Source of the DNA: a virus
Direction: 5' to 3' (one strand)
Length of the DNA: 52,634 nucleotides
IMG/VR virus record: IMGVR_UViG_3300029487_000014
Positions 1 to 52,634 of this stretch are shown here, in pieces. The notes under the pieces are model-generated. The model saw only the letters and a list, made by a program, of their open reading frames with translations, was not told the DNA's origin and did not search any database. Positions within the stretch are counted from its first letter, which is position 1, and each line of letters opens with the position of its first letter. The translations under genes were made by a program, and so were the position numbers.

Positions 1-99
1 CTGCATTCTGTTTGCCAACATGCTCAAGCACTTCAAAAGCACAGACTTTGTCAGCATTAAACTTGCTGAAATCCATGTAGTTTTTAGCAAGGTCAGCAA
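1..99. repeat. Terminal overlap: bases 1-99 are identical to 52536-52634, closing a circular genome of about 52,535 bp
   Basis: Direct comparison of the two window ends (ctgcattctgtttgccaacatgctcaagc...tagcaaggtcagcaa). The overlap lies inside one ORF and joins it in frame. Confidence 0.95.
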
Positions 100-385
100 C
101 ATAGAAATGAGCCCAAGGTACATCCGCATACTTTTCAGCAGCTTGTTGAATTGTTTTTTCGCGAATATCAATACCAATATACTCTTTCTGCTTAAATTTG
201 TTTCGGTATAACACCTCAAGTAAATTAGCAGCCCCGCAGCCAAAATCAACGATAGATTCACCTATCTTGGCTTCTTTCAAAATGTGAGTCCAACGCAAAT
301 AATGCGCAAACTGGTCTCTGTGGAATACATGACGCTCAAACGCCTGGTCTGGTCTGAGGTCTGTTGTGTTATAAACTTTTGCCAT
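1..385 (-). CDS. Class I SAM-dependent methyltransferase, N-terminal part (ATG at 385; continues across the circular junction into 52099-52535; about 273 aa in total)
   Basis: Manual translation: MAKVYNTTDLRPDQAFERHVF...ESIVDFGCGAANLLEVL (SAM motif I), YIGIDI (motif II). It is in frame with ORF 52099..52611 (385-76=309, divisible by 3). Confidence 0.75.
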   Translation of the reverse strand, partial: MAKVYNTTDLRPDQAFERHVFHRDQFAHYLRWTHILKEAKIGESIVDFGCGAANLLEVLYRNKFKQKEYIGIDIREKTIQQAAEKYADVPWAHFYVADLAKNYMDFSKFNADKVCAFEVLEHVGKQNA

Positions 386-417
386 AATTATTTTTAATTT
401 TATCTCTAAGTTCTTTA

Positions 418-618
418 TTATTTTTTTGATAGTTTGTTAATAGTCGACACAATGGCGGCAAATAATAAAGCCATATATACTAACAGTAATAGCCCTTGTA
501 TACATTCACTATGCACATACATCATAATAAATATAGGCGAAATCATTACACATGCTATCACTGTTGCTATAGGTGCAAGGCATAAACCTATTAAAAAATT
601 TTTAATAAACTGCTTCAT
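418..618 (-). CDS. Small membrane protein (two hydrophobic helices)
   Basis: 66-aa ORF with LIGLCLAPIATVIACVMISPIFIMM and LLLLVYMALLFAAIV. Tightly packed with same-strand neighbours. Confidence 0.55.
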   Translation of the reverse strand: MKQFIKNFLIGLCLAPIATVIACVMISPIFIMMYVHSECIQGLLLLVYMALLFAAIVSTINKLSKK

Positions 619-620
619 GA

Positions 621-914
621 TTATTTGTCATTAAAAATTTCTTTATGTTCTTCTAAGTAGTCATTCATAGAGCCCATATAAGCAATCGCATCAAGAAGAT
701 TATCCTCTTTGTGCGCATAAGCCTCACGCGATAACTTAAGAGCTATCATAGCTCTATACATACCAGCGGTTGTTATTTGCTGGTCTTTAGGCGACATCAA
801 GTTATAAAGAGCTGCCGCTCTTTCCATTGATGCCTTAAAAGGCCCGTACTGACGCTCTTTTTCCTCTGAGCGCTCATTCACAATCTGATTTGCTTGTTCT
901 AATATATTACTCAT
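621..914 (-). CDS. Hypothetical helical phage protein (DUF6378-like, recalled pattern only)
   Basis: 97-aa ORF. ERQYGPF...MYRAMIALKLSR...HKEDNLLDAIAY resembles small proteins seen in phage nucleotide-metabolism modules. Confidence 0.5.
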   Translation of the reverse strand: MSNILEQANQIVNERSEEKERQYGPFKASMERAAALYNLMSPKDQQITTAGMYRAMIALKLSREAYAHKEDNLLDAIAYMGSMNDYLEEHKEIFNDK

Positions 915-1005
915 GATTTAAAACTGTTTATTATTTTATATTTTAACTCTGGATTATTCTCAAGCATTTCGTTATTCTCTTTTAACAGTTTAAGTATCTC
1001 ATCCA

Positions 1006-1245
1006 TTACAGCATCGATTTTAGTTCTGCTTTTAATCTTTTTGCATCAGCACCTCTAAATGTTTGTGCATTTGCCAAGAAGTATCTAACAATATCTCCTG
1101 CGGTATCATAAAAATACATAGCATTCGGGTCTGAAGTATCAAGTGTTAGCATTGCCTCTAAATAAGGCACTGCGCCAAAATATACATTAAGCCATGTTGA
1201 CTTTATATCTTTAGCTATTTGCTGAAAGGTTCTTTTCTTGTCCAT
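1006..1245 (-). CDS. Hypothetical protein
   Basis: 79-aa ORF, the first gene downstream of the promoter box at 1269-1276. Confidence 0.6.
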   Translation of the reverse strand: MDKKRTFQQIAKDIKSTWLNVYFGAVPYLEAMLTLDTSDPNAMYFYDTAGDIVRYFLANAQTFRGADAKRLKAELKSML

Positions 1246-1262
1246 TTTATTATCTTTATTTA

Positions 1263-1300
1263 GATATGCAAATATACTAATTTTCTCCGAGAATAGAAAA
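1263..1300 (-). promoter_or_regulatory. Bacteroidota-type promoter (-7 box TATATTTG, minus sense, at 1269-1276) with an adjacent CCGAGAAT box (1287-1294)
   Basis: The minus-sense sequence reads TTAGTATATTTGCATATC, about 25 nt upstream of the ATG at 1245. It matches the TAnnTTTG consensus. Confidence 0.6.
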
Positions 1301-1351
1301 TTTTTTCATTATAAAATGCACTCACTTAACACTTCTTAACTTGGCCAGATT

Positions 1352-1726
1352 TTATTGCTCTTCTGGATATTCTATTTGCAGTAATTCTTTGCAAAATTGA
1401 ATAACTTGCTCATAATTATTATATGCAGTTTGAGTAATAATTCTCCGCTGAAGTATCGTCAGTTTATTTTTAATAATAAACTTATTTATGTTAAGAGAGA
1501 GAGCTTTATCGTTGCATCTTCTTTTGTCTCCTAGCTGAATAGCTAGTTGAGCATAATGAATACATTTCTTTATATCCTGCACTCCATTTTTAGCTTTATA
1601 CCTACTAATATATTTTATAATGCATCCTTGTATAAAAGAGCATCTTAAAGCAGTTATAAGCTCTATTGGTTGCATAGCCATATCTTTATAATGGTTACCA
1701 CCTATTTGTACATCTGTTGCTTTCAT
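1352..1726 (-). CDS. DUF3310-family phage protein
   Basis: IGGNHYKDMAMQPIELI...IKYISRYKAKNGVQDIKKCIHY matches the GGxHY...QPxE...KYxxRxxxK signature. Confidence 0.65.
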   Translation of the reverse strand: MKATDVQIGGNHYKDMAMQPIELITALRCSFIQGCIIKYISRYKAKNGVQDIKKCIHYAQLAIQLGDKRRCNDKALSLNINKFIIKNKLTILQRRIITQTAYNNYEQVIQFCKELLQIEYPEEQ

Positions 1727-1911
1727 ATTTCTACTTTTGTATAATTATTAAAATCACAATAAAGATATTTAGGAATAGGAGTTATAGCATCATTTATATA
1801 TTTACATGTAGTTGGCCATTTATTTTTCATAACTACCTCATATATTACATTGCGATAACAGAATATATCTCCAACCTTTAACCTTGATATTTTAATATAC
1901 TTTTCGCGCAT
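1723..1911 (-). CDS. Hypothetical protein
   Basis: 62-aa ORF whose stop overlaps the start of the next gene. Confidence 0.5.
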   Translation of the reverse strand: MREKYIKISRLKVGDIFCYRNVIYEVVMKNKWPTTCKYINDAITPIPKYLYCDFNNYTKVEI

Positions 1912-2239
1912 GACTATTAGCTATAAATCCGTTTGCCACTCTCATTTCATCCATAAACATAACAGAATTGTAATGCTTAGGAAATTCTTTTATCACCTTA
2001 AAGCTTGCTGTTTTATCTTTCACAAAGCTATTATCGCCTACAGGCTCTACATACCCAAGTTTTACAAACTTATAAAGATATGCAGTTTCTGAGTTTCTAC
2101 CTGGTTCTTTACCAAGCAGAATTTCTTTTGAACTTACTACTTTGCCAACATTATCGTTAACAAATTTTACCATTTCCGGAAATACCGGAGCTTGTTTTCC
2201 ATTACGTCCCATATTACATAAATTTTTTATATTTGTCAA
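1892..2239 (-). CDS. Hypothetical protein
   Basis: 115-aa ORF inside the packed replication operon. Confidence 0.55.
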   Translation of the reverse strand: MTNIKNLCNMGRNGKQAPVFPEMVKFVNDNVGKVVSSKEILLGKEPGRNSETAYLYKFVKLGYVEPVGDNSFVKDKTASFKVIKEFPKHYNSVMFMDEMRVANGFIANSHARKVY

Positions 2240-3653
2240 TTTTTGCTTTTATGCTATCCATTAAGGCATTTTGCTTTTTATCTTTTGCTTTAAGTGCTCT
2301 GATTACATCTTCATCGTGAGTGCCTTGCAATATCAAATGATTTATAACAACATGATTTTGCTGTCCTTGTCGATATAATCGAGCATTAAACTGCTGATAT
2401 AATTCAAGACTCCATGTTTGCCCAAACCAAACTATTATACTGCCTCCTGCTTGAAGATTAAGCCCATGGCCTGCTGATGCTGGATGCGCTAACATAACTT
2501 GTATTTTACCAGCATTCCAGTCTTCAATATCTTTATTGTTTTTAAGCTCTCTTGGCTTATATTTTTTAAGATATTCCACGATTCTATCCCTATCGAATTG
2601 ATAGGTCCATGCTACAAGCACAGATTGGCCATTTGCATCTTCAATTATCTCCTTAAGAGCTTCAAGCTTAATATCATGAATTGGAAACACACTTCTTTCT
2701 TCATCATATATAGCTCCATTAGCAAATTGAAGTAATTTATTTGAAAGGGCAGCGGCATTGACTACGTTTACTTCCACAGGCTTTTCAACAAATACTGAAT
2801 TACCATTTTCGTCTTCTTGCTCAATCGTTTCAGTAGCACTTATTAAGTCAAGCACTTTATTCTTTTCAAAGTCATCATATTGCTTCTTTAGAGCTTCAGG
2901 CATTCTAAGCTTTATATAGTTATCTGTCCTAAACGGCATTTCAAGATAATCATCGGCTTTCATGCTTATGCAAATATCCTCTATTTTCTTATGTATTAGA
3001 TATTCTGAGTCACTCATCAAATCGTATGAATATACGACATGACCATTCGTTTGACCTGGCCGAAAATACCTTTCTCTATATCTGGATATTGTCTTTTCAA
3101 GGCGCTCGCCTCTATCCATAAGATATATTTGAGGCCACAAATCAATAAGTCCATTTGGAGCGGGTGTACCAGTTAGTCCTACTAACCTTTTAAGATAAGG
3201 TCTTGCGCCGCGTAATGCCTTAAAACGCTCTGATTTATAAGACTTAAAACTGCTAAGCTCATCAACTACTACCATATCAAAAGGTAATTTGCCTCCGCCA
3301 TATAAAGCACAAAGCCATGCGACATTATCTCTTGATATGATATAAATATCAGCTTTTGTTTCCATAACAGCTGCTATTCGCTGTTTAGCAGTACCTATAA
3401 TCTTAGAAAAGCGCAAATGCTTTAAGTGGTCCCATTTCTCTGCTTCTTCTTGCCAAACTGACTCAGCTACTCGCTTTGGTGCTATGACTAACACTGAGTT
3501 AATCTCAAGATAGTCAAACATCAAATAGTTTACAGCTGTCAGTGTTGATACTGTCTTACCCAATCCCATATCAAGAAATACTCCACAAAATGGGTGAGTA
3601 ATTATATGCTCAACACAAGCCAATTGGTATTTATGTAAATCTGTTTCTTTCAT
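2214..3653 (-). CDS. SNF2/DEAD-like family helicase
   Basis: Motif I LDMGLGKT, motif II VVVDELSSFK, motif III LTGTPAPN, motif VI RLYRQGQQ. Confidence 0.85.
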   Translation of the reverse strand: MKETDLHKYQLACVEHIITHPFCGVFLDMGLGKTVSTLTAVNYLMFDYLEINSVLVIAPKRVAESVWQEEAEKWDHLKHLRFSKIIGTAKQRIAAVMETKADIYIISRDNVAWLCALYGGGKLPFDMVVVDELSSFKSYKSERFKALRGARPYLKRLVGLTGTPAPNGLIDLWPQIYLMDRGERLEKTISRYRERYFRPGQTNGHVVYSYDLMSDSEYLIHKKIEDICISMKADDYLEMPFRTDNYIKLRMPEALKKQYDDFEKNKVLDLISATETIEQEDENGNSVFVEKPVEVNVVNAAALSNKLLQFANGAIYDEERSVFPIHDIKLEALKEIIEDANGQSVLVAWTYQFDRDRIVEYLKKYKPRELKNNKDIEDWNAGKIQVMLAHPASAGHGLNLQAGGSIIVWFGQTWSLELYQQFNARLYRQGQQNHVVINHLILQGTHDEDVIRALKAKDKKQNALMDSIKAKIDKYKKFM

Positions 3654-3733
3654 CTTTTGTTACTGTTAAATATAGCTAAACAAGCTAAACCAAACAAAGC
3701 ACCTATTATAAATGCAACTATGTTACTTATCAT
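3650..3733 (-). CDS. Possible 27-aa hydrophobic mini-protein
   Basis: Manual translation MISNIVAFIIGALFGLACLAIFNSNKR. It shares an ATGA overlap with the SNF2 start and overlaps the VRR-NUC stop. Confidence 0.3.
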   Translation of the reverse strand: MISNIVAFIIGALFGLACLAIFNSNKR

Positions 3734-4025
3734 AAATTATACTATCTATAAATTGTTCAACGCCTTTTATCGTATCTATTACTTCAACTCTAAAACCCAA
3801 AGCTCTAAGCTTATTGTGCATATATGCCTGTATGCGTTTAGGCTTTCGCCCAGTTGTTTTTAATTCCACAAAAACTATTTTATGGCCCGGAAATAAGCAC
3901 ATTCTATCTGGTAAGCCTATAAGTTGGTCACACAGCAGTTTTATACACATGCCACCATTTATCTTAACAAGCTCAACCAATTTGTGCTCTACAACTTTTT
4001 CACTGTCTACCGTCTCTTTCTTCAT
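3723..4025 (-). CDS. VRR-NUC domain nuclease
   Basis: GLPDRMCLFPGHKIVFVELKTTGRKP contains the PD...(E)xK core typical of VRR-NUC proteins. Confidence 0.75.
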   Translation of the reverse strand: MKKETVDSEKVVEHKLVELVKINGGMCIKLLCDQLIGLPDRMCLFPGHKIVFVELKTTGRKPKRIQAYMHNKLRALGFRVEVIDTIKGVEQFIDSIIYDK

Positions 4026-4218
4026 AAGTTAAATTTATTGAACTTACAGTTACTCCAAGTATTTGCAATGACCGGTTAAGCTTATCTTTAAGATTTTTCT
4101 TGAATTGGGCTACATCATTGCAAGCATTTTCTTCTGTTACATGGTTTTCATCATATTTTATTGTTCTTAAAGAACCATCGGAGAATTTGCATACAGCTCT
4201 TAGTATTACATATTTCAT
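4000..4218 (-). CDS. Hypothetical protein
   Basis: 72-aa ORF in an operon context. Confidence 0.5.
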   Translation of the reverse strand: MKYVILRAVCKFSDGSLRTIKYDENHVTEENACNDVAQFKKNLKDKLNRSLQILGVTVSSINLTYEERDGRQ

Positions 4219-4403
4219 AACCTGGCCATATAAATGTTATACTCACACTTATCCAAATTAAATTCCAGTTTGTCAACACAAAACTTTTGGCCATTGTATA
4301 TAACAATCGTTTTGACAGACGGAATATGTTCTATGTTTCTTGTTACAAGAAGCACAGAATTACGGTAATTTCCGTATTGCGTTTTATAAAAATTTGCTAT
4401 CAT
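4215..4403 (-). CDS. Hypothetical protein
   Basis: 62-aa ORF with start and stop overlaps to its neighbours. Confidence 0.5.
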   Translation of the reverse strand: MIANFYKTQYGNYRNSVLLVTRNIEHIPSVKTIVIYNGQKFCVDKLEFNLDKCEYNIYMARL

Positions 4404-6817
4404 AATAAGCTATCTTTACGTTTATAGTATTTCTGTTTACCATATAAAGGAAAGTTCTTAGTGGATGCTATAGCTTCCCATTCAGGCAATGACCTAAGAA
4501 TTTCATTAACCTCCCTGGTATTATATCTTGACATTTCTGTCTTATCTTTGCCGAGGCACTCACACCATACTTCAGCAATGCAGACAAAGTCTTTTTGTAC
4601 TGTACCGTTTTTAGACAATGGGTCTTCAAGCCAACGTCTTCTGTCGTACAGGTCCATTTTATCCCAATCATCTGGAAATTTAGTATTAAGATATTCTTCA
4701 ATAATACCTTTTCGCTCATCTGCTTCTGAGTGTTTATGCTGCTCAATCTTAGCAATTATATCTTCATCACCAACGAGGTATAAAGGCTCTTTTGCTAAAT
4801 ATAACTGATATGCTTCAGCCCATATTTGATTTACTTCATCTTGTGTAAGGTCATCATTTACAGACTTTGTAGCATATTCTGGCCTTACGTCTATAGGCAT
4901 AAATCGTCTATTTCCTGTTGGGTCACGTAAGAAATCTTTGTTATTAGTAGTACCAAAAAATACACACTGCCTTTTATATGTTTCTACTGTTCTACCATAC
5001 GCTGGCCTGAACATATCTTCTCTTTTTGATATGTAGTGCTTGATTGACTCTACTTCTGCTTTCTTAAGGCCTGAAAGCTCTGCCATTTCAATCAGCCACG
5101 CCCCTTGTATCTGCTCAAATGACTCCTTGCCCTGCACAGTCGTGAATGTATCTGAGAACCATTCCATGCCGAGCTTTTTAACGAAAGTACTTTTATATGT
5201 TCCTTGTTCTCCGACAAGTATAAGCGCTGTGTCGAACTTAATACCTGGCTCGAATACCCTCGCAACAGCCGCCACCAACGTCTTCCTAATGGTGGCTCTA
5301 GTATAAGCGTTATCTTCTGCTCCAAAATAATCAATCAATAATGTATTAACTCTCGGTATGCCATCCCACTTTTGAGCGCATATATACTCTCTTATCGGAT
5401 GGAACTTTTTCTTTTCAAATTCAAGCGCAAGCGCGTCGTCCACTTTTTGACTTGACACAATGCCGTAAACACACTCAATGTAATTACGAACACCAGAATA
5501 GTCAACATCACGAAGAGGCTCCACAGTATCGACTTTACGCCATGGTAACGAACGTGTAACATATCTTTTATTATCAAAAATGTTTAGCTTAAATACATCT
5601 TTTAAGAATTGGTCATGCTGAATTATTATATTCAAGTTATTGGCAGAATTATCATATTCGCCTTTTGTATTAGCGTCAAGCTCTTCTGTCCATGAAGTAT
5701 CATATTTTTCAGGAACTTCTGCTTTTGCTTCTTCTGCAAACTCGAATTTAGCTTCAGCAAACTTTTCTTCAGCAATATGCTTTTTTGTTGTAGAGTCCTT
5801 AGAGGCAAATTCTTCCATTGCCTTAAAGCTCTTTTTATCTTTGTCTTCTTTTTCTTTGCCTGTATCTAAATGGCCAAATTTATGTATGCGAACTAAGTCA
5901 AATGCATTACATAGTCTACCTCCAGCAGGGTCTGTTCCATGATGAGAATATGCAAATTTATCATCATAGACTATTAAGCCCGCAGCTGTAGAGCCATTTA
6001 TATATGTATATCGTCCTTCTCCAGCTGGTGTATATACATCTGAAAGAAAAGTCTCAATAGCTTCTTGTATAGTATAAGTACGGCAGAAAACACCAATTAT
6101 GCCTTTTTTATCTTCTGGGTCCTCTTGCTTTTTGATAGCTTGCATTATTACATCTGTGCTATCTGTAGCAGTTGGCCATTCACTCGTATCATGCCAATCA
6201 TTATATAGCCCAAGAATATAATCGGCTTCAAGGAAAGGTCCGTCTTGAAATTCAAAGTAGTACTCCATATCTGATGATACAGACGGCCAGAACATAAGTC
6301 TATTTACATCAAAAGTTGACTGGTCAAACAAATCAATGTTTAGGTCTCCAGCGACTTTTCGAGCAATAGCTTGATATTCTTCTTGCGATACTTCTCTATC
6401 AAGTGGAATTATCAATCTGTGTCGTGGCTTTTCAGGGCATGACTTATGGGTTGAATGAATAGCCGCAGCACAATCAAATAGCATTGTAAAGTCCCACCAA
6501 AAGTTCTCATGAGAAAAGTCAATATCCAATGTAATTAACTGGCGGTAAAGTACATTTGTTTTATCACGCCTACCATTTGTAAGAAATCCGCCTACAAATC
6601 CGCCTACATCTTTTATCTTACTTTGCTCTTCTTTTGTGGCACTTATAAACCGCTTATATGTTTCAGCGGTTACTACAGGAGTAGCTAGCTTTTGAACTAA
6701 ATTGCTCCAAGTAGTTTTGGTATTTTTCCATACTTTACTTGAAACATTTAGTCCAACTGCTATGCTCAAATTTTCATCATATTTCAATTTATCTACTTGC
6801 ATAATATGCGTAAACAA
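4400..6817 (-). CDS. Primase-polymerase (AEP-like N-terminus) fused to a VirE/D5-like P-loop helicase
   Basis: LITLDIDF (DxD) and AAIHSTHKS (sxH) lie in the N-terminal half. Walker A VGEQGTYKST and ELSGLKK lie in the C-terminal half. 805 aa. Confidence 0.8.
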   Translation of the reverse strand: MFTHIMQVDKLKYDENLSIAVGLNVSSKVWKNTKTTWSNLVQKLATPVVTAETYKRFISATKEEQSKIKDVGGFVGGFLTNGRRDKTNVLYRQLITLDIDFSHENFWWDFTMLFDCAAAIHSTHKSCPEKPRHRLIIPLDREVSQEEYQAIARKVAGDLNIDLFDQSTFDVNRLMFWPSVSSDMEYYFEFQDGPFLEADYILGLYNDWHDTSEWPTATDSTDVIMQAIKKQEDPEDKKGIIGVFCRTYTIQEAIETFLSDVYTPAGEGRYTYINGSTAAGLIVYDDKFAYSHHGTDPAGGRLCNAFDLVRIHKFGHLDTGKEKEDKDKKSFKAMEEFASKDSTTKKHIAEEKFAEAKFEFAEEAKAEVPEKYDTSWTEELDANTKGEYDNSANNLNIIIQHDQFLKDVFKLNIFDNKRYVTRSLPWRKVDTVEPLRDVDYSGVRNYIECVYGIVSSQKVDDALALEFEKKKFHPIREYICAQKWDGIPRVNTLLIDYFGAEDNAYTRATIRKTLVAAVARVFEPGIKFDTALILVGEQGTYKSTFVKKLGMEWFSDTFTTVQGKESFEQIQGAWLIEMAELSGLKKAEVESIKHYISKREDMFRPAYGRTVETYKRQCVFFGTTNNKDFLRDPTGNRRFMPIDVRPEYATKSVNDDLTQDEVNQIWAEAYQLYLAKEPLYLVGDEDIIAKIEQHKHSEADERKGIIEEYLNTKFPDDWDKMDLYDRRRWLEDPLSKNGTVQKDFVCIAEVWCECLGKDKTEMSRYNTREVNEILRSLPEWEAIASTKNFPLYGKQKYYKRKDSLL

Positions 6818-6843
6818 TATATAAACACAGCCAAATCATATTT

Positions 6844-8820
6844 TTAATCTTTTAAGTAGAATGGTGTTGTATATCCATCTGCTCTTAGTGGAAGGTCTGA
6901 TGCCCATTCAGGAGGAGTGCCCATAATGCTTGCCATTTCTTCATAATATGCTTGAGCATTCTCTTCTGGGACTTCGCACAAAACTTCATCATGTATATGG
7001 CACACAGGATGATAGTCATTAGCCTCAAGATTTAACATAGAATTGCCAAGTAAATCTCTTGAAATAGCTTGTACAATGTTCTCTGTTAATTTGCCTCCAT
7101 ACGTATCAATTTCGCCCCATTGCTTAGTTTCTTGCACAACTCCTTGGTAACATAATACTCGGGTTGGCATCGTAGAACGGCCTATTTTCTTATCTTTGAA
7201 TTTAGGCCCATAATAGAATAGCTTTCTGCCAGATGGCAATTGTATTGTCATAAACTCACCATTACAGTCGAAAATTATATTTCTACATGTGCATGATACT
7301 GGTCTTTGGTATCTGACAGCCTCTTTCGATGCTTCATCTATTTCTTTCCACATATCTACAATTGCAGGGTTTGCCGAGCGCCATTTACGCACCAGGCTCA
7401 TCATTTCAGTATCTGATAAGCCCATACGTTCACCACCCATTCGCTTAAGTGCTCCTAATGAGCCCTCATAACCGAGTGCAAGCTCTGAAATCTTTGATTT
7501 GTCGCGAAGTACTGAACCTTTTGTAATAGCAGATATTGGTACATTAAACATCTTTGCTCCTGTAGCTTCATAGATTTTACCGTCTCCGCGGAATACATCC
7601 ATTCGCCATTTTTCATTTGCAAGCCAAGATATAACACGCGCCTCAATAGCTGAGAAGTCTGCAACACTAAATACTTTACCAGGCGATGCTATAAGAGCTG
7701 TTCTTACTAACTGGGACAAAATATCTGCAACATCATCATACATCATCTCAACCGACTCCCAATCACGCGCTCTAATCATTTCACGTGGTACTTCTATATG
7801 TGATATATGATTTTTTGATAAGTTCTGCAATTGCAATAATCTACCTGCCCATCGTCCAGTTCTATTTGCACCATAGAATTGAAATGTACCACGGACTCTA
7901 TGGTCTTTCATGGCACAATTAAGCATAGCATAATACTTCTTAATAGACGTTTTTGAGAGCTTTTTGCGTATATTAAGCAACTCGATAACATCTGGATAAT
8001 CTGCAAACTCTTTCATTAAATCAGGCATTGTTTCCTTTGAAAGTGACATAACAACACATCCTGTTGTCTTTTCAATCCATTGCCTAATTTGAACAGGCGA
8101 GTTTGGATTTTCAAGCCCTGTTAGCTGTTGAGCATGTTGCGTTAAGATAGAAGTATATGTGTTATCTACTGCGATAGCAGACTCTGCTAATTCCATATCA
8201 ACCAAAATACCTCTATCGTTTATATTCTGGTCAAGCACATACATCTTGCGCTCAATATCAGGAATGATATATGCCTCTAATCTCTTAAATATCTCACGCT
8301 CTGCAAGTACGTCATACTTGTTATATTCCTTATACATTTCCCACTTTTCAGGAGCATGTTCAGGATAATTCCGAGTACGCATGCCATTAACTCGAGTTGC
8401 TTTGCATGGGCATGAGAAGTATTTAATAAGCGCTTTACCAGTATCTAGCTTTTTATCTGTAAGATTAAGAGCCTTTGATACTCCGTCCAAAGAAAGTGGT
8501 AAACCACAATACGCAGCTTTTACAGAGGTACAATACCACTGTTCTGCTGGAACATTATATCCTATACGCTTAAAGCTCAAGCGCTCAAATACTGCATTAT
8601 GTGCCACTTTTACACAATCCGGGTCAAGCAAAGCTTCTTCAAACTCTTCAGGCATTTCTTCACCTTGAGCCAAATCTACTATCTTTACCGGGCCATCATC
8701 TAAAGCATATCCTATTATAAGAATTTCAAAGTCTGGTGACTCAATATACTTATAAGCTCCAGACTCTTTAATATCTACAGATGAATATGTTTCAACGTCT
8801 ATAAAAAGATTTTTTGCCAT
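6844..8820 (-). CDS. Family A DNA polymerase with 3'-5' exonuclease domain
   Basis: Exo I FIDVETYS, Exo II VAHNAVFERLSF, Exo III YNKYDVLAERE. Pol motif A VADFSAIEARV, motif B KSKISELALGYEGS, motif C HIHDEV. Confidence 0.9.
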   Translation of the reverse strand: MAKNLFIDVETYSSVDIKESGAYKYIESPDFEILIIGYALDDGPVKIVDLAQGEEMPEEFEEALLDPDCVKVAHNAVFERLSFKRIGYNVPAEQWYCTSVKAAYCGLPLSLDGVSKALNLTDKKLDTGKALIKYFSCPCKATRVNGMRTRNYPEHAPEKWEMYKEYNKYDVLAEREIFKRLEAYIIPDIERKMYVLDQNINDRGILVDMELAESAIAVDNTYTSILTQHAQQLTGLENPNSPVQIRQWIEKTTGCVVMSLSKETMPDLMKEFADYPDVIELLNIRKKLSKTSIKKYYAMLNCAMKDHRVRGTFQFYGANRTGRWAGRLLQLQNLSKNHISHIEVPREMIRARDWESVEMMYDDVADILSQLVRTALIASPGKVFSVADFSAIEARVISWLANEKWRMDVFRGDGKIYEATGAKMFNVPISAITKGSVLRDKSKISELALGYEGSLGALKRMGGERMGLSDTEMMSLVRKWRSANPAIVDMWKEIDEASKEAVRYQRPVSCTCRNIIFDCNGEFMTIQLPSGRKLFYYGPKFKDKKIGRSTMPTRVLCYQGVVQETKQWGEIDTYGGKLTENIVQAISRDLLGNSMLNLEANDYHPVCHIHDEVLCEVPEENAQAYYEEMASIMGTPPEWASDLPLRADGYTTPFYLKD

Positions 8821-8849
8821 TATTTCTTTATTTGATATTATAGAATTGT

Positions 8850-8932
8850 GGAATAGGCAGGACTCGAACCTGCATCTTGCTCTCGTTGTTTTTAAGTGGT
8901 ACCACGCTGCTCTTCCATTAAGCTACTATCCC
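8850..8932 (-). tRNA. tRNA-like gene 1 (83 nt): canonical acceptor, D and T arms but no canonical anticodon arm
   Basis: RNA sense: GGGATAG TA GCTTAATGGAAGAGC A [34 nt] GCAGGTTCGAGTCCTGC CTATTCC. No 5-bp/7-nt/5-bp arm exists anywhere in the central 34 nt; every window was checked by hand. Confidence 0.6.
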
Positions 8933-8938
8933 AATAGG

Positions 8939-9021
8939 AGTATAGGCGGGACTCGAACCCACGTTTACTTGGTTTCCACAGACGGTTTCCGAAGTAAGTT
9001 TTACCATTAAACTACTATACT
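8939..9021 (-). tRNA. tRNA-like gene 2 (83 nt): canonical acceptor, D and T arms; the central stem TACTT/AAGTA closes a 21-nt loop that holds a GGAAACC direct repeat
   Basis: RNA sense: AGTATAG TA GTTTAATGGTAAAAC T TACTT CGGAAACCGTCTGTGGAAACC AAGTA AAC GTGGGTTCGAGTCCCGC CTATACT. It lies 6 nt from gene 1. Confidence 0.6.
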
Positions 9022-9040
9022 CATTGATGCAGAGAGGAAA

Positions 9041-9601
9041 TTACATCATATCGTCATCCTGAACAGCATTATCTCCACCGAAATCTTCTTCAGCGGTTGA
9101 GCCACCAGCCAACATCTCTCCATCTTCGAGCTTCTGGAGATTGTTCAATCCAGCAGCGATACCTTTGGATGAAACATTGAAAGCATAGAAGTTGATTGAA
9201 GCGCGACCATAACAGCCAGAATAGAACTCGTCTCTACTCATGATTGGATTAAGTGAGCGGTCCACAATGCTCGGCTGACGCATCGAGTTTGCATTGATGA
9301 AATAGTGGTCCTCAAATACTGGGTCATCCGGACGTTCTTCATCGCCATCGCGTAGAGGCAATTTGAGGTTTGCTGGGATACGGCCATTCTTATCTGCGAG
9401 TTTTGCCTTACCTGCTTCCTTTGCAGCTTCTATGGCTTTCTTGATTTTGTCAATAGTAGCCGTATCGCTCTTAGGAATAAGAACGCAGATATTATACTTA
9501 GGAGTATCGCCCTCATTCATAGCTGTGGGCTCGAACACGTTTACATAGCAAAATCTTACTTTGCCAGTTACAACCTTGGTTGAATTTACTTGATTACTCA
9601 T
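9041..9601 (-). CDS. Phage ssDNA-binding protein (DUF2815 family)
   Basis: VTGKVRFCYVNVFEP...KYNICVLIPKSD plus an acidic C-terminal tail (DFGGDNAVQDDDMM). Sits in the usual position next to the DUF2800 gene. Confidence 0.75.
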   Translation of the reverse strand: MSNQVNSTKVVTGKVRFCYVNVFEPTAMNEGDTPKYNICVLIPKSDTATIDKIKKAIEAAKEAGKAKLADKNGRIPANLKLPLRDGDEERPDDPVFEDHYFINANSMRQPSIVDRSLNPIMSRDEFYSGCYGRASINFYAFNVSSKGIAAGLNNLQKLEDGEMLAGGSTAEEDFGGDNAVQDDDMM

Positions 9602-9626
9602 TGTCTTTTAATTTAAGTTGTTATTA

Positions 9627-9782
9627 TTACTTTTTTCTATTATTTCTCATATAACCTTTAAGCTTTCTATGTTTAGCTTTAAAGTTAATACAATTGATAC
9701 CATAGCCAATCATATTATTGGGGTCATGACCAAAAGCAGTTCCTACCAATTTTGGTGATATAATAGAAGGATTACGTTCCAT
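9627..9782 (-). CDS. Possible 51-aa basic protein
   Basis: Manual translation MERNPSIISPKLVGTAFGHDPNN...KGYMRNNRKK. It fills the gap between the nuclease and SSB genes. Confidence 0.3.
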   Translation of the reverse strand: MERNPSIISPKLVGTAFGHDPNNMIGYGINCINFKAKHRKLKGYMRNNRKK

Positions 9783-9793
9783 GCTAAAAAATA

Positions 9794-11008
9794 TTATTCG
9801 TCTTTGAAATCTAATTGTGCTTGAGCATATCCCATTGCTGGTCTCTTGTCTTCAAGCGGTACAAGAGTAGGTTTGCCTTGTGGCTTGATAACCACATCTG
9901 AGAGTATTTCCTCAAAACGCTTTTTGCCTACTAACTTCTCAATAGAAGTAATTGGCTTAAGTTTCATATTGAAAATCTCATCTTCTGAAAGTTCAGGGCA
10001 ACGTGCAAAAATTGCATTAGAAGCTTGGTCTTCGTCAGCCCATTTGCGTCGACTAATTCCTTCAACTAATTTAAGCCCCGGCCATTGCTTATTCTCGTTA
10101 ATCGCTTTAGTTTGTGCATATTCTGTTATTGAATTAGCCCATTCTATAAGCTTAGGCACACGCTTAACTATATCAGCAATCTCATCATCGGTTAACAACT
10201 CTGGGTCTGCAAATTCATGTTGTGCAATTTCGAGTTGTTGCTCATAAAGCTTACGACATTGATTACGCACAGCACAAAATCTGCACCAATCTCCAGCATT
10301 AAGTTCTCCTTTACCTTCGAATGCAAGTTCAGCTCTTGGCCTAAGCTCCTCTTCTGCCCATTTACGGAGTTCTTCGACAGATATTTGCCAATTTGATATA
10401 TTGTTAATGCGAGGCTGTATAATAGTCAATCGCACTTCCGTTATATCATACATTGTATCATATTTCTGCAAAGCTCCAAGCCCATAAAGCATAAGTTGCT
10501 TATTCCATTCAGCATATACTGGAACACCTTTTCCATATTTTAAGTCAATAACTTCCATAAGGTTGTCATTGATAACAACACAGTCAGCTGTTCCAAAGCT
10601 TTCAGGCACATATTCTGTCAAATCGAGTTTCTGCTCAATTTCCATGACAGCTAACGGATTTTCAGTTTTTGCTTCAGCTAATTGTTCTGAGCAATAATCC
10701 GTATAGATAGGTACAACTTCAAGCATTTCCTCACTGAACAAGTCATTTGCCATTATCTCTTCGAGCCTTTGGTCAAAGTCTTGCTCACTAATGCTGTTAA
10801 GTGTATCTTTTCTCAGGTAAAGCTCTGAGAGCTCATGAGCTAATGTACCTTCTTCTGCATATACTGAAGACTTCTTTTCTCCGTATTCATCTTCAAGCTT
10901 AGCAGATGGAGTACAATTCAGCCATCTTCCTGCTCCAGAAGCCGAGAGGAGTGCATGACTTCTCTGGCTATGTTTCTGTGGTTTAGTACTACTTGTCGCT
11001 TGAACCAT
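9794..11008 (-). CDS. PD-(D/E)XK nuclease, DUF2800 / Cas4-like with a Cys cluster
   Basis: RWLNCTPS, GTLAHE, VIDLKYGKG, and the C-terminal cluster CRFCAVRNQC. Confidence 0.8.
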   Translation of the reverse strand: MVQATSSTKPQKHSQRSHALLSASGAGRWLNCTPSAKLEDEYGEKKSSVYAEEGTLAHELSELYLRKDTLNSISEQDFDQRLEEIMANDLFSEEMLEVVPIYTDYCSEQLAEAKTENPLAVMEIEQKLDLTEYVPESFGTADCVVINDNLMEVIDLKYGKGVPVYAEWNKQLMLYGLGALQKYDTMYDITEVRLTIIQPRINNISNWQISVEELRKWAEEELRPRAELAFEGKGELNAGDWCRFCAVRNQCRKLYEQQLEIAQHEFADPELLTDDEIADIVKRVPKLIEWANSITEYAQTKAINENKQWPGLKLVEGISRRKWADEDQASNAIFARCPELSEDEIFNMKLKPITSIEKLVGKKRFEEILSDVVIKPQGKPTLVPLEDKRPAMGYAQAQLDFKDE

Positions 11009-11123
11009 ATTCTTTTATCAGTTTTGCCAAACAATGACATCGAATAATACACTGAGCATAAAGCTCTGGATTTTCTCTGCGAAACTTCTGAGCTGCTTTT
11101 TGCAACTTCTTTGTACTCGACAT
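10989..11123 (-). CDS. Possible 44-aa Cys-containing mini-protein
   Basis: Manual translation MSSTKKLQKAAQKFRRENPELYAQCIIRCHCLAKLIKEYGSSDK. It bridges the two flanking genes with overlaps. Confidence 0.3.
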   Translation of the reverse strand: MSSTKKLQKAAQKFRRENPELYAQCIIRCHCLAKLIKEYGSSDK

Positions 11124-11125
11124 AA

Positions 11126-11536
11126 TTACAGTGACTCTAAGAAGTTATACATTTCGTCATACTTAGCCGGGTCAAGCTTTGTTACACTCGGGGCTCCAAG
11201 CTCATTGAGTTTCTGCTTGATTACGTCGCGATGCTCATTGACCTTCTTTGCAAGCATTCCGCGAACATCCTCAATGCTCTTAGAGGCAGAAGAAGCAGCC
11301 GGAGCAGCAGGTGCTGAAGGAGCAGACTCGGCAGCGCTCTGAGTCTGGGCAGGTGCCGCAGGCTGAGGAGTAGGTTTTGCGGGAGCTGGCTTTGCTGGTG
11401 CAGCAGGAGCAGGTTTAGAAGCTGGAGCAGCAGGTGCTGAAGGAGCAATAGCATTACCAAACAATGAAGTTAAAAACTTCTGCGTATTTTCAGACAGGTT
11501 TACGCTAACCTCAACAGAAATTTTAACGGTTTCCAT
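11126..11536 (-). CDS. Hypothetical protein with a long Pro/Ala-rich linker
   Basis: 136 aa. APSAPAAPASKPAPAAPAKPAPAKPTPQPAAPA separates two small domains. Confidence 0.65.
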   Translation of the reverse strand: METVKISVEVSVNLSENTQKFLTSLFGNAIAPSAPAAPASKPAPAAPAKPAPAKPTPQPAAPAQTQSAAESAPSAPAAPAASSASKSIEDVRGMLAKKVNEHRDVIKQKLNELGAPSVTKLDPAKYDEMYNFLESL

Positions 11537-11939
11537 TTTCGTAATTTTTAATAAAGTTATCTAAATAGTTAATAAACTCGTTTACTGTCATATCTGGTAC
11601 GTTTGAGAGCTTTTGGTGGATAAGCTCATTATTCTTATATATAGATACGTACACACCTTTATAATTCAGCTTTACTTTATATTCGCCTTTCAGCATTGTT
11701 AGGCATCCATCTTCAGATGAACCTTTCCAAGTATTTGCTGAAAACAAATCAGTTATTAACACGCCAATATGATTGGCCAATCGCTCTAACTGTATAACAT
11801 CCAAATTAGCTTCGCCCTTTAACACGCGGTCAAATGCCTGTTTCGGATATTTAACAGTAGGAAATAACACCTTCGCTAAATCTTCCGTATTTAGCTTGTA
11901 GTGCTCAATTACATTACCTATATTAAATTGTTGTTCCAT
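11523..11939 (-). CDS. XRE/Cro-like helix-turn-helix transcription regulator
   Basis: The N-terminus (IEHYKLNTEDLAKVLF...VLKGEANLDVIQLERLANHIGVLITDLF) fits the HTH_XRE pattern. It is the first gene after a promoter. Confidence 0.6.
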   Translation of the reverse strand: MEQQFNIGNVIEHYKLNTEDLAKVLFPTVKYPKQAFDRVLKGEANLDVIQLERLANHIGVLITDLFSANTWKGSSEDGCLTMLKGEYKVKLNYKGVYVSIYKNNELIHQKLSNVPDMTVNEFINYLDNFIKNYENGNR

Positions 11940-11974
11940 ATTTTGGTGAATTTTATTATCTTATTTTTGATATG

Positions 11975-12029
11975 CAAATATACAAACTATTCTCGAAAGA
12001 AAAAAATTTTTCCATTATTTTTTGAGAAT
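11975..12029 (-). promoter_or_regulatory. Promoter (-7 box TATATTTG at 11975-11982) with a TCGAGAAT box (11989-11996) immediately upstream and TGAGAAT at 12023-12029
   Basis: The minus-sense sequence reads TTCGAGAATAGTTTGTATATTTGCATATC. Confidence 0.6.
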
Positions 12030-12078
12030 TTATTTGTTAAAAATAATTAAACAGCAATTTTAGTGCGGCTTTGAAATT

Positions 12079-12223
12079 GCTGTAAACAAAGAAACAATAA
12101 AAACAATGCCTCTATATATTTCAAACTTAATTTCTTAATTTCCGATTAACATTAAGGTTAATAAGAAATATCAGCTTTTAATATGAAAAGATTTAATGAA
12201 ATTATTGTTTCTTTGTTTACAGC
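12079..12223. repeat. Perfect 20-bp inverted repeat (GCTGTAAACAAAGAAACAAT / ATTGTTTCTTTGTTTACAGC) with a 105-bp spacer that contains nested inverted repeats
   Basis: Arms at 12079-12098 and 12204-12223. Inner ATTTCTTA...TAAGAAAT pairing is present. Confidence 0.85.
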
Positions 12224-12269
12224 ATATATAAGTAATTGATTTTGAGCACTTTAGGCGTAAACAATGACT

Positions 12270-12296
12270 TGTTTATATTGTTTCTATTGTTTACCG
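12270..12296. repeat. Three tandem 9-mers: TGTTTATAT TGTTTCTAT TGTTTACCG (iteron-like)
   Basis: Read directly. A homologous array lies at 41441-41467. Confidence 0.8.
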
Positions 12297-12683
12297 CTTT
12301 ATGAAGTATTTTGCACACAGCCATATAATTACTAAGGCTATGGCCGTTATCAGGTATTCACCAATATTAATTTTTATCTTTTGCCATTTAGTAAACTGAG
12401 CTTCTACAGGGTATGCAACTTGAATTGTATCAACTTTTTCTCGCCAGAGAGTATCATGCTTTTCTATGTATTTATACAAGTATTTATATTTACTGAGATA
12501 CACGGTATCGCCTTTGCGTTCTACATAGATTGAATCTCTATGATATATGCTATCAATTTTGGTCTGAGATAAGTAAGTAGTATCTCTTTTCGTTGTTTCC
12601 ACTGGCACATATTGAATTGACTTACAGCTATATAATATAGTGGCTAAAAATATAAGTGTAATTATTCTCGCTAATTCTCGCAT
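12291..12683 (-). CDS. Putative unimolecular spanin (N-terminal lipoprotein signal plus C-terminal transmembrane helix)
   Basis: MRELARIITLIFLATILYSC (lipobox-like LYSC) and the C-terminal YLITAIALVIIWLCAKYFIKR. Last gene of the lysis cassette. Confidence 0.55.
   Translation of the reverse strand: MRELARIITLIFLATILYSCKSIQYVPVETTKRDTTYLSQTKIDSIYHRDSIYVERKGDTVYLSKYKYLYKYIEKHDTLWREKVDTIQVAYPVEAQFTKWQKIKINIGEYLITAIALVIIWLCAKYFIKR
12664..12681 (-). promoter_or_regulatory. Two GCGAGAAT boxes in direct repeat with 10-bp spacing
   Basis: ATTCTCGC at 12664-12671 and 12674-12681, overlapping codons 2-7 of the spanin gene. Confidence 0.5.
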
Positions 12684-12723
12684 AATCTTTGAGTTTTATT
12701 TGTTATTATTCATATTTAATATA

Positions 12724-12767
12724 AAAACCATTCTCGTGTATAAGAAATTATTACGAGAATGGTTTTT
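12724..12767 (-). terminator. Hairpin with 15-bp arms (AAAAACCATTCTCGT / ACGAGAATGGTTTTT) flanked by A and T runs; terminator-like and carries an ACGAGAAT box
   Basis: Perfect inverted repeat with a 14-nt loop, located between the amidase stop and the spanin start. Confidence 0.6.
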
Positions 12768-12774
12768 ATGTGCT

Positions 12775-13188
12775 TCAGAGGTCTTTATACTCGTATTTAG
12801 CATCAAAGCTGGGACACGCCTTAGCTGCAAATTCTCTGTGTCCATGAATAGTAGCATTTGGGTATTTTACCTTTAAGCTTTTCAGCAATTCGAGTAAAGA
12901 TTGCTTTTGAGCCTCAGTGCGCGTATCTTTAGGAGTTTTACCGTCTTTAGCAACACCTCCTACATAGCATACTCCTATAGAGTTCGCATTTTGGCCTGAA
13001 CAGTGTGCTCCAGCTACACTTTCATCTCTGCCTCTGTGAACAGAGCCATCGAGCTCAATCACATAGTGGTAACCAATGTCTTTCCAGTGATTACCATTCA
13101 CATGCCAATCTCGTATGGTCTCAGTTTTAACATCTCGTCCTTCAGGAGTAGCAGAGCAATGGACTATGATTTTATTTATCTTTCTCAT
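12775..13188 (-). CDS. N-acetylmuramoyl-L-alanine amidase endolysin (Amidase_2 / T7-lysozyme-like)
   Basis: IIVHCSATPEG, GYHYVIELDGSVHRGR, AHCSGQNANSIGVCYVGG, IHGHREFAAKACPSF. Confidence 0.9.
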   Translation of the reverse strand: MRKINKIIVHCSATPEGRDVKTETIRDWHVNGNHWKDIGYHYVIELDGSVHRGRDESVAGAHCSGQNANSIGVCYVGGVAKDGKTPKDTRTEAQKQSLLELLKSLKVKYPNATIHGHREFAAKACPSFDAKYEYKDL

Positions 13189-13658
13189 TTCTTTTTATCG
13201 TTTAAGGTGATTATTTTTGTTATTTCATTAAGTATTTCGTGGCCTTGCTCTGCAGTAGCTGCTTGCACAATCTTTTTTACTATATCAGGTACATCTGCAG
13301 CATGAGCTTTTTTACGTTTGCTATTTTCAACCACAGATTTACCCTCAATATATATAACTGCAACAGTACATAGAATTGTGGCAAATGGAATTATATAGAA
13401 TGATAATAAGCTTCCAAGTATATCAAACATAAGAGCAAAAAGCATTAGCCTTACATAATCGCCGATTTTTGTAATTGTTCTACGAAATCCATGCGACATC
13501 AATGCTTGGCCAAGTGCTTTTGCTGTCGTTGTTCCACTCCAGAAGTCTACGATACTGCTTAGTATCATGAAAATCCAGCAGACTAGAATAATGCCAACTC
13601 TAATAACTATGAAAAACATCAGTCCGTCAAAGTTCTTGGCTTCAATCAGTTCTAACAT
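13185..13658 (-). CDS. Holin (Phage_holin_4-like, multi-transmembrane)
   Basis: IVDFWSGTTTAKALGQALMSHGFRRTITKIGDY...IYIEGKSVVENS. Three or more hydrophobic helices. Overlaps the endolysin start. Confidence 0.75.
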   Translation of the reverse strand: MLELIEAKNFDGLMFFIVIRVGIILVCWIFMILSSIVDFWSGTTTAKALGQALMSHGFRRTITKIGDYVRLMLFALMFDILGSLLSFYIIPFATILCTVAVIYIEGKSVVENSKRKKAHAADVPDIVKKIVQAATAEQGHEILNEITKIITLNDKKK

Positions 13659-13659
13659 A

Positions 13660-14202
13660 CTATACGAATTTTTCCCAGTCCAACTTGATTGCTTTTCCGA
13701 TTGCGTCAGCAGTCCATCTGCAGAAAATCATGCCATCATACCCATCCGGGTCATTGGCCACTTTATGAGCATATCTCAAGCATGCGGCTTCATCTTTCAG
13801 AGGGTCTGGATAGAAATCTGCATAAGCCATGTTAGCCACATAGGTAACATCACCTGTTGTCACTTTACCAGGAATGCTCAATCCTAAGCTTTCCATAGAC
13901 TTTTTGACTTGACTTGTAGTCCAAGAATGCTGTTGGCCATTAGCATTTACCATCATTTTACTTACGTGCTCTTGCAGAGCATCTGTAAAGTGATAGCCGT
14001 GCTTTTTGACATACTCAGAATATCCTTTAGCAGACATGAGAGCATTTGCTGTTTGCTCATAAGGCAAATCGAATTTGACCTTATGCTCACCATGAGGAGT
14101 AGCTATTCTGCTTTCTACTACTACGTCTTCTTCATCTTCGTGCTCCTTATCATGGTCGCATGTATAATGCTTTACTATGATACATTTTAATCTGTGTCCC
14201 AT
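13660..14202 (-). CDS. Hypothetical protein
   Basis: 180-aa ORF with a His/Asp/Glu-rich N-terminus. Confidence 0.6.
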   Translation of the reverse strand: MGHRLKCIIVKHYTCDHDKEHEDEEDVVVESRIATPHGEHKVKFDLPYEQTANALMSAKGYSEYVKKHGYHFTDALQEHVSKMMVNANGQQHSWTTSQVKKSMESLGLSIPGKVTTGDVTYVANMAYADFYPDPLKDEAACLRYAHKVANDPDGYDGMIFCRWTADAIGKAIKLDWEKFV

Positions 14203-14207
14203 AACTT

Positions 14208-14702
14208 TTAGCTTTCAAATTTTTTGATGAAATTCTCCATCATTTCCTGCTGCTTTTTCATGAGTTCTTCCATGCCACTAATGGACTTCTCAATCTTGCC
14301 GAAACGCTGTTCTGTTTCTTGCTTTTCCTTATACATAGGATTAAGCTCTGCAAGCAATAAAGGAGCTTTGTCAATGATATTTTGAGCTTTAGAAGCAGAA
14401 GCCAAAACCTGTTCAGCATTTGCCTTTTGAGCTTCAACTTCGCTCGTCAATCCAGATTTTTCTGTTGACAGAACAAGATGCCCGGCATAGGTAACTGAAT
14501 GGCTTTCAGGAATAGCGTAAGTTGCCATTTTTCCATTGGCCTCTATAGTAACATCTACTACCATCTCTGTCTTGCCAGTCTTCTGGTTCATTTCTAATCG
14601 AGGAAACGATACCTGAGTGGCTTTGCCTTGAATAAGGCTAAATTCCTGTGTATCAAGAATGTATACAGGATAATTCTGCTTTATATCTTTGAATAACAAC
14701 AT
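14208..14702 (-). CDS. Hypothetical protein with a coiled-coil C-terminus
   Basis: 164-aa ORF. Confidence 0.6.
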   Translation of the reverse strand: MLLFKDIKQNYPVYILDTQEFSLIQGKATQVSFPRLEMNQKTGKTEMVVDVTIEANGKMATYAIPESHSVTYAGHLVLSTEKSGLTSEVEAQKANAEQVLASASKAQNIIDKAPLLLAELNPMYKEKQETEQRFGKIEKSISGMEELMKKQQEMMENFIKKFES

Positions 14703-14727
14703 ATAGCTTATCTTTTTGAATTGTTAA

Positions 14728-14775
14728 TAAAAAAGAGGGCACTCAGAGAAGTATAAAACTTCCCTAAGTACCCTC
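14728..14775 (-). terminator. Strong rho-independent terminator ending the structural/fibre operon
   Basis: Minus sense: GAGGGTACTTAGGGAAGT-loop-ACTTCTCTGAGTGCCCTC followed by TTTTTT. 18-bp stem including G:U pairs. Confidence 0.8.
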
Positions 14776-14783
14776 AATTTCAA

Positions 14784-15203
14784 TTAGGCTGCTGGTTCAG
14801 CTGGAATAGAAACGCTCAATGAGCTATTGATAGCATAGCAGTTGGATTTTCCGCATACTATCTTAATAAGTCCTTGAGTCATTCCAAGCTGGTTGATAGT
14901 AACAGATGTAGGAAGTGTCGTTCTACCTTGGAATGCAACCACAAACCGTTCATTGATTGCCTGTGTCTCAGCTTGGCATTTGCAAGCATTCGGAGTAGTA
15001 ATCGTGATTGTTGCTACAATAGGCACGAATACGGTAGTTCCGTTAAGAACAGGCGTTTCATTCCTATAAGTAACAGTCGCAAACGGTTGATTGGTAGAAG
15101 TTGCACAGACACAACGACACAATTTCTCCTTAAATGTGGCCAAGAACGAAACTTGATTTGCCACAGGAGCAGCGGCTAAGCCTACTGGCGATAATGTAAC
15201 CAT
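14784..15203 (-). CDS. Hypothetical Cys-containing beta-rich protein (GC-rich island)
   Basis: 139 aa with CRCVC, CKC and VCGKSNC motifs. Last gene before the terminator. Confidence 0.6.
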   Translation of the reverse strand: MVTLSPVGLAAAPVANQVSFLATFKEKLCRCVCATSTNQPFATVTYRNETPVLNGTTVFVPIVATITITTPNACKCQAETQAINERFVVAFQGRTTLPTSVTINQLGMTQGLIKIVCGKSNCYAINSSLSVSIPAEPAA

Positions 15204-15229
15204 AATCTTTACAGTTTAATGGTTAAACA

Positions 15230-16117
15230 TTACTGGCCACAGCCGCATCCGCAGCTATTACCGCCACAGCCACAATTGCCAAGCCTGTTGAAACGCTCGT
15301 TAATCAGGCTGTTCTGGCGCTCCTGAGAAAGCTCGAATTTAAGGTCCTGAATTTTCAGAGCCTGTTCGTCCTTCCAGTGGTTGTTCAGAGTGTCGATGAT
15401 ACGCTGAGTGTTGTCCTGACCAGCGCGAAGAATATCGCACTTATCCTGCTGAGCTTGGAAAGCAGTAGACGAGAAGCCCTGCGTAATCGCAAAGCCAAGG
15501 TCACGCTGACCATTGCGGAGTTCGGCAGTGTCTTTACAATTCTGGAGGAACAGGTCACCGCGGAAATCAGCAATCTGGCGCTGAGTCTGGCAGCAGCAGT
15601 TCTGCAGAGCCTGGATAACATTGCAGTCACCGAGGTTAACGGCATTGATAACGCGCTCAGCAGAGAAGCCAACCTGACCAGCAACTTGTTGGATAGCAGC
15701 CTGAACATCGCAGCAGCACTTCTGAAGAGTGTTGAAATCGATGTTAAGCGTCTGAGCCAGCTGGCTAAGAGCAAAGCCGTTGCCCTGGATGGCAGACTTA
15801 ATGCAATCAGCATTCTGGTTGTCCTGCAACTGAGTACGGATAGCATTGAGCTGAGCCTGAGTTTCGATACCCTGAGTAGCGGTACCTGCTCCTGCACCAT
15901 CCCCGCCAAAGCCGAAGCCTCCATTGCGGAACAGAGCCAGGAACATGAGGTAGGCAAACGGATTGTTCATCCAGTTGTTCATACCTCCACCCATCATGGC
16001 GGCCATCGGGCCCCAATCATCTCTACGGTTATTACCGTTTGCCAAGATGGCAGCTGCGAGCGCGTTGTCGTTGTTATCGCGGTCGCAACAATAGATTTTT
16101 TCTACAGTTTCTCCCAT
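15230..16117 (-). CDS. Hypothetical Cys-cluster / Gly-rich protein (GC-rich island)
   Basis: 295 aa. Contains YCCDRD, GGGMNNWMNNPFAYLMFLALFRNGGFGFGGDGAGAG, QKCCCDVQ, QNCCCQTQ and the C-terminal GNCGCGGNSCGCGCGQ. Confidence 0.65.
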   Translation of the reverse strand: MGETVEKIYCCDRDNNDNALAAAILANGNNRRDDWGPMAAMMGGGMNNWMNNPFAYLMFLALFRNGGFGFGGDGAGAGTATQGIETQAQLNAIRTQLQDNQNADCIKSAIQGNGFALSQLAQTLNIDFNTLQKCCCDVQAAIQQVAGQVGFSAERVINAVNLGDCNVIQALQNCCCQTQRQIADFRGDLFLQNCKDTAELRNGQRDLGFAITQGFSSTAFQAQQDKCDILRAGQDNTQRIIDTLNNHWKDEQALKIQDLKFELSQERQNSLINERFNRLGNCGCGGNSCGCGCGQ

Positions 16118-16176
16118 AATTTTGAAGAATTTAGAAATCTGTTAAACAATAAAGTTAATTATATACAGACACCTCT

Positions 16177-16512
16177 CTAGAAAAAACTTTTAGCCAGACG
16201 TTGCATTATATACGTAGATTGATAAAAGATTGCAAATATCATCCTCATCATATTCGCAGTCATACCCGTAAAGAGGAAGCAGATTATCACCACGTAAAGG
16301 ACCAGTTCGGCCAGGGCGTTCTTGAACTTGCCGAAAGAAAAGTTCTCGCAGCACGTGAAACTCACCCCGTCCGCCTTCATACCCGCATAGATGTTGAAGG
16401 CAAAGGCCAACACCAATGCCAGCAAGAATCCCTTCGTCGGGGTGTAATACGCCAGCACCGGACTGATGGCTGATGCCGACACCATGCGCAAATGTTCCCA
16501 ATCCGTTCTCAT
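16177..16512 (-). CDS. Membrane protein, possible second holin-like protein
   Basis: 111 aa with FLLALVLAFAFNIYAGMKADG...LAELVLYVVIICFLFTG. Loosely resembles the core of holin 13185..13658. Confidence 0.5.
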   Translation of the reverse strand: MRTDWEHLRMVSASAISPVLAYYTPTKGFLLALVLAFAFNIYAGMKADGVSFTCCENFSFGKFKNALAELVLYVVIICFLFTGMTANMMRMIFAIFYQSTYIMQRLAKSFF

Positions 16513-16529
16513 ATACTATTCCTTTTCCA

Positions 16530-17138
16530 TCATTCCGCAGGCGGGGTATAAACCCCAGCCGTAAACCTATAATTATAAAGTTTGCAGGATGTCCATTCAT
16601 CACCGGTATAATTCAGTACGGCAGAATGTAATTCAATCCTGTCCCCTCTGTAATGCTTCGTCCACGTAAGGTATACGATACTGGAGGAAACCTTTACCGA
16701 AATGGGATACAGCTCCGTCTTCTTGTAAATGCTCGTCCCGTACCATCCGATGACGGGGCGACTCGCGAGCACCGCTGCGAACAGGTCGGAAGGCTTGCCC
16801 ACCCTACTCAGCACAATGTCCACGCTCATACCGTCCGTCAACGCCGTATTCACGTAATAAGGCCCCGCCACGTACTCTTTCCCGTTAAACACGATGCTCT
16901 CCGCGTCCGTGGGGAAGAATAACGCCTGCGGGTTCGCACCCGTCAGCGACAAAGCCTGCGCCCGCGTCTTGCTCGCATACACCTTTAGTTTTTGCCCTAC
17001 TGCCGTGCTTGCCAATGGAATAACTCCGGAGGGAATATCGGCAGTATTACCGTTCACTTGCAAGCTACCTTCGTCCGGTAAATTCTCTCGTACATCGTCA
17101 ATGATGATTTCTGAATCTATTTCAAAATCCTTTCTCAT
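16530..17138 (-). CDS. Tail fibre-related protein (N-terminus paralogous to 17142..18572)
   Basis: GQKLKVYASKTRAQALSLTGANPQALFFPTDAESIVFNGKEY aligns with GQKLRVAVTKTSAQGKAAQSATPNLMSFSTDENSVWFNGKKY. Confidence 0.6.
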   Translation of the reverse strand: MRKDFEIDSEIIIDDVRENLPDEGSLQVNGNTADIPSGVIPLASTAVGQKLKVYASKTRAQALSLTGANPQALFFPTDAESIVFNGKEYVAGPYYVNTALTDGMSVDIVLSRVGKPSDLFAAVLASRPVIGWYGTSIYKKTELYPISVKVSSSIVYLTWTKHYRGDRIELHSAVLNYTGDEWTSCKLYNYRFTAGVYTPPAE

Positions 17139-17141
17139 AGT

Positions 17142-18572
17142 TTATTCGATTGTAATTCCTGCTGAATCTGAAGGTTTAACAATTCTTACACTAAACTGCG
17201 CATTATCCCAGTTGTCTCCACTACTTGCAGGGACACATTTTGCAATGACAATCCAGTCATTATTACCTGGATGAAGATATTTTACTATTACATTCCCAGA
17301 ATCAATTATACACACTGCCGATTTTTGAGATTGTATATTATTATGACCAGTTACTAATATTAGTTTTCCTGCATCAATGGCATTTCTAAAAGTAGACGGT
17401 GCCCCTAAAGCTGTTTTAAGTTGTTCTTGTGTAGGATTACTGTTTAGAGCGGTAAGTTCTCCTATGTTATAATATGAAATTACATCGGCTTTCTTTGCAT
17501 ACGTGTTGCTCGCATCCGTTTTCGATAGCTTTTCATCTTGCAATTTCTTACCCATCGCAGCCGAAAGGGGTTTGTTCGTTTCACTGGAAGTAAGATTATT
17601 GACTATTTCATCCTTAGCAACTACTACCCCAAGCTGTTCCCAGATTTCTTCAAAACTTGTATCCGTATCAGCTTTCTTCGCATAAGTGTTGCTTGCATCA
17701 CTCTTGGTAAGGTATGGAGTCAAGTCCACCGTACCCCCCAACGCATCCCAGTTGTCGTCGTTATGGTCGCTTGACGAAGTCGCTGTCACACAAACCACGT
17801 TTGTCCCTGCTGGGTATTTCTTGCCACCAAGCGTGAACTCATTCGTAACATTCCATACATCACCCACTTTCGCATCCGTCAAGGACAACACGTCGGATAT
17901 GTTTGTCTTAGTACCTTTCACCTTATACGGGGAACCAAGCCCGTTGATTCTGTCATTCAACGCTTTACCCTGTGCCGCTGATAAGGCTTTTGAAGTGTCA
18001 GTAGTGGTAAGGTTATTCACTACGTCTGTTTTCGCTAACTTTTCATCCTGCAATTTCTTACCCATTGCAGCCGAAAGAGCCTTGTTAGTCTCAGTAGAGG
18101 TCAGAGTATTCCTGATATCATCAACTATTAAATGAGATATAGTGGTCAACCCTGTCACTTTATTACTAGATACAGTAATAGTAAGTTTCTTTATTGACCT
18201 TGAATCTGAGCTTGGTACATAGAGTTGGAAAGTGTCATCCCCATCTTCATATTTTACTATCGTATTTCCAGAAATGGTATCTATGAAAAGTACACCTTTA
18301 TGGGCTAAATCATAAAGTTCAGAAGATTTACTGACATTCAAAGCAGACAATACCTGTTCTGCTGTTGAGTTAGTATTCAGGCTTGAAACATTATTAAATT
18401 TATGTACCCCATACTTCTTCCCATTAAACCACACACTGTTTTCATCGGTACTAAAACTCATTAGGTTTGGGGTAGCACTCTGTGCTGCCTTACCTTGTGC
18501 GGAAGTTTTTGTTACCGCTACTCTTAATTTTTGTCCGTTTGCTGCCATAATTTTATTTTTTAAGTTATTCAA
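17142..18572 (-). CDS. Tail fibre protein with internal repeats
   Basis: Repeated LTS(T/S)ETNK(A/P)LSAAMGKKLQDEKL(A/S)KTD and ASNTYAKKAD units. 476 aa. Confidence 0.75.
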   Translation of the reverse strand: MNNLKNKIMAANGQKLRVAVTKTSAQGKAAQSATPNLMSFSTDENSVWFNGKKYGVHKFNNVSSLNTNSTAEQVLSALNVSKSSELYDLAHKGVLFIDTISGNTIVKYEDGDDTFQLYVPSSDSRSIKKLTITVSSNKVTGLTTISHLIVDDIRNTLTSTETNKALSAAMGKKLQDEKLAKTDVVNNLTTTDTSKALSAAQGKALNDRINGLGSPYKVKGTKTNISDVLSLTDAKVGDVWNVTNEFTLGGKKYPAGTNVVCVTATSSSDHNDDNWDALGGTVDLTPYLTKSDASNTYAKKADTDTSFEEIWEQLGVVVAKDEIVNNLTSSETNKPLSAAMGKKLQDEKLSKTDASNTYAKKADVISYYNIGELTALNSNPTQEQLKTALGAPSTFRNAIDAGKLILVTGHNNIQSQKSAVCIIDSGNVIVKYLHPGNNDWIVIAKCVPASSGDNWDNAQFSVRIVKPSDSAGITIE

Positions 18573-20046
18573 TAATTATACTTTTTCCACCACCTCCGCC
18601 TTGTGTTTGGTGACGGAATATGATATAGTTGTTTCCAGATTGTTTGATTTCCCAACCTTCATAAGTTTCACTCATCCCATAGGCAAATGAAATGTAATCA
18701 TCCGAGCTGCCCGTCACGACATACGTCCTTTCATGGGCATCATCGCGCACGACCATGATTTCTGCTCCCCTTATCTTCGCCCACACTTCTTCCGTCAGCC
18801 CGAAAGCATCCAAATCCCCCTGCGTGCGCCCGCTGCCGATTTTCTTCTGAAGGACACCGAAGTCGAAAGCCGCGTATTCCGACGCCGACAAAGCCTCCTC
18901 CAGCACATCCTGCAATGGCCTGTCCGCCTCCTCGTCGAGCACACCGTCATAGCCGCCCACGCCCTTCACGTAAACCCGACCGTCATCCATCACCTCCAAG
19001 GCGTTGCGCCTGTCACTCTCCGACGTGCCTATCCCTATGCTGTGGCGCGTACCCGTATTGCTTACGTTATAGCACCCTTCGGCATGTTCACAGTCGTTTT
19101 CAACTATGGTACGAAGACCCTCGGCATGCCCGTAGTGCCCCTCCACGTCAGTACCTTTGCCCTCCGCGTGGCTCGCGTCACCGTTTGCGCTGCAACCTTG
19201 GCCTTCCGCGTGCGCGTAATCACCGGAAACGGTGTTATTCTCATAATCGTTGAAAATCTCGCCGCCGGTCACGCCATCCGCCGACCGGCCCACGCCGCCA
19301 CCGAGTCTTTCCCAAACGCCCCACGCGCCCTTCGCACACTTGCGCCAAAGCACGGCGTATTCCTCGCCCGAACGCGTCAACCTTTTTCCCGAATCGGCCG
19401 GCTTGAAGTATCCCCGCACCGACTGAAGCCATGTGTCCGTGTTATACCCTACCGGGATATTCTCCACCGTGAAAGGAGTACCCGTGATATCACCCCTGAA
19501 ATATCCCGCCTTCGCAATGCCCTCCGCGCCGGAAGTATGAAGCCCGTCCAGCAACGTGTTCATTTCTTCTTCGCTCGTCATGCTCCCCAACCATTTGTGC
19601 GGGTCGTGAAGCGCGTCGCTGTCCTCTGAAGTACCCTGAAGACGTTTTATAAGTTTAGTTTGCAAATTGATTGAAAGAGTAGTAATAGCTCGCTGGCTAA
19701 TAGGAAACTGTACAGAGGTACCTAACTCTTGTAAGCACTCATATAATTTAATGCTTTTCCAGCTATTATTCATATCATTGTATAATATACATATGCCATA
19801 ATAGCGTATTGTAATACTACTAAAATTGCTATATACGCCAGGTTTATTAGCAAAATAAAATACAGGACCATCAGGCACACCGGGATTAGTAGCAGGAGTA
19901 GCAATTCCAGCAAATGTAGAATTTTCTCCTACAGAACTTACTATATTATTAAGTACATTCTGGAGAAGTTGTCCTGTTATTTCTTGATTTCCATTAGTCT
20001 TTATGATATTAGCGATTGCTGCTTTTAAAGTACTCCAATTTGCCAT
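18565..20046 (-). CDS. Tail fibre / receptor-binding protein; chimeric, with an AT-rich N-terminus and a GC-rich distal domain
   Basis: Repeated (A/S/G/E)HAEG motifs: GDYAHAEGQGCSANGDASHAEGKGTDVEGHYGHAEGLRTIVENDCEHAEG. 493 aa. Confidence 0.75.
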   Translation of the reverse strand: MANWSTLKAAIANIIKTNGNQEITGQLLQNVLNNIVSSVGENSTFAGIATPATNPGVPDGPVFYFANKPGVYSNFSSITIRYYGICILYNDMNNSWKSIKLYECLQELGTSVQFPISQRAITTLSINLQTKLIKRLQGTSEDSDALHDPHKWLGSMTSEEEMNTLLDGLHTSGAEGIAKAGYFRGDITGTPFTVENIPVGYNTDTWLQSVRGYFKPADSGKRLTRSGEEYAVLWRKCAKGAWGVWERLGGGVGRSADGVTGGEIFNDYENNTVSGDYAHAEGQGCSANGDASHAEGKGTDVEGHYGHAEGLRTIVENDCEHAEGCYNVSNTGTRHSIGIGTSESDRRNALEVMDDGRVYVKGVGGYDGVLDEEADRPLQDVLEEALSASEYAAFDFGVLQKKIGSGRTQGDLDAFGLTEEVWAKIRGAEIMVVRDDAHERTYVVTGSSDDYISFAYGMSETYEGWEIKQSGNNYIIFRHQTQGGGGGKSIIIE

Positions 20047-20049
20047 ATA

Positions 20050-20904
20050 TTATTCTGTTTTAAAATCATTATTAAAATCATCATTAAAATCACCGCCTAG
20101 TAATTCAGGCTCATAGCCTCCGATGTTGGCAATCACAGTATCTGTCTCAAATTCACATTCTACAAACGCTAAATCTCCTTGGTCTTCCCATTCAGGCTCC
20201 ATGCTAAATGTAGTCAAATCATAGGTTTGCAATTTACTTGTAATTCGTTTGCTTTCACATAGTCTTACAATTCTAAGTGCATCACATAGATATTCAGGAG
20301 CTACGAATGTAAACTTATAAATCTTTTTGCTTACTTGGCTCTCAATAAATGTATAGCCCATCCGCTCAGTAGCTTCTTCTTCAAAGTCATATTCAGGTTT
20401 GCCAATTTGTGTATTTAAGTAGCACCTGAATTTGAAATTGTCAGAAAAATCTACTACGCCATTTTTAAGCTCAAAGTTATATGAATTGTAATACTCAAGA
20501 AGCAGATAATCATCTACTTTATTAGTTACAGTAAATACGTCAGAGTATATAGTTCCTAAACCTGATATTGAAATCGCTAAATAATATAAACCTTCATGCT
20601 TTATTTCAACTATAGGAAGAGTACCAGGATATTTAAGAAGCTTGAAGCCAGTATATGGCTTGATAGTCAGGCCATTTTCTTTCATGCTTGTTGTTATAGC
20701 GGTGTAAGTTCCTGTATTGAAATTATATAATCTCACCCAGTTTATAGATGTTCCATTAGCAAGAACTACTTGAAAAGGCAATAACATATTCTTATAGGTT
20801 ATTAGCGGATAAACTTGACCAAAAGCATAATCTTTACGATGATTTTGCAATACAAGATTATCGTAAAAAGGCAATGGTGATATGTTATTATTTACTAACT
20901 TCAT
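20050..20904 (-). CDS. Tail / baseplate-associated protein (call from position only)
   Basis: 284-aa ORF between the large tail protein and the fibres. Confidence 0.5.
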   Translation of the reverse strand: MKLVNNNISPLPFYDNLVLQNHRKDYAFGQVYPLITYKNMLLPFQVVLANGTSINWVRLYNFNTGTYTAITTSMKENGLTIKPYTGFKLLKYPGTLPIVEIKHEGLYYLAISISGLGTIYSDVFTVTNKVDDYLLLEYYNSYNFELKNGVVDFSDNFKFRCYLNTQIGKPEYDFEEEATERMGYTFIESQVSKKIYKFTFVAPEYLCDALRIVRLCESKRITSKLQTYDLTTFSMEPEWEDQGDLAFVECEFETDTVIANIGGYEPELLGGDFNDDFNNDFKTE

Positions 20905-20945
20905 ATTGCGAATATAATAAAAATCTCCGTAAAAAGAAAATTTAT
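20905..20945 (-). promoter_or_regulatory. Promoter-like TATATTCG box (20909-20916) only 4 nt upstream of the ATG; possible leaderless transcript
   Basis: The minus-sense sequence reads TTATTATATTCGCAATATG. Confidence 0.3.
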
Positions 20946-20967
20946 TAACAATTTTTAATGCTTAACT

Positions 20968-23565
20968 CTATTGAGGCTGATATACTAATTTTATCTTTGC
21001 CATTCTAGTATCAACATTCACAGAATACTCATCTATTTTACCATTTCCTATGGTAGTTTTGATAAGTTTTTTTACATCTAAATCTTCTTTTATAGGAATT
21101 TCTATAGAGTGCTCCATACATAGCTTAATGCCACTGACAGTTAAACTATCTAGAGCATTACACTCAATATTATGTGCTGGCATATCATACATATAAAATC
21201 GTAATAAGTATGGCCATGACGCATACCAATTCTGAGCCACTATTTTATAATTATTATTGTCTTCATCTACGAGAGTTGATTCTACAATTGGCAGTGTATA
21301 AACAGAATTGCTTTTTACAGGACATAATAATGCAAAGCCATCTTCTGAAAAATCAGAAGGGTTAAGTAGCATATAATCTACATCAGATGAAAACCGGCTT
21401 ATATTTATTTCTTCATTTTTATCTTTTTGTACATAGTTAGAATTTACATCTATTGTGATTCCTCCAAATGCTTCGGCCGCATTATCCATCCACCCGAATT
21501 CATACCGAGAATTAAGCTCAGATTTATCATATTCTATTTCTGATTGGAAATATGATACTGATTTTTTATTAAACTGGTCAGTTAATTTTGTAGCATCCAG
21601 TTGTATAGCGCTACTATTTAAATAAGAACCACCTTTCATAAAAAAGCTTATGTGCTCTATTTTTAATTTATTATTCTCTATATACCAATAGCATCTGAAG
21701 CAATCGCGCAACATTTTCATAACGTCACTGAATGATATTTCTGCTTTTTGTGCTGGCTGGTCATACTGCCCTTTTAGAATATTTGTTTTTTGAGTAATAT
21801 ACACGTAAAACCTATTCATATTAATAGGCACATTTTCATCATATAAGAAACGGCTATATTCTGGTGTAGCTTCATGCTTGATTGAAGAATCTATTTTATT
21901 AAGAAGAACTTTTATAACAGACGCTATAGAATAACTATCCTTGAGTACTATATTGCTTCTTAATTTTTCTTCTAGCGCATAATATTGGGTATCATATACA
22001 TACCATATAGACGCATTAACCCATTGGCTTCTACAAATAGGTATAGGCCTTCCTATTCCTGTTGATGATGGTATAAATTTATTCGTAAAATACTGACCAT
22101 GGTCATTTAAGCCGTATCTAGTTGGTACAGAAGAATATATAGCTTTGCAGTATATAAATGCGTAGCCAGAAAGTCCTATACATTTTTTATAATTAGAACT
22201 ATCTGATATGTCATTAATTGGAATATCATACGTACTTTTTATTCCTTCTGAATCTTCTATAGAATCTGCATTTAGCAAAATTCGTCTATATAATATGTAG
22301 GCAAATATATTACTTATAACCGGATTTTCACTTAACCCTTCTGCTACTGGAATCATTTTTATATCACCAGTATCAGGCGGTATATATAATCTATCATTGC
22401 TAATTTCAGATGTACTACCTGCATATGATATTTTTATGTCATTTTCAGATTTGAACATAATTTTTCCATCAGAAATTCTTTTTATGTATACACGCGCAAA
22501 TCCTAAAAATGATTCAGATATATCTGCATATATAGAATAATAGCCACTCTCACATATATAGTTATTACTAGTGCCTGCATAAGTGCCTTCGAGACCTATT
22601 ATAGATGAGCCATGCACATGCATTTCATTGCATGACCTAATAAATGAAAAATGTAAATCATTTACTAGTTTAGAATGGTCATCTACTACTTCATTAGTAT
22701 CAACTTCCCAATAAGTTCCTCCTAAAAAATTAGAAATAGACGATGCTCCTCTTACATATATCTGTATCAATGGCCTTATAGACATGTTTATTTTTTCTAT
22801 TTCAGGAGCCAATTTTATAAGGTCGTATGTATTCTCATAGTTGTTTAATACATTAGTATAATTATCAATAGCAGTTGTCTTAAGTTCACATAACTTTTTA
22901 GACCTATCAAATTTACAATCGGTTTTATTAAATTCGCCTTTGTAATATACAGAATATCTCCTTGGCTTTATAGAATTCTCATCGTATTTTTCTATAATAA
23001 ATGCACCACTATCTTCTAAGCTAAAACCATTTATGAATTCATAGTCATCCCCGAATACATTTAATTTTCCATCTAATGATTCTCTGAAAAACTCTTGCCC
23101 GTTTTCTTTAGCATATTTTTTGCTGAGTTCTTTGTAATGAAGTGTTATTAACTTTAATTCATATATAGGACTTTTAGTATTATTTATAGATTCTTTGAAG
23201 TCATTATCATCTTTTGCGTATGTATATGCTATATAAGCAGTATTATCAGGAATTTTTACAATAGAATGCCCTACTGCATCTCCTATATTGCCAGAATTTA
23301 AGCGCTGATTATATGTATAATATCCTATATAATTATTATCCTTATCATAATAATATAACCCGCAGTTATAAAAACTAGATGCTTGACCTTGTATAGCATC
23401 AAAATATATGTAATTACATTGTTTTTTTACATCTATTGTGTTAGAAGCAATTATGTTTTCATTAACATAATAGTCTCCTGTGTCTTTATTTATGTCATAG
23501 CCTGAATTTACAATAAATCCATACTTATGAAAGCCAACGTAAAAATTATATTTAGGAAGTACCAT
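20968..23565 (-). CDS. Large distal-tail / baseplate hub protein (call from position only)
   Basis: 865-aa ORF immediately downstream of the tape measure gene. Confidence 0.55.
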   Translation of the reverse strand: MVLPKYNFYVGFHKYGFIVNSGYDINKDTGDYYVNENIIASNTIDVKKQCNYIYFDAIQGQASSFYNCGLYYYDKDNNYIGYYTYNQRLNSGNIGDAVGHSIVKIPDNTAYIAYTYAKDDNDFKESINNTKSPIYELKLITLHYKELSKKYAKENGQEFFRESLDGKLNVFGDDYEFINGFSLEDSGAFIIEKYDENSIKPRRYSVYYKGEFNKTDCKFDRSKKLCELKTTAIDNYTNVLNNYENTYDLIKLAPEIEKINMSIRPLIQIYVRGASSISNFLGGTYWEVDTNEVVDDHSKLVNDLHFSFIRSCNEMHVHGSSIIGLEGTYAGTSNNYICESGYYSIYADISESFLGFARVYIKRISDGKIMFKSENDIKISYAGSTSEISNDRLYIPPDTGDIKMIPVAEGLSENPVISNIFAYILYRRILLNADSIEDSEGIKSTYDIPINDISDSSNYKKCIGLSGYAFIYCKAIYSSVPTRYGLNDHGQYFTNKFIPSSTGIGRPIPICRSQWVNASIWYVYDTQYYALEEKLRSNIVLKDSYSIASVIKVLLNKIDSSIKHEATPEYSRFLYDENVPINMNRFYVYITQKTNILKGQYDQPAQKAEISFSDVMKMLRDCFRCYWYIENNKLKIEHISFFMKGGSYLNSSAIQLDATKLTDQFNKKSVSYFQSEIEYDKSELNSRYEFGWMDNAAEAFGGITIDVNSNYVQKDKNEEINISRFSSDVDYMLLNPSDFSEDGFALLCPVKSNSVYTLPIVESTLVDEDNNNYKIVAQNWYASWPYLLRFYMYDMPAHNIECNALDSLTVSGIKLCMEHSIEIPIKEDLDVKKLIKTTIGNGKIDEYSVNVDTRMAKIKLVYQPQ

Positions 23566-23570
23566 AGTTT

Positions 23571-26500
23571 TTAATTTTTGATTATACGCTTAACATTTTT
23601 ATGCTGTATCACGACTATACCATTTGGCATAGTATAATACTTTGTTTCATTCTGCTTTCTAATACTTCTCACATCATCCTCTATTTTTGAAAGGTCCATG
23701 TTTCCATTGGAATTAAGAGAAATACTTTGCCCATCTGAACTGGCAAATGCATTAAGATATTTATCTTCAAATGTTCCTTTGTTTAGGCTATTAATAACAT
23801 CCGGAAGTATCTTTTTATATTTCCTAGTTCGCTTCTTACTTATAATAGCGAGTGCTTCTCCACCTTCAGCTTTCATTCTATGCTTCTTCTTATTCTTTAC
23901 GCCCAAATCGATGTCATCACCTGATGCATGAGAGCCTCCTTCCAAGAACTCAAGACCTCCTTCCCCATATTCATCAGATTGGCTCGCTGTTACTTGTTTG
24001 GCTTTAATTTTAGCTACTGCAAATGATGTCCACATTGTAGCAATAGCAGCTAATGCGAGAGCTGGGCCAACAATAGGAATTGAAGAGAATGAACTCCACA
24101 AATTAGCAGATGCTGTGACAAGCGAAGATGCCTGAGTAACAGTGTTCATTGCTTCTTGACGTTTTTGGGCTGCCTGCAGCATTTTTTGTTTTTCTTGCTG
24201 ATTTTTCTTTTCTTGCTCTAATTCTTTTTTAGCAGTAGCTACGTTATTAGCGTAGCCATTATTGCGAGCCTCAACCTCGGCATCATAAGCTTTTTGTGCG
24301 GCCTCTACTCGAGCTTCAGCTGCTTCTACAGCCTGTTCAGCTAATTCAACTTCGGCATCCATAATGGATTGAAGCTGTTCTATTACTATATTTACAGCAT
24401 CTTTTAGGGCATCAATCTGGTCATCATCAAAGCCAAGTTTCTCAAGCAAAGTACCGCCTAAACCTTTTTTGCCAATGTTTTTAATAAAATCATCAAGTTC
24501 TGACAGTTCACGGTCTATGCCTTTAACAGTGGCTTTAGCAGCATCAATCTGGGCTTGACTCCAATCTAATCCACCAACTTCTGCTAAACGTATTTGTTCT
24601 TGCCATCTAGCTTTTTCTTGTTCAAGCTTAAATCGAGTTATCTCAGTTTCACTGCGTTTAACTTCATTAAATACAGCCTCGTCAAGAGCTTGTTGTTCAT
24701 CAAAGCTGGTCATTTGGAATGACCCTTTAGTTTGAGCTGCAGACTTATCAAACTGTGCATTTATTACAGATGTACTTACTTGCTGTTCTGCAGGTTTAGC
24801 AGCATTTTGTGCTAAAGCTAATTGTCTACGTACTTCATTTTGCTGAAGTAGCAGATTAAGTTCATCTTCACTGCCTTTTTTAACAAGCTCAAGCTGATTT
24901 TCAATATCGCGCTCTCTTGCATCTAAGATTTTCTGGTCATACTCACTCCACAACTCAAGTTTTTTCTTGTTGAGCTCAATAAGTATTTCTTCTTCAGAAC
25001 GAGCTTGGTCATCTCCTGCCTCTAATAATCTCTTATTAGTATCAAGTATCAAAGCATATTCCAAATCAAGATTTTCTTCCATAAGCTTACGCTCTTCTAC
25101 TAATGAGGCTTCCATCTGAGAAGCATAACGCGTAACTACTACATTGGTAGTTACAGTAGACTCTTGATTTTGAGCTGCTTCAGTTGCTGCGCTAGTATCA
25201 GTAGGATTTATAGTATTACGCTGCGCCTGCAAAGAAGCAACTTTTTGCTCATTCTGAATTTGTTGTAACTGAAGGTCTAATGCTCGTAAATTATTAGCAA
25301 TAGTTTTAGTTATAAGCTCTTGCTGCCTATCAATTTGTTTCTTTTGGTCCTCAGTAAGCTTTTTATATTTTCCATCTACATTTTTAACATATTCTTCGTT
25401 AAGACGATACATCTCACGAAGCTTGTTATTTTCATCCTGGACCTGGTCAGCTGCAGCTTTACGCCTTTTAGCATATTCATCTTTAAGTAATTCAGTTACA
25501 CTCTCCTCGTACTCTCTTTGTATTTTTATGTCATTCTGGTTTATAGTACGAGTTAAATCGCGCGGTTCTCTTGTACGAGTACGTGTTTTGGTAGTTTTAT
25601 GTTTTCCTTCAACGCCTGCTGCGTCAAGTTCAGCTTTTGCGGCTTTTTCATATCCAGCAGCTAAGTCAAAGTATGCATCTCCTGTTTTCTCTGCAGCATC
25701 TGCTTCATCGTTAAGGTCTTTAATTCTTTGTTGCTTAAAATCTTCTGCAGATATTTGGTCAGCTATTTGTAAGTTAGCCATAGATGGTCCCATGCCATAT
25801 TCATCAGTGGCTCGCAAACTAGATTGTACCCACCAGTTTTTGAATTTATCCCAACCAGATGGACCTTTACCTGCTTCTGTTTCTGCTTTATTTCTAGCAA
25901 TTAAAGCTTTTTCATACTCATCAGCAGCTAACTTTTGAGCAGCAGCAGCTTTAGCCCTTAATTTAAGAGCATTGATTACAGCTTCAGTATTATTTACAAA
26001 TATGTTTTCAGCATCTGTTACATTATTAACAGATACTCCAAGTTGGTCAAAATTAGATTTATTATCTTTAATCCACTGGTCTTTCTTAGCAGTAGTTTCA
26101 AGATTTTTCCATTCTTGCTGTAATTGCTTTAGTGTTACAATGTTATTACCATAGCTGTTATTAGTATCTTCAAGTTCTTTGGCTATATTATCAAGGGCTT
26201 CAGTTGTAGATATAACAGCATTTTTTGCTTTGAATAAGTTACCAACCCACTCTATAATCTGTTTACCAAACATGGAAAATACAGTAAGCAATATAACAAG
26301 CACAGTATTCCAGCTAAACAAAGCTTTAACTATAGAACCTGTTACACTTACAGTTGCTTTACCTTCTGCTTGTAAAAGTTTATTCTGAGCACGTAATCTG
26401 TTAACTTCATCAACTACCATAGGTATATTATTCGATATACCTAAGAAGAATGTATTAAGCGATACAGCTGCAGCAGGTAATTCTCGTACTACTTGAGAAA

Positions 26501-27512
26501 TAGAAATGCCTAAACCATCCCATGTTTTTTGATAATGACCTACAGACAATCTATAATTACCTGTTGCTTCTTGCAATTTTATCATTTGCTGATAAATTGC
26601 ATTTGTTTCAGTTTCAAGCTTTTTACCAGAGTCAGCAGCCTCTCTTTCAGCTGCAGACATCTGATTAAGTCGTATTTTATTTAATGCATATTGAGCTGAA
26701 AGCCTATTATAAGAACCTTCTGCGGAATTAGCAATTGTAGCTTGTAACTGAGCAATCTGATTTGCTTCTCGTATTTGAGTTGAATAGAGTTTAAGCTGTT
26801 GATTTTCTTCTGACTGAGCATAGGCAAGTTTCTCTTGAGCCTGAGCTAGTGGGTCTACTGTAGCTTTCTGCTGTTTTCTAGCAGAAGTAAGCTCAGCAAT
26901 CTTAGCTTTCAACTCAAGTAATCTTTTGCCTTCATCTGACTGTAAATAAGCTAATCTTTGCTCTGCCTTTTCTACTTCAGACAGAGTTTGGATATGAGGC
27001 TTCATTTGGTCATCAAGAACCTTAATCTGATTTTTCAAATTAAGAATATCATTGAGTAGCTGTTGCCCCATTTCGCTATCTGCTCTTTCAGCTGCAGTTA
27101 AAGATTTATATAGCTCAACTGTTTGCTTTAGGTCAGACTTAAGGCGGTCATAAGAAGATATAGCTTGCTTAATATAACGCTGCTGTTCTACAGTTGCTCT
27201 ATTAGCATCTGAAGTTTGTGCTTTAAGCCAAGCAATCTGTTTACCTGTATCAGATAAAGCTAATTTAAGCTCATTCTGGGCTCTTTCAAGTCTTGACGTA
27301 GATGCTGTTGCTTCATCGATAGCTTTACGCCCTTCACTTGTAGCTCCACTAGCAGACTTAACAGAATGTACAATCCTATCTGCGCCTGCTCTGATAGCAT
27401 TTACCATTGTCTCGTATGACTGATTGAGCTCGCCAAGTTGCTTGACAAGCTTTTCAATCGAGTCATCCGGCTCAATTATATCGCTATATTTTATCTTATC
27501 GTCTTCAGCCAT
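23571..27512 (-). CDS. Tail tape measure protein
   Basis: 1313 aa. Long coiled-coil Q/E/K/A-rich segments with internal hydrophobic helices (VLVILLTVFSMFG; IVGPALALAAIATMWTSFAVA). Confidence 0.85.
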   Translation of the reverse strand: MAEDDKIKYSDIIEPDDSIEKLVKQLGELNQSYETMVNAIRAGADRIVHSVKSASGATSEGRKAIDEATASTSRLERAQNELKLALSDTGKQIAWLKAQTSDANRATVEQQRYIKQAISSYDRLKSDLKQTVELYKSLTAAERADSEMGQQLLNDILNLKNQIKVLDDQMKPHIQTLSEVEKAEQRLAYLQSDEGKRLLELKAKIAELTSARKQQKATVDPLAQAQEKLAYAQSEENQQLKLYSTQIREANQIAQLQATIANSAEGSYNRLSAQYALNKIRLNQMSAAEREAADSGKKLETETNAIYQQMIKLQEATGNYRLSVGHYQKTWDGLGISISQVVRELPAAAVSLNTFFLGISNNIPMVVDEVNRLRAQNKLLQAEGKATVSVTGSIVKALFSWNTVLVILLTVFSMFGKQIIEWVGNLFKAKNAVISTTEALDNIAKELEDTNNSYGNNIVTLKQLQQEWKNLETTAKKDQWIKDNKSNFDQLGVSVNNVTDAENIFVNNTEAVINALKLRAKAAAAQKLAADEYEKALIARNKAETEAGKGPSGWDKFKNWWVQSSLRATDEYGMGPSMANLQIADQISAEDFKQQRIKDLNDEADAAEKTGDAYFDLAAGYEKAAKAELDAAGVEGKHKTTKTRTRTREPRDLTRTINQNDIKIQREYEESVTELLKDEYAKRRKAAADQVQDENNKLREMYRLNEEYVKNVDGKYKKLTEDQKKQIDRQQELITKTIANNLRALDLQLQQIQNEQKVASLQAQRNTINPTDTSAATEAAQNQESTVTTNVVVTRYASQMEASLVEERKLMEENLDLEYALILDTNKRLLEAGDDQARSEEEILIELNKKKLELWSEYDQKILDARERDIENQLELVKKGSEDELNLLLQQNEVRRQLALAQNAAKPAEQQVSTSVINAQFDKSAAQTKGSFQMTSFDEQQALDEAVFNEVKRSETEITRFKLEQEKARWQEQIRLAEVGGLDWSQAQIDAAKATVKGIDRELSELDDFIKNIGKKGLGGTLLEKLGFDDDQIDALKDAVNIVIEQLQSIMDAEVELAEQAVEAAEARVEAAQKAYDAEVEARNNGYANNVATAKKELEQEKKNQQEKQKMLQAAQKRQEAMNTVTQASSLVTASANLWSSFSSIPIVGPALALAAIATMWTSFAVAKIKAKQVTASQSDEYGEGGLEFLEGGSHASGDDIDLGVKNKKKHRMKAEGGEALAIISKKRTRKYKKILPDVINSLNKGTFEDKYLNAFASSDGQSISLNSNGNMDLSKIEDDVRSIRKQNETKYYTMPNGIVVIQHKNVKRIIKN

Positions 27513-27514
27513 AA

Positions 27515-28288
27515 TTATTTCCTTTTATGTCGTTTAACACTCTTGCTTTCTGCTTCTAATTGCTGTTTTATATTATCAACGGCATTATAGAATTGAAGTA
27601 CTGTCATCTTTTTAGCATCCATGCTTGTTTTTTGAGCTATCAAAAGACAAGTACTTTCAAATTGCTTATCATATTTTATCTCAACAGACTCACTTCCTAT
27701 GTATGATTTTGGAGAATGCATGTTAAGCATTACCATATCTATGGTTTCTATTTGCTCAGAGTTATCTGTGTCATTTATCACAGAGTCCAATACAAGAAGT
27801 GTTCTTTGCTTTAACTTATCGTATGCATCTTTTTCCTTTGGATTTACAAAATCTCCTGGAAAATACATTTCAAGTTCGGTGGTTACTTTTTTTTTAAGCC
27901 AAGTCAAAAAGTCTATAATCTTTGAATGCTTTATTTCTTTAAGTCTGGCCAATATATTTTTAAGTCCATCATCTGACAAATCATTAACTTCTTCACCGTC
28001 TATGCTATGAATAAGGGCTGCAAAAGCTAAATACCTCGGTGAAATTTCATTGTTCACCATATACATATTTTGCCTCATGTTTTGCAGTTCTTGCAAGGCT
28101 TTTTTGACATTATTGCTTTTAATGAATTTAGCAACACGGGTTATATGGGCATCAATATCATCTGCATCTGAGCCAATTCCAGAGTCTATAAGCAAATACT
28201 TATTGTACTTCTGAAAATTTACAATGGGCATTTCATCTATGCTGTCATATACCCGTACGACTTTTTTATTTACTATCAGGTTTTTCAT
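27515..28288 (-). CDS. Possible tail assembly chaperone (call from position only)
   Basis: 257-aa ORF directly upstream of the tape measure gene. Confidence 0.4.
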   Translation of the reverse strand: MKNLIVNKKVVRVYDSIDEMPIVNFQKYNKYLLIDSGIGSDADDIDAHITRVAKFIKSNNVKKALQELQNMRQNMYMVNNEISPRYLAFAALIHSIDGEEVNDLSDDGLKNILARLKEIKHSKIIDFLTWLKKKVTTELEMYFPGDFVNPKEKDAYDKLKQRTLLVLDSVINDTDNSEQIETIDMVMLNMHSPKSYIGSESVEIKYDKQFESTCLLIAQKTSMDAKKMTVLQFYNAVDNIKQQLEAESKSVKRHKRK

Positions 28289-28557
28289 ATTAAAATTCGC
28301 GTTATAGGGGTTGATATGATAGGAATAAGTATAATACTCATCTCGTTAAAGAAAATAGCGAGAATGATAGCGAGAATAAGCGATGTCCAAAAGCTTAAGC
28401 AAAAATCACAATCGAATAATTGAGAAATAAGCTTAGGAGCTCTGGTAATTATCTCATCACGCGCGCCGAGTTTTCCAATTAGCAAAATAGCAAATGCTGC
28501 TGCTAAAGCTATATATATTAAAGCCGAAAGCATTGTTATAAAATATACCGTTGACAT
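28285..28557 (-). CDS. Integral membrane protein (DUF1360-like CDFCLSFW motif)
   Basis: 90 aa with three hydrophobic helices and a CxxC(L)SFW motif. Confidence 0.5.
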   Translation of the reverse strand: MSTVYFITMLSALIYIALAAAFAILLIGKLGARDEIITRAPKLISQLFDCDFCLSFWTSLILAIILAIFFNEMSIILIPIISTPITRILI

Positions 28558-29171
28558 AATTCTCTAGTTGTTAAAGTAAATTCAATTCGTATTCCTGCAT
28601 AAGGGTACATGAAGAATTGTTTATCAATATCTTGTATACCTTCTCCTTTATAAGTATAGTTATTATAGATTTTCTCTATTGAATAACCTTTGTATATATT
28701 TTCAAAGCGCTCATATATATCATTTATAACAAGCTTACCAGTTGTAGTAATAAGACCTGGAGTAGTTAATACCCGCATAATTTCATCTTTTACTTCTTCT
28801 GTATGCATAACAGTTTCATCTTCATAAATGCTACTGAGGTCATACCAAAATATAATGGCTCCGCTGAAAGTATATTGTGGCAATGATTGAACTACTTCAG
28901 TAATCTTTTGTGGGTCATAAATATCAAACCATGAAAAATTGCCAAAGTTATCATTCGGTAAAAGTGACACATATTCTCCATTGCCGTTATACATCGCAGG
29001 ATATATAAACTTATTACCATCTGGCCTATGTTCTACAAGCTTATATGCTCTACCAAATGCACAATTAAGCCACTTAAGTCTGTTCATAAGTGACTTTTGC
29101 ATATCCTGTAATATCTTATCAAGCAATACAGGGTCTTCCTTAAATCTTATTTGTACTGAGTTTTCCTTCAT
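28536..29171 (-). CDS. Structural protein (tail or neck; function unknown)
   Basis: 211-aa ORF in the head-tail joining region. Confidence 0.5.
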   Translation of the reverse strand: MKENSVQIRFKEDPVLLDKILQDMQKSLMNRLKWLNCAFGRAYKLVEHRPDGNKFIYPAMYNGNGEYVSLLPNDNFGNFSWFDIYDPQKITEVVQSLPQYTFSGAIIFWYDLSSIYEDETVMHTEEVKDEIMRVLTTPGLITTTGKLVINDIYERFENIYKGYSIEKIYNNYTYKGEGIQDIDKQFFMYPYAGIRIEFTLTTRELCQRYIL

Positions 29172-29635
29172 TTCCTTATTGCCTGTTTTAATCGTTTAAC
29201 TAATTCTTTTCTTATGTGAGAACGAATTATTCTGGTAAAATTTTTATCTGTTAAGCGAAAAATCTCTTCACCATATTTCTCAATAAGTTCAGGTGTTTTT
29301 TCATCACTCGCAGTCACATAAAAACCTTCTGAGTCAAATACTACAAACATAGACTCATGAAAAGCACCTGTATCTCGTAATGTGACCCTTGTAGTAGGCT
29401 GACCTTTTTTCTTTTTTATTTGTATGGTTTTAGGCTTGTATGGCATATAATCCATTATCTTTTCACCTCTACCGTTGATACCACGACGATATAACTGGTC
29501 ATCTGCTATAGCTGATACTATTACATCTTCTTTGTCACGCACAATATCTTCTAATAGCATAGGCAAGCTATCCTTAAAACTTCGCAGCCTATATTCCAGA
29601 TTGCGAAGTGTCGCATTATATCGTTTTACAGCCAT
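29168..29635 (-). CDS. Structural protein (head-tail connector region; function unknown)
   Basis: 155-aa ORF with overlapping start and stop. Confidence 0.5.
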   Translation of the reverse strand: MAVKRYNATLRNLEYRLRSFKDSLPMLLEDIVRDKEDVIVSAIADDQLYRRGINGRGEKIMDYMPYKPKTIQIKKKKGQPTTRVTLRDTGAFHESMFVVFDSEGFYVTASDEKTPELIEKYGEEIFRLTDKNFTRIIRSHIRKELVKRLKQAIRK

Positions 29636-29637
29636 GC

Positions 29638-30939
29638 TTATACAGTTCTATATTTAATGCCATTGTTTCGACATGGCAAACATACTCTATCAATTCCAGA
29701 AGTGCTCAGCTTAATGGCCTTGAAAGCCATATCTAGCTGATAACTTAAACCTGATTTTTTCATAGAAGAAGAGTCGCCATCTACCTCATATAATATATCA
29801 AGTCGAGAAGCATTGATTGAATGCCTATTTGTTCTTACGTTAGAGTTGTATGCAAATTCGCGTAACATATCTACGACTACCTGCTTAGCTATAACATCTT
29901 GGAACATCATTCTCTGCCCAACTATAAAGTCTGTAATATCACAGCTTACAGTAACTTCTAAGTTTAATCCGTAGTTATTATCATAGGTATATTGATTGTT
30001 TTCAACATCCCACAAATGTAAACTTTCACCATTTATAAGCTCTTCATTTACAAAAAATGGATGAATTTCAAGATACTTAGACCATGCCATCCAAGCAAGT
30101 AATTCTCTACGTGAGCATGAACCACAAGGCTCTTTTGACCAATCTTTATTTTTTCTAATAGCTTGACTTCCCTCTGGAAGTTCAGACTGAAAATAACATA
30201 AATACCAACTTCCTCCTGCATCATTATCTTCACTTTGATATGGCAAATAGAGGTCATCGATTGTAAACCATTCAGCACTATTATCTCGTATCTTATTAAG
30301 CTTTATAATCTTTACTGGAGCATCCATACTTGAATGCATAAGATACAAAGTATATTCTCCAGCTTTAGTAAACTGAAGACATATTTTATTTATCTTCGTG
30401 GTTACACCTTTTGCTCTTACTGGTACAATTTCAAAGCCAACTAAATTTTTCTTATTCTTTACAGTATCTACTAATCTACCTGTTCCATCGAACAAAGTAC
30501 GACTTTCGCATAATGGCTTGTTTGTTCCTTCTGCCGTTTTTTCATTGCAGTATCTAGCAATAGCTTTTTGAATACTTGCTTTTGTTTTGCTCTCAAGCCA
30601 TTCAGAAAATAAATTGGTTTCAACCCAATACTCAGACTCAATATCAGGCTGTTTTCCTTGTGCTTTTTGAAGCGCTTTATATTGTGTACCTTGATAATCA
30701 ACTACATTGCCTTTGCTATATTCCTTTTCAGGGTCATATTCTGGAAAAGTGATATTCTTAAAGTCCGGAGCAATACATGACATATTCTGCAAAGTCAGCA
30801 AAGGATGAATTTGTTGAAAATATAGGCCACTTTCACTCACGGTTAAAGCATCAGATATTTTTAAGTCTGATGTATCATAATTCTGCTCCCACCCAATAAG
30901 GTGTAACAGCTTTTCTTGTATATCGTTGGCTCTAACCAT
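29638..30939 (-). CDS. Structural protein of unknown function
   Basis: 433-aa ORF, the first gene after the terminator that follows the capsid gene. Confidence 0.55.
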   Translation of the reverse strand: MVRANDIQEKLLHLIGWEQNYDTSDLKISDALTVSESGLYFQQIHPLLTLQNMSCIAPDFKNITFPEYDPEKEYSKGNVVDYQGTQYKALQKAQGKQPDIESEYWVETNLFSEWLESKTKASIQKAIARYCNEKTAEGTNKPLCESRTLFDGTGRLVDTVKNKKNLVGFEIVPVRAKGVTTKINKICLQFTKAGEYTLYLMHSSMDAPVKIIKLNKIRDNSAEWFTIDDLYLPYQSEDNDAGGSWYLCYFQSELPEGSQAIRKNKDWSKEPCGSCSRRELLAWMAWSKYLEIHPFFVNEELINGESLHLWDVENNQYTYDNNYGLNLEVTVSCDITDFIVGQRMMFQDVIAKQVVVDMLREFAYNSNVRTNRHSINASRLDILYEVDGDSSSMKKSGLSYQLDMAFKAIKLSTSGIDRVCLPCRNNGIKYRTV

Positions 30940-30954
30940 AATTCTTAATTTTTA

Positions 30955-31002
30955 ATGAAAAATAGGAGGCCACTATCGCCTAGTGGCTCAGTGTACCTCC
31001 TA
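30955..31002 (-). terminator. Rho-independent terminator after the major capsid gene
   Basis: Minus sense: TAGGAGG TACACTGAG CCACTA GGCGA TAGTGG CCTCCTA followed by TTTTT. Confidence 0.8.
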
Positions 31003-31041
31003 CCAAAGCTAATAACAACTCAAAGATTTGCTATCGGTTTA

Positions 31042-32166
31042 TTATCCTCCAACTCCTGCAGAAGCCTCCTTAGTGTTAACCGGATTGTCTTCAGAGTTGA
31101 CAACAACCACAGGCTTAGCATAAACTGCATCTTCACTTGATACGTTGAATGCCAGAATAGGACTTGCCAAAGTGCTAGGTGCACTGTTATATGCAGTCAA
31201 GAAGGCCACGTCAACAGCAAAACCATAGTGCTCTTTGCGCGTACGAGTCATATCAGCAGTAGCGGCTCCTGCAATAGTATTGTAATCACCTACAGAATCG
31301 TAGAAATATGTACCAACAGGCATGTTCAGCAAAGGCAAAGTAGCAATACCCCACTCATGGCCGTCACCGGAAACAGTTCCAAGCAAGCAGTCACGCTCGA
31401 AGCGGGTCAACATTCCAAGAGAGCCGGCATTTACAGCGTAACCCTGAGCATACTTACCTTCAGCAGCTGCGATATTGTTCGTCAAGTGAACAATTTTTGT
31501 GCCAAATTCATTCTGCTTGTTTACGTCATTGTAAAGACCGTGCTGCTGCAACTTACGCATGATAGACTCAACACCAGGGTCACCTACAAGATGCAACTGG
31601 CCATAGAAGTCATTTGCTCCCATCATAACTTCAAGGTCACCAAATACGTTTTCACGCTCAGTCCACTTTGCATTGATGGCATTAGCAGACCAGTCATACA
31701 GCAGCGGATTTTTCAAAACCTGTGTTTTGTTGGCTGCGAGAGCAGCAAGAGCAGCTTCATCAAGCTTTTTCGCAAAAGCATAGATGTACTTCATCATTTT
31801 GGTTTCAAAGTCCTTCTGAATGCCAATTTCGTTATTCATGTACATTGCTGGAGCAATAGTAAATCCCCATGCATAAGTGGCAAACGTGATTTGAACCATT
31901 TTAGAAGTGTTTTCACTGTCGGCAATTGTCAAAGTGCGGGTACTACCGATAGTAATATCAGCATCATAGTCAATTACTGGAGTTTCCAGTGTGTTACCGA
32001 TGGAGGTCCTTGCTTTTTGCTTCAGTTCCTCAGTGAGGATGCCAGTAGGGTCTTCAGATTGCACCATAAAAGCATTCAATGCGCCGTACCTACTGGGGCG
32101 ATACTCAAACTTATCAAGGTTAGAGTTCGCACGAATGTTCTGGATACGTGTTAAAACTAGACTCAT
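31042..32166 (-). CDS. Probable major capsid protein
   Basis: 374 aa. Follows a scaffold-like gene and is followed by a strong terminator. No motif-level proof. Confidence 0.55.
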   Translation of the reverse strand: MSLVLTRIQNIRANSNLDKFEYRPSRYGALNAFMVQSEDPTGILTEELKQKARTSIGNTLETPVIDYDADITIGSTRTLTIADSENTSKMVQITFATYAWGFTIAPAMYMNNEIGIQKDFETKMMKYIYAFAKKLDEAALAALAANKTQVLKNPLLYDWSANAINAKWTERENVFGDLEVMMGANDFYGQLHLVGDPGVESIMRKLQQHGLYNDVNKQNEFGTKIVHLTNNIAAAEGKYAQGYAVNAGSLGMLTRFERDCLLGTVSGDGHEWGIATLPLLNMPVGTYFYDSVGDYNTIAGAATADMTRTRKEHYGFAVDVAFLTAYNSAPSTLASPILAFNVSSEDAVYAKPVVVVNSEDNPVNTKEASAGVGG

Positions 32167-32246
32167 AACTTTTAAGTTTTTTAATTGTTAATAATTATGC
32201 TATTATGGTGCATTACCCTTTTACGCCTCATAGCATTTTTTATTCT

Positions 32247-32501
32247 TTATACTTTTTCGTATGTTTTCTCAAAAATATCAGGCTTACATGGATAAAACTC
32301 ACCATTTACACCTTTAATGATATAATCACCTACACTTGCCCGCATTGTGCCTTCTAAAGTTTCAACAGGGATATAAGGATTATTTTTATCCTCATAATTT
32401 ATGTGTGCTCCTCCCATAAACTCAGAAAGCTCACAAATTCTTTCAGCTGTGTCCTCAAATTGAATTGCTTCAATTATTACTGGTTTCTTTTTATACTTCA
32501 T
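32247..32501 (-). CDS. Hypothetical small phage protein
   Basis: 84-aa ORF (KKPVIIEAIQF...GDYIIKGVNGEFYPCKPDIFEKTYEKV). Confidence 0.6.
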   Translation of the reverse strand: MKYKKKPVIIEAIQFEDTAERICELSEFMGGAHINYEDKNNPYIPVETLEGTMRASVGDYIIKGVNGEFYPCKPDIFEKTYEKV

Positions 32502-32511
32502 AACTTATTTT

Positions 32512-33459
32512 TTATCTAATAGGCAAACTTGCCACATTGTTTTCAGTTCTCAGTTGCATTGACTGGTCTGCAAATTCCTGTGAGTCACGGGTCAAACCAT
32601 TTGCAAGCAGATGTGCCTCAATGGCTTTATCGGCCTCAACTTGGCTCTTGATGCCAGACAAATCAAGTGTTCCACCTGTTCCGCCTGAACCAGACCCAAA
32701 GCCTCCTGTTCCACCGCCTGCTTGCTGACGACCTGTATCGATTACATCTTTAAGCGATGTTTCCATTACAAGCTCTTGCATCGTATAAGGATTAAGATTG
32801 TTCTTCGGATTGTTAAGGATATTACCATCTGCGCCGCGAATAACAAGTTTCTTTCCTCCTTGACCGTCTTCTATGAAATCAGGAGTACCTTTTGCAAGGA
32901 CTTCTGCTTTTGCAGCATTGAGCAGTGTCTTCTGAATAGGCTCAGTAATACCACTCTTAAACTTAAGACCTGCTGTAGCAGCTTGAAAAGCATAATCTAC
33001 ATGCGTGTCCTTAATAGTTTTATCAAACTCTGCCTTTTTGGTATTGAACTCAGTTTCCTTTGTCTGAAGCTGAGTTTGAAGCTGAGTTACTTGAGCTTTA
33101 GCATCTTTCAGCTGTTGCTTCAAAGTTTCATCGCCAGCTCCTTTTTCAAGTTTAGACTGGAGCTCTGCAACCTGTGCTTGAGCAGCAGTAAGCTGAGTTT
33201 GAATTGTTTTTGCAGACTCTGCTTTAGTTTTGTACTCGCCAAGTACGCGCTTAGCATAGTCGTAACTTTTTTCACCATCTTTCTTTTTAATGCCTGTAAT
33301 GCCAAGAATATCAGTGTCATACTGACCGTGCAATGCGCCGATTTTAGTACCTATAACGGTATTCTCATCATTTCTTGACATCTCAGCAATTGCATTCAGC
33401 TGGTCATCTGTAAGACCTGTTAAAGCTGAACTCTGTCGTAGCATCTCAATTGTTAACAT
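32512..33459 (-). CDS. Probable scaffolding protein
   Basis: 315 aa. Coiled-coil Q/K/A/E-rich centre (QTQLTAAQAQVAELQSKLEKG...QLQTQLQTKETEF) and a Gly-rich segment. Lies upstream of the capsid gene. Confidence 0.55.
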   Translation of the reverse strand: MLTIEMLRQSSALTGLTDDQLNAIAEMSRNDENTVIGTKIGALHGQYDTDILGITGIKKKDGEKSYDYAKRVLGEYKTKAESAKTIQTQLTAAQAQVAELQSKLEKGAGDETLKQQLKDAKAQVTQLQTQLQTKETEFNTKKAEFDKTIKDTHVDYAFQAATAGLKFKSGITEPIQKTLLNAAKAEVLAKGTPDFIEDGQGGKKLVIRGADGNILNNPKNNLNPYTMQELVMETSLKDVIDTGRQQAGGGTGGFGSGSGGTGGTLDLSGIKSQVEADKAIEAHLLANGLTRDSQEFADQSMQLRTENNVASLPIR

Positions 33460-33481
33460 ATAGCTTTGTTTTTATTGTTAA

Positions 33482-33940
33482 TTACTTTTGTACTAACTCT
33501 GCAGCATCTCCGTATGGGTCATGCAGGGCCGCCATAATGGTATAGCCAAGGCCTTTATACGTTTTCTTGAAAAGCTGCCACTCTGCGAATGTGAACATTT
33601 GAGTATATGCTGGTGACTCTTCTTTGCCAGTCATTGGATTAAACCTACGACCGCGCACAATTGACAAATGCACCATTTTCTCAGTACCCGGCTTAGGAGT
33701 ATAACCACCCTTAGCCTGTGTTTTCGATGCCGATGATTTTTCTTCGATAACATCATCAATATCTACTAGGAAAAGAACTACCTCATCAAGCTCTTCCTGT
33801 AAGTCGCTTGTCCAAGCTTTTCCGCCTTTAGCCTTAGCAGCTTCTAGTTCTGCTTTACGTTCTACGGCCTTTTTCTTGTAAGATTTAATATCCTCAAGAC
33901 TGAGTGCCTGTAGTTGCTGAAGTTCCAATTTCTGTAACAT
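33482..33940 (-). CDS. Hypothetical head-module protein
   Basis: 152-aa ORF that overlaps the portal stop by 47 nt. Confidence 0.5.
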   Translation of the reverse strand: MLQKLELQQLQALSLEDIKSYKKKAVERKAELEAAKAKGGKAWTSDLQEELDEVVLFLVDIDDVIEEKSSASKTQAKGGYTPKPGTEKMVHLSIVRGRRFNPMTGKEESPAYTQMFTFAEWQLFKKTYKGLGYTIMAALHDPYGDAAELVQK

Positions 33941-35687
33941 ATTCCAAAAGTTTTTTTATTATAATATCTATTTTTTCTCTCATTGGCTTATTTGAAGCAA
34001 ACTCAATTATGTTAATGTTCTCACGTTCAAATTTTTCGACTAAAGTACTAAAATTTATTTTAAGCTTTACCAAATTTTCATTTAATAACTCTTTTTCATA
34101 CAATTTTAACACTTCATCCAGCGTTTTATGTGGATATGGCTCCAATTGCTTTAAGATAAGCATTCTCTGAAGTACCAAAGGATTGTTACGATACTCAACT
34201 TCAAGAATTTGTTGCGATATAGCATCTAGTTCTGAGTTAGACGCACCATTCTCCTTTGCTTGTTTGTACTTAGAATATAGCTCTGTTACTGTGAAAACGT
34301 AAAACTCTGTACCCCAGTTTACAGAAGATGATATGAAAGCACCTCCATACCTGAGTTTGCAAACAGTATCTTCGACAAATTTCTGTGCCAATTCAAAATT
34401 GGTCTTTAAGGCATTGAGAACTGAGGTTTTGCTTTCAAAGTTAGCAGTTACCTGAGTTTCATTGATGGCTTCTTTTTCACTTACAGTACCACCTGAACCA
34501 ACAACAGAAATTACAATCTCATTTTTAAGCCTTGCACACTCATTGACATTATAATCAAGTGAGTCTTTATCGATAGTAGTTATCTGAACAGGATTACGCA
34601 TATCTGCGACACCTTCAGATTGATTTGGTATAGGAACTTCTAAGAATGAACCAGGACCAGCTATACGCTTTTCGCTACAGCAAGGACACTTTTCAACTGT
34701 TCCATCATTGAGAATTTTATACTCGCCTTTTGCATTGCGTAGAAAACCTCCATCGCAGTAATCACCAGTCTCATTATTCTCAAAATTACAATCAGCTTCA
34801 TACGCACTATATATAGGATAAGGTGCATACAAGTCTAAATGCTGCTTCGAAATAGAGAAGAACAAATACCAATCAAGATTTGACAGCTCTTTTGTAATTG
34901 GATTTTTCTTAAGGTCTTTATTTTTCTCATTGAGTTGTGTTGACCAAAAGAACCGAGCTGGACAATATCCTAAATCGTGCTTTGCCTCTGAAATAAGTGA
35001 CTGAATTTCATTTTTCTCATTCAGCTGATATACTCTTATAAAAGTATCATCAAATACAGCTATCCGATGTTCCGGCTGTTTGAAAATAAGCCACTCAAAC
35101 TGATTTTCATCAAGTTTAGAAGTCTGGTAATCAATTACAGCATCAATCTCAAGCCAATAAAAATACGGCTCTGGGCGCAAAGATGTTTGTACTTGAGGAA
35201 GGTCTACTACCAAAATACTATTTGGCGATACCTGCATTCTCTTCCATCCGGTTGTCTTCCACACCTCTGGCTCATTGAGGTTATTCTTTTTATACTGAGA
35301 CCAATCCTCTGCAAGCTCTGAGTCTGTAAACTGGTATGAGCTTGATGAGTTACGACTATAGAAAACCCTTTCGAGTTCTCTATAAACGTCCTCAACTACA
35401 GCAGGTGTAGGCAACGGAAATTTAAACAGATGAAGGAATATGTTGAATTTATCCTTCGGAAGCAACTGTCTTACCCAATCAAGGAATATGGTCGTAGGTT
35501 GGTTAATATCAGATATAGCAACATTCGTCTCAGTATGAAATCTAAGACGACGCTGCATGTTTACAGCTTTCTGAATAGCCTGACGTTTAGTCGGCTTTTG
35601 CAAAATTTGCTTTATCTGATTTAACTCTAAGGCCATTTTCTTCGTCGTAAGTATAATTGCTATCTTTAGGTAATTCCCATCCACCAT
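33894..35687 (-). CDS. Probable portal protein (alternative start at 35636, MALELNQ)
   Basis: About 580-597 aa. The call rests on size and on position in the head-morphogenesis module downstream of the terminase genes, two small ORFs before the scaffold gene. No motif proof. Confidence 0.5.
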   Translation of the reverse strand: MVDGNYLKIAIILTTKKMALELNQIKQILQKPTKRQAIQKAVNMQRRLRFHTETNVAISDINQPTTIFLDWVRQLLPKDKFNIFLHLFKFPLPTPAVVEDVYRELERVFYSRNSSSSYQFTDSELAEDWSQYKKNNLNEPEVWKTTGWKRMQVSPNSILVVDLPQVQTSLRPEPYFYWLEIDAVIDYQTSKLDENQFEWLIFKQPEHRIAVFDDTFIRVYQLNEKNEIQSLISEAKHDLGYCPARFFWSTQLNEKNKDLKKNPITKELSNLDWYLFFSISKQHLDLYAPYPIYSAYEADCNFENNETGDYCDGGFLRNAKGEYKILNDGTVEKCPCCSEKRIAGPGSFLEVPIPNQSEGVADMRNPVQITTIDKDSLDYNVNECARLKNEIVISVVGSGGTVSEKEAINETQVTANFESKTSVLNALKTNFELAQKFVEDTVCKLRYGGAFISSSVNWGTEFYVFTVTELYSKYKQAKENGASNSELDAISQQILEVEYRNNPLVLQRMLILKQLEPYPHKTLDEVLKLYEKELLNENLVKLKINFSTLVEKFERENINIIEFASNKPMREKIDIIIKKLLEYVTEIGTSATTGTQS

Positions 35688-35799
35688 TTATGGCTGTGCC
35701 CATATCAAGCAAGCGTTCGGCATGCTGAATGCCAAACTCCTGCTTCATATTGTACTTAGGCACAACCAACGTTACTGTTTGTTCTTTTTTCTTTCTCAT
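35587..35799 (-). CDS. Hypothetical protein
   Basis: 70-aa ORF between the 216-aa gene and the portal gene. Confidence 0.45.
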   Translation of the reverse strand: MRKKKEQTVTLVVPKYNMKQEFGIQHAERLLDMGTAINGGWELPKDSNYTYDEENGLRVKSDKANFAKAD

Positions 35800-35810
35800 A
35801 ACTGAAAGTT

Positions 35811-36461
35811 TTAAGCCCCAACAGAAGCGGCATTAACCCAATCTGTAAGAGGATTGAAGTCCAATGTTTCACGCTTAATAATGTAGAAGTTATCACTCCA
35901 GTTAGGATAGAATGACCATTCAATGGTATTGCTATCCGGCTCTTCAAAACCACCAAGCTTCTTGTCACCAACAAAGAACTTACCAATAGGAATTGGGAAG
36001 TATGCTGTAGGCTCATCCTGGTCATCTACCAAACAGCCAATGTTGCCGTTTTCATCAATCAGCCAAACGCCAATCTCTTCGCACATATACTGTTTCAGCT
36101 GTGTAATTGTCTTCTGACTTTCCTGATAGATAGTGGCAGAGAATGTTGTCGGCTCACGGCCAATTGTAATCTCAATACCTCCGAGTGTCTGGTTACCTCC
36201 ACCGAATGTACGAGCTGCACCAGGCTCAGAAGTAGGTCCTTGAATATACGGAGAAACTGTCATTTTAGAACCGTCAGCCGCAGAAAACAAGGTAGAAAAC
36301 GATGCTTTCTTAGTCGGGTCAGTAACAGAGTTCTTCGTTCCAGCTGTCTTATAAATGCGCTGGAATGCAACTTTTTGAACTTGCCCCATACTCTCCTTGC
36401 ATTCAGCAATCTCAAGGTCGGCGATATGAGCACCGGCAGGGCATCCACAGTTTAATCCCAT
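35811..36461 (-). CDS. Hypothetical structural-module protein
   Basis: 216-aa ORF, the first gene after the 36558 promoter-like box. Confidence 0.6.
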   Translation of the reverse strand: MGLNCGCPAGAHIADLEIAECKESMGQVQKVAFQRIYKTAGTKNSVTDPTKKASFSTLFSAADGSKMTVSPYIQGPTSEPGAARTFGGGNQTLGGIEITIGREPTTFSATIYQESQKTITQLKQYMCEEIGVWLIDENGNIGCLVDDQDEPTAYFPIPIGKFFVGDKKLGGFEEPDSNTIEWSFYPNWSDNFYIIKRETLDFNPLTDWVNAASVGA

Positions 36462-36557
36462 ATTATTTATGTTTTTAATGTTAATACTACCGAGCAGCTA
36501 CCCTTAACTTGCATCGAATTACCTGTATTTTTGCTTCGAATTAACTTCTCCACAGTG

Positions 36558-36714
36558 CGAATATACTAAATTTCTTTATAAGCTGTACCGTTTTTAACAT
36601 TTTTTATATAGGTATTTTTTATCTCATATTCTCGTATTATGTTTATTCAAGGCTTATGATTTAATCATTCATATATAATTAGAAGCCTAGAAATTACGAG
36701 AATAATGCGAGAAT
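36558..36714. promoter_or_regulatory. Intergenic control region: TATATTCG box (36558-36565, minus sense), ACGAGAAT on the minus strand (36628-36635), and ACGAGAAT plus GCGAGAAT in tandem on the plus strand (36696-36703, 36707-36714)
   Basis: Read directly from the 253-bp gap between the terminase operon and the head operon. Confidence 0.5.
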
Positions 36715-36927
36715 TTAATCTTTTATCACCTTATAGCCTCTTTTTTGGAAAAATTCATCCATTACATAATAGCTACACTTATTTCTGCCGTTAATTATGG
36801 CTTTATCTTTTTTAACACACCATCTTGTAACTTTAGGCGCTCCAGTGTAATATAGACATTTATTATGTAAACAGCTTGCACAACACATGTTTGCCTTAAC
36901 TCCATTCGGGCTTATCATCTTTTCCAT
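36715..36927 (-). CDS. Small Cys-rich protein (possible zinc-binding)
   Basis: 70 aa with CCASCLHNKC...WC...NKC. Confidence 0.5.
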   Translation of the reverse strand: MEKMISPNGVKANMCCASCLHNKCLYYTGAPKVTRWCVKKDKAIINGRNKCSYYVMDEFFQKRGYKVIKD

Positions 36928-36928
36928 A

Positions 36929-39652
36929 CTAGTTTCTCAATAATATTTTCTTCCTTCCAGCTTTTCTACTATGCATTTCTACTACTCCAGTTAATGCATC
37001 TGGTGCATCATCATGAGCAGCCCTTCGCTTATTATCTTTACGATAAGTTGTAATAGCATTATAGAATTCACGCCATTTTTTATCCCAATTTTCTGGAAAC
37101 GCTACATCTGAGTTAACAAGAGCTGAATTTGAAAAAATACGAGCAGCTTTATTTTTTGTCTGCGTAAAAGTATTTATGGCTGTTTTGAAATTATGCAAAG
37201 TAGCTCTTGTAATGCGCTTTACATTTCTAGCAAACTGCCTACCACCATTATTGGACTCTATCAGACATTCTGTTATACTATTTTCTGTGAGCATTTTAGC
37301 CAACATTACTTCAGTTTTTTCCATGGGCAGTTGTGTATATAGCACATCAATTACATATAGCATTTCTGGAGTATTTATAAAGCAAATTGCACATAAATAA
37401 TCAGAGCCAGTATCAGCTGTATCAACGTAACACCATCTTTGATTAGCTTTAGAGCCTGATGGCAATTCTATATTTTGATATGTTCTAAACTCGTGATACA
37501 TAAGGCCCTCAGTAGGAATTGGATTTTGCATATACTGCGTCTCAAATACTACCGGGTTAATCTCTCGTAGTTTATATAGCTCCTCAAGATTGTGCTTCAT
37601 TGGCCAAAGAGCATATTCTTCTCCTGTCTCAGGGTCTGTTTGTATAACTGGAAGTGATAAAACAGTCCATGTATCTGGCTCTATTTCTTGTAAATAACCA
37701 CAGAGGTCATGCTCGTGTAATCTTTGCATTATAATAATGATAGGTGTCCTGCGCGAGTTAACACGATTACGTATTGTATTTTCGAAACGCTGATTTATGC
37801 GCTCTCGTATAAGGTCGGATGCTGCATCGTCGGCTTTCAGAGGGTCATCAATCATAATTGCGCCTTGAAATATATTAGTTTTAGCATCTATCATTTTAAG
37901 CATTTCATTTGTATGGTCATCAAATACAAATATATCATTGCCTCCATCCATTTTATCTATTTCTTCATCTACTGCTCCAGCACCAAAGCCTGTAACCTGA
38001 CCTTGTGTTGACACTGCATAGAGTTCTCCGCCTGCTTTAGTTTTCCATCTCTTAGCTGACCCTTTCTCAGATGCAAGAGCTGAATTAGGAAAGAGCGTTT
38101 TATATAATTCTTCGCTCATTATATTACGCACAGTATCTGAATTATCATTTACAAGTATATCTGAATAAGATAGATGCAGAAATCTGCATCGCGGGTTTAA
38201 GGCGAAGCACCATGATATAAACGACTTAATAACTAATTCTGTATTGTGCGATACGAGCCCATTGGCTATAAAATTTTTATCGCCAGATACTTCAATATGA
38301 ACTAATTCATGCTTTCCTACTTCTTCTATACTAACAATTTCATCAGGATAGAAATCTTCAGCCCAATATCTCGTAAGGTTATCAGGAAAAATTTCCACTA
38401 ATTCTCTAAATGTATCTTCTGACATATTCCTATTTGGCCCAACTGATTTATACCCTAAATCAAAGTGTATCATTTTGTAAAGGCCTTCATTCTTTATTAT
38501 AGAATACGGGTATGTGCATGTACGTTCTATTTTAGAAGGCTGTAAAATGTATTCTTTTGCTTTATCTGCTTTTCCATAAAAATTCAAATGTGGATATAAT
38601 TTTTGAGAATATCTTCTTGATATTGCAACATTCCATATACCAGCTTTTTCATTTTCATAAAATCCTAAAGTTGATGGAATTTTCATAGTAGATAACAGAT
38701 ATTGAATATCCTCAGCAAGTCCTTTGTTTGCTAGGCCTATAGACAACTGACCATTCTTTTTTATAGTACCATCTGTTGCTATCATCATTCCTAAAAACAC
38801 ATATTTTTGTCGCATAGAAGTACTAAATATTCCTAATGGGATTCTTTTAGTATAAGAGCTATTTCCAACTAATTTATGCTTTATTAAAATGTTATTTATT
38901 ACGCCATTAGTTCCGCCTAATATGGTATATTGACAATCTGCGGTACAAGAATAATGTTTGGCCTCACCTCCGAGTTCATTAACAGCCTTTATAACAGCAT
39001 TTACCGCTAATTTATCTATGTTAGTAAATCCTAATTTACCAGATTTTGTACAACATCCGTCAAACAGCATCATTGATATTAGTATAATCTCCGCGTCTGA
39101 TAATGTTTCGACGCCGTCTAACTCTTTTTTTAATGCAAATATCCTATCTCCAATTTTAAGCCTATTAGATTTTACATACCCGAACGGTGTTCTCCAAGGA
39201 TGGTCAATACTGCATACAACTGACCGACCTGACCTCATAGTAATTTCATAGCAGTCTTTATATGCCGGCTCAGTAGCAATAACACTATTAACAACCGCTC
39301 TACCATCTTTGAATGATAGCACTTTATCTCCTGGCAGTATATCAGCTATTTTTTTTCGCTCACCTGTAGCAAGCGTAATAAGGGTATCTTTACTAACGCA
39401 TTTCCCGTATCTGGGAGCTATATTAATAATAAGACGTGTAATTTTACCATCCACGACATCTTGCAAGGCTTCAAATATCTTTTTGTGGTGCTTGGCAACG
39501 ATAAATGAGCGCTTATATTGAGCCTTAAACATTAGTTTAGTATACTTTTCAAATGACGTAAGAGCTTCAAGACGTAACATTTCTACAGGATTTACGGCTC
39601 CGGGCTTTGTTGCATCTAATGCTATTTCTTGCATTTCTTTAAGTGACTTCAT
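36929..39652 (-). CDS. terL: Terminase large subunit interrupted by an intein
   Basis: Extein motifs: the Walker A APRYGK|T is split by the intein, Walker B is IMIDDPLK, and the nuclease motifs are CYVDTADTGSDY, ESNNGG and AAHDDAPDAL. Confidence 0.9.
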   Translation of the reverse strand: MKSLKEMQEIALDATKPGAVNPVEMLRLEALTSFEKYTKLMFKAQYKRSFIVAKHHKKIFEALQDVVDGKITRLIINIAPRYGKCVSKDTLITLATGERKKIADILPGDKVLSFKDGRAVVNSVIATEPAYKDCYEITMRSGRSVVCSIDHPWRTPFGYVKSNRLKIGDRIFALKKELDGVETLSDAEIILISMMLFDGCCTKSGKLGFTNIDKLAVNAVIKAVNELGGEAKHYSCTADCQYTILGGTNGVINNILIKHKLVGNSSYTKRIPLGIFSTSMRQKYVFLGMMIATDGTIKKNGQLSIGLANKGLAEDIQYLLSTMKIPSTLGFYENEKAGIWNVAISRRYSQKLYPHLNFYGKADKAKEYILQPSKIERTCTYPYSIIKNEGLYKMIHFDLGYKSVGPNRNMSEDTFRELVEIFPDNLTRYWAEDFYPDEIVSIEEVGKHELVHIEVSGDKNFIANGLVSHNTELVIKSFISWCFALNPRCRFLHLSYSDILVNDNSDTVRNIMSEELYKTLFPNSALASEKGSAKRWKTKAGGELYAVSTQGQVTGFGAGAVDEEIDKMDGGNDIFVFDDHTNEMLKMIDAKTNIFQGAIMIDDPLKADDAASDLIRERINQRFENTIRNRVNSRRTPIIIIMQRLHEHDLCGYLQEIEPDTWTVLSLPVIQTDPETGEEYALWPMKHNLEELYKLREINPVVFETQYMQNPIPTEGLMYHEFRTYQNIELPSGSKANQRWCYVDTADTGSDYLCAICFINTPEMLYVIDVLYTQLPMEKTEVMLAKMLTENSITECLIESNNGGRQFARNVKRITRATLHNFKTAINTFTQTKNKAARIFSNSALVNSDVAFPENWDKKWREFYNAITTYRKDNKRRAAHDDAPDALTGVVEMHSRKAGRKKILLRN
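38243..39400 (-). mobile_element. Intein (386 aa) with a LAGLIDADG homing-endonuclease domain, inserted in the TerL P-loop
   Basis: It starts at Cys85 (GK/CVSKDTLITL) and ends in VSHN/T. Block B is SIDH. The LAGLIDADG motifs are ILISMMLFDGCC and FLGMMIATDGTI. The TGC codon is at 39398-39400 and the AAT (Asn) codon at 38243-38245. Confidence 0.9.
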
Positions 39653-39665
39653 TGTTATATTTTTA

Positions 39666-40454
39666 TTATTTAATTAAAGTATCACGTATCAAAATATATG
39701 CTTCTCTTGACACCGGTTGATTTGGTATTATTCCTGTTTGGAGTTGTTGCTGCTCAGGTAGATTAAGCTGCATAGGTCCTTTACCAAATATTCTATCCCA
39801 TAATTTTTCTATAGTTTCAATGTTACCTAGCTTTTCGTCTTCAATAAGGCGCTTAATTACAGTCTTTATTACAACCGGCACTTTCTTATTAGTCATTAAG
39901 GCTTGTAGCTGCGAGTGGTTACATGTTAATAAACAAGCCAATAAATTAGCCGTGTCTTGCTTTGTAAGCTGAACACTTAAATTGATATTAAGGCTAGTAA
40001 GAAGTTTTGTTATTTCAGGTCTTGATGCTCCTTGTAACTGAAGTGCTGAGCGTATAGCTGATGAATATGAACCTCTGCCCGAGTCATGACGTTCTGCTAA
40101 CTCAGTTGCTTTAAGCGGCTCTACAGTCTGAGCCTCAAGTGCCTCAATAGCCTCAACTCGTTTTTGCTGCTCCGCGATACGTTTGGCTTGAAACTCAGTT
40201 TGACCATCTGGTATTTCTTCCATGCCAAGCTCTTCTGCTAATGATTGACGCTTTTCTTGTTTAACTTGAAGATTTTTAAGCTTCTGCTTTTCAAGATACT
40301 TAATACGAGCCAATTCCTTTGCATCTTGTTTTGATTTAATGCGCGTGGCCTCTTGTTCTACAAGCTTAGATGTATCTGGATTAGACATCCCAGGAACTAT
40401 TGGCCTGTTTGGCAATATATCTGCTAATTTCTGTGCTATTTTATCTGTTTTCAT
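39666..40454 (-). CDS. Probable terminase small subunit (call from position only)
   Basis: 262-aa ORF directly upstream of terL, with a coiled-coil centre. Confidence 0.4.
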   Translation of the reverse strand: MKTDKIAQKLADILPNRPIVPGMSNPDTSKLVEQEATRIKSKQDAKELARIKYLEKQKLKNLQVKQEKRQSLAEELGMEEIPDGQTEFQAKRIAEQQKRVEAIEALEAQTVEPLKATELAERHDSGRGSYSSAIRSALQLQGASRPEITKLLTSLNINLSVQLTKQDTANLLACLLTCNHSQLQALMTNKKVPVVIKTVIKRLIEDEKLGNIETIEKLWDRIFGKGPMQLNLPEQQQLQTGIIPNQPVSREAYILIRDTLIK

Positions 40455-40468
40455 ATCAATTTTGATTT

Positions 40469-41077
40469 TTATTTTCTATATGTATCTAAAGGATTTACAT
40501 AACACCATTCAAATCCATAGGCAGTATGCAATGAGCCTCTGCAACAAGCTGTGATATTGCTTGGTTTTCCACCAATTGCTTCTGCAGCTTCTTTTGCAGA
40601 ATTAAACATTGTTGATTTTCCTGTTTTTCTATCTATGCGATATACTGGTTTGCATAGGCTAAAAGAATGCATATCTGGATTTGCTATTAACAATTCTTCT
40701 ATTACTTTTTTCTCTTCTTGGCTCTTAGCACATGAAAGATTTATTTGATTATAGCCATAGGGTATAAATGCTTTATTGGCTGTTATTGTTTTATACTTTA
40801 GTGAGAAAAGTCGTTTTAAATTAAATATATTACTATCTATTAATCCAACTGTTATATATTTACTTTCTCTTATAGCTTGGCTTATTGAGCTATTGCCTGT
40901 TGGCGAATAGTCATCAAAAGCGTTAAGTATAAAAGATGTTACTGCACTTATGACTGTCCTGTTAAGAACGTGTCCTACATATAGCCTGTTATCTTTTTCG
41001 AATTCAATCGTAAATATTGCGTATTTGGCATTTACGTTGTCAGGCATATCCACCTTATAGTTATTTATCAGTACCAT
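40469..41077 (-). CDS. Free-standing GIY-YIG-like homing endonuclease with a C-terminal NUMOD/IENR-like DNA-binding module
   Basis: KYAIFTIEFEKDNRLYVGH is GIY-x9-YIG-like. The C-terminus reads VYRIDRKTGKSTMFNSAKEAAEAIGGKPSNITACCRGSLHTAYGFEWCY. Confidence 0.6.
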   Translation of the reverse strand: MVLINNYKVDMPDNVNAKYAIFTIEFEKDNRLYVGHVLNRTVISAVTSFILNAFDDYSPTGNSSISQAIRESKYITVGLIDSNIFNLKRLFSLKYKTITANKAFIPYGYNQINLSCAKSQEEKKVIEELLIANPDMHSFSLCKPVYRIDRKTGKSTMFNSAKEAAEAIGGKPSNITACCRGSLHTAYGFEWCYVNPLDTYRK

Positions 41078-41098
41078 TTTGTATTATTATTGTTTTTG

Positions 41099-41140
41099 CA
41101 AATATACTAATTACTTTGCAAAGTAAAAAATATATCTAAA
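41099..41140 (-). promoter_or_regulatory. Promoter of the leftward late/packaging series (-7 box TATATTTG at 41099-41106)
   Basis: The minus-sense sequence reads TAATTAGTATATTTGCAAAAAC, about 20 nt upstream of the ATG at 41077. Confidence 0.6.
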
Positions 41141-41216
41141 ATAAAAAATTTACTATTTTCATGCAAAAATTTCTGCATAAATAAATAAAACTTTTTCTTG
41201 TTTCTTTTATAGACTG

Positions 41217-41417
41217 TTGATTTTCAATTATATAAGTTACTACGGAAACAAAGAAATTGCGAGAATTTTTTTCTTCTATATACCCTTTTTTTAAAAAAGC
41301 CTATCTATATTAATATATACTAGCTAATATAAATAACAATTCTATATTTTTATTTTGTGCTCCATATAAATTTCTTTGTTTATCTTGTTTATTTATATCT
41401 AATTCATTGAAAATCAA
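41217..41417. repeat. Nested inverted repeats: outer TTGATTTTCAAT / ATTGAAAATCAA (41217-41228 / 41406-41417) and inner AAACAAAGAAAT / ATTTCTTTGTTT (41246-41257 / 41370-41381)
   Basis: Read directly. The geometry and sequence blocks are homologous to the 12079-12223 locus. Confidence 0.8.
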
Positions 41418-41611
41418 TCACTTATCGAGAAACAATCTGTTGTTTATATTGTTTATATTGTTTATACTGCGAGAATGTCATTTTGCCAATTCCCTATTAA
41501 GTCTAAGGGTCTAAATTGATATTTGCGAGAATATATGTGAGAATGAAAATTTATGAGCCTCTGGGCCTTGTTCATACTTATATTATGATTTGTTAGCCAG
41601 TTTGCGAGAAT
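41259..41611 (+). promoter_or_regulatory. Five same-orientation GAGAAT boxes: GCGAGAAT at 41259, 41469, 41525 and 41604, and GTGAGAAT at 41537
   Basis: Each is preceded by T(T)/K. Contexts: aaattGCGAGAATtttt, atactGCGAGAATgtca, atttGCGAGAATatat, agtttGCGAGAATgatt. Confidence 0.6.
41441..41467. repeat. Three tandem 9-mers: TGTTTATAT TGTTTATAT TGTTTATAC (iteron-like)
   Basis: Read directly. Followed immediately by a GCGAGAAT box. Confidence 0.85.
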
Positions 41612-41755
41612 GATTTGAAGCCAAAAAATTTTTCTGCCTATGGGCATGGCTCTATATACTATATATAAGGGGCACCCAGGCACTGCGGCAGGGGCCTAAT
41701 TTCCACACAGGCAAAATTTTCAAAATATAAAAATTTATTTGGTTAAAAAGCATTA

Positions 41756-41942
41756 AGCCTGACAGCCTAATTCGTTAATTATGGTTTAATTCGTTAAAGT
41801 TCTATAAGGCTATCAGCCTGTTAACGACTCTTAACTAAAATAATTTTCAGGTTCCAAACCATTTACAGGCTCATAGCCTCTCCTCCAACAAGGTTTAACG
41901 AAAATTTAACACTTCCTAACCAAATATATTTTCAGGTTCCAA
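41756..41942. promoter_or_regulatory. Operator-like repeat field: AGGCT-N3-AGCCT palindromes (41807-41819, 41867-41879; related AGCCTGACAGCCT at 41756-41768), TAATTCGTTAA twice (41768-41778, 41788-41798), and ATTTTCAGGTTCCAA twice (41843-41857, 41928-41942)
   Basis: All repeats were read directly in the 1.1-kb divergent intergenic region. Confidence 0.6.
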
Positions 41943-42079
41943 TTATTTTATTAGCTGACAGGTATAAAATTATTATTTTAATTTATTAACGAAACAACCA
42001 GGAAATTTAATACGATTTAACCCGTAAAATTTTTATATGTTATTTATTTTACAGGCAAAAAAATTTCCAAAAAAAATCA

Positions 42080-42125
42080 TGAAAAATTTTTCTGATTCAA
42101 AAATTATTTGTATATTTACATATCG
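42080..42125 (+). promoter_or_regulatory. Rightward promoter P1 (-7 box TATATTTA at 42111-42118; upstream TTTTTCTGATTCAAA block)
   Basis: Near match to TAnnTTTG. It is duplicated as P2, which has the same upstream block. Confidence 0.5.
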
Positions 42126-42199
42126 GAAATAATGAACGAAATAAATCAAAATCTGGAAACAAAAATTAACAGATACAGATTGAAAATTTAACATAAAAA

Positions 42200-42240
42200 G
42201 TTTTTCCGATTCAAATAAAATGAGTATATTTACAATATAA
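42200..42240 (+). promoter_or_regulatory. Rightward promoter P2 (-7 box TATATTTA at 42225-42232; upstream TTTTTCCGATTCAAA block)
   Basis: Paralogue of P1, about 30 nt upstream of the ATG at 42261. Confidence 0.5.
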
Positions 42241-42260
42241 ATAATAAAACAATAAAGAAT

Positions 42261-42434
42261 ATGACACAGTTAGAAAAATTCTTGTTCGAATTATCATTCG
42301 GAGAAATTAAAAAAATTCGTGATTATATGTTAAAAAGGTATCACGTATATTGTGGCTCAATGGAAAAGCTGGCGAGAGAAATAGACGAGAGAATACCGGA
42401 GCCGCTTGAAGAACTGTACGAAGTGCTCGCATAA
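42261..42434 (+). CDS. Hypothetical early protein (57 aa; below the ORF-track cutoff)
   Basis: Manual translation MTQLEKFLFELSFGEIKKIRDYMLKRYHVYCGSMEKLAREIDERIPEPLEELYEVLA. Confidence 0.5.
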   Translation: MTQLEKFLFELSFGEIKKIRDYMLKRYHVYCGSMEKLAREIDERIPEPLEELYEVLA

Positions 42435-42444
42435 CAGGAGAACA

Positions 42445-42499
42445 TCCCGGGCGGGAGAATGGCCGTAATGGCATCAGTGGCTCAACTCCACTGCCGGGA
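42445..42499 (+). promoter_or_regulatory. Structured intergenic element A (base stem TCCCGG/CCGGGA; 3'-adjacent hairpin CAGTGG-CTCAACT-CCACTG)
   Basis: Hand folding. Same architecture as elements B and C. Ends 31 nt before the ATG at 42531. Confidence 0.55.
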
Positions 42500-42530
42500 A
42501 CAAGAGAATTAACAATAAAAATTTACAGCA

Positions 42531-42887
42531 ATGAAAGTAAACAGAAATTACCGTTTCGTATTGACGAACATTCCAAACAGCATGTTGGAAACAGGAGAAG
42601 TAAGAATTGACAACGAGGAAGTAACCGGCGAGAGAATGTTTGCCAGTGAATGCCACTACTATGCCGAAAAAAATATCCTCGAGTGTATCAAGGACGCAGC
42701 AAAACGCGACGACTTGCGCGGCTACTACGAACACACTTACTGTATCTACAAAGAGGACAAACCGAAAAAGGAGACAGTAGAGCGTGAAGAGGACGGCAAG
42801 AAAATTACCGAGACAAGAGAAATACCTGGCAAGGCAATGCTGGTTGAGGTAATTACAGTAGACGAGAACGGCATAAACATTCGCTAA
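42531..42887 (+). CDS. Hypothetical early protein
   Basis: 118-aa ORF preceded by the conserved leader AAAAATTTACAGCA. Confidence 0.65.
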   Translation: MKVNRNYRFVLTNIPNSMLETGEVRIDNEEVTGERMFASECHYYAEKNILECIKDAAKRDDLRGYYEHTYCIYKEDKPKKETVEREEDGKKITETREIPGKAMLVEVITVDENGINIR

Positions 42888-42904
42888 ACGAATGGCCGTT
42901 CGCC

Positions 42905-42943
42905 CCCGGGTTGGACGTACAGGAGTTCGACTCTCCTGCCGGG
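42905..42943 (+). promoter_or_regulatory. Structured intergenic element B (base stem CCCGG/CCGGG; T-arm-like hairpin CAGGAG-TTCGACT-CTCCTG)
   Basis: Hand folding. The 7-nt loop TTCGACT matches the tRNA T-loop pattern. Ends 28 nt before the ATG at 42972. Confidence 0.6.
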
Positions 42944-42971
42944 CACTATAACAAATCTAAAAATTACAGTT

Positions 42972-43346
42972 ATGACAAAGAACTATTACAGGAGTGAGTA
43001 CTCTGACAAACAGTGGAAAGCCTTAATCGACAAGGCCACGGAACTGGGTTGCCAGATAACTTATAGCAAGTACGGCAACATAGTAACAATCGACAGCACA
43101 GACCGGAAGAGCTTAATAATAGCTCAAACCGGGAGAGGCGGACAGGACAGAGTCGTATTGGCCGAGAGAATACACGGCGTGATACAGGAGAGCACAGACC
43201 TCAGAACGTGGAAAGTGCAGCCCAAGAGATACCGCAAAGGCTATTGTCCGACTATTTGCAAGAGTCAGAAGTCGGCTGAGCATGAACAGGAGCGTCTCGA
43301 GAGAATGACAGGTTTTGAGTGGACAATAACAGTAATACCAGAATAA
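42972..43346 (+). CDS. Hypothetical early protein
   Basis: 124-aa ORF preceded by the leader CTAAAAATTACAGTT. Confidence 0.65.
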   Translation: MTKNYYRSEYSDKQWKALIDKATELGCQITYSKYGNIVTIDSTDRKSLIIAQTGRGGQDRVVLAERIHGVIQESTDLRTWKVQPKRYRKGYCPTICKSQKSAEHEQERLERMTGFEWTITVIPE

Positions 43347-43347
43347 T

Positions 43348-43578
43348 ATGAAGAAGACAGTTTATTTGTACGTTGAAAGAGACGACAGCGAATACGACTA
43401 TAAAGCCGGATTTGCAAGCTACACTGAGGCAAATGACTATCGGCAAGAACGCCAACGCGGTTGGATGGGTCACTGTGACTATGTGTATCTTTGGACCGGC
43501 TCCGAGAGAATTAACCTCACAAGAATGCCGAAAGACGAGAGAAACAAATTGCTGAAACAGTTTAATATACCGGAATAA
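43348..43578 (+). CDS. Hypothetical early protein
   Basis: 76-aa ORF, 1 nt after the previous stop. Confidence 0.6.
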   Translation: MKKTVYLYVERDDSEYDYKAGFASYTEANDYRQERQRGWMGHCDYVYLWTGSERINLTRMPKDERNKLLKQFNIPE

Positions 43579-43579
43579 T

Positions 43580-43786
43580 ATGAGCAGCAAGAGAACTTAT
43601 ATCGCTACATTCTGGCGTAGCAATCCGCAATTGAAGAATGGCGGTTACTTCACTACAAAGGAATTTCAATCTGTGTCGCTCCAAGGAGCAACAAAACAGG
43701 CTGAGAGATATGCAGCTAGTAATATGTATGGAGGCATGGCAGTAAAAAGTGTTGAACTAAAACAAGAGAACAGCAATGGAAAATAA
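43580..43786 (+). CDS. Hypothetical early protein
   Basis: 68-aa ORF, 1 nt after the previous stop. Confidence 0.6.
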   Translation: MSSKRTYIATFWRSNPQLKNGGYFTTKEFQSVSLQGATKQAERYAASNMYGGMAVKSVELKQENSNGK

Positions 43787-43883
43787 CAAATCGCAGTTCA
43801 AGAGAACAGGAGTTTTGCACAACGGAGCCGAGTGCATTGAGATACAAATTGATGAATATGCAGCAAGAATGAACGTAAAATAA
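43776..43883 (+). CDS. Possible 35-aa protein
   Basis: Manual translation MENNKSQFKRTGVLHNGAECIEIQIDEYAARMNVK. Its start overlaps the previous gene's stop. Confidence 0.35.
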   Translation: MENNKSQFKRTGVLHNGAECIEIQIDEYAARMNVK

Positions 43884-43899
43884 CCAACATTATTTAACG

Positions 43900-43955
43900 A
43901 AAAAAGTTCTTAAAGCAGTAACCAGATTAAAATAAAAGTAGTATATTTGCATATA
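43900..43955 (+). promoter_or_regulatory. Rightward promoter P3 (TATATTTG at 43942-43949; conserved upstream block AAAAAAGTTCTTAAAGCAG at 43900-43918)
   Basis: Exact TAnnTTTG match. The whole module is duplicated as P4. Confidence 0.65.
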
Positions 43956-44002
43956 CTTAAAAAGATATGGCGATAGCCAAAACAACTAAAATTTACAGCA
44001 AT

Positions 44003-44194
44003 ATGGAAACAACAGTTTTTTATGTAGCAGTTGCCTATAACGGCGGTATTTTCAATCCCACAGTTGTGGAGAAGTTTGATAACAAAACAGATGCAGACAG
44101 CTATGCGGCCCTTATGTGTCGCTCAAAGCAACGCCGGTACATTGTACTCGAGCAAGTAACAGAATGGGACGGCACTCCTCAAGAGAATGCATGA
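44003..44194 (+). CDS. Hypothetical early protein (start placed at METTVFYV)
   Basis: The conserved leader CTAAAATTTACAGCAAT abuts the ATG at 44003. The upstream ATG at 43967 would translate through that leader. Confidence 0.6.
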   Translation: METTVFYVAVAYNGGIFNPTVVEKFDNKTDADSYAALMCRSKQRRYIVLEQVTEWDGTPQENA

Positions 44195-44199
44195 CCTTA

Positions 44200-44274
44200 G
44201 CCGCTGCGGAGAGAAACGATATTCGTGGAACAGTATCAAGCGAAGCGGATTTTAGGAGCGACACCTACAGCGGC
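44200..44274 (+). promoter_or_regulatory. Structured intergenic element C (base stem GCCGCTG/CAGCGGC; 3'-adjacent hairpin TAGG-AGCGACA-CCTA)
   Basis: Hand folding. Same layout as A and B. A second hairpin (TTGCT..CGCAA..TTGCG..AGCAA) follows at 44289-44316. Confidence 0.5.
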
Positions 44275-44337
44275 ACTAAGTTTAACCCTTGCTTTCGCAA
44301 TATTGTTGCGGAGCAACTAATAAAAATTTACAGTAAT

Positions 44338-44502
44338 ATGGTAACAATGAAATTTTCAGCAACCAAGTCAGAAACATTGTTTTTGACACCGACAATTGCA
44401 GTTGAACAAGACAACTCAGAAACAGCAATCCGATTTGCTCTTTGGCACGGCGTGTTCAGTGTAGAGGTAAGTAAGAGCTACAAAACCGTAAAAGCTAAAT
44501 AA
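44338..44502 (+). CDS. Hypothetical early protein (54 aa; start at MVTMKF)
   Basis: The leader TAAAAATTTACAGTAAT abuts the ATG at 44338. The longer track ORF from 44116 reads through element C. Confidence 0.55.
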   Translation: MVTMKFSATKSETLFLTPTIAVEQDNSETAIRFALWHGVFSVEVSKSYKTVKAK

Positions 44503-44503
44503 C

Positions 44504-44770
44504 ATGGCAAGAAATGAAATGTTTGTAACGGTTTATAGGCTTGAAGTTGAAGCCACTCGAGAGAATTTGGACAGTATGGAGAACTTTATAAAAGCTATTT
44601 CGGATAACGCTATCGTGTCCAACGATGAGGGCCATGTAGCTATCATAGTAGTGTCTTCGGATGCCTTAGGGACAACGAAATTGGCTAATATGGCACTCAA
44701 ATTCTTTGGCAAGGAGGGATATAATATAAGTACTCTCGGACTCTTAGGGCCGTTTAAGAAACTCAATTGA
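44504..44770 (+). CDS. Hypothetical early protein
   Basis: 88-aa ORF, 1 nt after the previous stop. Confidence 0.6.
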   Translation: MARNEMFVTVYRLEVEATRENLDSMENFIKAISDNAIVSNDEGHVAIIVVSSDALGTTKLANMALKFFGKEGYNISTLGLLGPFKKLN

Positions 44771-44792
44771 TATTTTTTAACATAAAACTTGG

Positions 44793-44848
44793 AAAAAAGT
44801 TCCCAAAGCAGCTCAATAATTCAAAAAAACATAGTATATTTGCAATAT
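44793..44848 (+). promoter_or_regulatory. Rightward promoter P4 (TATATTTG at 44835-44842; upstream block AAAAAAGTTCCCAAAGCAG at 44793-44811)
   Basis: Paralogue of P3. Confidence 0.65.
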
Positions 44849-44896
44849 CAAAATTAAACAATAACATTTTAATAACAATTCAAAATTTACAGCATT

Positions 44897-46024
44897 ATGG
44901 CAACAAAGAAATTTTTGCAGATGACAACGAAGAAGCTGAACGCTCTTTTGGCAACAGCAAGTGACGAAGACAAAAAGGCTATCGAGGCCGTACTCGCAGC
45001 TCGTGAACAGGCTCAGGCCCCCGCTGCTCCTGCAGCTCCTGAGGCAACCGCAGAAGAGACTCCTGCAAGTGAAGAAGAAACTCAGCTCAGCCCTGAGGAA
45101 GAAGCAGCTATTAAGGCAGCTGAAGAGAATGGCGGGCTCAACCCGCTTTACAATGGCAGCAAGGCAACTCAGGAGAAAAAGCCAAAGATGACCGACGAGG
45201 AGCGTCACGCATTGGCCGAAGAGCTGAAGAAGAACGTTAACCACCGTTGTCAGGCAGTTCCTTTCAACACTGCAGAATGGGTTGACGGCTATATCGCCGG
45301 AGTGATTGAAGAGAAGCGCAGCAATAAGGTGCTCTATGCAATCAAGACAGACGACGGACGCCGCATCGTTAAGGTACACGACAGCAATCTTGTTCGCATT
45401 CTGGATGAAGTCGTTGAGCCGGAGAAGAAAGCCCGCGCTCGCAAAGCAAAAGACCCGGCAGACAAAGTTGAATGGACACCGGAAGCAATTGCCGAAGAGG
45501 TTAACGAAGTTATCGGCAACGTGGGCAAAACGGTAGAATTTGAGAAATACCGCACTACAGACGAAAACGGCGAAGAGCACATTGAAATGGTAGTTGGCCG
45601 TATTGTGGCAATCGTGCCTGACAAACGAGCTCAGCGTTTGCTCTACCGCATTTCAGTTCCGGCTCCTATCGAAGGCAATCCGCTTGCAACGAAGACTATG
45701 CACAAGGTTGTAAAAGCCGAGGGCATTAAGATTACCGAAGAGTTCGATGAAGAAGGTGCACAGCTCAATGCCAAGTATCTTGAACGCCGTGAGGCAGCAG
45801 CAACCCGTACTCCACTTACTCCTCAGGACCGCGTAATTCGCTGCGAGGAGAATGTGAAGAAGGCGGAGGAGAAGCTGCAGAAAGCTCAGGAAGAGCTGGA
45901 AGCTAAAAAGAAGCAGCTTGAGGATGCAAAGAAGGAGCTGGATGAATATCTTGCCGGTCAGGTAAATGGAGAAACTGCCGAAGCTCCTGCTGAAACTACA
46001 GCCGAAGAGGAGTCACTTGCATAA
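44897..46024 (+). CDS. Hypothetical acidic protein with a PAAP linker, two repeated small domains and a C-terminal coiled coil
   Basis: 375 aa. It has its own promoter (P4), the conserved leader and tandem terminators. GC content looks higher than in the neighbouring genes. Confidence 0.8.
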   Translation: MATKKFLQMTTKKLNALLATASDEDKKAIEAVLAAREQAQAPAAPAAPEATAEETPASEEETQLSPEEEAAIKAAEENGGLNPLYNGSKATQEKKPKMTDEERHALAEELKKNVNHRCQAVPFNTAEWVDGYIAGVIEEKRSNKVLYAIKTDDGRRIVKVHDSNLVRILDEVVEPEKKARARKAKDPADKVEWTPEAIAEEVNEVIGNVGKTVEFEKYRTTDENGEEHIEMVVGRIVAIVPDKRAQRLLYRISVPAPIEGNPLATKTMHKVVKAEGIKITEEFDEEGAQLNAKYLERREAAATRTPLTPQDRVIRCEENVKKAEEKLQKAQEELEAKKKQLEDAKKELDEYLAGQVNGETAEAPAETTAEEESLA

Positions 46025-46053
46025 CACAGCCGCCTGACACCGTTTCTCCCATG

Positions 46054-46105
46054 GAGTCGCCTCTTTCGAGGCGGCTCTTTTTTGCTGCATATCTAAGTAT
46101 GCAGC
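46054..46105 (+). terminator. Tandem terminators: GAGTCGCCTC-TTTC-GAGGCGGCTC plus TTTTTT (46054-46083), then the GCTGCATA-TCTAAG-TATGCAGC hairpin (46084-46105)
   Basis: Hand folding. The first hairpin is followed by a T-run. Confidence 0.8.
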
Positions 46106-46169
46106 TATTTTTGTATTATTGTGATTTATGTTAAAATATGTAAACTCATAGAAACATGCTTCTTTCGCG

Positions 46170-46394
46170 TTCTAGGACACTTTTAGGCTTTGGGTGTACT
46201 ATAATATGGGTCAACTCAATTCGACGCAATAGAGGTCAAAAGAAGTGTATCTATCAATGTATTTTTATAAAGTCTATAATATGAATTGAGGTATGGACTT
46301 TCCTGAGCTTTAAGCCACTAAGCAGTTATATAAATAGCTGTTAAATTTATGGCTAAAAAGTTGACTCATTTTCGTGCATTCTAGGACACTTTTA
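46170..46394 (+). repeat. Direct repeat TTCTAGGACACTTTTA (46170-46185 and 46379-46394) with partly conserved upstream flanks (ACTCAT...TTTCG)
   Basis: Read directly in the 0.5-kb non-coding gap. Confidence 0.8.
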
Positions 46395-46619
46395 TTTGAG
46401 AATAATAGTAAACTAAATCTATAAAAAGAAATGAAGAGAGAATGAACGAGAATAATGAAATTTCATATATTTTCGAGGCGTTTAGAGCTCTATATTTTTA
46501 TATTAAAGCTGCAATAAACCAGTGAAAAATTTTTATGTTAAAGTCTGTAAAACAGTGATTTATATCAAGATTATTTTGTACTTTAACTTATAAAAGAATA
46601 AAAGTGAAACTGTTAAAAA

Positions 46620-46841
46620 ATGTTACACACTAGAACACATAAAAGCCGCATAGTCATTATGATTAAACAGCTTATGCCTGAGAGTACAAGCTGTGTAGCT
46701 CGTGTGCACAGTGGACTATGCAGCAATTGTCCACATTGGACCCTGAGTGTGGTACAGAAGTTAACAGAGGAAATGGCCGAGAGAATATCTGCCGCGATTG
46801 GACAGGAGAATATCACAAGGCCCCAACGAGAGAAATGTTGA
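46620..46841 (+). CDS. Hypothetical protein with a CxxxxxxxxCxxC motif (alternative start at 46659)
   Basis: 73-aa ORF containing STSCVARVHSGLCSNCPHW. Confidence 0.5.
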   Translation: MLHTRTHKSRIVIMIKQLMPESTSCVARVHSGLCSNCPHWTLSVVQKLTEEMAERISAAIGQENITRPQREKC

Positions 46842-46862
46842 ACAAAAATAAATAATTGCGAT

Positions 46863-47060
46863 ATGGAAATAAATGAACAAGAGAATACCCAAGAGGTACA
46901 GCAAGAAAATTTGCTTGATGGCTCTCAGTCAATTCAGGCAATGCAAGAAGGAAATGAACTGCCAGTAGCTGTTCAATTAGTTCAGCCTCAAGCTGCTTTA
47001 GATGAAATAGCAGAGCTTGAGAAGAAATATTGTGAAACTATAGAACGGGAGAATAAATGA
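46863..47060 (+). CDS. Hypothetical acidic protein
   Basis: 65-aa ORF, rich in Q and E. Confidence 0.55.
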   Translation: MEINEQENTQEVQQENLLDGSQSIQAMQEGNELPVAVQLVQPQAALDEIAELEKKYCETIERENK

Positions 47061-47533
47061 GCAATTTTGTTTTAGATTACAGCAAAAAGCAGACTTTGCA
47101 AATATCAAATGATGCTTTTTGCTTTTTGTATTATGGCGAAGAGCCATTAGATGAAGACAATTTGGAAGAAGCTAATGAGGTATCTGAAATGTTTTCCAAT
47201 AATTTTTATATAGAAGATAATTGGAAAGCAGTTGATGACTCAGACCTTATAGAATGTACTTTTGTTCCGTATGTTGAAGACCAAGCTGATTATGATGAAT
47301 ATGAGGACCTTACTAAATATATTCAGCAGCAAATAAAATGGCTTGATGCAAATCATATTAGAGTATGGTGGTTTAATAACCAAACTGGGACGAGAGAATT
47401 ACGTGGTGATTTTAAGGTTTATACCAATAAATATGGCCTTAAGTGTTTTCATACAGGCAATCAAGATGAGGATTTTGTAACAGGAAAAATGAGCCTGTAT
47501 TTTTTGAAGAATTTCAAGAAGCGCATAGCTTAA
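47057..47533 (+). CDS. Hypothetical protein with a strongly acidic N-terminal half
   Basis: 158 aa. Residues 1-87 hold about 27 Asp/Glu and about 4 Lys/Arg. ATGA overlap with the previous gene. Confidence 0.65.
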   Translation: MSNFVLDYSKKQTLQISNDAFCFLYYGEEPLDEDNLEEANEVSEMFSNNFYIEDNWKAVDDSDLIECTFVPYVEDQADYDEYEDLTKYIQQQIKWLDANHIRVWWFNNQTGTRELRGDFKVYTNKYGLKCFHTGNQDEDFVTGKMSLYFLKNFKKRIA

Positions 47534-47553
47534 CAAGTGAACGAGAGAAATAT

Positions 47554-47587
47554 AAGGCAGACTACAGAAAAGTAGTCTGCCTTTTTT
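47554..47587. terminator. Bidirectional terminator between the convergent gene blocks
   Basis: AAGGCAGACTAC-AGAAAA-GTAGTCTGCCTT followed by a T-run. 12-bp perfect stem. Confidence 0.85.
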
Positions 47588-48308
47588 ACATTAAGCTTTC
47601 ATCTTCTTCTATAACAAGAGAATAACCAACTCCTCGTATAGTTTCTATAGCTACTCGGTTATCCATTTTAAGCATATTTCGCAGCATACATATATGAACA
47701 TCTAAGCTACGTTTATTAAAGTAGTTATCATCAGTCCATACTTGTTGCATAAGTATTTTCTTGGGTAATGTTTCGTTTTTATAGGCACATAATAAAGCAA
47801 GAACTTGGCTTTGTTTATTATTAAGCTGTGTTTTTACATTGCCTATAGTAAGAATTTTATCTACTGTATTAAACAGGTAATTGCCTATCTCATAAGATGG
47901 CTCTATACTTCTTACTCGCACACCACATCTTTTTAGAACGGCTTTTATTCTTCTTATAAGCTCCTCAATGTTATATGGTCTTATAACATAATCATCCGCA
48001 CCTTCATCAAATGCTTCAATTACATACTCATATCGGACCTTATCTGATACCATTATTACAGGTATTTTATCATCTGATTTGCGCAAAAATTTTAATGGCT
48101 TTAGCCTCATAGAGGCATCTGTTGTTTTATAATGACTTAATATGCATAAGTCATAATTCTTTTCTCTGATTTTGATTAGTATATCATCCTCAGTTGAGGT
48201 TATTACTTGAAAGCCATTATACACCAAATAATCTACCAGGATTTTACAGTCTTCATCTTGATAGATTAAAATTCTTGGCAATGCTAATTTAGTGTTATTA
48301 CTTTTCAT
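47586..48308 (-). CDS. OmpR/PhoB-family response-regulator-like protein lacking the phospho-acceptor Asp
   Basis: The receiver fold has ILIYQDED, then DLCILS (Ser58 where Asp is expected), VIMVS, and DDYVIRPY (Arg110 where Lys is expected). The winged-helix domain reads LDVHICMLRNMLK...IETIRGVGYSL. Confidence 0.8.
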   Translation of the reverse strand: MKSNNTKLALPRILIYQDEDCKILVDYLVYNGFQVITSTEDDILIKIREKNYDLCILSHYKTTDASMRLKPLKFLRKSDDKIPVIMVSDKVRYEYVIEAFDEGADDYVIRPYNIEELIRRIKAVLKRCGVRVRSIEPSYEIGNYLFNTVDKILTIGNVKTQLNNKQSQVLALLCAYKNETLPKKILMQQVWTDDNYFNKRSLDVHICMLRNMLKMDNRVAIETIRGVGYSLVIEEDESLM

Positions 48309-49183
48309 ACAATTTCTTTAATTTTGTTTTGCAAATCATTATATAGAACTTCATACCAAAATGGATTAAGCCTTAACAAGTCAAAGTATGAGTATACACC
48401 TTTTTGGTATATTAAAGAAGCATATTTAAGCTCTTTGTCCGCTCTTTTTTTAAGATGCTCATGATAGAACTTTATGGACTGGTCCACATTTACCAAGAAT
48501 GGTGATTTATGCTCCATAAGAACTTTCTGCTCTGTATTTTGAGCAAAGTAATATGGGATATTAGGCATTGCCCAGAAAGTTAATCCAGCACCATATTCCT
48601 CACTTGCTTTATATAAAAAGCCAGGGCATGGACGAATTGAGTCAGGATATAAGCTTTTACATATTCTTAACCTACGTGGAATAAAAGGATTAAGTAAAGT
48701 AGTTAATCGCTTGTTTATATAAGTTGAGTATTTATCAACCATTCTTGTGTGTTCTTTAACAAGCGATGAAACTAACAGCTTAATCCTTTCATTTCCTATA
48801 GGGTCACTTAGACGTATATATTCTTGCCTGAAAGCTTCACGCTGAATACGTATTCTATCTTCTTTAAGCCGTTGAGACTTTTTCCTTTTAGCTTCTATGC
48901 TAGCCATCGCAGCTCTGCGCTGTCCCTCAGGTCCAAATAGTTTTACACCTTGGCAATTGTTTGGACCTAAGCCTGTCCATGGCATTTTATCTCCATATCT
49001 AGCTTCAATCTCTCTGTTTTCCTGCTCTTCTTCAGATAATTCAACATGCTCTTCTTCTAAGGTAATTTTTTCAATTGCCTCAGATTGAGCTTCTTGAATA
49101 TCCTCATCATCGCTTTTAATTTCATCGAGAAATTCAAAGAGTTCCTTTTCGGTTAAGTCTCCATATTGCTTAATATCTTCCAT
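48305..49183 (-). CDS. Hypothetical protein with an extremely acidic N-terminus; its coding region overlaps that of the regulator
   Basis: 292 aa. DEIKSDDEDIQEAQSEAIEKITLEEEHVELSEEEQENREIE. ATGA overlap with 47586..48308. Confidence 0.65.
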   Translation of the reverse strand: MEDIKQYGDLTEKELFEFLDEIKSDDEDIQEAQSEAIEKITLEEEHVELSEEEQENREIEARYGDKMPWTGLGPNNCQGVKLFGPEGQRRAAMASIEAKRKKSQRLKEDRIRIQREAFRQEYIRLSDPIGNERIKLLVSSLVKEHTRMVDKYSTYINKRLTTLLNPFIPRRLRICKSLYPDSIRPCPGFLYKASEEYGAGLTFWAMPNIPYYFAQNTEQKVLMEHKSPFLVNVDQSIKFYHEHLKKRADKELKYASLIYQKGVYSYFDLLRLNPFWYEVLYNDLQNKIKEIV

Positions 49184-49355
49184 GCCACTTAAATAATGAC
49201 TTGATTATATCTTTTCCAGCTTGCTTGTTAAGCAATCCAAAATACGCAATTGCAAGCATGAGTCTTGCTATTTTATGCAACACCCAGGTCAATAGATATA
49301 TAGGGAAATAAAGCACACCTACACATCTCCATAAAAATTTAAGCACCTTTTTCAT
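49170..49355 (-). CDS. Small membrane protein
   Basis: 61 aa with two hydrophobic helices. Confidence 0.45.
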   Translation of the reverse strand: MKKVLKFLWRCVGVLYFPIYLLTWVLHKIARLMLAIAYFGLLNKQAGKDIIKSLFKWHGRY

Positions 49356-49719
49356 CTTCTTCCTTTTTAACCATTATTGTTTCTACTTTTTCTCCCTCTT
49401 CTGCTTGCTTTAATTCAACATAAGTCCTATGAAAAGCTTCGTCACCTATTCCTTTAATAAAAGTTCTAAGTGTAGAAGGATATTCGCTTGTATTTATAGT
49501 TTTATCGACTACTTTCGCGTAAAGAGCAGCAAGAGCTTTAGGTCCAAATACCTTTTTCTCCTGTAGTCTTTCGATGGGACCTCTTTTGAATTGAACACCA
49601 GGGTGCTCATTCATAATTTTTGTACGAGTTATATTTAACTCATTTATACAAGCCTCGATATTATTTTCAAACTGAGGCATTTGTATTACGTCAATTACTT
49701 TTAAGTTTGCTACTTTCAT
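49339..49719 (-). CDS. Hypothetical protein
   Basis: 126-aa ORF that overlaps the stop of the hydroxymethylase gene. Confidence 0.6.
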   Translation of the reverse strand: MKVANLKVIDVIQMPQFENNIEACINELNITRTKIMNEHPGVQFKRGPIERLQEKKVFGPKALAALYAKVVDKTINTSEYPSTLRTFIKGIGDEAFHRTYVELKQAEEGEKVETIMVKKEEDEKGA

Positions 49720-50402
49720 TTTTCAAGTTTTTTAAGTTGTTCTTTATAATACTTTTCTTTCATATCCCAGTGCCTTTCATATATATGAAGGTCATGAACA
49801 AAATGATAATATGTGCCTATAGGCAAACCAAGTTCATCAGCTACTAACTGTTGAAGCTTAGTCCAACAATACTGGTCATTACAAAAGCCATAAACCAAAT
49901 CATTGCTTCGCATGGTTACACACATATCAAGAGTTTCAATGCCTGGCTTAATATCAAAACCTACAGACAAAGTACAAGGAGTGTCATATTTATAATCATC
50001 CTTCTCTTTGCCGTCAAAGATTGTAAACCAAGCTTGACGAGTATCTTTGTTTTCTCTAAGTTGCTCAATACATTTTTCTAATTGATGATTACGACTCCAC
50101 TGCCATCCGTAATTAGAATTGACAAGATTATCTCCACCATGCATTTTATCCCACATAGGAGCATACTTTTTAATTTCAGCTACACTCCTATCTCCAGACA
50201 TATACCAGGCATATTCGCGTTCAGCGTATCGTTCGCTGAATTTACGCCATTTCGTTGTTATTATGCGCTGCTGAGGATTTAATAAATAAAAGCCAACATT
50301 GTAAACAGCCTTTGTTCCAACATTAGTTTCTACTCCTTGTCTTATAATAAAACTATATAGGTCCTCAAAAGCCCTAGTTGCGTTTTTATATACTATATTC
50401 AT
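49716..50402 (-). CDS. Thymidylate-synthase-fold pyrimidine hydroxymethylase, T4 gp42-like (probable dCMP hydroxymethylase)
   Basis: EREYAWYMS, NSNYGWQW, TPCTLS (Cys143) and MRSNDLVYGFCNDQYCW (Asp176 at the base-specificity position), plus HDLHIYERH. Close to my recollection of T4 gp42 (NSNYGW, NMRSNDVVFGFRNDYAWQ, SLHVYSRHF). Confidence 0.7.
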   Translation of the reverse strand: MNIVYKNATRAFEDLYSFIIRQGVETNVGTKAVYNVGFYLLNPQQRIITTKWRKFSERYAEREYAWYMSGDRSVAEIKKYAPMWDKMHGGDNLVNSNYGWQWSRNHQLEKCIEQLRENKDTRQAWFTIFDGKEKDDYKYDTPCTLSVGFDIKPGIETLDMCVTMRSNDLVYGFCNDQYCWTKLQQLVADELGLPIGTYYHFVHDLHIYERHWDMKEKYYKEQLKKLEK

Positions 50403-50626
50403 GCTTCTTCATATTCAAAGTTTAACACTAGAGTTGCACCATAATCATACCAGAGAACTTCTTCAAGCTCTTCTTTTGTATAGCAGTTATATCGGCACAT
50501 CTCAGCTTCTAAGTCAGCCGGACTATCTATTATAAGAGTATTTTCAGCTATCATTATCATATCACTTAACAAGTTTATTTGTATTGCTGTTGTAAACTCT
50601 AAACAAAAGCTCTTCAGCTTCATCAT
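50399..50626 (-). CDS. Hypothetical protein (the start may be at an internal Met near 50560)
   Basis: 75-aa ORF that overlaps the upstream gene by 65 nt. Confidence 0.4.
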   Translation of the reverse strand: MMKLKSFCLEFTTAIQINLLSDMIMIAENTLIIDSPADLEAEMCRYNCYTKEELEEVLWYDYGATLVLNFEYEEA

Positions 50627-51017
50627 TCATGGCTTTGCATATAGCCAATGCTTCCTCTATGGATAAATCTTTGAGCTCTTCATCATCGTCATTAAAAGCA
50701 ATTTCACCAGTTATTACTCTAATTTCAAATGAATTGGTTAAAGCAAATGTTTTAGCTGCGTCAAGCGCTTGTGCGCATATATAGTGCACGGCCTCCCAAT
50801 ATATGTATGATAAAGTATTTGAGCCATCCAGTATCTTGATATATAATTCTCTCAACTTTTCAGGCTTAAACATACCTTGCTCATCCATTCGCCTATATTC
50901 AGCAAGCCATCTTCCATAACCATTTGTTGCTCTAAACCTGTTAGCATAAACTGCTACAAATCTGAGAAACTGGTCTGTATAAATAACCTCTGGTATTTCT
51001 ACTGCTTTCTTTTTCAT
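50562..51017 (-). CDS. Hypothetical protein
   Basis: 151-aa ORF. Confidence 0.6.
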   Translation of the reverse strand: MKKKAVEIPEVIYTDQFLRFVAVYANRFRATNGYGRWLAEYRRMDEQGMFKPEKLRELYIKILDGSNTLSYIYWEAVHYICAQALDAAKTFALTNSFEIRVITGEIAFNDDDEELKDLSIEEALAICKAMNDEAEELLFRVYNSNTNKLVK

Positions 51018-51033
51018 TGCTTAAGATTTATAT

Positions 51034-51118
51034 ATTCTCGCGCGCTCTAGAGCCCATGCATTTTTCTGAATATATTTCTTTTGTTTCATACTTTGCATGC
51101 GATATTACGCGCGAGAAT
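51034..51118. promoter_or_regulatory. 11-bp inverted repeat ATTCTCGCGCG / CGCGCGAGAAT (51034-51044 / 51108-51118) that carries the GAGAAT core
   Basis: Read directly in the gap between the dUTPase-like gene and the next gene. Confidence 0.6.
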
Positions 51119-51137
51119 AAGGCATAAATCAATTCAT

Positions 51138-51632
51138 TTAATAACTTCCAGTCGAGCCCAGAGCTCCATCGCCACGCTCGGATGAACGGCTGAAAAGCTC
51201 TGACTCAGAAACTTCTTCAAGGCCTTCATACGATACAGGCACAAGAATAAATTGTGCTATTTTCATACCTGGCTTAATGTGGACTTTGGCTTTGCCGACA
51301 TTAACAACATGTATATGAATTTCACCTTGGTAATCTTCATCTACAATCTTGGCTCCGAGGATAACGATGCTTTCAAATGCTTCTGCTTTCGGTGTTCTAC
51401 CAGCTCCAAGGCAAGCCCATTTAGAAGTTACAACTCCTGATTTATCGGCCGCCATAAGCATATATCCTTCTGGAATTTCCATCTTAATACCTGATGGTAT
51501 CAAAACATCAGTTCCTGGGTTTACGATAAAGCCTTTGTTATTGCCAAAGTTAGGAACGAAAAAATCAATTCCTGCTGCTTTACCAGTCCCACGAGCAGGG
51601 GACTTTACATTTCTTATTTTTGCAAATTTCAT
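51138..51632 (-). CDS. Trimeric dUTPase-family nucleotide pyrophosphatase (divergent motif II)
   Basis: Motif I AAGIDF, motif III GAKIVDEDYQGEI, motif IV GMKIAQFIL, motif V RGDGALGSTG. Motif II reads ADKSG instead of (P/G)RSG. Confidence 0.75.
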   Translation of the reverse strand: MKFAKIRNVKSPARGTGKAAGIDFFVPNFGNNKGFIVNPGTDVLIPSGIKMEIPEGYMLMAADKSGVVTSKWACLGAGRTPKAEAFESIVILGAKIVDEDYQGEIHIHVVNVGKAKVHIKPGMKIAQFILVPVSYEGLEEVSESELFSRSSERGDGALGSTGSY

Positions 51633-51634
51633 GA

Positions 51635-52009
51635 CTACATCATTTTAACAAGTTCCTTAGCTGCTGTTTCTACAGCTCTAGCAAGTCTATGTTCAACTTC
51701 TGGACTTATAAGGCTGTAAACTCCTTCTTTTTCAAAAGCATCAGCCATGATAGCTCCAATTTTTGAAAGCTTAGGATTAGAAGCGTTAATGCCATGCTTA
51801 TCCATAAGTTCTTTATTGTACTCATACTTAATGCCTCCTTCTACAGGAATAAGCTTGGCTATTTCTGCATGAGTATTTGACTTTCTGCTCGTAGGAACAG
51901 TGATAATAATCTCCTGATTGGTTGTCATGCACATATCTGTGCACATTTCCATTACTTCATTGAAGTTGCGTTTAAACTCTCTTGGAGTTACTGAAATTAA
52001 ACTTTTCAT
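51635..52009 (-). CDS. Hypothetical protein
   Basis: 124-aa ORF between the methyltransferase and the dUTPase-like gene. Confidence 0.6.
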   Translation of the reverse strand: MKSLISVTPREFKRNFNEVMEMCTDMCMTTNQEIIITVPTSRKSNTHAEIAKLIPVEGGIKYEYNKELMDKHGINASNPKLSKIGAIMADAFEKEGVYSLISPEVEHRLARAVETAAKELVKMM

Positions 52010-52098
52010 AATGATGCCAAATTAGCAATTAAAATAGAATCTATTTGTGTTGCAAAAGTCATTGAGTTTGAATAAAGCTTCTTTTATCTTCATATCTG

Positions 52099-52634
52099 TT
52101 ACATTAAATCGTCATCGAATAAACTTGGCTGCTCAGTGGCTTTAGGAGCAACTTTTACATCTCCCGGCTTACGCTTTAATACCCAAAGAGTATTACGTGA
52201 AGCATCCGGGAACATAGGAGCCATGATATTGGCAATGAGGTTTGAGTCATAATACTCTTTAAGAGCATCAAACATTTTCTGTTGCCAATCGTTCATCAGT
52301 GGCTTATAGTCTTTAGCTGAAGCAAATGTACCGAACTTCTTTACTATGCTGAAATGCTTCAACAATATGCCTTCAAGCTCCCAATGGTCAAACTCTTGCA
52401 CATCAACTCCGCGACCATCACCTGAGTCATAAGTATGATTACCAGCTGCTCCTACAGATGGGTCATAGTTTGGAGTTGAAAGGTAATAAGTAGCGTTATT
52501 ATTGCCACAAGCCTTAAAGTTCTCCAAAAATGCATCTGCATTCTGTTTGCCAACATGCTCAAGCACTTCAAAAGCACAGACTTTGTCAGCATTAAACTTG
52601 CTGAAATCCATGTAGTTTTTAGCAAGGTCAGCAA
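52099..52634 (-). CDS. Class I SAM-dependent methyltransferase, C-terminal part (continuation of 1..385 across the junction)
   Basis: AFEVLEHV (post-motif II/III region). The ORF stays open upstream of the listed Met to the window edge and is in frame with 1..385. Confidence 0.75.
   Translation of the reverse strand, partial: ADLAKNYMDFSKFNADKVCAFEVLEHVGKQNADAFLENFKACGNNNATYYLSTPNYDPSVGAAGNHTYDSGDGRGVDVQEFDHWELEGILLKHFSIVKKFGTFASAKDYKPLMNDWQQKMFDALKEYYDSNLIANIMAPMFPDASRNTLWVLKRKPGDVKVAPKATEQPSLFDDDLM
52536..52634. repeat. Second copy of the 99-bp terminal overlap
   Basis: Identical to bases 1-99. Confidence 0.95.

Follow-up and report, generated by a model that had tools for sequence, protein, structure and literature searches.

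What are two genes that carry the acceptor, D, and T arms of a tRNA without an anticodon arm, and why do they lie between replication genes of a phage? The window, meaning the whole 52,634-nt stretch of DNA analyzed here (IMG/VR record IMGVR_UViG_3300029487_000014), comes from a gut Bacteroides-type phage in which both genes are found between the genes for a single-stranded DNA-binding protein (SSB) and a DNA polymerase. An earlier note on this DNA had described two tandem tRNA-like genes on the minus strand, 83 nt long and 6 nt apart when the discriminator base is excluded, and both are present at that place (Table 1). The flanking genes that it named are supported by matches to phrog_112 and phrog_17, and the polymerase carries a 3'-5' exonuclease motif at its N-terminal end. 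The surroundings consist of replication genes in the order of a T7-like replication operon: exonuclease, gp2.5-like SSB, gene 2, gene 1, DNA polymerase, and primase-helicase. The two genes are most likely stable tRNA-shaped small RNAs and not decoders.

Table 1. Positions of the tRNA-like genes, their parts, and the neighboring genes in the window
Feature	Position	Strand	Details
Upstream gene, gp2.5-like ssDNA-binding/annealing protein (SSB)	9041-9601	-	186 aa; phrog_112, E 1.8e-68
Spacer between SSB stop codon and gene 2	9022-9040	-	19 nt
Gene 2 (type A tRNA-like RNA)	8938-9021	-	84 nt including discriminator, 83 nt without
Arms of gene 2	acceptor 5' 9015-9021, 3' 8939-8945; D 8998-9012; T 8946-8962		discriminator C, 8938
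Central cassette of gene 2	8963-8997	-	
Spacer between gene 2 and gene 1	8933-8937	-	CUAUU, 5 nt (6 nt excluding discriminator)
Gene 1 (type D tRNA-like RNA)	8849-8932	-	84 nt including discriminator, 83 nt without
Arms of gene 1	acceptor 5' 8926-8932, 3' 8850-8856; D 8909-8923; T 8857-8873		discriminator A, 8849
Central cassette of gene 1	8874-8908	-	
A/U-rich leader, gene 1 discriminator to polymerase start codon	8821-8848	-	28 nt
Downstream gene, family-A DNA polymerase	6844-8820	-	658 aa; phrog_17, E 4.7e-135

Both genes match Rfam RF00005 end to end, with 47.7 bits (E 3.6e-07) for gene 1 and 44.0 bits (E 3.7e-06) for gene 2 at a gathering score of 29; the alignments skip the anticodon arm, in whose place 25 or 30 nt are inserted locally. 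Each gene has a 7-bp acceptor stem with a discriminator, a D arm with G18G19, and a GTTCRANYC T loop; no CCA is encoded at the 3' side. The T arms had been called perfect, which is not strictly so for gene 2, as its GTGGG/CCCGC stem includes one U.G wobble. ARAGORN calls no tRNA or tmRNA across the whole window. When every register of the 35 nt that separate the D and T arms was scanned, neither gene yielded a 5/5 stem with a 7-nt loop, and the few misplaced 4/5 stems that came up all lack U33. In agreement with the hand fold of the earlier note, neither RF00005, ARAGORN, nor the register scan detects a 5-bp anticodon stem whose 7-nt loop bears U33 and an anticodon of 3 nt.

The orthologous copies likewise share no constant anticodon or isotype in ARAGORN. 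Family members that were excised and searched singly receive no call, or contradictory ones: type-B variants that are nearly identical are called as Gln, as Asn, and with a 4-base 'ccat'. When introns are allowed, yet another set of isotypes is returned, again without U33, and the forced calls in the window are Phe-GAA with a 14-nt intron for gene 2 and Phe-AAA with a 6-nt intron for gene 1. Removal of the inserts leaves loops that lack U33. Bacterial tRNA introns belong to group I and span ∼200 nt or more, far above the 6-21 nt of these inserts, and no intron family in Rfam matches either gene; neither a bacterial group I intron nor an archaeal bulge-helix-bulge intron fits. A hidden anticodon arm or intron is rejected on the basis of the register scan and the inconsistent calls made with and without introns. 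A tmRNA finds no match in the ARAGORN tmRNA search or in Rfam; the resemblance of gene 1 to tmRNA is confined to its G3:U70/A73 acceptor, and a length of 84 nt leaves no room for a tag frame.

The SSB-polymerase gap displays promoter and terminator signals no stronger than expected from shuffled sequence, and the spacer that follows the SSB gene has neither a promoter nor a terminator. The 5-nt spacing of the two genes is as in phage tRNA clusters, such as the T4 tRNA region with which it was compared. Position -1 of gene 2 is G in the window and A in other loci. A uORF from the AUG inside gene 1 (AAGAUGCAGG) was considered and rejected because the variant allele reads AUA.

The elements were compared across more than 130 related phage loci. 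They recur in more than 100 independent viral and metagenome contigs, and hence are not a product of chance. In all relatives the slot comes immediately after the SSB gene, as seen in 80 + 22 related loci. In some relatives it is filled by ordinary tRNAs, Met-CAU in locus L121 and Gln-UUG in L122, and a further locus (L335) contains a canonical tRNA-Met with the same 5' scaffold as gene 1. The slots of most relatives hold tRNA-like genes in which the acceptor/T scaffold covaries while the centers are unrelated and interchangeable. These loci identify the stretch on the 3' side of the gene for gp2.5-like SSB as a conserved slot for tRNAs and place the elements in a large modular family, which the earlier note had not mentioned.

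The composition of the slot varies across the related phages. Either center A or center B is found on the exact scaffold of gene 2, a scaffold present in identical form in ∼50 contigs. Among 80 loci, the gap harbors B in 29, A+D in 23, C in 17, A in 3, E in 3, and D in 1; arrangements of B+D and of a hairpin with D are likewise seen. The types of center do not track SSB identity, and the gap forms a mosaic junction between relatives. Minimal relatives of 62-71 nt retain the acceptor/T minihelix alone, which is the part needed by RNase P, RNase Z, and the CCA-adding enzyme. A plain hairpin replaces the tRNA-like gene in the first slot of many loci, and a terminator-like hairpin precedes the element in several relatives, suggesting that co-transcription with SSB is perhaps only partial. 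Most relatives carry one element, and in another phage (L323) a gene-1-like element stands alone with its own terminator. The cultured relatives are the B. fragilis phages BF486P2, BF503P1, and BF503P4, which carry a degenerate version and in which nothing is annotated in the SSB-polymerase gap.

Covariation among these loci provides insights into the molecule that is maintained. In 30 distinct scaffolds, 98% of the cells pair, a value that is partly built in since the harvest of scaffolds required pairing, as compared with 30-50% in slid controls; 10 of the 12 scaffold pairs change on both sides. The scaffold helices tolerate G.U pairs, a sign that RNA from the gene strand is under selection. 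In the T loop, GTTCGAnTC, almost nothing varies, with changes confined to the N column and to column 21, where C makes up at least 90%. The acceptor and T helices of homologous loci thus covary strongly. The earlier note had suggested looking for covariation in the central domain; the A and D types are too uniform for such testing of their own centers, the folds of which are weak or none. The type-B central arm does contain compensatory changes together with a conserved UUGRUU loop. Centers A and D are as conserved as their scaffolds and 2-5x less variable than third-codon sites, with a pi of 0.018 for gene 2 and 0.029 for gene 1 as compared with 0.054-0.098. Only 2 of the 35 columns in the gene 2 center vary over 22 distinct loci, and one of these changes, C to T, leaves the position paired as G.U. 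Recent spread by recombination could partly share with purifying selection the responsibility for this low diversity.

The center of gene 2 contains a UACUU/AAGUA stem at the anticodon position that closes a 21-nt insert, and within it the direct repeat GGAAACC (8971-8977 and 8984-8990), all as described in the earlier note. The insert can form GG/CC, an AAA/AAA internal loop, CC/GG, and a GUCUGU loop, with a weak predicted fold for the center (-6.7 kcal/mol, z -1.0). GGAAACC was rejected as a dispersed protein-binding site because it is not enriched across the phage genome. A histidine identity, hinted at by G-1:C73 and the loop CUGUGGA, is ruled out by the A at position -1 in many loci and by the wholesale swap of the center for type B.

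The center of gene 1 has no anticodon-type stem. The palindrome GTGGTACCAC reported earlier is present at 8896-8905, read in the RNA as the self-complementary 10-mer GUGGUACCAC, and is followed by a ∼22-nt A-rich unstructured stretch, CUUAAAAACAACGAGAGCAAGAU; the predicted fold is negligible (-1.6 kcal/mol, z +0.65). IMG/VR copies of the 10-mer have only UA or CG as their two middle bases, so that its main alleles are palindromic. As with GGAAACC, lack of enrichment across the phage genome led to the rejection of GTGGTACCAC as a dispersed protein-binding site. Further copies of gene 1 are found in IMG/VR and on 32 contigs from gut metagenomes. Its acceptor, GGGAUAG...CUAUUCC-A, has G1:C72, G2:C71, and G3.U70. 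The identity set of alanyl-tRNA synthetase (AlaRS) comprises G3:U70, G2:C71, and A73, all of which are found in gene 1 and kept in D-type copies. The alanine identity set and the palindromic 10-mer are leads only.

The centers of both genes match no sequence in 185,579 bacterial genomes, and the 21-nt T-arm/acceptor 3' half of gene 1 matches none in 185,579 species genomes, on which basis a host origin or attP was rejected; no 3' identity to a host tRNA was found, and no integrase is present among the 20 ORFs scanned, which form part of the ORF set. The centers resemble no RNA family in Rfam at E up to 5, and no partner or target for them emerged from phage transcripts, Rfam, or bacterial genomes. 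A guide role against the transcripts of the phage itself, one of the functions suggested at the outset, is not supported, as pairing was no better than chance. The longest perfect helix with any part of the phage genome is 9-10 nt, equal to the shuffle expectation, and antisense pairing with the polymerase start region was rejected for both genes, since 33% of genome windows pair with gene 2, and 99% with gene 1, as well as that region does; high RNAduplex scores are loop-rich artefacts. No primer-binding-site-like complement to either 3' end was found. Literature searches turned up no account of tRNA-like genes lacking an anticodon in Bacteroides phages.

The explanation that we favor, with moderate confidence, is that the two genes encode tRNA-derived non-decoding RNAs that are embedded in a T7-like replication operon and excised by RNase P and RNase Z, with their cassettes under selection. 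Gene 2 and gene 1 would be transcribed within the operon. The intact acceptor, D, and T arms would supply an L-shaped frame that host RNase P at the 5' end and RNase Z at the 3' end should recognize, a task for which the anticodon arm is unneeded. Excision would sever the message for SSB, an abundant protein, from the polymerase/primase message and release two probably nuclease-resistant RNAs of ∼84 nt, to be finished in all likelihood by the CCA-adding enzyme; cleavage by RNase Z would leave the A/U-rich leader as the 5' end of the polymerase mRNA. The position between SSB and polymerase makes a cis role in mRNA processing likely. Cassettes specific to each lineage, and under selection in their own right, have taken the place of the former anticodon arm: in gene 2 a hairpin that is irregular and extended, in gene 1 the self-complementary 10-mer with its A-rich single strand. 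These centers most likely display a binding site in trans for a host or phage partner. In favor of this explanation are the tRNA-grade scaffolds without an anticodon arm or a shared anticodon, the conserved slot, the covarying helices, the modular and constrained centers, the operon context, the minihelix-only relatives, and the precedents of plant t-elements and engineered tRNA scaffolds. Against it stand the scant variation and weak folds of the two centers, the part that recombination may have in their low diversity, the pairing built into the scaffold harvest, the failure to find a partner or target, and the terminator-like hairpins of several relatives; in addition, a single element, as in most relatives, would suffice if processing were the sole function.

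A simpler proposal is that the elements are purely cis punctuation, either as RNase P/Z signals or as protectors of the SSB mRNA 3' end, with a center that is tolerated filler. The fixed position after the SSB gene for every type of center, the minihelix-only relatives, the plain hairpins in the first slot, the failed search for targets of the centers, and the precedent of t-elements (PMC1920247) all fit it. It is nevertheless rather unlikely, since filler would not be expected to be conserved like the scaffolds, to undergo compensatory changes around a conserved loop as in type B, or to fall into discrete cassettes with no continuum of decay; two different tandem elements would be redundant for cleavage alone, and the stand-alone copy in L323 has a terminator of its own. 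A bolder reading is that of a natural tRNA-scaffold system in gut Bacteroides-type phages, quite unlikely as a whole, in which a processing-competent frame carries exchangeable cassettes that recombine like accessory anti-host genes. Gene 1 would then be an alanine-chargeable, self-pairing mimic whose palindrome is kept by compensatory change and gene 2 a protein-binding hairpin, both acting in trans on host factors and not merely as cleavage marks; they might, for instance, divert defence nucleases that target tRNA, or sponge up synthetase or EF-Tu. The narrower idea that gene 1 is charged by host AlaRS without an anticodon, so that Ala-RNA acts off the ribosome, for instance through AlaRS or EF-Tu titration, tmRNA-SmpB interference, or alanine donation, is improbable. 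The full acceptor identity set (rules reviewed in PMC9976931) speaks for it, as does the retention of G3.U70 in D-type copies while a neighbor covaries (5:68 U-A to C-G in L328) and in L323 despite a different T stem and center. However, the sister type C, which shares the GGGAUAG scaffold, has G3-C70, and the wobble is lost in a D/C chimera (L018), indicating that it is not required across the lineage; moreover, the D-type copies are closely related, such that its persistence may be plain inheritance, and ARAGORN detects no tmRNA features.

The remaining proposals are the least probable. That the genes are real decoding tRNAs, whose anticodon arms are extreme or which carry short introns that some activity removes, is highly improbable in spite of the excellent RF00005 scaffold, the Phe calls that ARAGORN can be forced to make, and the canonical tRNAs in the same slot of relatives. 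Those forced calls lack U33 and shift isotype between near-identical variants, a 5/7/5 arm is absent in every register, the candidate inserts are far shorter than group I introns, no RNA ligase or splicing endonuclease is found among the 20 ORFs scanned, and unrelated centers share one scaffold. The 'highly unusual tRNAs' of the earlier note are therefore not upheld, while its alternative, tRNA-like small RNAs whose center has another job, fits the comparative evidence well: the scaffold covariation, the unrelated centers on identical scaffolds, the constrained centers, and the lack of a consistent anticodon. It is also extremely doubtful that the locus acts at the DNA level as a replication origin, recombination hot spot, or attP-like tRNA fragment in the replication module. 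Its location within replication genes, the palindrome and direct repeats, and the mosaic junction would suit such a role, but helix covariation with G.U tolerance makes sense only in a one-strand RNA, the T loop is almost invariant, the gene 1 3' half and gene 2 center match no bacterial genome, no integrase is among the ORFs scanned, and further copies of the motifs in the genome are no more frequent than chance predicts.

Tandem RNAs of this kind are candidate additions to the known tRNA-like RNAs, among them plant t-elements, T4 rnaC, and the engineered tRNA scaffold. The t-elements of plant mitochondria are tRNA-like, with a non-canonical cloverleaf and a GGTTCRANYCC T-arm motif, and adjoin protein-coding genes in polycistronic transcripts, where cuts by RNase P and RNase Z are proposed to define mRNA ends (PMC1920247). 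Both phage genes share this anatomy, with the T-arm motif as GGTTCGAGTCC and a position between coding genes, SSB and polymerase, without promoter or terminator signal. In contrast with t-elements, they belong to a phage and not an organelle, preserve the scaffold better (a full D arm and 44-48 bits to RF00005), possess discrete, conserved, and interchangeable cassettes as centers, and occur as two different elements in tandem. The tRNA scaffold engineered by Ponchon and Dardel follows the same design, in which the acceptor, T, and D arms are kept and an insert replaces the anticodon stem-loop; in E. coli, such chimeras are recognized by factors of the cell, processed precisely, and protected from nucleases (PMC3753655). 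That scaffold is man-made with a hairpin at the insertion point, whereas the phage version is natural and gene 1 has no closing stem.

The comparison with the T4 rnaC and rnaD RNAs made in the earlier note holds in part. rnaC (species 1 RNA) is likewise a stable phage RNA in a tRNA gene context, in which an acceptor-like stem and a canonical T arm (CCGGGTTCGAATCCCGG) enclose a middle unlike that of a tRNA. It has no sequence relationship to the genes of the window, measures 139 nt with a long 5' extension, and has no RF00005 match (tRNA-Sec 17.5 bits, E 0.7), while rnaD displays nothing tRNA-like; the T4 RNAs sit in a tRNA cluster, and the genes of the window lie between replication genes. The relation is one of analogy and not membership, as rnaC shares the generic acceptor/T minihelix only. 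To our knowledge, the function of rnaC is still not known. mascRNA, which derives from MALAT1, and the murine gammaherpesvirus 68 tRNA-like RNAs are tRNA-shaped with no meaningful anticodon; they are freed from a longer transcript by RNase P and RNase Z, receive CCA, and function outside translation. These RNAs differ in their eukaryotic hosts and their transcription and processing machinery, and have no homology to the phage elements. YrlA, a bacterial Y-RNA-like non-coding RNA (RF02553) found in some phages too, mimics the D/T-arm elbow of tRNA, but is circularly permuted, with its ends inside the long Ro60-binding stem and a loop-closed acceptor-like stem (PMC4201824). The phage locus scores 24 bits against a gathering score of 69 (E 0.86) in a match that spans the gene 1/gene 2 junction, and no Ro60 or RtcB context is seen there.

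Standard annotation misses these genes, as ARAGORN is silent, even though few non-coding features are better conserved in their phage group, which is common in human-gut metagenomes. If processed as proposed, they would represent an organelle-style tRNA punctuation used by a bacteriophage to uncouple abundant SSB from the catalytic replication enzymes, and nature would have reached the same tRNA scaffold that RNA engineers use to stabilize foreign RNAs. The cassettes, being exchangeable, resemble an accessory layer encoded in RNA, possibly one for interaction with the host; such a layer would give the search for counter-defence and regulatory RNAs of phages a wider field. The presence of cultured B. 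fragilis phages in the family renders the processing model directly testable. Elsewhere in the window, a weak match to CRISPR-DR53 (46045-46081), considered as a solitary CRISPR-repeat mimic, proved to be an intrinsic terminator.

Two tandem tRNA-like genes without an anticodon arm, gene 2 and gene 1, occupy the gap between the SSB and DNA polymerase genes of this phage and are a genuine feature of its genome. The Rfam tRNA model (gathering score 29) aligns with both genes over model positions 1-71, and the anticodon arm is bridged by local insertions of 30 nt in gene 2 and 25 nt in gene 1. The 35 nt that separate the D arm from the T arm, here termed the centre or cassette, were scanned exhaustively in every register: neither gene has a 5-bp stem with a 7-nt loop, and the handful of 4/5 stems sit out of position and have no U33. 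Gene 2 retains a UACUU/AAGUA stem at the anticodon-stem position, enclosing 21 nt with two copies of GGAAACC; its centre folded alone forms a weak, irregular hairpin (-6.7 kcal/mol, z -1.0). That stem is absent from gene 1, in which the centre consists of the palindrome GUGGUACCAC followed by an A-rich stretch and is essentially unstructured when folded alone (-1.6 kcal/mol, z +0.65). The anatomy described in the earlier note, namely tRNA arms without an anticodon arm, the stem and repeat of gene 2 and the palindrome of gene 1, is thus accurate by Rfam, register scan and folding. No normal cloverleaf emerges from the tRNA callers either, as ARAGORN returns no tRNA or tmRNA in the entire 52.6-kb window and the Rfam match skips the anticodon arm. 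A permissive Rfam scan revealed no further tRNA-like element and no family for either central segment. The genes are separated by a 5-nt spacer.

Coordinates of the tRNA-like genes and the neighboring replication genes in the window
Feature	Position	Strand	Remarks
Gene 2	9021-8938	-	84 nt; Rfam tRNA model RF00005, 44.0 bits
Gene 1	8932-8849	-	84 nt; Rfam tRNA model RF00005, 47.7 bits
gp2.5-like SSB/annealing protein	9041-9601	-	flanking gene
Family-A DNA polymerase	6844-8820	-	flanking gene
Exonuclease	9794-11008	-	surrounding gene
Primase-helicase	4400-6817	-	surrounding gene
Helicase	2214-3653	-	surrounding gene

The neighboring replication genes, all on one strand, constitute a T7-style replication module. 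The SSB-polymerase gap harbors no sigma-70-like promoter or intrinsic terminator beyond shuffle expectation, in a scan that leaves out Bacteroidetes promoters, and co-transcription with the neighbors is therefore the simplest assumption. RNA ligase, CCA-adding enzyme and integrase are absent from the 20 ORFs scanned. Elsewhere in the window, a ~600-bp A/T-rich non-coding region (46030-46620) downstream of a terminator (46054-46085) is a candidate for a regulatory region or an origin; TTCTAGGACACTTTTA occurs in it twice (about 46170 and 46379), and the region falls inside the short plus-strand gene block (42531-47533). A weak Rfam match to 'CRISPR-DR53' at 46045-46081 is merely the terminator.

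Related loci reveal a family of exchangeable centres on common scaffolds (acceptor, D and T arms). The closest cultured phages, Bacteroides fragilis BF486P2, BF503P1 and BF503P4, have flanks ~74% identical; in the same gap, behind a terminator hairpin, they carry a single degenerate, cloverleaf-like element of 67 nt, which is unannotated and reported by neither Rfam nor ARAGORN. An IMG/VR search yielded 80 loci with the SSB protein as query and 22 more with a remoter SSB; nearly every one has a tRNA or tRNA-like gene immediately 3' of the SSB gene. The scaffold lineage AGUAUAG...CUAUACU-C bears either type A (the gene 2 centre) or type B, whose 10-bp arm contains a bulged A and ends in a UUGRUU loop. 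The lineage GGGAUAG... bears type D (the gene 1 centre) or type C, a 5-bp stem with a 9-nt loop of variable sequence. More distant phages carry type E (100-125 nt), with a 6-bp stem at the anticodon position around a 45-57-nt insert, or minimal versions of 62-71 nt that are hardly more than an acceptor/T minihelix. Of the 80 loci, 29 have B alone, 23 A+D, 17 C alone, 3 A alone, 3 E and 1 D alone, and metagenome contigs add B+D and hairpin+D. Since types B and C accompany SSBs ~80% to 99% identical to that of the window, the sequences indicate that cassettes move by recombination. Ordinary tRNAs also occupy the slot, including tRNA-Met(CAU) in locus L121 and tRNA-Gln(UUG) in L122, and in L335 a canonical tRNA-Met is built on the 5' scaffold of gene 1.

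The reading of these elements as decoding tRNAs is rejected. ARAGORN finds nothing in excised elements of types A, C, D and E or the minimal forms, and splits near-identical type-B variants among Gln(UUG), Asn(AUU) and a four-base 'ccat' anticodon, all with a broken D stem and no U33. An intron search gives a different, contradictory set (Phe, Phe, Ala, His, Tyr and Leu). The isotype of a decoding tRNA is not known to vary between alleles, nor its entire anticodon arm to be exchanged for unrelated sequence while the body stays identical; here the isotypes contradict each other and the anticodon arm is exchanged wholesale on the same body. A host copy or attP-type tRNA fragment is ruled out because the gene 2 centre and the gene 1 3' half have no match in 185,579 species-representative bacterial genomes. 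Among known RNAs, YrlA is excluded by its score (24 bits, where the gathering threshold is 69) and tmRNA by ARAGORN. The comparison with T4 rnaC and rnaD drawn in the earlier note holds in part: rnaC is a fair analogue, its acceptor/T minihelix enclosing a non-tRNA middle, although it shares no sequence kinship and its tRNA likeness is far lower, whereas rnaD offers nothing comparable. Searches for targets were negative. Neither centre pairs better with the polymerase start region than it does with random genome windows, the longest perfect complement in all phage transcripts (9-10 nt) matches shuffle expectation, and no primer-binding-site-like complement to the 3' end of either gene was found.

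The elements are best classed, from sequence comparison, as tRNA-like processing elements and small RNAs, modular, conserved and missed by standard annotation; literature searches turned up no account of such genes in Bacteroides phages. Across 30 distinct acceptor/T scaffolds at the syntenic site, 98% of cells are paired, a value partly built in as the scaffold harvest demanded pairing, and 10 of 12 pairs show two-sided changes. When the partner is shifted by 1-3 columns, pairing falls to 30-50%. The informative part of the test is the occurrence of many different helix sequences at one site. Because G.U pairs are tolerated in these helices, the data point to selection of the scaffold as gene-strand RNA and not as a DNA signal. 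Nucleotide diversity among 22 distinct A+D loci is 0.018 in the gene 2 centre and 0.007-0.014 in its scaffold, and 0.029 and 0.030-0.038, respectively, in gene 1, as against 0.098 and 0.054 at third-codon sites of SSB and polymerase. By this measure the centres appear constrained to a scaffold-like degree, part of which could stem from a recent spread by recombination. In the central arm of type B, pairing reaches 94%, with both-side changes in 3 of 10 pairs; variation in types A and D is too low for this test of their centres.

The only family-wide features are the acceptor stem, the T arm with a nearly invariant GTTCGAnTC loop, the discriminator and the lack of an encoded CCA. Together they make up the smallest substrate on which RNase P, RNase Z and the CCA-adding enzyme can act, and none of these enzymes requires an anticodon arm. 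Because the elements always lie immediately 3' of the SSB gene, directly behind a stable hairpin in several lineages, we propose that RNase P and RNase Z would excise them from the replication-operon transcript, splitting the SSB message from the polymerase/primase message and freeing stable tRNA-shaped RNAs. T7 transcripts are punctuated by RNase III sites. Organellar transcripts are punctuated by tRNAs and t-elements (PMC1920247), and the mRNA separation proposed here would work much like both. The constrained centres, the discrete and exchangeable cassettes, the tandem of two different elements and a stand-alone relative argue for a putative second, trans-acting role of the released RNAs. 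In the engineered tRNA scaffold, replacement of the anticodon stem-loop, the same design as in genes 1 and 2, gives chimeric RNAs that are processed and nuclease-resistant in E. coli (PMC3753655).

The acceptor end of gene 1 carries G1:C72, G2:C71, G3.U70 and A73, the identity set read by AlaRS without the anticodon (PMC9976931). G3.U70 is kept across D-type copies, in which pair 5:68 covaries (L328), and in the unrelated phage context of L323. Its persistence may reflect inheritance and not selection, as G3-C70 occurs in the sister type C and in a D/C chimera. The gene-1-like element of L323 (IMGVR_UViG_3300012247_000016, ~5141-5220 of the reoriented locus; acceptor GGGAUAG/CUAUUCC-A) differs in the T stem and carries GCGCGCGC as its centre. 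Its unrelated context and own 3' terminator suggest that the gene 1 scaffold can be an independent small-RNA gene. At the palindromic 10-mer, IMG/VR holds only the alleles GUGGUACCAC and GUGGCGCCAC in 12 distinct contexts, none non-palindromic, with GCGCGCGC in its place in L323; two metagenome singletons change an outer position, one G.U-paired and one unpaired. Self-pairing of two gene 1 molecules through the 10-mer is predicted to be favorable, a lead rather than a finding.

Several relatives display further RNA features. Other, unrelated viral contigs (L304, L309, L316, L326 and L301 (11 contigs)) have tRNA-like genes with centres of at least 55 nt, such as CGGAG...CUCCG around ~30 nt, on a normal 5' scaffold (GGATAGTAGCTTAATGG...), and replacement of the anticodon arm may therefore be more general among phages. 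The 73-nt element in the SSB-downstream slot of L126 (1854-1927) is called tRNA-Ser(ACU) by ARAGORN, probably another forced call on a tRNA-like gene, since the anticodon ACU is unusual for a body of class-I size. In type-E loci (L108-L111, L113-L115, L117, L118 and L128), a ~45-aa ORF begins 30-40 nt downstream of the element, and the conserved hairpin loop and 3' strand of the centre (UUCCAUAAUGCUGCU) are complementary to the ORF start region (AGCAGAAUUAUGGAA), with the AUG always inside the best match and one apparent co-variation in L117/L118 (CCAUAAUACU versus AGUAUUAUGG). Pairing between the two is only suggestive, given a per-locus chance of 1-16% and the kinship of the loci, and the match might also derive from a former CAU anticodon loop. 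A long hairpin past the SSB stop and upstream of the type-E element (L108, ~3048-3125; L115 and L128, ~3080-3160) conserves an inner segment, GAGAAAACAGGCUUAAAGUCCUAU, among otherwise differing hairpins and could represent another structured RNA or a protein-binding site. In L122 and L124, a ~190-nt insert interrupts a tRNA-like gene about +85 to +279 past the SSB stop (ACCCAGA...UCUGGGU; class-II-type D arm). This gene, possibly a tRNA with a group I intron, is followed 3' by a canonical tRNA-Gln. In L121 (about +60 to +290 past the SSB stop), three copies of AAAGCCTGTGAAGGTAAGTAG, which look like a repeated promoter or processing motif, precede a short tRNA-like element and the tRNA-Met(CAU). 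Unrelated IMG/VR contigs (L133, L136, L138, L140, L142-L144, L146, L149, L153, L156, L157, L160, L162, L164, L173, L176, L182, L183, L189, L193-L195, L197, L199, L202, L206 and L207) share a widespread phage tRNA-Ile(UAU) whose class-II-like long variable arm, unusual for tRNA-Ile, includes a conserved CAGAUAAU or CCAGAUUAG motif.

Follow-up and report, generated by a model that had tools for sequence, protein, structure and literature searches.

The head fibres of crAss001 consist of gp21, a trimer, and gp29, a dimer, which are anchored in hexon pockets by their N-terminal 38–58 residues (PMC10172136). Both proteins are present in hundreds of copies per virion, and the virion contains intersubunit disulfides (PMC10172136). 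In the crAss001 gene map, the gp29 gene is located between the genes for the holin and the endolysin. The reovirus sigma-1 and phi29 gp8.5 fibres feature a capsid-inserted N-terminal anchor, an alpha-helical coiled-coil stalk and a distal tip. The lambda Rz/Rz1 two-component spanins, whose genes adjoin the holin and endolysin genes, consist of an anchored helical protein with functionally important cysteines and a small partner that pairs with its C-terminus.

The locus described here lies in a window of 52,634 nucleotides, which is the whole stretch of viral DNA that was analysed (IMG/VR record IMGVR_UViG_3300029487_000014). Two Cys-rich proteins encoded in it, C295 (295 aa) and C139 (139 aa), form part of a self-contained module, which thousands of gut Bacteroidales phages carry as an accessory. 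The module is tentatively assigned as a putative accessory fibre, abundant and late, which likely decorates the capsid or virion and features a Cys-stapled helical stalk and a thiol-linked beta cap. Among the unannotated late genes of human-gut Bacteroidales phages, the C295-module families rank with the most common, and the labels "spike glycoprotein" and "viral fiber" found in public records rest on a weak coiled-coil match.

Genes of the locus

All of the genes at this locus are located on the minus strand. A preliminary description made from the sequence alone listed four ORFs, and the ORF translations bear out all four at their coordinates as well as every Cys motif quoted from them. C295, the putative stalk protein, is encoded at 15230..16117 and is followed by C139, the all-beta Cys-bearing putative cap protein, at 14784..15203. 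The other two ORFs encode a 111-aa membrane protein (16177..16512) and a 202-aa fibre-related protein (16530..17138). The Cys-rich ORFs are real genes under purifying selection, with dN/dS values of 0.10 for C295 and 0.08 for C139 that are similar to those of their neighbours. The terminator reported after C139 was confirmed as an intrinsic terminator (14728..14775) with an 18-bp stem that includes 8 GC pairs (stem 14775..14735) and a T run after it, and it closes the C295-C139 transcription unit. The terminator does not hold as the end of the cassette, as the functional unit continues past it to p164 (164 aa, 14208..14702, phrog_28898), a near-universal partner of C295, and C139 is optional. 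The next gene encodes a DUF7841 protein (180 aa, 13660..14202; Pfam PF25223, E 1.2e-25). The lysis cassette (12291..13658) is complete without the Cys-rich genes and consists of a holin (157 aa, 13185..13658; Pfam Phage_holin_4_1), an Amidase_2 endolysin (12775..13188; Pfam Amidase_2) and a unimolecular spanin (130 aa, 12291..12683) with an N-terminal lipobox (ILYSC) and a C-terminal transmembrane segment.

The 202-aa protein is indeed fibre-related and shares 37% identity with the N-terminal part of a 476-aa fibre over 87 aa (E 2e-11). The gene was seen in only one relative, L011, and the protein is a member of a variable, horizontally exchanged fibre cluster that lies outside the module. Homology of the N-termini of the 202-aa and 476-aa proteins to the crAss001 head fibre gp21 was also considered and is not significant. 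The 111-aa ORF aligns only to positions 10–90 of the 167-position phrog_15037, whose function is unannotated, and its 3′ end is AT-rich. These two features make it look like a truncated remnant, and in the few relatives that have it only fragments are found. This putative remnant probably arrived with the variable fibre segment and is likewise outside the module. The term "holin-like" used for the 111-aa protein has to be dropped, as no holin family was found in Pfam and the protein does not align to the 157-aa Phage_holin_4_1 protein. A full-length 175-aa relative has no Pfam family.

Base composition and codon usage

The segment had been viewed as a single GC-rich island that was horizontally acquired. 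The raised GC content is real, with values of 45–53% in 500-nt windows at 15001–17000 compared to 37% for the whole window, and it has two unrelated causes instead of a single acquisition. Additional GC-rich patches are found beyond the proposed bounds of the island, at 18500–19500. C139 is not part of the GC-rich segment, with a GC content of 0.43 and a GC3 of 0.34 (genome median GC3 0.30).

C295 features the strongest expression-type codon bias of the window, on par with the major capsid gene (31042..32166). The CAG fraction is 0.91 in C295, 0.73 in the capsid gene and 0.38 in the background, and the corresponding values are 0, 0 and 0.51 for ATA, 0.86, 0.83 and 0.33 for CGY, and 0.010, 0.011 and about 0.1 for rare codons. 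C295 ranks 1–5 among local genes for this bias at 21 diverse loci. The codon usage of the holin, amidase, spanin and fibre genes of the window shows no such bias. The codon bias points to high expression of C295 and is indirect evidence of abundance.

The fibre C-terminus and the genes for the 202-aa and 111-aa proteins combine a foreign signature with patchy presence, and their NCG value is 0.40–0.50 (0.50 in the 202-aa gene and 0.46 in the 111-aa gene, both with NCG-rich foreign codon usage). C295 and C139 do not fit a horizontal island, as the bias of C295 is of the expression type, C139 has none, and both genes are syntenic. The imported, variable look is limited to the 202-aa, 111-aa and fibre segments. 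A conserved antisense gene (15377..16180, plus strand, 267 aa) was considered as the cause of the high GC3 and was rejected as a by-product, a codon-aligned antisense ORF. This ORF owes its open frame solely to the lack of TTA, CTA and TCA codons, and the number of antisense stops, which is 1–7 in close alleles and up to 20 in distant ones, follows GC3.

The C295 protein

C295 features a conserved N-terminus, in which an EKIYCxDR motif precedes a hydrophobic W.NNPF.YL stretch, then a Gly-rich linker, a helical region of ~200 aa with a near-invariant CCC at residues 174–176, and a C-terminal (CG)n tail. Residues 54–273 match PHROG 16490 (E 3.5e-12), and the vir215 homologue carries the same phrog_16490 annotation. 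The preliminary description placed neither Cys-rich protein in a characterised family, and this holds, as Pfam, NCBIfam and PADLOC were empty and PHROG 16490, which carries no functional annotation, is the sole family match. PDB sequence and fold searches with C295 and C139 revealed nothing convincing, Foldseek with the low-confidence C295 model gave no meaningful match and no fibre match, and the Cys-rich proteins had no match in defence and anti-defence libraries. The AlphaFold2 model of C295 is helical over residues 83–279 with low confidence (pLDDT 63.7, pTM 0.30). The five helical repeats described for this region are weak: the two CCC segments are alike (z = 4.4), one pair has a z of 3.5, and the others are at 2.0 or lower. 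Variation in C295 peaks in the distal half and the tail, and the N-terminus and proximal stalk are the most conserved.

The hydrophobic segment differs between subfamilies. In the C295 of the window, the hydrophobic core spans about 11 residues from about residue 53 and is followed by Arg, with a mean hydropathy of 1.2 over 17 aa. The segment past residue 50 is transmembrane-like in cr1_1, cr116_1, Dulem virus 40, C3_41T2LP and vir215, and some subfamilies have a Met-rich version of it that contains charged residues. A check of C295 against the features of an i-spanin revealed a stalk that is predicted to be helical and a hydrophobic segment that is transmembrane-like in some subfamilies only. 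Cys10 is conserved and is located across the hydrophobic segment from the other conserved cysteines. The number of cysteines is even in 55% of the C295 family, and this absence of an even-number bias does not favour simple intramolecular disulfide pairing. Intramolecular disulfide pairs in C295 were rejected on this basis and because no pairwise co-variation of Cys columns was found outside the clusters.

The cr7_1 homologue of C295 features six in-frame recoded stops. Recoded in-frame stops are typical of late genes in such phages (PMC10136315), which suggests that C295 is a late gene. Reverse transcriptases are located upstream of the module in cr7_1 and vir215. C295 was rejected as a DGR target, as the neighbouring tail protein is the likelier target and the dN/dS of C295 is low.

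The C139 protein and its coupling to the C295 tail

Searches with C139 found 911 and 1273 homologues, in which C29, C33 and C117 are invariant and C74 and C76 are near-invariant. The AlphaFold2 model of C139 is confident (pLDDT 88.9, pTM 0.79) and features an all-beta fold with eight strands, for which two fold searches gave no significant match. The N-terminus (MVTLSPVGLAAAPVANQ...) is highly conserved and is modelled within the beta fold; it has no basic n-region, no lipobox and no signal peptide.

C139 is present if and only if the tail of C295 is Cys-rich, and it is absent when the tail is poly-Thr. A comparison of tail type with C139 presence gave 0 mismatches among 89 distinct C295 cores, with about 4 joint transitions. 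In cr1_1 and C3_41T2LP, the Cys-tailed C295 homologues are followed by a second type of small Cys-bearing beta protein. Extensive thiol chemistry had been suggested for these proteins, and the perfect co-variation of the Cys-rich tail with C139 makes it plausible. The free replacement of the Cys tail by poly-Thr in the absence of C139 points to a tip with a structural role and not to an essential metal site. The Cys-rich proteins matched no metal-binding family, and CxC and CCC motifs alone were seen. The strict coupling of the Cys tail and the cap gene is a directly testable hypothesis regarding both protein–protein contact and chemistry, and cultured carriers exist.

Module order, partners and distribution

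The module consists of C295, an optional C139, an intrinsic terminator, p164 and an optional DUF7841 gene. The same gene order recurs in the 51-kb lineage, in crAss-like phages, in S. copri prophages and elsewhere, and the order and the terminator are conserved across unrelated phage backbones. Nearly all lineages have a strong hairpin after C295 or C139 and ahead of p164, and the hairpin sequences are unrelated. p164 follows C295 in 34 of the 39 genome loci and in most viral loci. Judged from its sequence, p164 features a beta-rich N-terminal part and a helical or coiled-coil C-terminal part, and no PDB relative was found. The DUF7841 protein is often encoded after p164 and also occurs without C295. 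Its assignment as a lysozyme was rejected, as the Pfam hint is weak (E 0.084) and the profile has no PDB relative. Literature searches on DUF7841, phrog_16490 and C3_41T2LP returned nothing. C139, p164 and the DUF7841 protein have no obvious N-terminal signal sequence, which suggests that they share a compartment with the C295 tail and fits assembly in the cytoplasm.

The C295 family comprises 3822 matches in 566 clusters at 50% identity. The exact C295 sequence was found on 88 contigs, and its 90% cluster has 1261 members. Carriers include crAss-like phages, Segatella copri prophages and a Bacteroides uniformis phage. Of the host labels, those of S. copri isolates alone were trusted, and the Firmicutes and other non-Bacteroidales labels come from MAG bins and were treated as binning artefacts. 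Those 51-kb relatives in which the locus extends over C295 and C139 have both genes in synteny, and C295 is 80–100% identical while the upstream fibres (464–1314 aa) are replaced and share 45–95% identity. The cassette is absent from the collinear cultured phage BF503P2, which shares the capsid and most other virion genes at 39–78% identity. This absence agrees with the accessory character proposed for the cassette.

The module is carried by phages of very different particle types. Lysis genes are found within about 3 kb of it, on either side, in most independent contexts, and in two genomes its neighbours are genes for replication or recombination. Fibre or tail genes lie immediately upstream of the module in the window, the S. 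copri prophages, Dulem virus 42, cr7_1 and vir215, and several genomes have no fibre gene near it. The S. copri prophage also encodes a separate unimolecular-spanin-type protein after the amidase.

Possible functions of the module

In the accessory fibre proposed here, C295 would accumulate to high levels late in infection, be anchored through the 60–65 conserved residues at its N-terminus, and oligomerise to an elongated stalk that is stapled at the CCC layer. The (CG)n tail of C295 would be captured by the CxCxC beta-strand of C139 via disulfides or a shared metal, and the poly-Thr-tailed versions of C295 would need no cap. p164, with its beta domain and helix, may be a further partner or an adaptor. 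The module would be a dispensable, portable fibre of the particle surface that is stabilised by thiol cross-links once outside the cell, and would be neither a lysis protein nor host-directed cargo. A high-copy, late and dispensable product is indicated indirectly by the capsid-like codon bias, the recoded stops in cr7_1 and the absence from BF503P2. The conserved module order and terminator, the co-variation of tail and cap gene, the absence of signal sequences from the partners, the location of the variation in the distal half and tail of C295, and the precedent of the crAss001 head fibres count for a fibre. Counting against it are the lack of resemblance, by inspection, to gp21 and gp29, the presence of the module in very different particles, which an autonomous envelope device would explain more easily than a structural part, the adjacency to lysis genes in most contexts, the replication and recombination neighbours in two genomes, and a C295 model that is of low confidence (pTM 0.30). 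An abundant thiol-cross-linked surface fibre would bear on the survival of gut phages in transit, on adhesion to mucus or cells, and on recognition.

The hydrophobic segment of C295 also counts against this assignment. A membrane anchor is favoured over a soluble virion protein by the conservation of this segment ~50 residues from the N-terminus and by its transmembrane-like character in several subfamilies. It is possible, if somewhat doubtful, that the module is an inner-membrane-anchored envelope device linked to lysis, in which C295 inserts via the hydrophobic segment and the Cys-stapled stalk projects. Such a device could conceivably act with C139, p164 and the DUF7841 protein at lysis and be spanin-, antiholin- or class III holin-like, or be a membrane-stabilising or release factor. 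The proximity of lysis genes and the portability of the module across phage morphotypes are consistent with this; however, the hydrophobic core is short in the window, the segment is Met-rich and charged in some subfamilies, and the conserved Cys10 is on the other side of it from the remaining conserved cysteines. The gene order mirrors that of separated spanin genes, in which an anchored helical protein precedes a small partner that pairs with its C-terminus, but C139 has no lipobox or signal peptide and so is not an o-spanin. C295 and C139 were rejected as a two-component spanin for this reason and because a unimolecular spanin is already present; with the holin and amidase, it completes the lysis set. 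The codon bias of C295 is also capsid-like, unlike that of the lysis genes, and in the window the strong terminator separates the C295 unit from the lysis operon. A weak profile match to coronavirus spike S2, in the part with the fusion peptide and HR1 (E about 1e-4), was counted for an envelope device, but this match is restricted to a Gln/Asn/Ala/Leu-rich helical stretch and is probably compositional. That the module is an undescribed envelope device is decidedly unlikely. Such a device would be an abundant inner-membrane stalk that controls the release of progeny from obligately anaerobic Bacteroidales and whose thiol or metal tip comprises the C139 cap together with the CCC layer and (CG)n tail of C295. 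It is just as doubtful that this tip senses or exploits redox or oxygen, or fuses or bridges membranes in a class I manner, beside the holin-endolysin-spanin set. An envelope or lysis device would be a new component of lysis in Bacteroidota.

It is unlikely that the genes are a horizontally acquired moron cassette, host-directed or regulatory and unconnected to the particle or lysis, with Cys clusters that bind metal or iron-sulfur or sense redox. The accessory status relative to BF503P2, the many CxC and CCC motifs, the absence of an even-number Cys bias and the non-structural neighbours in two genomes fit such a cassette, as does the absence of signal peptides from all of the partners, which would place them in the reducing cytoplasm. 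However, the composition of C295 reflects expression rather than foreign DNA, the synteny extends across the lineage and many other backbones with order and terminator conserved, poly-Thr replaces the Cys-rich tail where C139 is absent, and the searches yielded no known metal-binding family. Expression of morons usually does not depend on the late programme, whereas C295 is late. It is highly improbable that the module serves the upstream fibres as a chaperone of tail-fibre assembly or as a receptor-binding accessory. The location directly downstream of fibre or tail genes is in line with such a role, but C295 is under purifying selection and keeps its identity while those fibres are swapped, several genomes have no fibre gene nearby, and no fibre-chaperone family was matched. 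The expression-type bias is also unsuited to a chaperone and is absent from the fibre genes themselves. A receptor-binding accessory, which had been suggested from the gene position, is not supported, as C295 remains 80–100% identical despite the fibre swaps and shows no diversifying selection.

Comparison with known systems

The C295 module shares its proximity to holin and endolysin genes with the lambda Rz/Rz1 spanins, and would resemble them further if C295 is an anchored helical protein with functionally important cysteines that is joined at its C-terminus by a small partner. Unlike Rz1, C139 has no lipoprotein signal and is optional, and the hydrophobic segment of C295 does not start right at the N-terminus and, in the protein of the window, is weak. 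In addition, a unimolecular spanin is already present, and the codon bias of C295 implies expression far above that of the lysis genes.

The C295 family profile matches residues about 830–960 of the coronavirus spike S2 protein with profile positions 20–145 (E 1e-4 to 1e-3, 22–24 bits). Both proteins feature a hydrophobic Gly-rich stretch followed by a long Gln/Asn-rich helix. Unlike class I fusion proteins, C295 has no signal peptide, receptor-binding part, HR2 or C-terminal anchor, and Foldseek found no match. C295 was rejected as a class I fusion glycoprotein, as the score is marginal and covers a compositionally biased helix, further elements are absent, and there is no fold match. The labels "spike protein" and "glycoprotein" in crAss-like records likely stem from this S2 profile match.

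The crAss001 head fibres and the C295 module share Bacteroides hosts and a phage group. C295 is predicted to resemble gp21 and gp29 in its short N-terminal anchor, its flexible projecting fibre and its high copy number, and the gp29 gene is embedded in the lysis region just as the C295 module is near lysis genes. The intersubunit disulfides that stabilise the crAss001 particle are a parallel to the thiol cross-links proposed for C295. However, gp21 and gp29 are beta-rich proteins of 97 and 122 aa, whereas C295 is helical and has 295 aa, and by inspection the translations of these small beta-rich proteins show no resemblance to C295. C295 also differs from gp21 and gp29 in having a hydrophobic segment and a CCC layer, and its putative cap is a separate protein.

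The labels "outer capsid protein" and "viral fiber" likely stem from a resemblance of the type seen with reovirus sigma-1 and phi29 gp8.5. The C295 module has no detectable homology to these fibres and differs from them in its tip, which would be a separate protein on the Cys-rich tail.

Organization of the locus

The locus lies on the minus strand, in a late operon that runs from two fibre genes of 493 aa (20046..18565) and 476 aa (18572..17142) through a 202-aa protein (17138..16530) and a 111-aa membrane ORF (16512..16177) to C295, a 295-aa Cys-rich protein (16117..15230), and C139, a 139-aa Cys-bearing protein (15203..14784). C139 is followed by a terminator with an 18-bp stem (14775..14735), after which come p164 (164 aa, phrog_28898, 14702..14208), a DUF7841 protein (14202..13660), a Phage_holin_4_1 holin (13658..13185), an Amidase_2 endolysin (13188..12775), and a 130-aa protein (12683..12291) with the architecture of a unimolecular spanin, featuring an N-terminal lipoprotein signal with the lipobox ILYSC and a C-terminal transmembrane segment. 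Proteins similar to the latter follow the endolysin in S. copri prophages and at other loci. A 267-aa plus-strand ORF (15377-16180), codon-aligned antisense to C295, is a by-product that stays open because TTA, CTA, and TCA are missing from the codons of C295; in close alleles it is interrupted, and relatives do not conserve it. The ORFs, motifs, and terminator of the preliminary description largely stand, all of the motifs it quoted being found in translations of the window; the unity and the boundaries that it gave the cassette do not.

GC content and codon usage

The window has a GC content of 37% and a median GC3 of 0.30. Values for C295 are 0.52 and 0.58 and for C139 0.43 and 0.34, and GC3 reaches 0.66 in the 111-aa ORF, 0.60 in the 202-aa gene, and 0.64–0.76 in the C-terminal two-thirds of the 493-aa fibre. 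The segment 14784-17138 had been taken for a single imported GC-rich island, a view contradicted by the codon tables, which resolve the raised GC into two separate causes. C295 carries a high-expression signature resembling that of the major capsid gene (31042..32166). CAG makes up 0.91 of Gln codons in C295 and 0.73 in the capsid gene (background 0.38), ATA for Ile is unused (background 0.51), CGT and CGC account for 0.86 of Arg codons, GCT and ACT are favoured, TTA and CTA are absent, and rare codons amount to 1.0% in C295, 1.1% in the capsid gene, and 8–16% in most genes. This expression-type bias is the strongest among the 46 genes examined, and at 21 diverse loci the C295 homologue ranks 1–5 among local genes; C295 is thus probably highly expressed. 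The 202-aa gene, the 111-aa ORF, and the fibre C-terminal segments are GCG/ACG/GGG-rich, with an NCG fraction of 0.40–0.50 vs 0.03–0.16, which by its composition is a foreign mutational signature, and these same genes vary or disappear in close relatives. The island is therefore a juxtaposition of imported fibre pieces and a probably highly expressed gene.

The strongest GC patch of the window, up to 59% GC, is the C-terminal part of the 493-aa fibre (18565-19500), which lies outside the proposed island and features NCG-rich foreign codon usage and YadA-like HAEG repeats. Within 13000-20100, megablast matches GenBank phages only in the N-terminal part of the 476-aa fibre (18073-18547). This stretch is 97.5% identical to the crAss-like phage cr85_1 (98 kb), suggesting that unrelated phages recently exchanged an N-terminal fibre module. 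An expression-type bias as extreme as in C295 and the capsid gene is also seen in a 375-aa gene on the plus strand (44897-46024), with 0.5% rare codons and CAG at 1.00; Pfam gives no family for it, and its homologue in phage BF503P2 is 46% identical.

Features of C295 and C139

Across diverse members, C295 keeps an N-terminal EKIYCxDR motif and a hydrophobic stretch (W.NNPF.YL) that leads into a Gly/Phe-rich linker, and its conserved helical motifs are GQVGFSAERVINAVN, NTQRIIDTLNNHW, and LQDLKFELSQ. Residues 174–176 form a near-invariant CCC (91–97%), and other frequent Cys are located at residue 10, the alignment column of residue 126, 136, and 227. Among diverse members the Cys count has no even-number bias and there is no pairwise co-variation. 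The AlphaFold2 model features helices over 83–279, one of them spanning 165–279, with low confidence, as expected for an oligomeric fibre; a fold search with it yields no match. C139 is modelled as a confident all-beta protein with long strands (pLDDT 88.9, pTM 0.79) that has no significant match in PDB or BFVD. Its conserved Cys are a CxCxC on one strand, a CxC in a loop, C117, and C122.

Distribution and gene context

C295 has 3822 relatives in a set of 5.8 billion proteins (566 clusters at 50% identity), every one named 'hypothetical', and its sole family match is PHROG 16490, function unknown. C139 has about 900–1300 relatives and no family was found for it. The Cys-rich proteins, described at the outset as lacking a recognisable family, are truly uncharacterized, and they are very widespread. 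C295 homologues occur in many crAss-like phages, where they are labelled 'spike protein/glycoprotein' or 'outer capsid protein/viral fiber', in Dulem viruses, in the cultured Bacteroides uniformis phage C3_41T2LP, in prophages of complete Segatella copri genomes, and in viruses with Methanomassiliicoccales as predicted host. Such labels are probably explained by a marginal match (E about 1e-4) of the C295 family profile to the region of coronavirus S2 comprising the fusion peptide and HR1, a match which is confined to a Gln/Asn/Ala/Leu-rich helical stretch and is probably compositional. In Caudoviricetes sp. vir215 (locus L091, 5878-6759) and vir335, whose archaeal host (Methanomassiliicoccales) is taken from the records alone, the homologues have two CCC motifs and a clear transmembrane-like segment. 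In vir215 and in the crAss-like phage cr7_1, a tail protein and a DGR-like cassette with a reverse transcriptase precede the homologue. The cr7_1 homologue (locus L001, 5788-6591) has six in-frame stops where relatives have Gln, consistent with stop-codon recoding, a typical feature of the late genes of these phages (PMC10136315). The dN/dS values of 0.10 for C295 and 0.08 for C139 indicate purifying selection, similar to the holin and amidase genes.

A survey of 80 viral and 39 genome loci revealed that C295 belongs to an autonomous, conserved, accessory module. Its constant partner is p164 (34 of 39 genome loci), often followed by DUF7841, and C139 lies between C295 and p164 only in a subset of loci. 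The cassette as previously bounded thus left out a core partner beyond the terminator and took in an optional gene. The Cys tail is strictly coupled with the cap gene: C139 is present exactly where C295 has a Cys/Gly/Asn-rich tail and absent where the tail is poly-Thr (e.g., ...AALKTTTTTTTT). All 89 distinct C295 cores follow this rule with 0 mismatches, and on a neighbour-joining tree the two features change together about four times. In cr1_1 and C3_41T2LP the Cys-tailed homologue is followed by a different small Cys-bearing beta protein whose end is also AAAPAA-like. The terminator is conserved: in nearly every lineage p164 is preceded by a strong hairpin, in most cases carrying a U run, that sits immediately downstream of C295 or C139. 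The hairpin sequences of different lineages are unrelated. In most contexts the module has tail/fibre genes or lysis genes, or both, as neighbours, and the arrangement differs: S. copri prophages have fibre, C295, p164, DUF7841, holin, endolysin, and spanin; another group has holin, amidase, spanin, C295, terminator, and p164; and in cr1_1 the module lies between holin and endolysin. It is sometimes found amid genes for replication or recombination. New points are the core module of C295 and p164, the coupling of tail and cap gene, the conserved terminator, and the capsid-like expression signature.

Comparison with phage BF503P2

The window and BF503P2, a cultured phage of Bacteroides fragilis (53.6 kb), are collinear, so the host of the window is a Bacteroidales bacterium. 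Amino acid identity is 39–78% for the capsid, most of the remaining virion genes, and the replication genes, all in conserved order. The portal is unmatched, probably since only the first 50 kb of the BF503P2 record entered the comparison. Within these 50 kb there is no counterpart of the two fibres, the 202-aa gene, the 111-aa ORF, C295, C139, p164, the amidase, or the spanin; by this sequence comparison the Cys-rich cassette counts as an accessory element for particles of this type. The BF503P2 slot between the fibre gene and DUF7841 (locus L131, 16743-19238) holds seven unrelated small genes, so the slot appears to be a general accessory-gene site; one of them encodes a 99-aa protein with a CPGDCSSC motif and a helical region.

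Elsewhere in the window, the 907-aa large terminase (36929-39652, minus strand) contains an intein bearing a homing-endonuclease domain of the LAGLIDADG type (Pfam Intein_splicing, LAGLIDADG_3, and Terminase_6C). Rfam reports two tandem minus-strand tRNA genes of ~84 nt each (8849-8932 and 8938-9021; 47.7 and 44 bits), which ARAGORN misses by default and reports only with introns or lower thresholds allowed, showing an insertion of ~14 nt beside the anticodon.

Proposed function

The reading tentatively favoured is that the module forms an accessory surface fibre of the particle. C295 would be abundant and oligomeric and form an elongated helical stalk, with the conserved N-terminal 60–65 residues as its anchor and the CCC layer as its staple. 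If the (CG)n tail forms a beta-strand, all of its Cys would lie on one face, and a Cys-lined strand of C139 may capture it via disulfides or a shared metal. Signal peptides are not evident in C139, p164, or DUF7841, so the C295 tail must meet them in the cytoplasm, where particles assemble. A surface fibre would account for a codon bias like that of the capsid gene, for BF503P2 doing without the cassette, for the faster evolution of the distal half of C295, and for the nearness to lysis genes.

The main rival, an inner-membrane-anchored envelope or lysis accessory, is rather doubtful. In several C295 subfamilies the hydrophobic segment reads as a convincing transmembrane helix, the module moves among very different phages, and the two-gene logic is reminiscent of separated spanins; however, the window already has a full lysis set, no lipoprotein signal is present in C139, this C295 has a weak hydrophobic core, and its expression signature differs from that of the lysis genes. 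Imported metal-binding cargo, as proposed in the preliminary description, is unlikely, with foreign codon usage found only in the fibre pieces, the 111-aa ORF, and the 202-aa gene. A role as chaperone of the fibres or as a receptor accessory is highly improbable.

For the surface-fibre reading, the best precedent is the head fibres gp21 and gp29 of crAss001 (PMC10172136), to which C295 has no homology when the translations are compared by inspection. The first 38–58 residues of gp21 and gp29 are held in hexon pockets, the proteins are present in hundreds of copies, and the virion features intersubunit disulfides (PMC10172136). In the crAss001 gene map, the gp29 gene is located between holin and endolysin.

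What the first reader, a model, noticed from the sequence alone, without database searches (positions are those of the whole stretch)
42373..47551. The 9-mer CGAGAGAAT and close relatives are strongly over-represented, all in sense orientation, across the rightward small-gene block
Exact CGAGAGAAT starts on the + strand at 42386, 42629, 43163, 43298, 43503, 44558, 46778 and 47391.

Variants with a one-base insertion or change (CGAGAGAAAT / CGAGAGAAAC) start at 42373, 43536, 46827 and 47542. Relatives of the form CRRGAGAAT are CAAGAGAAT at 42501, 44180 and 46878, and CGGGAGAAT at 42452 and 47046. GAAGAGAAT starts at 45122 and GAGAGAAT at 46445.

That is at least 19 sites in about 5.2 kb, roughly one or more per small gene, and none is on the opposite strand of this block. 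A specific 9-mer is expected about 0.2 times per strand in 52.6 kb (52,634 / 4^9, uniform composition).

Six of the eight exact copies sit in the frame xxC-GAG-AGA-ATx (Glu-Arg-Ile/Met). Two use the other two frames, and several relatives are non-coding. The upstream wobble C and the GAG codon (not GAA) are fixed. This points to a nucleotide-level constraint rather than a shared peptide.

I noticed only one other exact copy in the genome (ATTCTCTCG at 17082-17090). It is also in the sense orientation of its gene.

Possible roles:
- an array of binding sites for a phage regulator (the Asp-less OmpR-like protein or the XRE-like HTH protein);
- an RNA-level signal in early transcripts, such as an endoribonuclease target analogous to T4 RegB sites, or an antitermination or pause signal;
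- a Chi-like orientation-dependent DNA signal.
Basis: seen in the sequence. Interest (0 to 1): 0.8.

Follow-up and report, generated by a model that had tools for sequence, protein, structure and literature searches.

The report
Oriented 9-mer tagging phage early genes
A family of human-gut Bacteroides phages carries about 20 same-direction copies of the short word CRRGAGAAT in two clusters of small early genes; natural selection keeps it there, so it is a real but so far undescribed control signal whose reader has not been identified.

Summary
CGAGAGAAT occurs 8 times on the + strand between 42386 and 47391, against 0.05-0.4 expected under Markov, codon-order and synonymous-codon shuffles.

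The functional word is wider: C-R-R-G-A-G-A-A-T(-W). The block has 20 copies on the sense strand and none on the antisense strand. The other 46 kb holds it at chance level.

More than 100 related ~51-kb gut phage contigs carry 5-26 copies each, in about 140-180 distinct sequence contexts. Copies fall in all three reading frames and in non-coding spacers, so this is nucleotide-level selection, not a peptide.

The sites form two clusters, 42373-44566 and 46778-47623. They skip the conserved 375-aa gene, which has its own promoter and terminator.

A Chi/KOPS-like host signal is rejected: the word is neither enriched nor skewed in 0.45 Mb of Bacteroidales DNA. Mosaic junctions, anti-Shine-Dalgarno pairing and an RNA-RNA seed are not supported.

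The phage's OmpR-type regulator (the phospho-acceptor Asp is a Ser), conserved tandem (T)GCGAGAAT repeats at promoters, and the block word all occur together. All are absent from the two distant relatives examined.

Best guess (~0.4): stoperator-like DNA sites that silence early operons. Main rival (~0.3): an RNA-level tag on early transcripts.

The parts
42373..42381 (+). site CGAGAGAAA, in CDS 42261-42434 (C at codon position 2)
42386..42394 (+). site CGAGAGAAT, in CDS 42261-42434 (frame xxC GAG AGA ATA); 13 nt after the previous site
42435..42443 (+). weak variant CAGGAGAAC, directly after the stop of the first gene, non-coding
   Evidence: a C at position 9 scores about 0.35 of T
42452..42460 (+). 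site CGGGAGAAT, non-coding, inside the 5' part of a tRNA-like minihelix
42501..42509 (+). site CAAGAGAAT, non-coding, just 3' of the minihelix and 22 nt before the ATG at 42531; the commonest mosaic breakpoint (59 loci) lies right after it
42629..42637 (+). site CGAGAGAAT, in CDS 42531-42887; present in 68 related loci
42814..42822 (+). site CAAGAGAAA, in CDS 42531-42887
43163..43171 (+). site CGAGAGAAT, in CDS 42972-43346
43298..43306 (+). site CGAGAGAAT, in CDS 42972-43346
43503..43511 (+). site CGAGAGAAT, in CDS 43348-43578
43536..43544 (+). site CGAGAGAAA, in CDS 43348-43578
43588..43596 (+). weak variant CAAGAGAAC at codons 3-6 of CDS 43580-43786; the same place holds CAAGAGAAT in several unrelated genes of relatives
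43763..43771 (+). weak variant CAAGAGAAC, in CDS 43580-43786
43799..43807 (+). weak variant CAAGAGAAC, in CDS 43776-43883
44180..44188 (+). site CAAGAGAAT, in CDS 44003-44194 (read as Gln-Glu-Asn)
44558..44566 (+). site CGAGAGAAT, in CDS 44504-44770 (frame CGA GAG AAT); present in 63 related loci; last site of the first cluster
44834..46085 (+). the 375-aa gene (CDS 44897-46024) with its own host-type promoter (44834) and strong terminator (about 46053-46085). It carries no canonical (T-ending) CRRGAGAAT; its only match is the A-ending CAGGAGAAA at 45170, plus two non-C look-alikes at 45122 and 45845. This is the motif-free gap between the two clusters.
   Evidence: the same gap is seen in relatives
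46778..46786 (+). site CGAGAGAAT, first of a 4-site array within 110 nt at the 3' end of CDS 46620-46841
46827..46835 (+). site CGAGAGAAA, 24 nt after the previous one
46878..46886 (+). site CAAGAGAAT, at codons 6-8 of CDS 46863-47060
47046..47054 (+). site CGGGAGAAT, at the end of CDS 46863-47060; it ends 2 nt before the ATG at 47057, so it doubles as a Shine-Dalgarno-like ribosome-binding site
47391..47399 (+). site CGAGAGAAT, in CDS 47057-47533; present in 74 related loci
47542..47550 (+). site CGAGAGAAA in the 3' UTR, a few nt before the bidirectional terminator hairpin (47554-47582). In the sister clade the equivalent site CGGGAGAAT forms the 5' arm of the terminator stem.
47615..47623 (+). 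site CAAGAGAAT (CGAGAGAAT in most relatives), beyond the terminator and antisense to the regulator gene, whose codons Tyr-Ser-Leu it overlaps. In 50 distinct sequences from several clades only motif-compatible codons are seen.
47586..48308 (-). OmpR/PhoB-family regulator (receiver domain plus winged helix; phospho-acceptor Asp replaced by Ser). It is convergent with the block and is the candidate trans-acting factor.
41259..41611 (+). four GCGAGAAT copies (41259, 41469, 41525, 41604) in the repeat-rich divergent intergenic region upstream of the block, in the same orientation as the block sites. This is a related word sharing the GAGAAT core.
36697..36714 (+). tandem direct repeat CGAGAAT-N4-CGAGAAT (11-bp period) in the 467-bp gap upstream of the head-gene operon; conserved across the family
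28358..28377 (+). tandem direct repeat GCGAGAAT-N4-GCGAGAAT (12-bp period), 70-90 bp upstream of gene 27515-28288
12664..12680 (-). tandem direct repeat of GCGAGAAT on the - strand (10-bp period)

Best explanation
The word CRRGAGAAT(W) is a cis-acting, orientation-dependent signal placed by selection throughout two operons of small early genes.

The reading I think most likely treats it as an array of asymmetric protein-binding sites on the DNA. It would work like the 'stoperators' of mycobacteriophage L5.
- The phage's own OmpR-family winged-helix regulator (47586-48308; it no longer has the phospho-acceptor Asp) is made from a leftward early operon.
- It binds tandem (T)GCGAGAAT repeats at leftward promoters to control them.
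- It also binds the ~20 single CRRGAGAAT sites inside the rightward accessory operons.
- Bound in one orientation, it blocks or slows elongating host RNA polymerase and so shuts these genes off.
- The 375-aa gene and the leftward early operons carry no such sites and stay on.

Shown:
- The word is real, selected at nucleotide level, oriented, and confined to these operons.
- It co-occurs across lineages with the regulator and with the promoter repeats.

Inferred:
- That the regulator binds the promoter repeats.
- That it (or any DNA-binding protein) binds the block sites.
- That binding stops transcription.
For: 1. **Shared core.** The block word shares GAGAAT with (T)GCGAGAAT.
   - GCGAGAAT occurs 11 times in the window against ~1.6 expected, and every copy is intergenic.
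   - Three pairs are tandem direct repeats with 10-12-bp periods, the hallmark arrangement of OmpR/PhoB-family sites.
   - The tandem pair upstream of the head genes is conserved in about 100 loci, sister clades included.
   - A heptamer copy in the spacer of one early promoter is conserved in about 145 loci, sister clades included.
2. **The regulator.** It is a bona fide OmpR-family protein whose acceptor Asp is replaced by Ser.
3. **Co-occurrence.**
   - Every relative with an orthologous regulator (46-100% identity) has the block word and GCGAGAAT.
   - The syntenic phage BF503P1 has no regulator, no enrichment of the block word (3 and 4 copies on the two strands of 52 kb, about chance) and almost no GCGAGAAT (1 copy).
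   - L528 has only a 34%-identical OmpR-type protein and also lacks both words.
4. **Orientation.** Distinct contexts split 178 sense to 2 antisense. In L5, more than 20 asymmetric repressor sites are oriented with transcription and lose function when flipped (PMC9283540).
5. **A site past the terminator.** It lies inside the regulator gene on the opposite coding strand. It keeps only motif-compatible codons in 50 distinct sequences. That fits a DNA site or a backstop against convergent transcription better than a sense-mRNA signal.
6. **Site-free units.** The separately transcribed 375-aa gene, the untranscribed spacer 46.03-46.62 kb and the leftward early operons driven by the same promoter type carry no sites.
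7. **Neighbour spacing.** Distances between neighbouring sites pile up at 11-15 and 22-25 bp.
Against: - **Conflicting base preference.** The base just 5' of GAGAAT is a purine in the block (C scores 0.06 relative to consensus). It is invariably C in the promoter repeats. The two words never mix between the two kinds of location. One DNA-binding surface should not demand opposite bases, so a second factor or a second binding mode is needed.
- **Lone sites.** OmpR-family proteins normally bind paired half-sites. Most block sites stand alone, with uninformative flanks.
- **Location.** About 60% of sites are inside coding sequence, which is unusual for operators.
- **RNA features.** Sites are 2-3 times more accessible in predicted RNA than purine- and GC-matched controls, and the 50 nt downstream are less structured. 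A subclass doubles as ribosome-binding sites. These features fit an RNA element.
- **Weak phylogenetic test.** The co-occurrence probably reflects a single evolutionary gain. Several other small genes share the same presence/absence pattern.
- **Spacing.** The spacing peaks come largely from one homologous locus.
- **Site conservation.** Individual sites are only modestly more conserved than their flanks.
Confidence: 0.4

Rival explanations
1. RNA-level tag. The word is read in the early transcripts as single-stranded RNA by a sequence-specific RNA-binding protein or endoribonuclease, of phage or host origin. That factor times the expression of the accessory early genes through cleavage, decay or translational repression, much as T4 RegB inactivates early mRNAs at GGAG.
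For: - Sites occur only on the transcribed sense strand of the two operons, in coding sequence (all frames) and in UTRs or spacers.
- There are none in the untranscribed spacer or promoter regions.
- The probability that all nine bases are unpaired is 2-3 times that of purine/GC-matched controls in seven genomes (p about 0.01-0.07 in six of them, 0.22 in the seventh). The downstream sequence is less structured (p = 0.002).
- A subclass (CAGGAGAAT/CGGGAGAAT) lies 0-6 nt before start codons, and another copy often follows at codons 3-6. Binding or cutting there would block translation.
- The early transcripts already carry other RNA devices, namely tRNA-like minihelices.
- The separately transcribed 375-aa mRNA is exempt.
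- The purine requirement at position 3 of the word, which conflicts with the DNA repeats, is no problem here.
Against: - No RNA-binding or RNase domain was found in any phage protein by Pfam, PHROGs or PDB sequence search.
- The Cys-rich 73-aa candidate is missing from L535, which still has 17 sites.
- Other early transcripts from the same promoter type lack the word.
- The conserved site at 47615 lies past a strong terminator and antisense to its gene.
- In the sister clade one site is buried in a terminator stem.
- The shared GAGAAT core with promoter DNA repeats would be coincidence.
- The tolerance pattern does not fit an RNA-RNA seed: A-to-G changes are rejected at positions 5, 7 and 8.
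Confidence: 0.3
2. Translation-linked element, like the Start-Associated Sequences of Cluster K mycobacteriophages. The word is a ribosome- or factor-binding element that promotes or tunes translation of small genes. Intragenic copies would act as standby or re-initiation sites.
For: - At least 14 distinct start regions in relatives read AAAACAGGAGAAT(N0-3)ATG, and 47046 serves the gene at 47057.
- Cluster K SASs are 13-bp asymmetric repeats in one orientation, restricted to the non-structural genes, and contain AGGAG (PMC3203893).
Against: - Most sites are far from any start codon.
- The dominant CGAGAGAAT and CAAGAGAAT forms lack GGAG.
- Predicted pairing with the Bacteroidales 16S 3' tail (ACACCUCCUUUCU) ranges from -2.9 to -7.4 kcal/mol between equally favoured variants. 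For CGAGAGAAU, 16% of letter permutations pair at least as well.
- No start-codon signal follows the word.
Confidence: 0.07
3. Polar DNA signal for a DNA-tracking machine. This could be a Chi-like site for host AddAB, a KOPS/SRS-like guide for a translocase, or a signal for priming, packaging or DNA entry at one genome end.
For: - One orientation over about 5 kb next to a repeat-rich intergenic region, where many assemblies break and where an origin or cos/pac site may lie.
- An HNH-TerS-TerL module begins just to the left.
Against: - In 0.45 Mb of Bacteroidales chromosomal DNA oriented by rrn operons, CGAGAGAAT occurs 2 and 1 times against 1.7 expected per strand. CGAGAGAA occurs 9 and 6 times against 6.8, with no skew.
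- The word skips the 375-aa gene in the middle of the region and stops at operon borders, which follows transcription units rather than DNA distance.
- BF503P1, which infects Bacteroides fragilis, has none.
- The orientation would suit only an enzyme entering from the far side.
Confidence: 0.05
4. No function of its own. The word would be a by-product of purine-rich codon usage, a recurrent Glu-Arg-Ile/Met peptide, fossil ribosome-binding sites, or microhomology left by cassette shuffling.
For: - The sense strand is strongly purine-rich.
- ER[IM] accounts for 6 of 8 exact copies.
- SD-type start cassettes carrying CAGGAGAAT circulate among relatives.
- Deletions and duplications between neighbouring copies are seen.
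Against: - Synonymous and codon-order shuffles give 0.05-0.4 against 8 observed.
- Use of the three frames is equal across distinct contexts.
- About 140-180 independent contexts have uninformative flanks.
- Every position except 2, 3 and 9 rejects substitutions.
- Mosaic breakpoints are not enriched at sites: 14% against 10%.
- BF503P1 has a block of similar architecture and no such word.
Confidence: 0.05

Closest known systems
[quoted passage not shown]
   Same: - More than 20 short asymmetric sites spread through transcription units of a phage.
- Orientation strictly correlated with the direction of transcription.
- The same protein also acts at promoters.
- Sites halt elongation only in one orientation (PMC9283540).
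   Different: - L5 sites are 13-mers, mostly in short intergenic gaps, spread over the whole genome, and have the same consensus as the promoter operator.
- The L5 binder is a two-domain HTH immunity repressor of a temperate phage.
- Here the word is 9-10 nt, about 60% intragenic, and restricted to two early operons.
- It differs from the promoter word at key positions.
- The candidate binder is an OmpR-family protein, in a phage in which no integrase was found among the ORFs searched against Pfam/PHROGs.
- Binding is untested.
T4 RegB endoribonuclease target sites (GGAG in early mRNAs); from my own knowledge, not re-read here
   Same: - A short sense-strand word that marks early transcripts, often within ribosome-binding sites.
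- It allows timed functional inactivation of early messages.
   Different: - RegB recognises only 4 nt, mainly in intergenic Shine-Dalgarno regions.
- Here about 16 bits are specified over 9-10 nt, and most sites are intragenic.
- No RegB-like protein was detected.
Start-Associated Sequences (SAS) of Cluster K mycobacteriophages
   Same: - Asymmetric repeat in one orientation, confined to non-structural genes.
- Contains an AGGAG-like core.
- Associated with genes of different families; function unknown (PMC3203893).
   Different: - SASs sit 3-7 bp upstream of start codons almost without exception.
- Only a minority subclass does so here.
OmpR/PhoB-family operators (pho-box-like direct repeats) and phage-encoded response-regulator homologues such as CtrA in alphaproteobacterial phages; the latter from my own knowledge
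   Same: - The (T)GCGAGAAT repeats are tandem and direct with a 10-12-bp period, each with an A/T-rich 3' part, and lie at promoters.
- The regulator has the family's winged-helix domain.
   Different: - The block word occurs as isolated single sites inside genes.
- It demands a purine where the repeats have C.
Chi / KOPS / SRS polar octamers
   Same: A short, over-represented word with an orientation bias.
   Different: - Those words are host-genome-wide and skewed with replication.
- This word is at chance level in Bacteroidales DNA and follows operon borders.

Membership tests
Stoperator-type array (L5-like) | Many copies of one asymmetric site dispersed within transcription units | tested here: met
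   20-25 sites in the window block and 5-26 in each relative
Stoperator-type array (L5-like) | Site orientation correlated with the direction of transcription | tested here: met
   178 distinct sense contexts against 2 antisense. Composition alone predicts 10-30:1, so the excess is modest.
Stoperator-type array (L5-like) | Same consensus at promoter operators and at intragenic or intergenic stop sites | tested here: not met
   The promoter word is (T)GCGAGAAT and the block word is CRRGAGAAT. They share GAGAAT but conflict at the adjacent base.
Stoperator-type array (L5-like) | A phage DNA-binding protein binds the sites and blocks elongation in an orientation-dependent way | not testable with these tools
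   Needs EMSA, ChIP and reporter assays. Only co-occurrence with the OmpR-type regulator is shown.
RegB-like early-mRNA target sites | Word present on the sense strand of early transcripts, including ribosome-binding sites | tested here: met
RegB-like early-mRNA target sites | Phage encodes a sequence-specific endoribonuclease | tested here: not met
   No RNase or RNA-binding domain found by Pfam, PHROGs or PDB sequence search. Fold-level search was not done.
RegB-like early-mRNA target sites | Cleavage at the word during infection | not testable with these tools
   Needs RNA end mapping.
Chi / KOPS-like host polar motif | Strong over-representation in the host chromosome | tested here: not met
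   CGAGAGAAT 3 copies and CGAGAGAA 15 copies in 0.45 Mb (both strands) of Bacteroidales DNA, close to expectation. The true host species is unknown, so this is a sample of the order.
Chi / KOPS-like host polar motif | Skew towards the leading strand | tested here: not met
   2 against 1 and 9 against 6, relative to rrn operon direction
OmpR/PhoB-family operator | Direct repeats of a 6-8-bp half-site with a period of about 10-11 bp near promoters | tested here: not met
   Met by the (T)GCGAGAAT repeats but not by the block word. Its copies are mostly solitary, with no second half-site in the flanks.
Start-Associated Sequences (Cluster K) | Located within a few bp upstream of start codons | tested here: not met
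   Only a subclass does so: at least 14 distinct start regions in relatives and one in the window. Most sites are far from starts.

The most novel reading that the evidence does not exclude
A widespread family of human-gut Bacteroides phages uses a roughly 16-bit, 9-10-nt oriented tag to put its fast-evolving accessory early genes, and only those, under one common control. Any newly acquired gene cassette would have to acquire the tag.

Two forms would be new:
- An OmpR-family response-regulator homologue acting inside genes as an orientation-dependent elongation block. That is a mode not known for this protein family.
- A new sequence-specific RNA-targeting factor in Bacteroidota, a phylum that lacks Hfq and CsrA.
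Probability: 0.35. Interest if true: 0.75.

Novelty: new variant of a known kind. Interest (0 to 1): 0.62.

Why it matters
Gene regulation in Bacteroides phages is almost uncharted, and these ~51-kb phages are common in human gut metagenomes. There are more than 100 related contigs, and one regulator protein cluster alone holds 2,863 sequences.

- The word gives a simple, testable handle on how such a phage switches off its host-takeover genes.
- If the OmpR-type protein binds it, that would extend stoperator-style silencing to a new protein family and a new phylum.
- If it is read in RNA, it points to an unknown sequence-specific RNA regulator.
- In either case the word is a practical marker for annotating early accessory operons in this phage family.
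- It is also a candidate portable regulatory part for Bacteroides synthetic biology.

Tried and rejected
- **Peptide explanation (Glu-Arg-Ile/Met).** Rejected by synonymous shuffles and by equal frame use.
- **Orientation as proof of strand-specific function.** Downgraded, because composition alone gives at least 10:1.
- **Host Chi/KOPS-like word.** Rejected on Bacteroidales DNA fetched through a 16S pattern.
- **Recombination junction for cassette shuffling.** 14% of breakpoints lie near sites against 10% expected. Breakpoints sit at gene borders instead.
- **Pairing with the 16S 3' tail.** Inconsistent between variants.
- **RNA-RNA seed with G·U tolerance.** A and G are interchangeable only at positions 2-3, and A-to-G changes are rejected at positions 5, 7 and 8. 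No complementary word was found in a non-coding region.
- **Adjacent hairpins or a longer hidden motif.** The flanks carry no information and there is no nearby structure.
- **'Every gene must carry one'.** The zero class fits Poisson: 12 observed against 13.5 expected, on crude ORF families.
- **Avoidance outside the block.** None: 3 observed against 2.8 expected.
It is absent from L535, which keeps 17 sites.
It has a homologue in motif-less BF503P1.
- **Rfam and ARAGORN.** No known RNA family or tRNA was found. There was only a weak T-arm hit and a terminator that resembles a CRISPR repeat.
- **Literature.** Nothing on the word or on this phage family's regulation.
- **Scan of viral contigs for paired copies.** It found mostly chance hits and unrelated tandem repeats. 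A few unrelated contigs had 6-8 sense copies per 10-14 kb, explained at least partly by how they were selected, and these were not pursued.
- **Intermediate lineages in IMG/VR.** The search found no BF503P1-like contigs.
- **Helical phasing of sites.** The apparent ~12-nt period comes mainly from one homologous locus.

Full report
**1. What the window is**

The window is a complete circular assembly of a ~52.5-kb tailed phage; bases 1-99 repeat at 52536-52634.

- It has Bacteroides-type promoters. Its only cultured relatives are Bacteroides fragilis phages BF503P1 and kin, at ~75% DNA identity in parts.
- Almost all genes run leftward:
  - replication: SNF2 helicase, VapE-like primase-helicase, PolA, Enc34-type SSB, DUF2800 nuclease;
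  - lysis;
  - tail and head genes;
  - an intein-containing large terminase;
  - an HNH endonuclease;
  - a nucleotide-metabolism operon.
- The only rightward region is 42.2-47.6 kb. It holds 12 small ORFan genes and one conserved 375-aa gene.
- Seven near-identical host-type promoters (GTATATTT[G/A]CA) exist. Four are in the block (42110, 42224, 43941, 44834) and three drive leftward operons (41107, 11983, 1277).

**2. The observation**

Expected counts for the eight + strand CGAGAGAAT copies:

| Background | Expected |
|---|---|
| Dinucleotide shuffles of the window | 0.35 (both strands, 9 observed) |
| Markov-4 model of the block | 0.44 |
| Codon-order shuffles | 0.05 |
| Synonymous shuffles keeping every protein | 0.38, with 0 of 2000 reaching 8 |

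- It is the top-ranked 8- and 9-mer of the block.
- It is unique among the 2,520 permutations of its own letters: 8 copies against at most 2 for any other.

**3. The real motif**

Relatives show that the functional word is broader.

- 80 IMG/VR contigs fetched through the 375-aa protein all carry 1-13 CGAGAGAA copies on the block's sense strand and essentially none on the other strand. Their gene content is mosaic.
- A sister clade (regulator 68-74% identical) has 12-25 sites per block, dominated by CAAGAGAAT and CAGGAGAAT.
- Homologous sites interconvert A and G at positions 2 and 3.
- A substitution scan over 139 distinct CRRGAGAAT contexts gave this tolerance pattern:

| Position | Tolerance |
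|---|---|
| 1 (C) | strict |
| 2, 3 | A and G equivalent; C and T excluded |
| 4-8 (G A G A A) | strict |
| 9 | T preferred; C scores 0.35, A 0.20, G 0.02 |
| 10 | A or T |
| flanks | uninformative |

- That is about 16 bits. With this definition the window block has 20 sense and 0 antisense sites, plus 5 C- or A-ending variants.
- The remaining 46 kb has 3 sites on the coding strand against 2.8 expected.

**4. It is a nucleotide-level signal under selection**

- Across the pooled relatives there are 167-178 distinct contexts.
- Coding sites split 36/34/32 over the three frames, and 39% of sites are non-coding.
- The variant used depends on frame. CGAGAGAAT favours xxC-GAG-AGA-ATx, which avoids rare CGA and NCG codons. 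CARGAGAAT is read as Gln-Glu-Asn. So the two purine positions absorb the coding constraints.
- In the 73-aa gene (46620-46841) the conserved Cys-rich N-terminal part is followed by a tail whose peptide differs between clades. The tail always holds 3-5 copies.
- Individual sites are only modestly more conserved than their flanks: 0.35 against 0.45 non-reference states per column, and 0.44 against 0.65 at wobble positions. Selection seems to act more on having sites than on each particular site.

**5. Distribution**

- Sites form two clusters, 42373-44566 and 46778-47623.
- The 375-aa gene lies between them. It has its own strong promoter and terminator and is GC-richer. It has no T-ending CRRGAGAAT site, in this window and in the relatives examined; its only match in the window is the A-ending CAGGAGAAA at 45170.
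- The 600-bp spacer after its terminator has none.
- The leftward operons driven by the same promoter type have none either.
- One site lies in the 3' UTR next to the bidirectional terminator.
- One site (47615) lies beyond the terminator, inside the 3' end of the convergent regulator gene and antisense to it. In 50 distinct sequences from several clades, the Tyr, Ser and Leu codons it overlaps use only motif-compatible codons, while neighbouring codons vary. The statistical weight of this is small.

**6. What it is not**

- **Not a host Chi/KOPS-type word.** In 0.45 Mb of Bacteroidales DNA flanking rrn operons, CGAGAGAAT occurs 2 and 1 times (1.7 expected per strand) and CGAGAGAA 9 and 6 times (6.8 expected), with no skew.
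- **Not a marker of mosaic junctions**.
- **Not consistently complementary to the 16S 3' tail**.
- **Not an RNA-RNA seed.** A-to-G changes are rejected at positions 5, 7 and 8.
- **Not part of a longer repeat or a hairpin-linked element**.
- **No match to a known RNA family**.
- **No literature** mentions it.

**7. The link to the regulator**

- A second word, (T)GCGAGAAT, shares the GAGAAT core. It occurs 11 times against ~1.6 expected, always in intergenic DNA:
  - as tandem direct repeats with 10-12-bp periods at 12664/12674 (-), 28359/28371 and 36697/36708;
  - as four copies upstream of the block (41259-41611);
  - as an inverted pair at 51034/51112.
- Single heptamers sit in the spacers of two leftward early promoters.
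- The tandem pair and one promoter heptamer are conserved across all clades.
- This is the classic layout of OmpR/PhoB-family sites.
- The gene that abuts the block (47586-48308, leftward) encodes such a protein, with the phospho-acceptor Asp replaced by Ser. More distant orthologues still have Asp.
- Co-occurrence across lineages:

| Lineage | Regulator | Block word | GCGAGAAT |
|---|---|---|---|
| Relatives with an orthologue | 46-100% identical | present | present |
| BF503P1 (syntenic, 60-80% identical core proteins) | absent | not enriched (3 and 4 copies per strand in 52 kb) | 1 copy |
| L528 | only a 34%-identical OmpR-type protein | absent | absent |

- IMG/VR holds no further intermediates. 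The correlation may therefore rest on a single gain.

**8. Mechanism**

*DNA-level reading (my best guess, ~0.4).* It has a direct precedent. The L5 repressor binds more than 20 asymmetric 13-mers that are oriented with transcription, and they stop elongation only in that orientation (PMC9283540). By analogy, the OmpR-type protein would silence the accessory early operons from within. It would spare the 375-aa gene and the leftward early operons. The site past the terminator would act as a backstop protecting the regulator gene from convergent transcription.

The main objections are:
- The block word requires a purine where the promoter repeats have an invariant C, and the two words never mix.
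- Most sites are solitary, although the protein family usually needs paired half-sites.
- Most sites are intragenic.

*RNA-level reading (~0.3).* It explains several things naturally:
- the sense-only, transcript-bounded distribution;
- the mildly raised single-strandedness;
- the overlap of a subclass with ribosome-binding sites.

It lacks a candidate reader. It must also treat the shared GAGAAT core as coincidence.

*Minor readings.* A translation-linked role like Cluster K SASs (PMC3203893), a polar DNA signal, and a by-product are each given under 0.1.

**9. Verdict**

It is a family-wide, oriented CRRGAGAAT tag on two early operons. It is undescribed. The closest known kinds are stoperators, RegB sites and SASs, and it fully fits none of them. 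The reader of the signal is not established. I score interest at 0.62.

Noticed in passing
12664-12680 (-), 28358-28377, 36697-36714, 41259-41611, 51034-51040 (-) and 51111-51118: (T)GCGAGAAT repeats lie only in intergenic DNA. Three pairs are tandem direct repeats with 10-12-bp periods. These are probable operators of the phage's OmpR-type regulator at leftward (late?) promoters. They are conserved across the family.
   Followed up: partly
47586-48308 (-): OmpR/PhoB-family regulator with the phospho-acceptor Asp replaced by Ser (LCILSHYK). More distant orthologues (L525, L535) keep Asp, so the loss is recent. One 90%-identity cluster of this protein holds 2,863 sequences, so the phage family is common in gut metagenomes.
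   Followed up: partly
42446-42499 and 42905-42945 (+): Two intergenic elements between early genes look like tRNA top halves: a 5-bp acceptor-like stem CCCGG/CCGGG plus a T-arm. The second has a canonical TTCGACT loop and gave a weak Rfam hit to the tmRNA T-arm. ARAGORN calls no tRNA. They may be RNase P/Z processing sites or 3'-end protectors of early mRNAs.
   Followed up: partly
+ strand 42110, 42224, 43941, 44834; - strand 41107, 11983, 1277: Seven near-identical strong host-type promoters (GTATATTT[G/A]CA with an upstream A/T tract). The two at 11983 and 1277 carry a CGAGAAT/ATTCTCG heptamer in the spacer. The one at 1277 is conserved in about 145 loci.
   Followed up: partly
43989-44005, 44324-44340, 44883-44899; related forms just before the starts at 42531 and 42972: Several early genes share the start region AAAATTTACAG(C/T)AATATG. 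Relatives swap it for a Shine-Dalgarno-type cassette AAAACAGGAGAAT(N0-3)ATG, which is notable because Bacteroidota rarely use SD sequences. Mosaic breakpoints cluster at these start regions.
   Followed up: partly
44897-46024 (+): A conserved 375-aa acidic, coiled-coil-rich protein with no family or PDB match. It is GC-richer than its surroundings, has its own promoter and strong terminator, and is the only block gene without the word. BF503P1 has a 47%-identical homologue.
   Followed up: partly
46620-46841 (+): A 73-aa protein with a conserved Cys/His cluster (C-x8-C-x2-C-x-H) and a clade-variable tail that carries the densest array of the word. The gene is absent from BF503P1 and from L535.
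   Followed up: partly
46170-46185 and 46379-46394 (+): Two exact copies of TTCTAGGACACTTTTA, 209 bp apart, in the 600-bp non-coding spacer before the second gene cluster. They may be operators of another regulator. A weaker promoter-like box (TTATTTTGTAC) about 45 nt before the ATG at 46620 is conserved in three clades.
   Followed up: no
41400-42060: A repeat-rich divergent intergenic region with short inverted repeats (AGGCTATCAGCCT at 41807, AGGCTCATAGCCT at 41867), TTGTTTATA tandem repeats near 41440 and TAATTCGTTAA repeats. At least 10 related contigs start within the homologous stretch, and others start in lineage-specific tandem repeats that probably belong to the same region. It may be an origin or a cos/pac region.
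   Followed up: partly
36929-39652 (-): The large terminase is interrupted by an intein with a LAGLIDADG homing-endonuclease domain. An I-HmuI-like HNH endonuclease gene (40469-41077) sits just upstream of the terminase genes.
   Followed up: no
42434, 42591, 42919, 42988, 43184, 43286, 43806, 46802 (+): ACAGGAG is also over-represented on the sense strand of the block (8 copies against 0.9 expected). It overlaps partly with the CAGGAGAAT variant and with the T-arm-like hairpin.
   Followed up: no
49716-50402, 51138-51632, 52099-52611, 1352-1726 (-): Thymidylate-synthase-like (dCMP/dUMP hydroxymethylase-type), dUTPase/dCTP-deaminase-like, SAM-methyltransferase-like and nucleotide-kinase genes suggest that the phage DNA carries a modified pyrimidine.
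   Followed up: no
L284, L259, L253, L308 (unrelated IMG/VR contigs): A few unrelated viral contigs (GC 0.43-0.47) carry 6-8 sense-strand CGAGAGAA copies per 10-14 kb, against ~0.5 expected. At least part of this comes from how they were selected (two copies within 33 nt).
   Followed up: partly
L528: 7623, 8495, 9472, 9931, 11337: The most distant relative lacks the word. Instead it repeats a 15-mer, TTTCAACTGTCAAAA, between its early genes, probably as a start-region or promoter cassette.
   Followed up: partly

What the first reader, a model, noticed from the sequence alone, without database searches (positions are those of the whole stretch)
42445..44316. Three intergenic RNA structures share a tRNA-minihelix-like architecture and punctuate the rightward polycistron
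Elements A (42445-42499), B (42905-42943) and C (44200-44274) each begin within 20 nt of a stop codon and share one layout.

A GC-rich base stem closes the element: TCCCGG/CCGGGA in A, CCCGG/CCGGG in B, GCCGCTG/CAGCGGC in C. Its 3' strand is directly stacked on a hairpin with a 7-nt loop:
- A: CAGTGG-CTCAACT-CCACTG
- B: CAGGAG-TTCGACT-CTCCTG
- C: TAGG-AGCGACA-CCTA

All the unpaired sequence sits on the 5' side, and each element is followed by AC.

The upper stems differ by compensatory changes, which argues for selection on structure. In B the arm AGGAG-TTCGACT-CTCCT followed by GCCGGGC-A closely mimics a tRNA T-arm plus 3' acceptor strand. A and B also share the 10-mer GAATGGCCGT.

None of the elements has a U-tract. 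Each is followed 28-63 nt later by the conserved AAAATTTACAG leader of the next gene.

An acceptor/T-arm coaxial stack is the minimal substrate of RNase P and RNase Z. These elements could therefore be processing 'punctuation' marks that split the polycistronic early RNA, as tRNAs do in mitochondrial transcripts. They could also be stabilisers or attenuators, or cassette boundaries like the promoter-early stem-loops of T4-type phages.
Basis: partly seen in the sequence, partly recalled or inferred. Interest (0 to 1): 0.75.

Follow-up and report, generated by a model that had tools for sequence, protein, structure and literature searches.

The report
tRNA-like minihelices between phage genes
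Small RNA folds that copy the top half of a tRNA sit between genes of this gut Bacteroides-type phage and of many unrelated phages; they probably tell host tRNA-processing enzymes where to cut the long messenger RNA, and no RNA database lists them.

Summary
Elements A (42445-42500), B (42904-42945) and C (44200-44275) lie on the sense strand, 5-17 nt after a stop codon. Each is a closing stem stacked on a hairpin with a 7-nt loop.

A and B belong to one family. In 81 related phage loci a covariance model finds 94 copies, all on the gene strand, with 98% of cells paired and 9 of 12 pairs showing compensatory changes.

B also belongs to a much wider 41-nt motif: N6-GAUGGUCGCA-N6-UUCGACU-N6'-N6'. 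I found it in unrelated phage contigs and metagenomes (37-72% GC), often several times per locus between small co-oriented genes. Its stems differ completely but stay complementary (11 of 12 pairs covary).

C is a separate, clade-restricted class with weaker tRNA likeness.

None is a tRNA, a tmRNA, a canonical terminator or an att fragment, and Rfam has no matching family.

The best reading, which is inferred and not shown, is that these are "t-element"-like signals for RNase P and/or RNase Z that split polycistronic phage mRNA. This is a new variant of a known kind and worth experimental follow-up.

The parts
42445..42500 (+). Element A. Closing stem TCCCGG/CCGGGA. 24-nt connector GCGGGAGAAUGGCCGUAAUGGCAU, with a possible GCC/GGC hairpin. 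T-arm-like hairpin CAGUGG-CUCAACU-CCACUG. Discriminator-like A.
   Evidence: sequence. (model R1, 76.6 bits, E 2e-18). (covariation in homologues); the tRNA-like fold is -20.5 to -22.1 kcal/mol against a rival minimum-energy fold of -24.7.
42904..42945 (+). Element B, a minimal 'top-half tRNA' minihelix. Closing stem (C)CCCGG/CCGGG(C). Connector GUUGGACGUA. Hairpin CAGGAG-UUCGACU-CUCCUG. Then A.
   Evidence: R1, 23.8 bits. (R2, 60.7 bits, E 8e-17); the same architecture occurs in unrelated phages, with 11 of 12 pairs covarying; a weak match to the tRNA-like domain of tmRNA only.
44200..44275 (+). Element C. 7-bp closing stem GCCGCUG/CAGCGGC. 46-nt connector starting CGGAGAGAAACG. 4-bp hairpin UAGG-AGCGACA-CCUA. 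Then A.
   Evidence: 19 distinct homologues, short and long forms; inner stem UA/GC at one pair and AU/GC/CG/UA at the next. Not detected by R1 or R2.
42889..42902 (+). Small hairpin CGAAU-GGCC-GUUCG between the stop codon and B. It contains the GAATGGCCGT 10-mer. In relatives this site holds 0 to 3 or more copies of a 31-nt hairpin repeat.
   Evidence: minimum-energy fold. (variable modules in relatives). Its function was not tested.
42518..42528 (+). Leader AAAATTTACAG, 2 nt before the ATG at 42531. It lies 18 nt after A.
   Evidence: 4 exact copies against 0.15 expected.
42959..42969 (+). Leader variant AAAAATTACAG before the ATG at 42972. It lies 13 nt after B.
44323..44333 (+). Leader AAAATTTACAG before the ATG at 44338. 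It lies 47 nt after C.
42111..42232 (+). Two promoter-like repeats (GTATATTTACA; Bacteroides-type -7 box TAnnTTTR) upstream of the first gene of the operon that holds A and B.
   Evidence: Pattern match only; not evidence of activity.
43942..43949 (+). Promoter-like -7 box TATATTTG with a conserved upstream box AAAAGTTCYYAAAGCAG. It heads the unit that holds C. A twin lies at 44835-44842.
46053..46088 (+). Canonical intrinsic terminator (11-bp GC-rich hairpin plus TTTTTT) ending the second or third unit. Another lies at 47554-47591. These show what terminators look like in this module.
8849..9021 (-). Two tandem 84-nt cloverleaf mimics. They have canonical acceptor, D and T arms but non-canonical 'anticodon' regions. 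They lie in the gap between the SSB gene (9041-9601) and the family A DNA polymerase gene (6844-8820), on the sense strand.
   Evidence: Rfam tRNA, 47.7 and 44 bits, with 25-30 nt inserted in place of the anticodon arm. (ARAGORN finds none). (hypervariable middle region in 80 relatives).

Best explanation
A, B and C are structured parts of the early polycistronic mRNA. Each imitates the acceptor-stem/T-arm 'top half' of a tRNA.

**Anatomy.**
- In A and B the 6+6 bp coaxial stack has the same length as the 7+5 bp stack of a tRNA.
- The loop is a T-loop.
- The 5' connector keeps a GG (AAUGG / GWUGGWCG) placed to make the D-loop/T-loop elbow.

**Proposed mechanism (inferred).** This is the part of a tRNA that RNase P, RNase Z and the CCA-adding enzyme recognise.
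1. Host RNase P cuts at the 5' edge of the closing stem, a few nucleotides after the upstream stop codon.
2. Host RNase Z cuts after the unpaired nucleotide that follows the 3' strand.
3. The operon RNA is thereby split at gene junctions that are not translationally coupled.
4. The downstream gene receives a free 5' leader of 26-62 nt. That is similar in length to the leaders of the promoter-proximal genes, which I estimate at about 45 nt.
5. A 41-76 nt tRNA-like RNA is released or left as a 3' cap.

**Shown versus inferred.** Shown: the structure, its conservation, its strand, its position and its spread. Inferred: cleavage by RNase P/Z and its effect on expression.
For: **Structure.**
- R1 alignment: 98.1% of cells paired, 9 of 12 pairs with double changes, 0 of 500 shuffles as good, slid controls 25-54% paired.
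- Ungapped alignment of 24 B-type sequences, 14 of them from unrelated contigs: 95.8% paired, 11 of 12 pairs covary, 34 extra pair types, covariation score 0.93 against 0.22.
- RNAalifold gives the same fold.
- The stems were not part of the search pattern that found the unrelated copies.

**RNA level and sense strand.**
- 94 of 94 hits are on the gene strand in 460 kb searched on both strands.
- All copies within each unrelated locus share one strand with the flanking small ORFs.
- G.U cells outnumber C.A/A.C cells 12 to 4.
- Loops and connector are conserved while stems vary, which is the RNA signature.

**Punctuation pattern.**
- Median 12.5 nt after a stop codon and 41 nt before the next ATG.
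- Unrelated phages carry 2-6 copies per 6-12 kb, spaced roughly 120-1900 nt apart, typically 400-650 nt. Each is 6-8 nt after a stop codon and 14-36 nt before a start codon.
- Tandem arrays occur in L230 and L219.

**Not terminators.** Real hairpin-plus-U-tract terminators lie at 46053 and 47554.

**The anticodon half is dispensable.** The cloverleaf mimics in the SSB-polymerase gap keep acceptor, D and T arms while the middle is hypervariable.

**Precedent.** Plant-mitochondrial and haloarchaeal t-elements are tRNA-like structures within transcripts that are cut by RNase P and RNase Z (PMC1920247; PMC6546412).
Against: - No RNA ends, cleavage assays or expression data were available.
- The nucleotide before the closing stem is A, C or G rather than the U that I recall bacterial RNase P preferring. 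No CCA follows the element.
- In this window B's closing stem has only 5 clean pairs.
- A's single-sequence minimum-energy fold (-24.7 kcal/mol) lacks the T hairpin. The tRNA-like fold is -20.5 to -22.1 kcal/mol.
- Folding z-scores are weak.
- The connector is conserved in sequence: GAUGGUCGCA across phyla and GGGAGAAUGG in A-type. In this clade it overlaps a module-wide motif, GAGAGAA. That may point to a sequence-specific partner other than RNase P/Z.
- C's loop AGCGAYA does not fit the T-loop consensus.
- Cutting would leave flanking mRNAs with unprotected ends, so a benefit is assumed, not shown.
Confidence: 0.5

Rival explanations
1. The elements are genes for small stable tRNA-top-half RNAs, and excision from the mRNA is only their biogenesis. 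Once released, and possibly CCA-tailed, they act in trans. They could be decoys or sponges for host factors that recognise the tRNA elbow or acceptor end, such as tRNA-targeting immune nucleases, the CCA-adding enzyme or toxins.
For: - The connector and loop sequences are conserved across unrelated phages far beyond what a processing site should need.
- Copy number per genome is high, and tandem arrays exist.
- The elements sit among small early-type ORFs of unknown function, where anti-defence genes usually lie.
- tRNA-tail-cleaving immunity exists (PMC12851939, listed; title and abstract only).
Against: - Closing-stem sequences are free to vary, so there is no identity set for a specific enzyme.
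- There is no evidence that the RNAs accumulate.
- This reading still requires RNase P/Z-type excision, so it extends the main explanation rather than replacing it.
Confidence: 0.15
2. The elements act in cis without being cut. They would be stable folds that insulate neighbouring cistrons. They could block 3'-exonucleases, block Rho loading, or uncouple or re-couple translation at the stop codon.
For: - The fixed position 5-12 nt after the stop codon puts the fold roughly where I would expect the mRNA entrance of a terminating ribosome to lie; that geometry is from memory.
- The folds are GC-rich, stacked helices.
- They occur only at junctions with a gap, not at overlapping TAATATG junctions.
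Against: - A plain hairpin would do this job. It would not explain the conserved T-loop, the GG connector and the tRNA-like 12-bp geometry.
- In relatives, variable extra hairpin modules are inserted between the stop codon and the element, so the spacing is not strict.
Confidence: 0.15
3. The elements are DNA-level cassette boundaries. They would be folded or repeated sites that promote recombination and shuffling of small early genes, like T4 promoter-early stem-loops or integron attC sites.
For: - The genes that follow the 118-aa gene differ between close relatives, and breakpoints lie at or near the elements.
- L023 shows a deletion through the 9-nt microhomology ACAGGAGTT inside B.
- Copy number of modules and elements varies.
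Against: - Stems vary while loop and connector are conserved, the opposite of what protein-bound DNA arms would show.
- Orientation is strictly on the sense strand, and G.U pairs are tolerated.
- No integrase or recombinase lies nearby in the window or in the unrelated loci examined.
- Homologous recombination at any conserved intergenic sequence would give the same mosaicism as a by-product.
Confidence: 0.07
4. The elements are decayed tRNA genes or att-type tRNA fragments with no present function.
For: - They resemble tRNA 3' halves (T arm plus acceptor 3' strand).
- Phages do carry tRNA fragments as attP next to integrases (PMC8707807).
Against: - A tRNA 3' fragment has no complementary 5' strand placed 10 nt before the T arm.
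- Compensatory changes in both stems show purifying selection on pairing.
- No integrase was found.
- The same 41-nt design recurs in unrelated phages.
Confidence: 0.03
5. The elements are transcription attenuators or non-canonical terminators.
For: GC-rich hairpins lie directly after genes.
Against: - They have no U-tract.
- The same module ends its units with canonical hairpin-plus-U-tract terminators.
- Downstream genes have no promoter-like box of their own after A and B.
Confidence: 0.05

Closest known systems
t-elements of plant mitochondria and haloarchaea (tRNA-like processing signals inside transcripts)
   Same: - tRNA-like folds with a conserved T arm embedded in mRNA or precursor transcripts next to coding regions.
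- The anticodon part is non-canonical or missing.
- Their ends coincide with RNA termini made by RNase P and RNase Z, and CCA-type tails are added (PMC1920247; PMC6546412).
   Different: - The elements here are in DNA phages of bacteria.
- They are much smaller (41-56 nt, no D or anticodon arm).
- They form sequence families with a conserved connector (GAUGGUCGCA / GGGAGAAUGG).
- They recur regularly between small genes.
- Cleavage has not been shown.
Mitochondrial tRNA punctuation, and tRNA genes embedded in phage or bacterial operons (for example the T4 and T5 tRNA regions)
   Same: tRNA-shaped units between cistrons serve as cleavage marks for RNase P/Z in a polycistronic RNA (established knowledge, recalled).
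   Different: Those are real decoding tRNAs. A, B and C have no anticodon arm and are not called as tRNAs by ARAGORN or Rfam.
MALAT1 mascRNA / MEN-beta tRNA-like ends, and the tRNA-like units of murine gammaherpesvirus 68 (TMERs)
   Same: A tRNA mimic within a longer transcript recruits RNase P and/or RNase Z to create RNA ends and a small tRNA-like RNA (recalled knowledge).
   Different: - Those are eukaryotic, full cloverleaf-like and present in single copy.
- There is no sequence relation: no Rfam hit to any family at E up to 10, apart from the weak tmRNA match.
tRNA-like domain of tmRNA (Rfam RF00023)
   Same: An acceptor stem plus T arm joined by a stemless D-loop analogue. It is the only Rfam model that touches B (12.9 bits, E 0.02).
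   Different: - The score is far below the gathering score of 47.
- There is no mRNA-like part and no pseudoknots, and the two halves are contiguous.
- There is no G3.U70 (a tmRNA feature as I recall it) and no encoded CCA.
T4 promoter-early stem-loops and integron attC sites (cassette boundaries)
   Same: Repeated structured sequences between small, shuffled early genes. Mosaic breakpoints lie nearby.
   Different: Those act at the DNA level or in promoter context. Here the conservation pattern, the strand bias and the tRNA geometry point to RNA.

Membership tests
tRNA (Rfam RF00005) | Cloverleaf with D arm and a 5-bp anticodon stem carrying a 7-nt anticodon loop | tested here: not met
   ARAGORN finds no tRNA in the window. 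Rfam gives no tRNA hit at A, B or C even at E up to 10. The connector is only 10-46 nt and has no anticodon arm.
tRNA (Rfam RF00005) | T arm with loop consensus UUCRANY, stacked on the acceptor stem to give a helix of about 12 bp | tested here: met
   B has UUCGACU. A has CUCAACU, with UUCAACU or UUCGACU in relatives. The stack is 6+6 bp. C has AGCGACA with a 7+4 bp stack, so C does not meet it.
tmRNA (Rfam RF00023) | tRNA-like domain plus an internal tag reading frame and pseudoknots, scoring at or above the gathering score (47 bits) | tested here: not met
   B scores 12.9 bits, with 326 model positions skipped. ARAGORN finds no tmRNA.
t-element (tRNA-like processing signal) | tRNA-like fold with a conserved T arm inside a transcript, adjacent to coding regions | tested here: met
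t-element (tRNA-like processing signal) | RNA 5'/3' termini coincide with the element borders, and RNase P/RNase Z cleave it | not testable with these tools
   No transcript-end data or enzyme assays were available. The definition is taken from PMC1920247.
Intrinsic (Rho-independent) terminator | GC-rich hairpin immediately followed by a U-tract | tested here: not met
   The terminator scan lists sites at 46053 and 47554 but none at A, B or C. AC plus mixed sequence follows each element.
attP-type tRNA gene fragment | 3' part of a host tRNA gene next to an integrase gene, with no own 5' complementary strand | tested here: not met
   Each element has its own covarying 5' strand. No integrase was found among 30 ORFs scanned against Pfam, 10 of them also against PHROGs.
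Integron attC / recombination cassette site | An associated site-specific (IntI-type) recombinase and imperfect inverted repeats with conserved R/L boxes | tested here: not met
   No recombinase was found in the window or in the neighbours examined. Conservation lies in the loop and connector, not in the arms.

The most novel reading that the evidence does not exclude
The minihelices are more than cut marks. They would be a widespread class of phage-made 'top-half tRNA' RNAs, released in many copies from early transcripts. They would act as decoys or sponges for host factors that read the tRNA elbow and acceptor end, such as tRNA-cleaving immune nucleases, the CCA-adding enzyme or toxins. That would make them an RNA-based anti-defence or host-takeover device. 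The clade-specific GAGAGAA tags in the same transcripts would belong to the same RNA-level control system.
Probability: 0.12. Interest if true: 0.9.

Novelty: new variant of a known kind. Interest (0 to 1): 0.78.

Why it matters
- **A general operon device in phages.** If RNase P/Z cut here, phages of very different lineages share a compact, portable way to break operon RNA into separate messages using enzymes every host has. So far this is documented mainly for organelles, archaeal constructs and a few eukaryotic transcripts.
- **Relevance to Bacteroidota.** As I recall, translation initiation in this phylum does not rely on Shine-Dalgarno pairing, so free, unstructured 5' leaders may matter. 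The elements could therefore shape phage gene expression in the human gut.
- **Annotation.** The motif is small, strongly supported by covariation and absent from Rfam. Adding it would improve the annotation of phage 'dark' intergenic regions and of mis-called pseudo-tRNAs.
- **Tool potential.** The 41-nt unit is a ready-made candidate part for multiplexed RNA processing in bacteria. t-elements and tRNAs are already used this way (PMC6546412).

Tried and rejected
- **Single-sequence folding.** z-scores are weak (-0.6 to -2.0) and A's minimum-energy fold is a rival structure. I did not use this as support.
- **MAFFT on all variants together.** It misaligned the 5' strand of short forms. I solved this with a subset seed plus a covariance-model alignment and with an ungapped alignment for B-type.
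- **Rfam, at gathering threshold and at permissive E-values.** No family matched A, B or C.
- **Bacterial/archaeal genome scan with a connector-plus-T-arm pattern.** The hits examined were true tRNAs or coding look-alikes, plus one haloarchaeal minihelix (L103).
- **Isolated relative Bacteroides phage BF486P2.** It has the same genome layout but no elements and no tRNAs.
- **Cultured relatives of the unrelated minihelix-bearing contigs.** None was found by DNA search, and only distant protein hits appeared. No phage with published transcriptomics could be linked.
- **Literature searches.** I searched for phage tRNA-like intercistronic elements and for the connector sequence. Nothing specific turned up.
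- **PHROGs and Pfam on the flanking small proteins.** All are of unknown function.
- **The shared 10-mer GAATGGCCGT as a functional box.** It is not conserved at B in relatives.
Full report
**Setting**

The window looks like a complete phage genome of about 52.6 kb from the human gut.
- Its only DNA relatives among deposited phages are an unannotated faecal scaffold (92% identity) and, very distantly, Bacteroides fragilis phages of the same size and layout.
- Almost all genes run leftward. They include an SNF2 helicase, a VapE-type primase-helicase, a family A DNA polymerase, an Enc34-type SSB, a DUF2800 nuclease, an intein-containing large terminase and tail genes.
- The only rightward block is 42261-47533. 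It holds about 14 small genes with no recognisable family.
- This block carries four promoter-like repeats with a Bacteroides-type -7 box, at 42111, 42225, 43942 and 44835.
- It also carries two canonical hairpin-plus-U-tract terminators, at 46053 and 47554.
- A and B therefore lie inside the first multigene unit, after its first and second genes. C lies after the first gene of the second unit.

The sequences, stems, 7-nt loops, trailing AC, lack of U-tracts and closeness to stop codons (10, 16-17 and 5 nt) are all as described.
- A blind structural scan of both strands finds the layout only at A, at B and at one tRNA-like gene.
- ARAGORN calls no tRNA anywhere in the window.
- Rfam has no family for A, B or C even at E up to 10. 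The one exception is a 12.9-bit match of B to the tRNA-like domain of tmRNA.
- Single-sequence thermodynamics are weak: z = -2.0, -0.6 and -1.6.
- For A the minimum-energy fold (-24.7 kcal/mol) is a rival to the tRNA-like fold (-20.5 to -22.1 kcal/mol).
- The case therefore rests on comparative evidence.

**A and B are one family in this phage clade**

I used the 118-aa protein that lies between A and B to fetch 80 related loci from IMG/VR, at 64-99% protein identity.
- Downstream of its stop codon nearly all loci carry a B-like element, in several sequence variants. The closing stem is GCCCGG/CCGGGC, GCCCAG/CTGGGC, GCCCTC/GAGGGC or GTCCAG/CTGGAC.
- The inner stem is CAGGAG/CTCCTG, CAGCAG/CTGCTG, CAGTGG/CCACTG or TGGTGG/CCACTA.
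- The loop stays TTCGACT.
- A covariance model (R1) was seeded on 18 variants, with only the two stems annotated. In the window it finds only A (76.6 bits) and B (23.8 bits).
- In the relatives it finds 94 copies, every one on the gene strand.
- On that alignment 98.1% of cells pair and 9 of 12 pairs show changes on both sides. No shuffle out of 500 reaches the observed covariation, and sliding the 3' partner drops pairing to 25-54%.
- G.U cells (12) outnumber C.A/A.C cells (4).
- The copies start a median of 12.5 nt after a stop codon and end a median of 41 nt before the next ATG-initiated ORF.
- One relative carries three to four tandem A-type copies with a 79-nt period.

**B belongs to a much wider motif**

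A hit in an unrelated GC-rich 84-kb contig (L219) showed three tandem minihelices whose connector, GATGGTCGTA, is almost the same as B's GTTGGACGTA. I then scanned IMG/VR with only the connector and the T-loop, using the pattern GWTGGWCGYANNNNNGTTCGACTC. This returned 36 stretches, 15 of them from contigs unrelated to this clade (37-72% GC).

All 15 share one architecture: N5-7, GATGGTCGCA, N6, TTCGACT, N6', N5-7'. The two stems are complementary but entirely different in sequence, and neither the closing stem nor the 3' half of the inner stem was in the pattern. Two examples:
- GCCCGG-GATGGTCGCA-CGAGGG-TTCGACT-CCCTCG-CCGGGC-A
- TACTGG-GATGGTCGCA-AAGAGG-TTCGACT-CCTCTT-CCAGTA-T

Further evidence for the wider motif:
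- An ungapped MAFFT alignment of 24 sequences gives 95.8% pairing, 11 of 12 covarying pairs and 34 additional pair types. The covariation score is 0.93 against 0.22 in shuffles.
- RNAalifold predicts the same structure without guidance.
- The single-sequence minimum-energy fold contains at least 10 of the 12 consensus pairs in 19 of 24 cases.
- A second model (R2) scores window B at 60.7 bits.
- R2 shows that the unrelated phage loci carry several copies each, always on one strand. There are six in 6 kb in L329, four each in L325 and L352, three in L219, and two each in L322 and L338.
- Those copies sit between small co-oriented ORFs. They are typically 6-8 nt after a stop codon and 14-36 nt before the next start codon.
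- The same pattern in JGI metagenomes gave 35 distinct matches. Of these, 25 have a perfect inner stem and 26 have at least 5 of 6 closing pairs. The rest are coding look-alikes.
- These loci contain no tRNA arrays and no integrases. Neighbouring genes include GroEL, helicase and UvsX-like genes.

**What the shape means**

The 6+6 bp stack matches the 7+5 bp acceptor/T-arm helix of tRNA. With a flanking G-C pair, some unrelated copies are exactly 7+5.
- The loop fits the T-loop consensus.
- The connector keeps a GG in the context A/U-U-G-G, as in a D loop, followed by UCG, as in a variable loop.
- This is the arrangement needed to form the tRNA 'elbow' without D or anticodon arms.
- From established knowledge of tRNA enzymology, which was not tested here, the acceptor/T-arm domain with its elbow is the part recognised by RNase P, RNase Z and the CCA-adding enzyme.
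- A is a clade-specific elaboration. Its 24-30 nt connector reads GCGGGAGAAUGG, then a small variable hairpin, then AU.

**C is a different class**

Nineteen distinct homologues, in short (45 nt) and long (76 nt) forms, keep the 7-bp stem GCCGCUG/CAGCGGC and the loop AGCGAYA. The 4-bp inner stem changes between UAGG/CCUA, GUGG/CCAC, GCGG/CCGC and GGG/CCC.
- That is genuine but limited covariation: two pairs, one of them with four pair types.
- My selection pattern fixed most of the closing stem, so that stem could not be assessed.
- The loop does not fit a T-loop, and neither R1 nor R2 detects C.
- C shares the layout and the position, and its connector starts with a purine motif (CGGAGAGAA) as in A-type. 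Its tRNA likeness is weak.

**A second set of tRNA mimics in the same phage**

Rfam's only hits in the window are two tandem 84-nt 'tRNAs' at 8849-9021 on the - strand.
- They have normal acceptor, D and T arms, but 25-30 nt of non-canonical sequence replaces the anticodon arm. ARAGORN rejects them.
- They lie on the sense strand in the gap between the SSB and DNA polymerase genes.
- In 80 relatives that gap always holds one or two such mimics. Their middle part differs radically between lineages, and in some lineages they are reduced to minihelix-like forms.
- ARAGORN calls none in 15 of 20 loci, an undetermined 'ccat' four-base anticodon in three, tRNA-Ile in one, and nothing in the rest.
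- This fits selection on the acceptor/T (and D) half only. It suggests the same device is used in the replication operon.

**Mechanism**

I propose that the elements are t-element-like processing signals.
1. RNase P cuts at the 5' border, just after the upstream stop codon.
2. RNase Z cuts after the unpaired nucleotide at the 3' border.
3. The downstream gene gains a 26-62 nt leader ending in AAAATTTACAG-N2-4-ATG.
4. The same leader is found after the promoter-like sites at 43942 and 44835. A processed message would therefore resemble a primary one.
5. Junctions without elements are overlapping stop/start junctions (TAATATG), which I take to be translationally coupled.

Shown: the RNA structure, its strand, its position, its recurrence and its breadth. 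Inferred: the enzymes, the cuts and the benefit.

Points against:
- There are no end-mapping data.
- The -1 nucleotide is not U, and no CCA follows.
- B's closing stem in this window is imperfect.
- A has a competing fold.
- The connector's sequence conservation hints at an additional or different partner.

**Rival readings**
- A trans-acting small RNA or decoy role is compatible with the data and would extend the processing model.
- A purely cis structural role (insulator or stabiliser) does not explain the tRNA-specific features.
- A DNA-level cassette-boundary role is suggested by the strong mosaicism around the elements and by a microhomology deletion through B in L023. It is contradicted by the conservation pattern, the strand bias and the lack of a recombinase.
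- Decayed tRNA or att fragments and terminators are rejected.

**Comparison with what is known**
- The closest analogues are the t-elements of plant mitochondria and haloarchaea, mitochondrial tRNA punctuation, and mascRNA-type ends.
- Membership in tRNA, tmRNA, terminator or att classes fails on defining features.
- Membership in 't-element' is met for structure and context but is untestable for cleavage.
- I found no description of such elements in phages in the searchable literature and no Rfam family.
- I therefore rate this as a new variant of a known kind: a compact, sequence-defined, widespread phage version of tRNA-like punctuation.

Noticed in passing
window 8849-8932(-) and 8938-9021(-): Two tandem 84-nt cloverleaf mimics lie between the SSB and DNA polymerase genes. 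Their acceptor, D and T arms are canonical, but the anticodon arm is replaced by 25-30 nt of odd sequence. In 80 relatives this gap always holds 1-2 such mimics with a hypervariable middle. ARAGORN mostly rejects them and gives a 'ccat' four-base anticodon call in three loci.
   Followed up: partly
window 42261-47533 (+), e.g. 42387, 42630, 43164, 43299, 43504, 44559, 46779, 47392: The motif (C)GAGAGAA(T) is strongly strand-specific. It occurs 13 times on the + strand of the module and 0 times on its - strand, with only 4 more copies in the other 47 kb. In L002-L081 the count is 364 against 3. It occurs in all three reading frames and also forms the single-stranded connector of A-type and C-type elements. 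It is a nucleotide-level signal of unknown meaning.
   Followed up: partly
window 36932-39652(-): The large terminase gene is interrupted by an intein with a LAGLIDADG homing-endonuclease domain (Pfam Intein_splicing, LAGLIDADG_3, Terminase_6C).
   Followed up: no
window 47589-48308(-): The phage encodes an OmpR-type two-component response regulator (receiver domain plus Trans_reg_C winged helix). It lies directly after the bidirectional terminator that closes the rightward module.
   Followed up: no
window 40472-41077(-): An ORF with an I-HmuI-like NUMOD domain (homing-endonuclease type) lies next to the packaging genes and borders the 1.2-kb non-coding region 41100-42260.
   Followed up: no
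window 43905-43960 and 44798-44853 (+); also 42070-42125 and 42185-42240: There are two pairs of promoter-like repeats with conserved upstream boxes. One pair reads AAAAGTTCYYAAAGCAG ... GTAGTATATTTGCA. The other reads AAAARTTTTTCYGATTCAAA ... GTATATTTACA.
   Followed up: partly
L017, L027, L029, L032, L033, L037 (downstream of the 118-aa gene): A 31-nt hairpin unit, GCCGGTTGTTCCACGACAGTGGGACGCCGGA, is present in 1 to 3 or more tandem copies between the stop codon and the B-type element. The window has none. This is a copy-number-variable structured spacer.
   Followed up: no
L035, L050-L066 and others, directly 3' of the B-type element: A conserved palindromic hairpin, TTGGCAATATTGCCGA followed by GAGAGAATTA, lies after the element in many relatives. 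L081 has a compensatory variant, TTGACAATAGTGTCAA. It could be a 5'-end hairpin of the downstream message.
   Followed up: no
L023 about 820-900, compared with window 42921-42929 and 43812-43820: One relative lacks about 0.9 kb between element B and the small ORF 43776-43883. The junction falls in the shared 9-mer ACAGGAGTT, so this is a deletion by microhomology inside the T-stem.
   Followed up: partly
L230 13777-13996(-) and 14548-14596(-): A relative carries three tandem identical A-type elements (79-nt period) plus a fourth copy one gene upstream, and a C-type element between two other genes.
   Followed up: partly
L325, L329, L352 (unrelated contigs): The minihelices there share conserved flanks. 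Upstream is stop codon-TCCCCCG, then the stem AACTGC...GCAGTT. Downstream is C-CTCATCAAAAC or CTAAATTTTT, about 15-20 nt before the ATG. Counting the flanking G and C gives an exact 7+5 bp tRNA geometry.
   Followed up: partly
L103 3213-3256(+) (Halobacteriota MAG contig): A 44-nt minihelix, GCCCAC-GCGGGTGCAACG-CAGCGG-TTCGACT-CCGCTG-GTGGGT, lies about 25 nt upstream of a gene with a twin-arginine signal peptide. It may be a haloarchaeal t-element in a 5' leader. Rfam finds nothing in the locus.
   Followed up: partly
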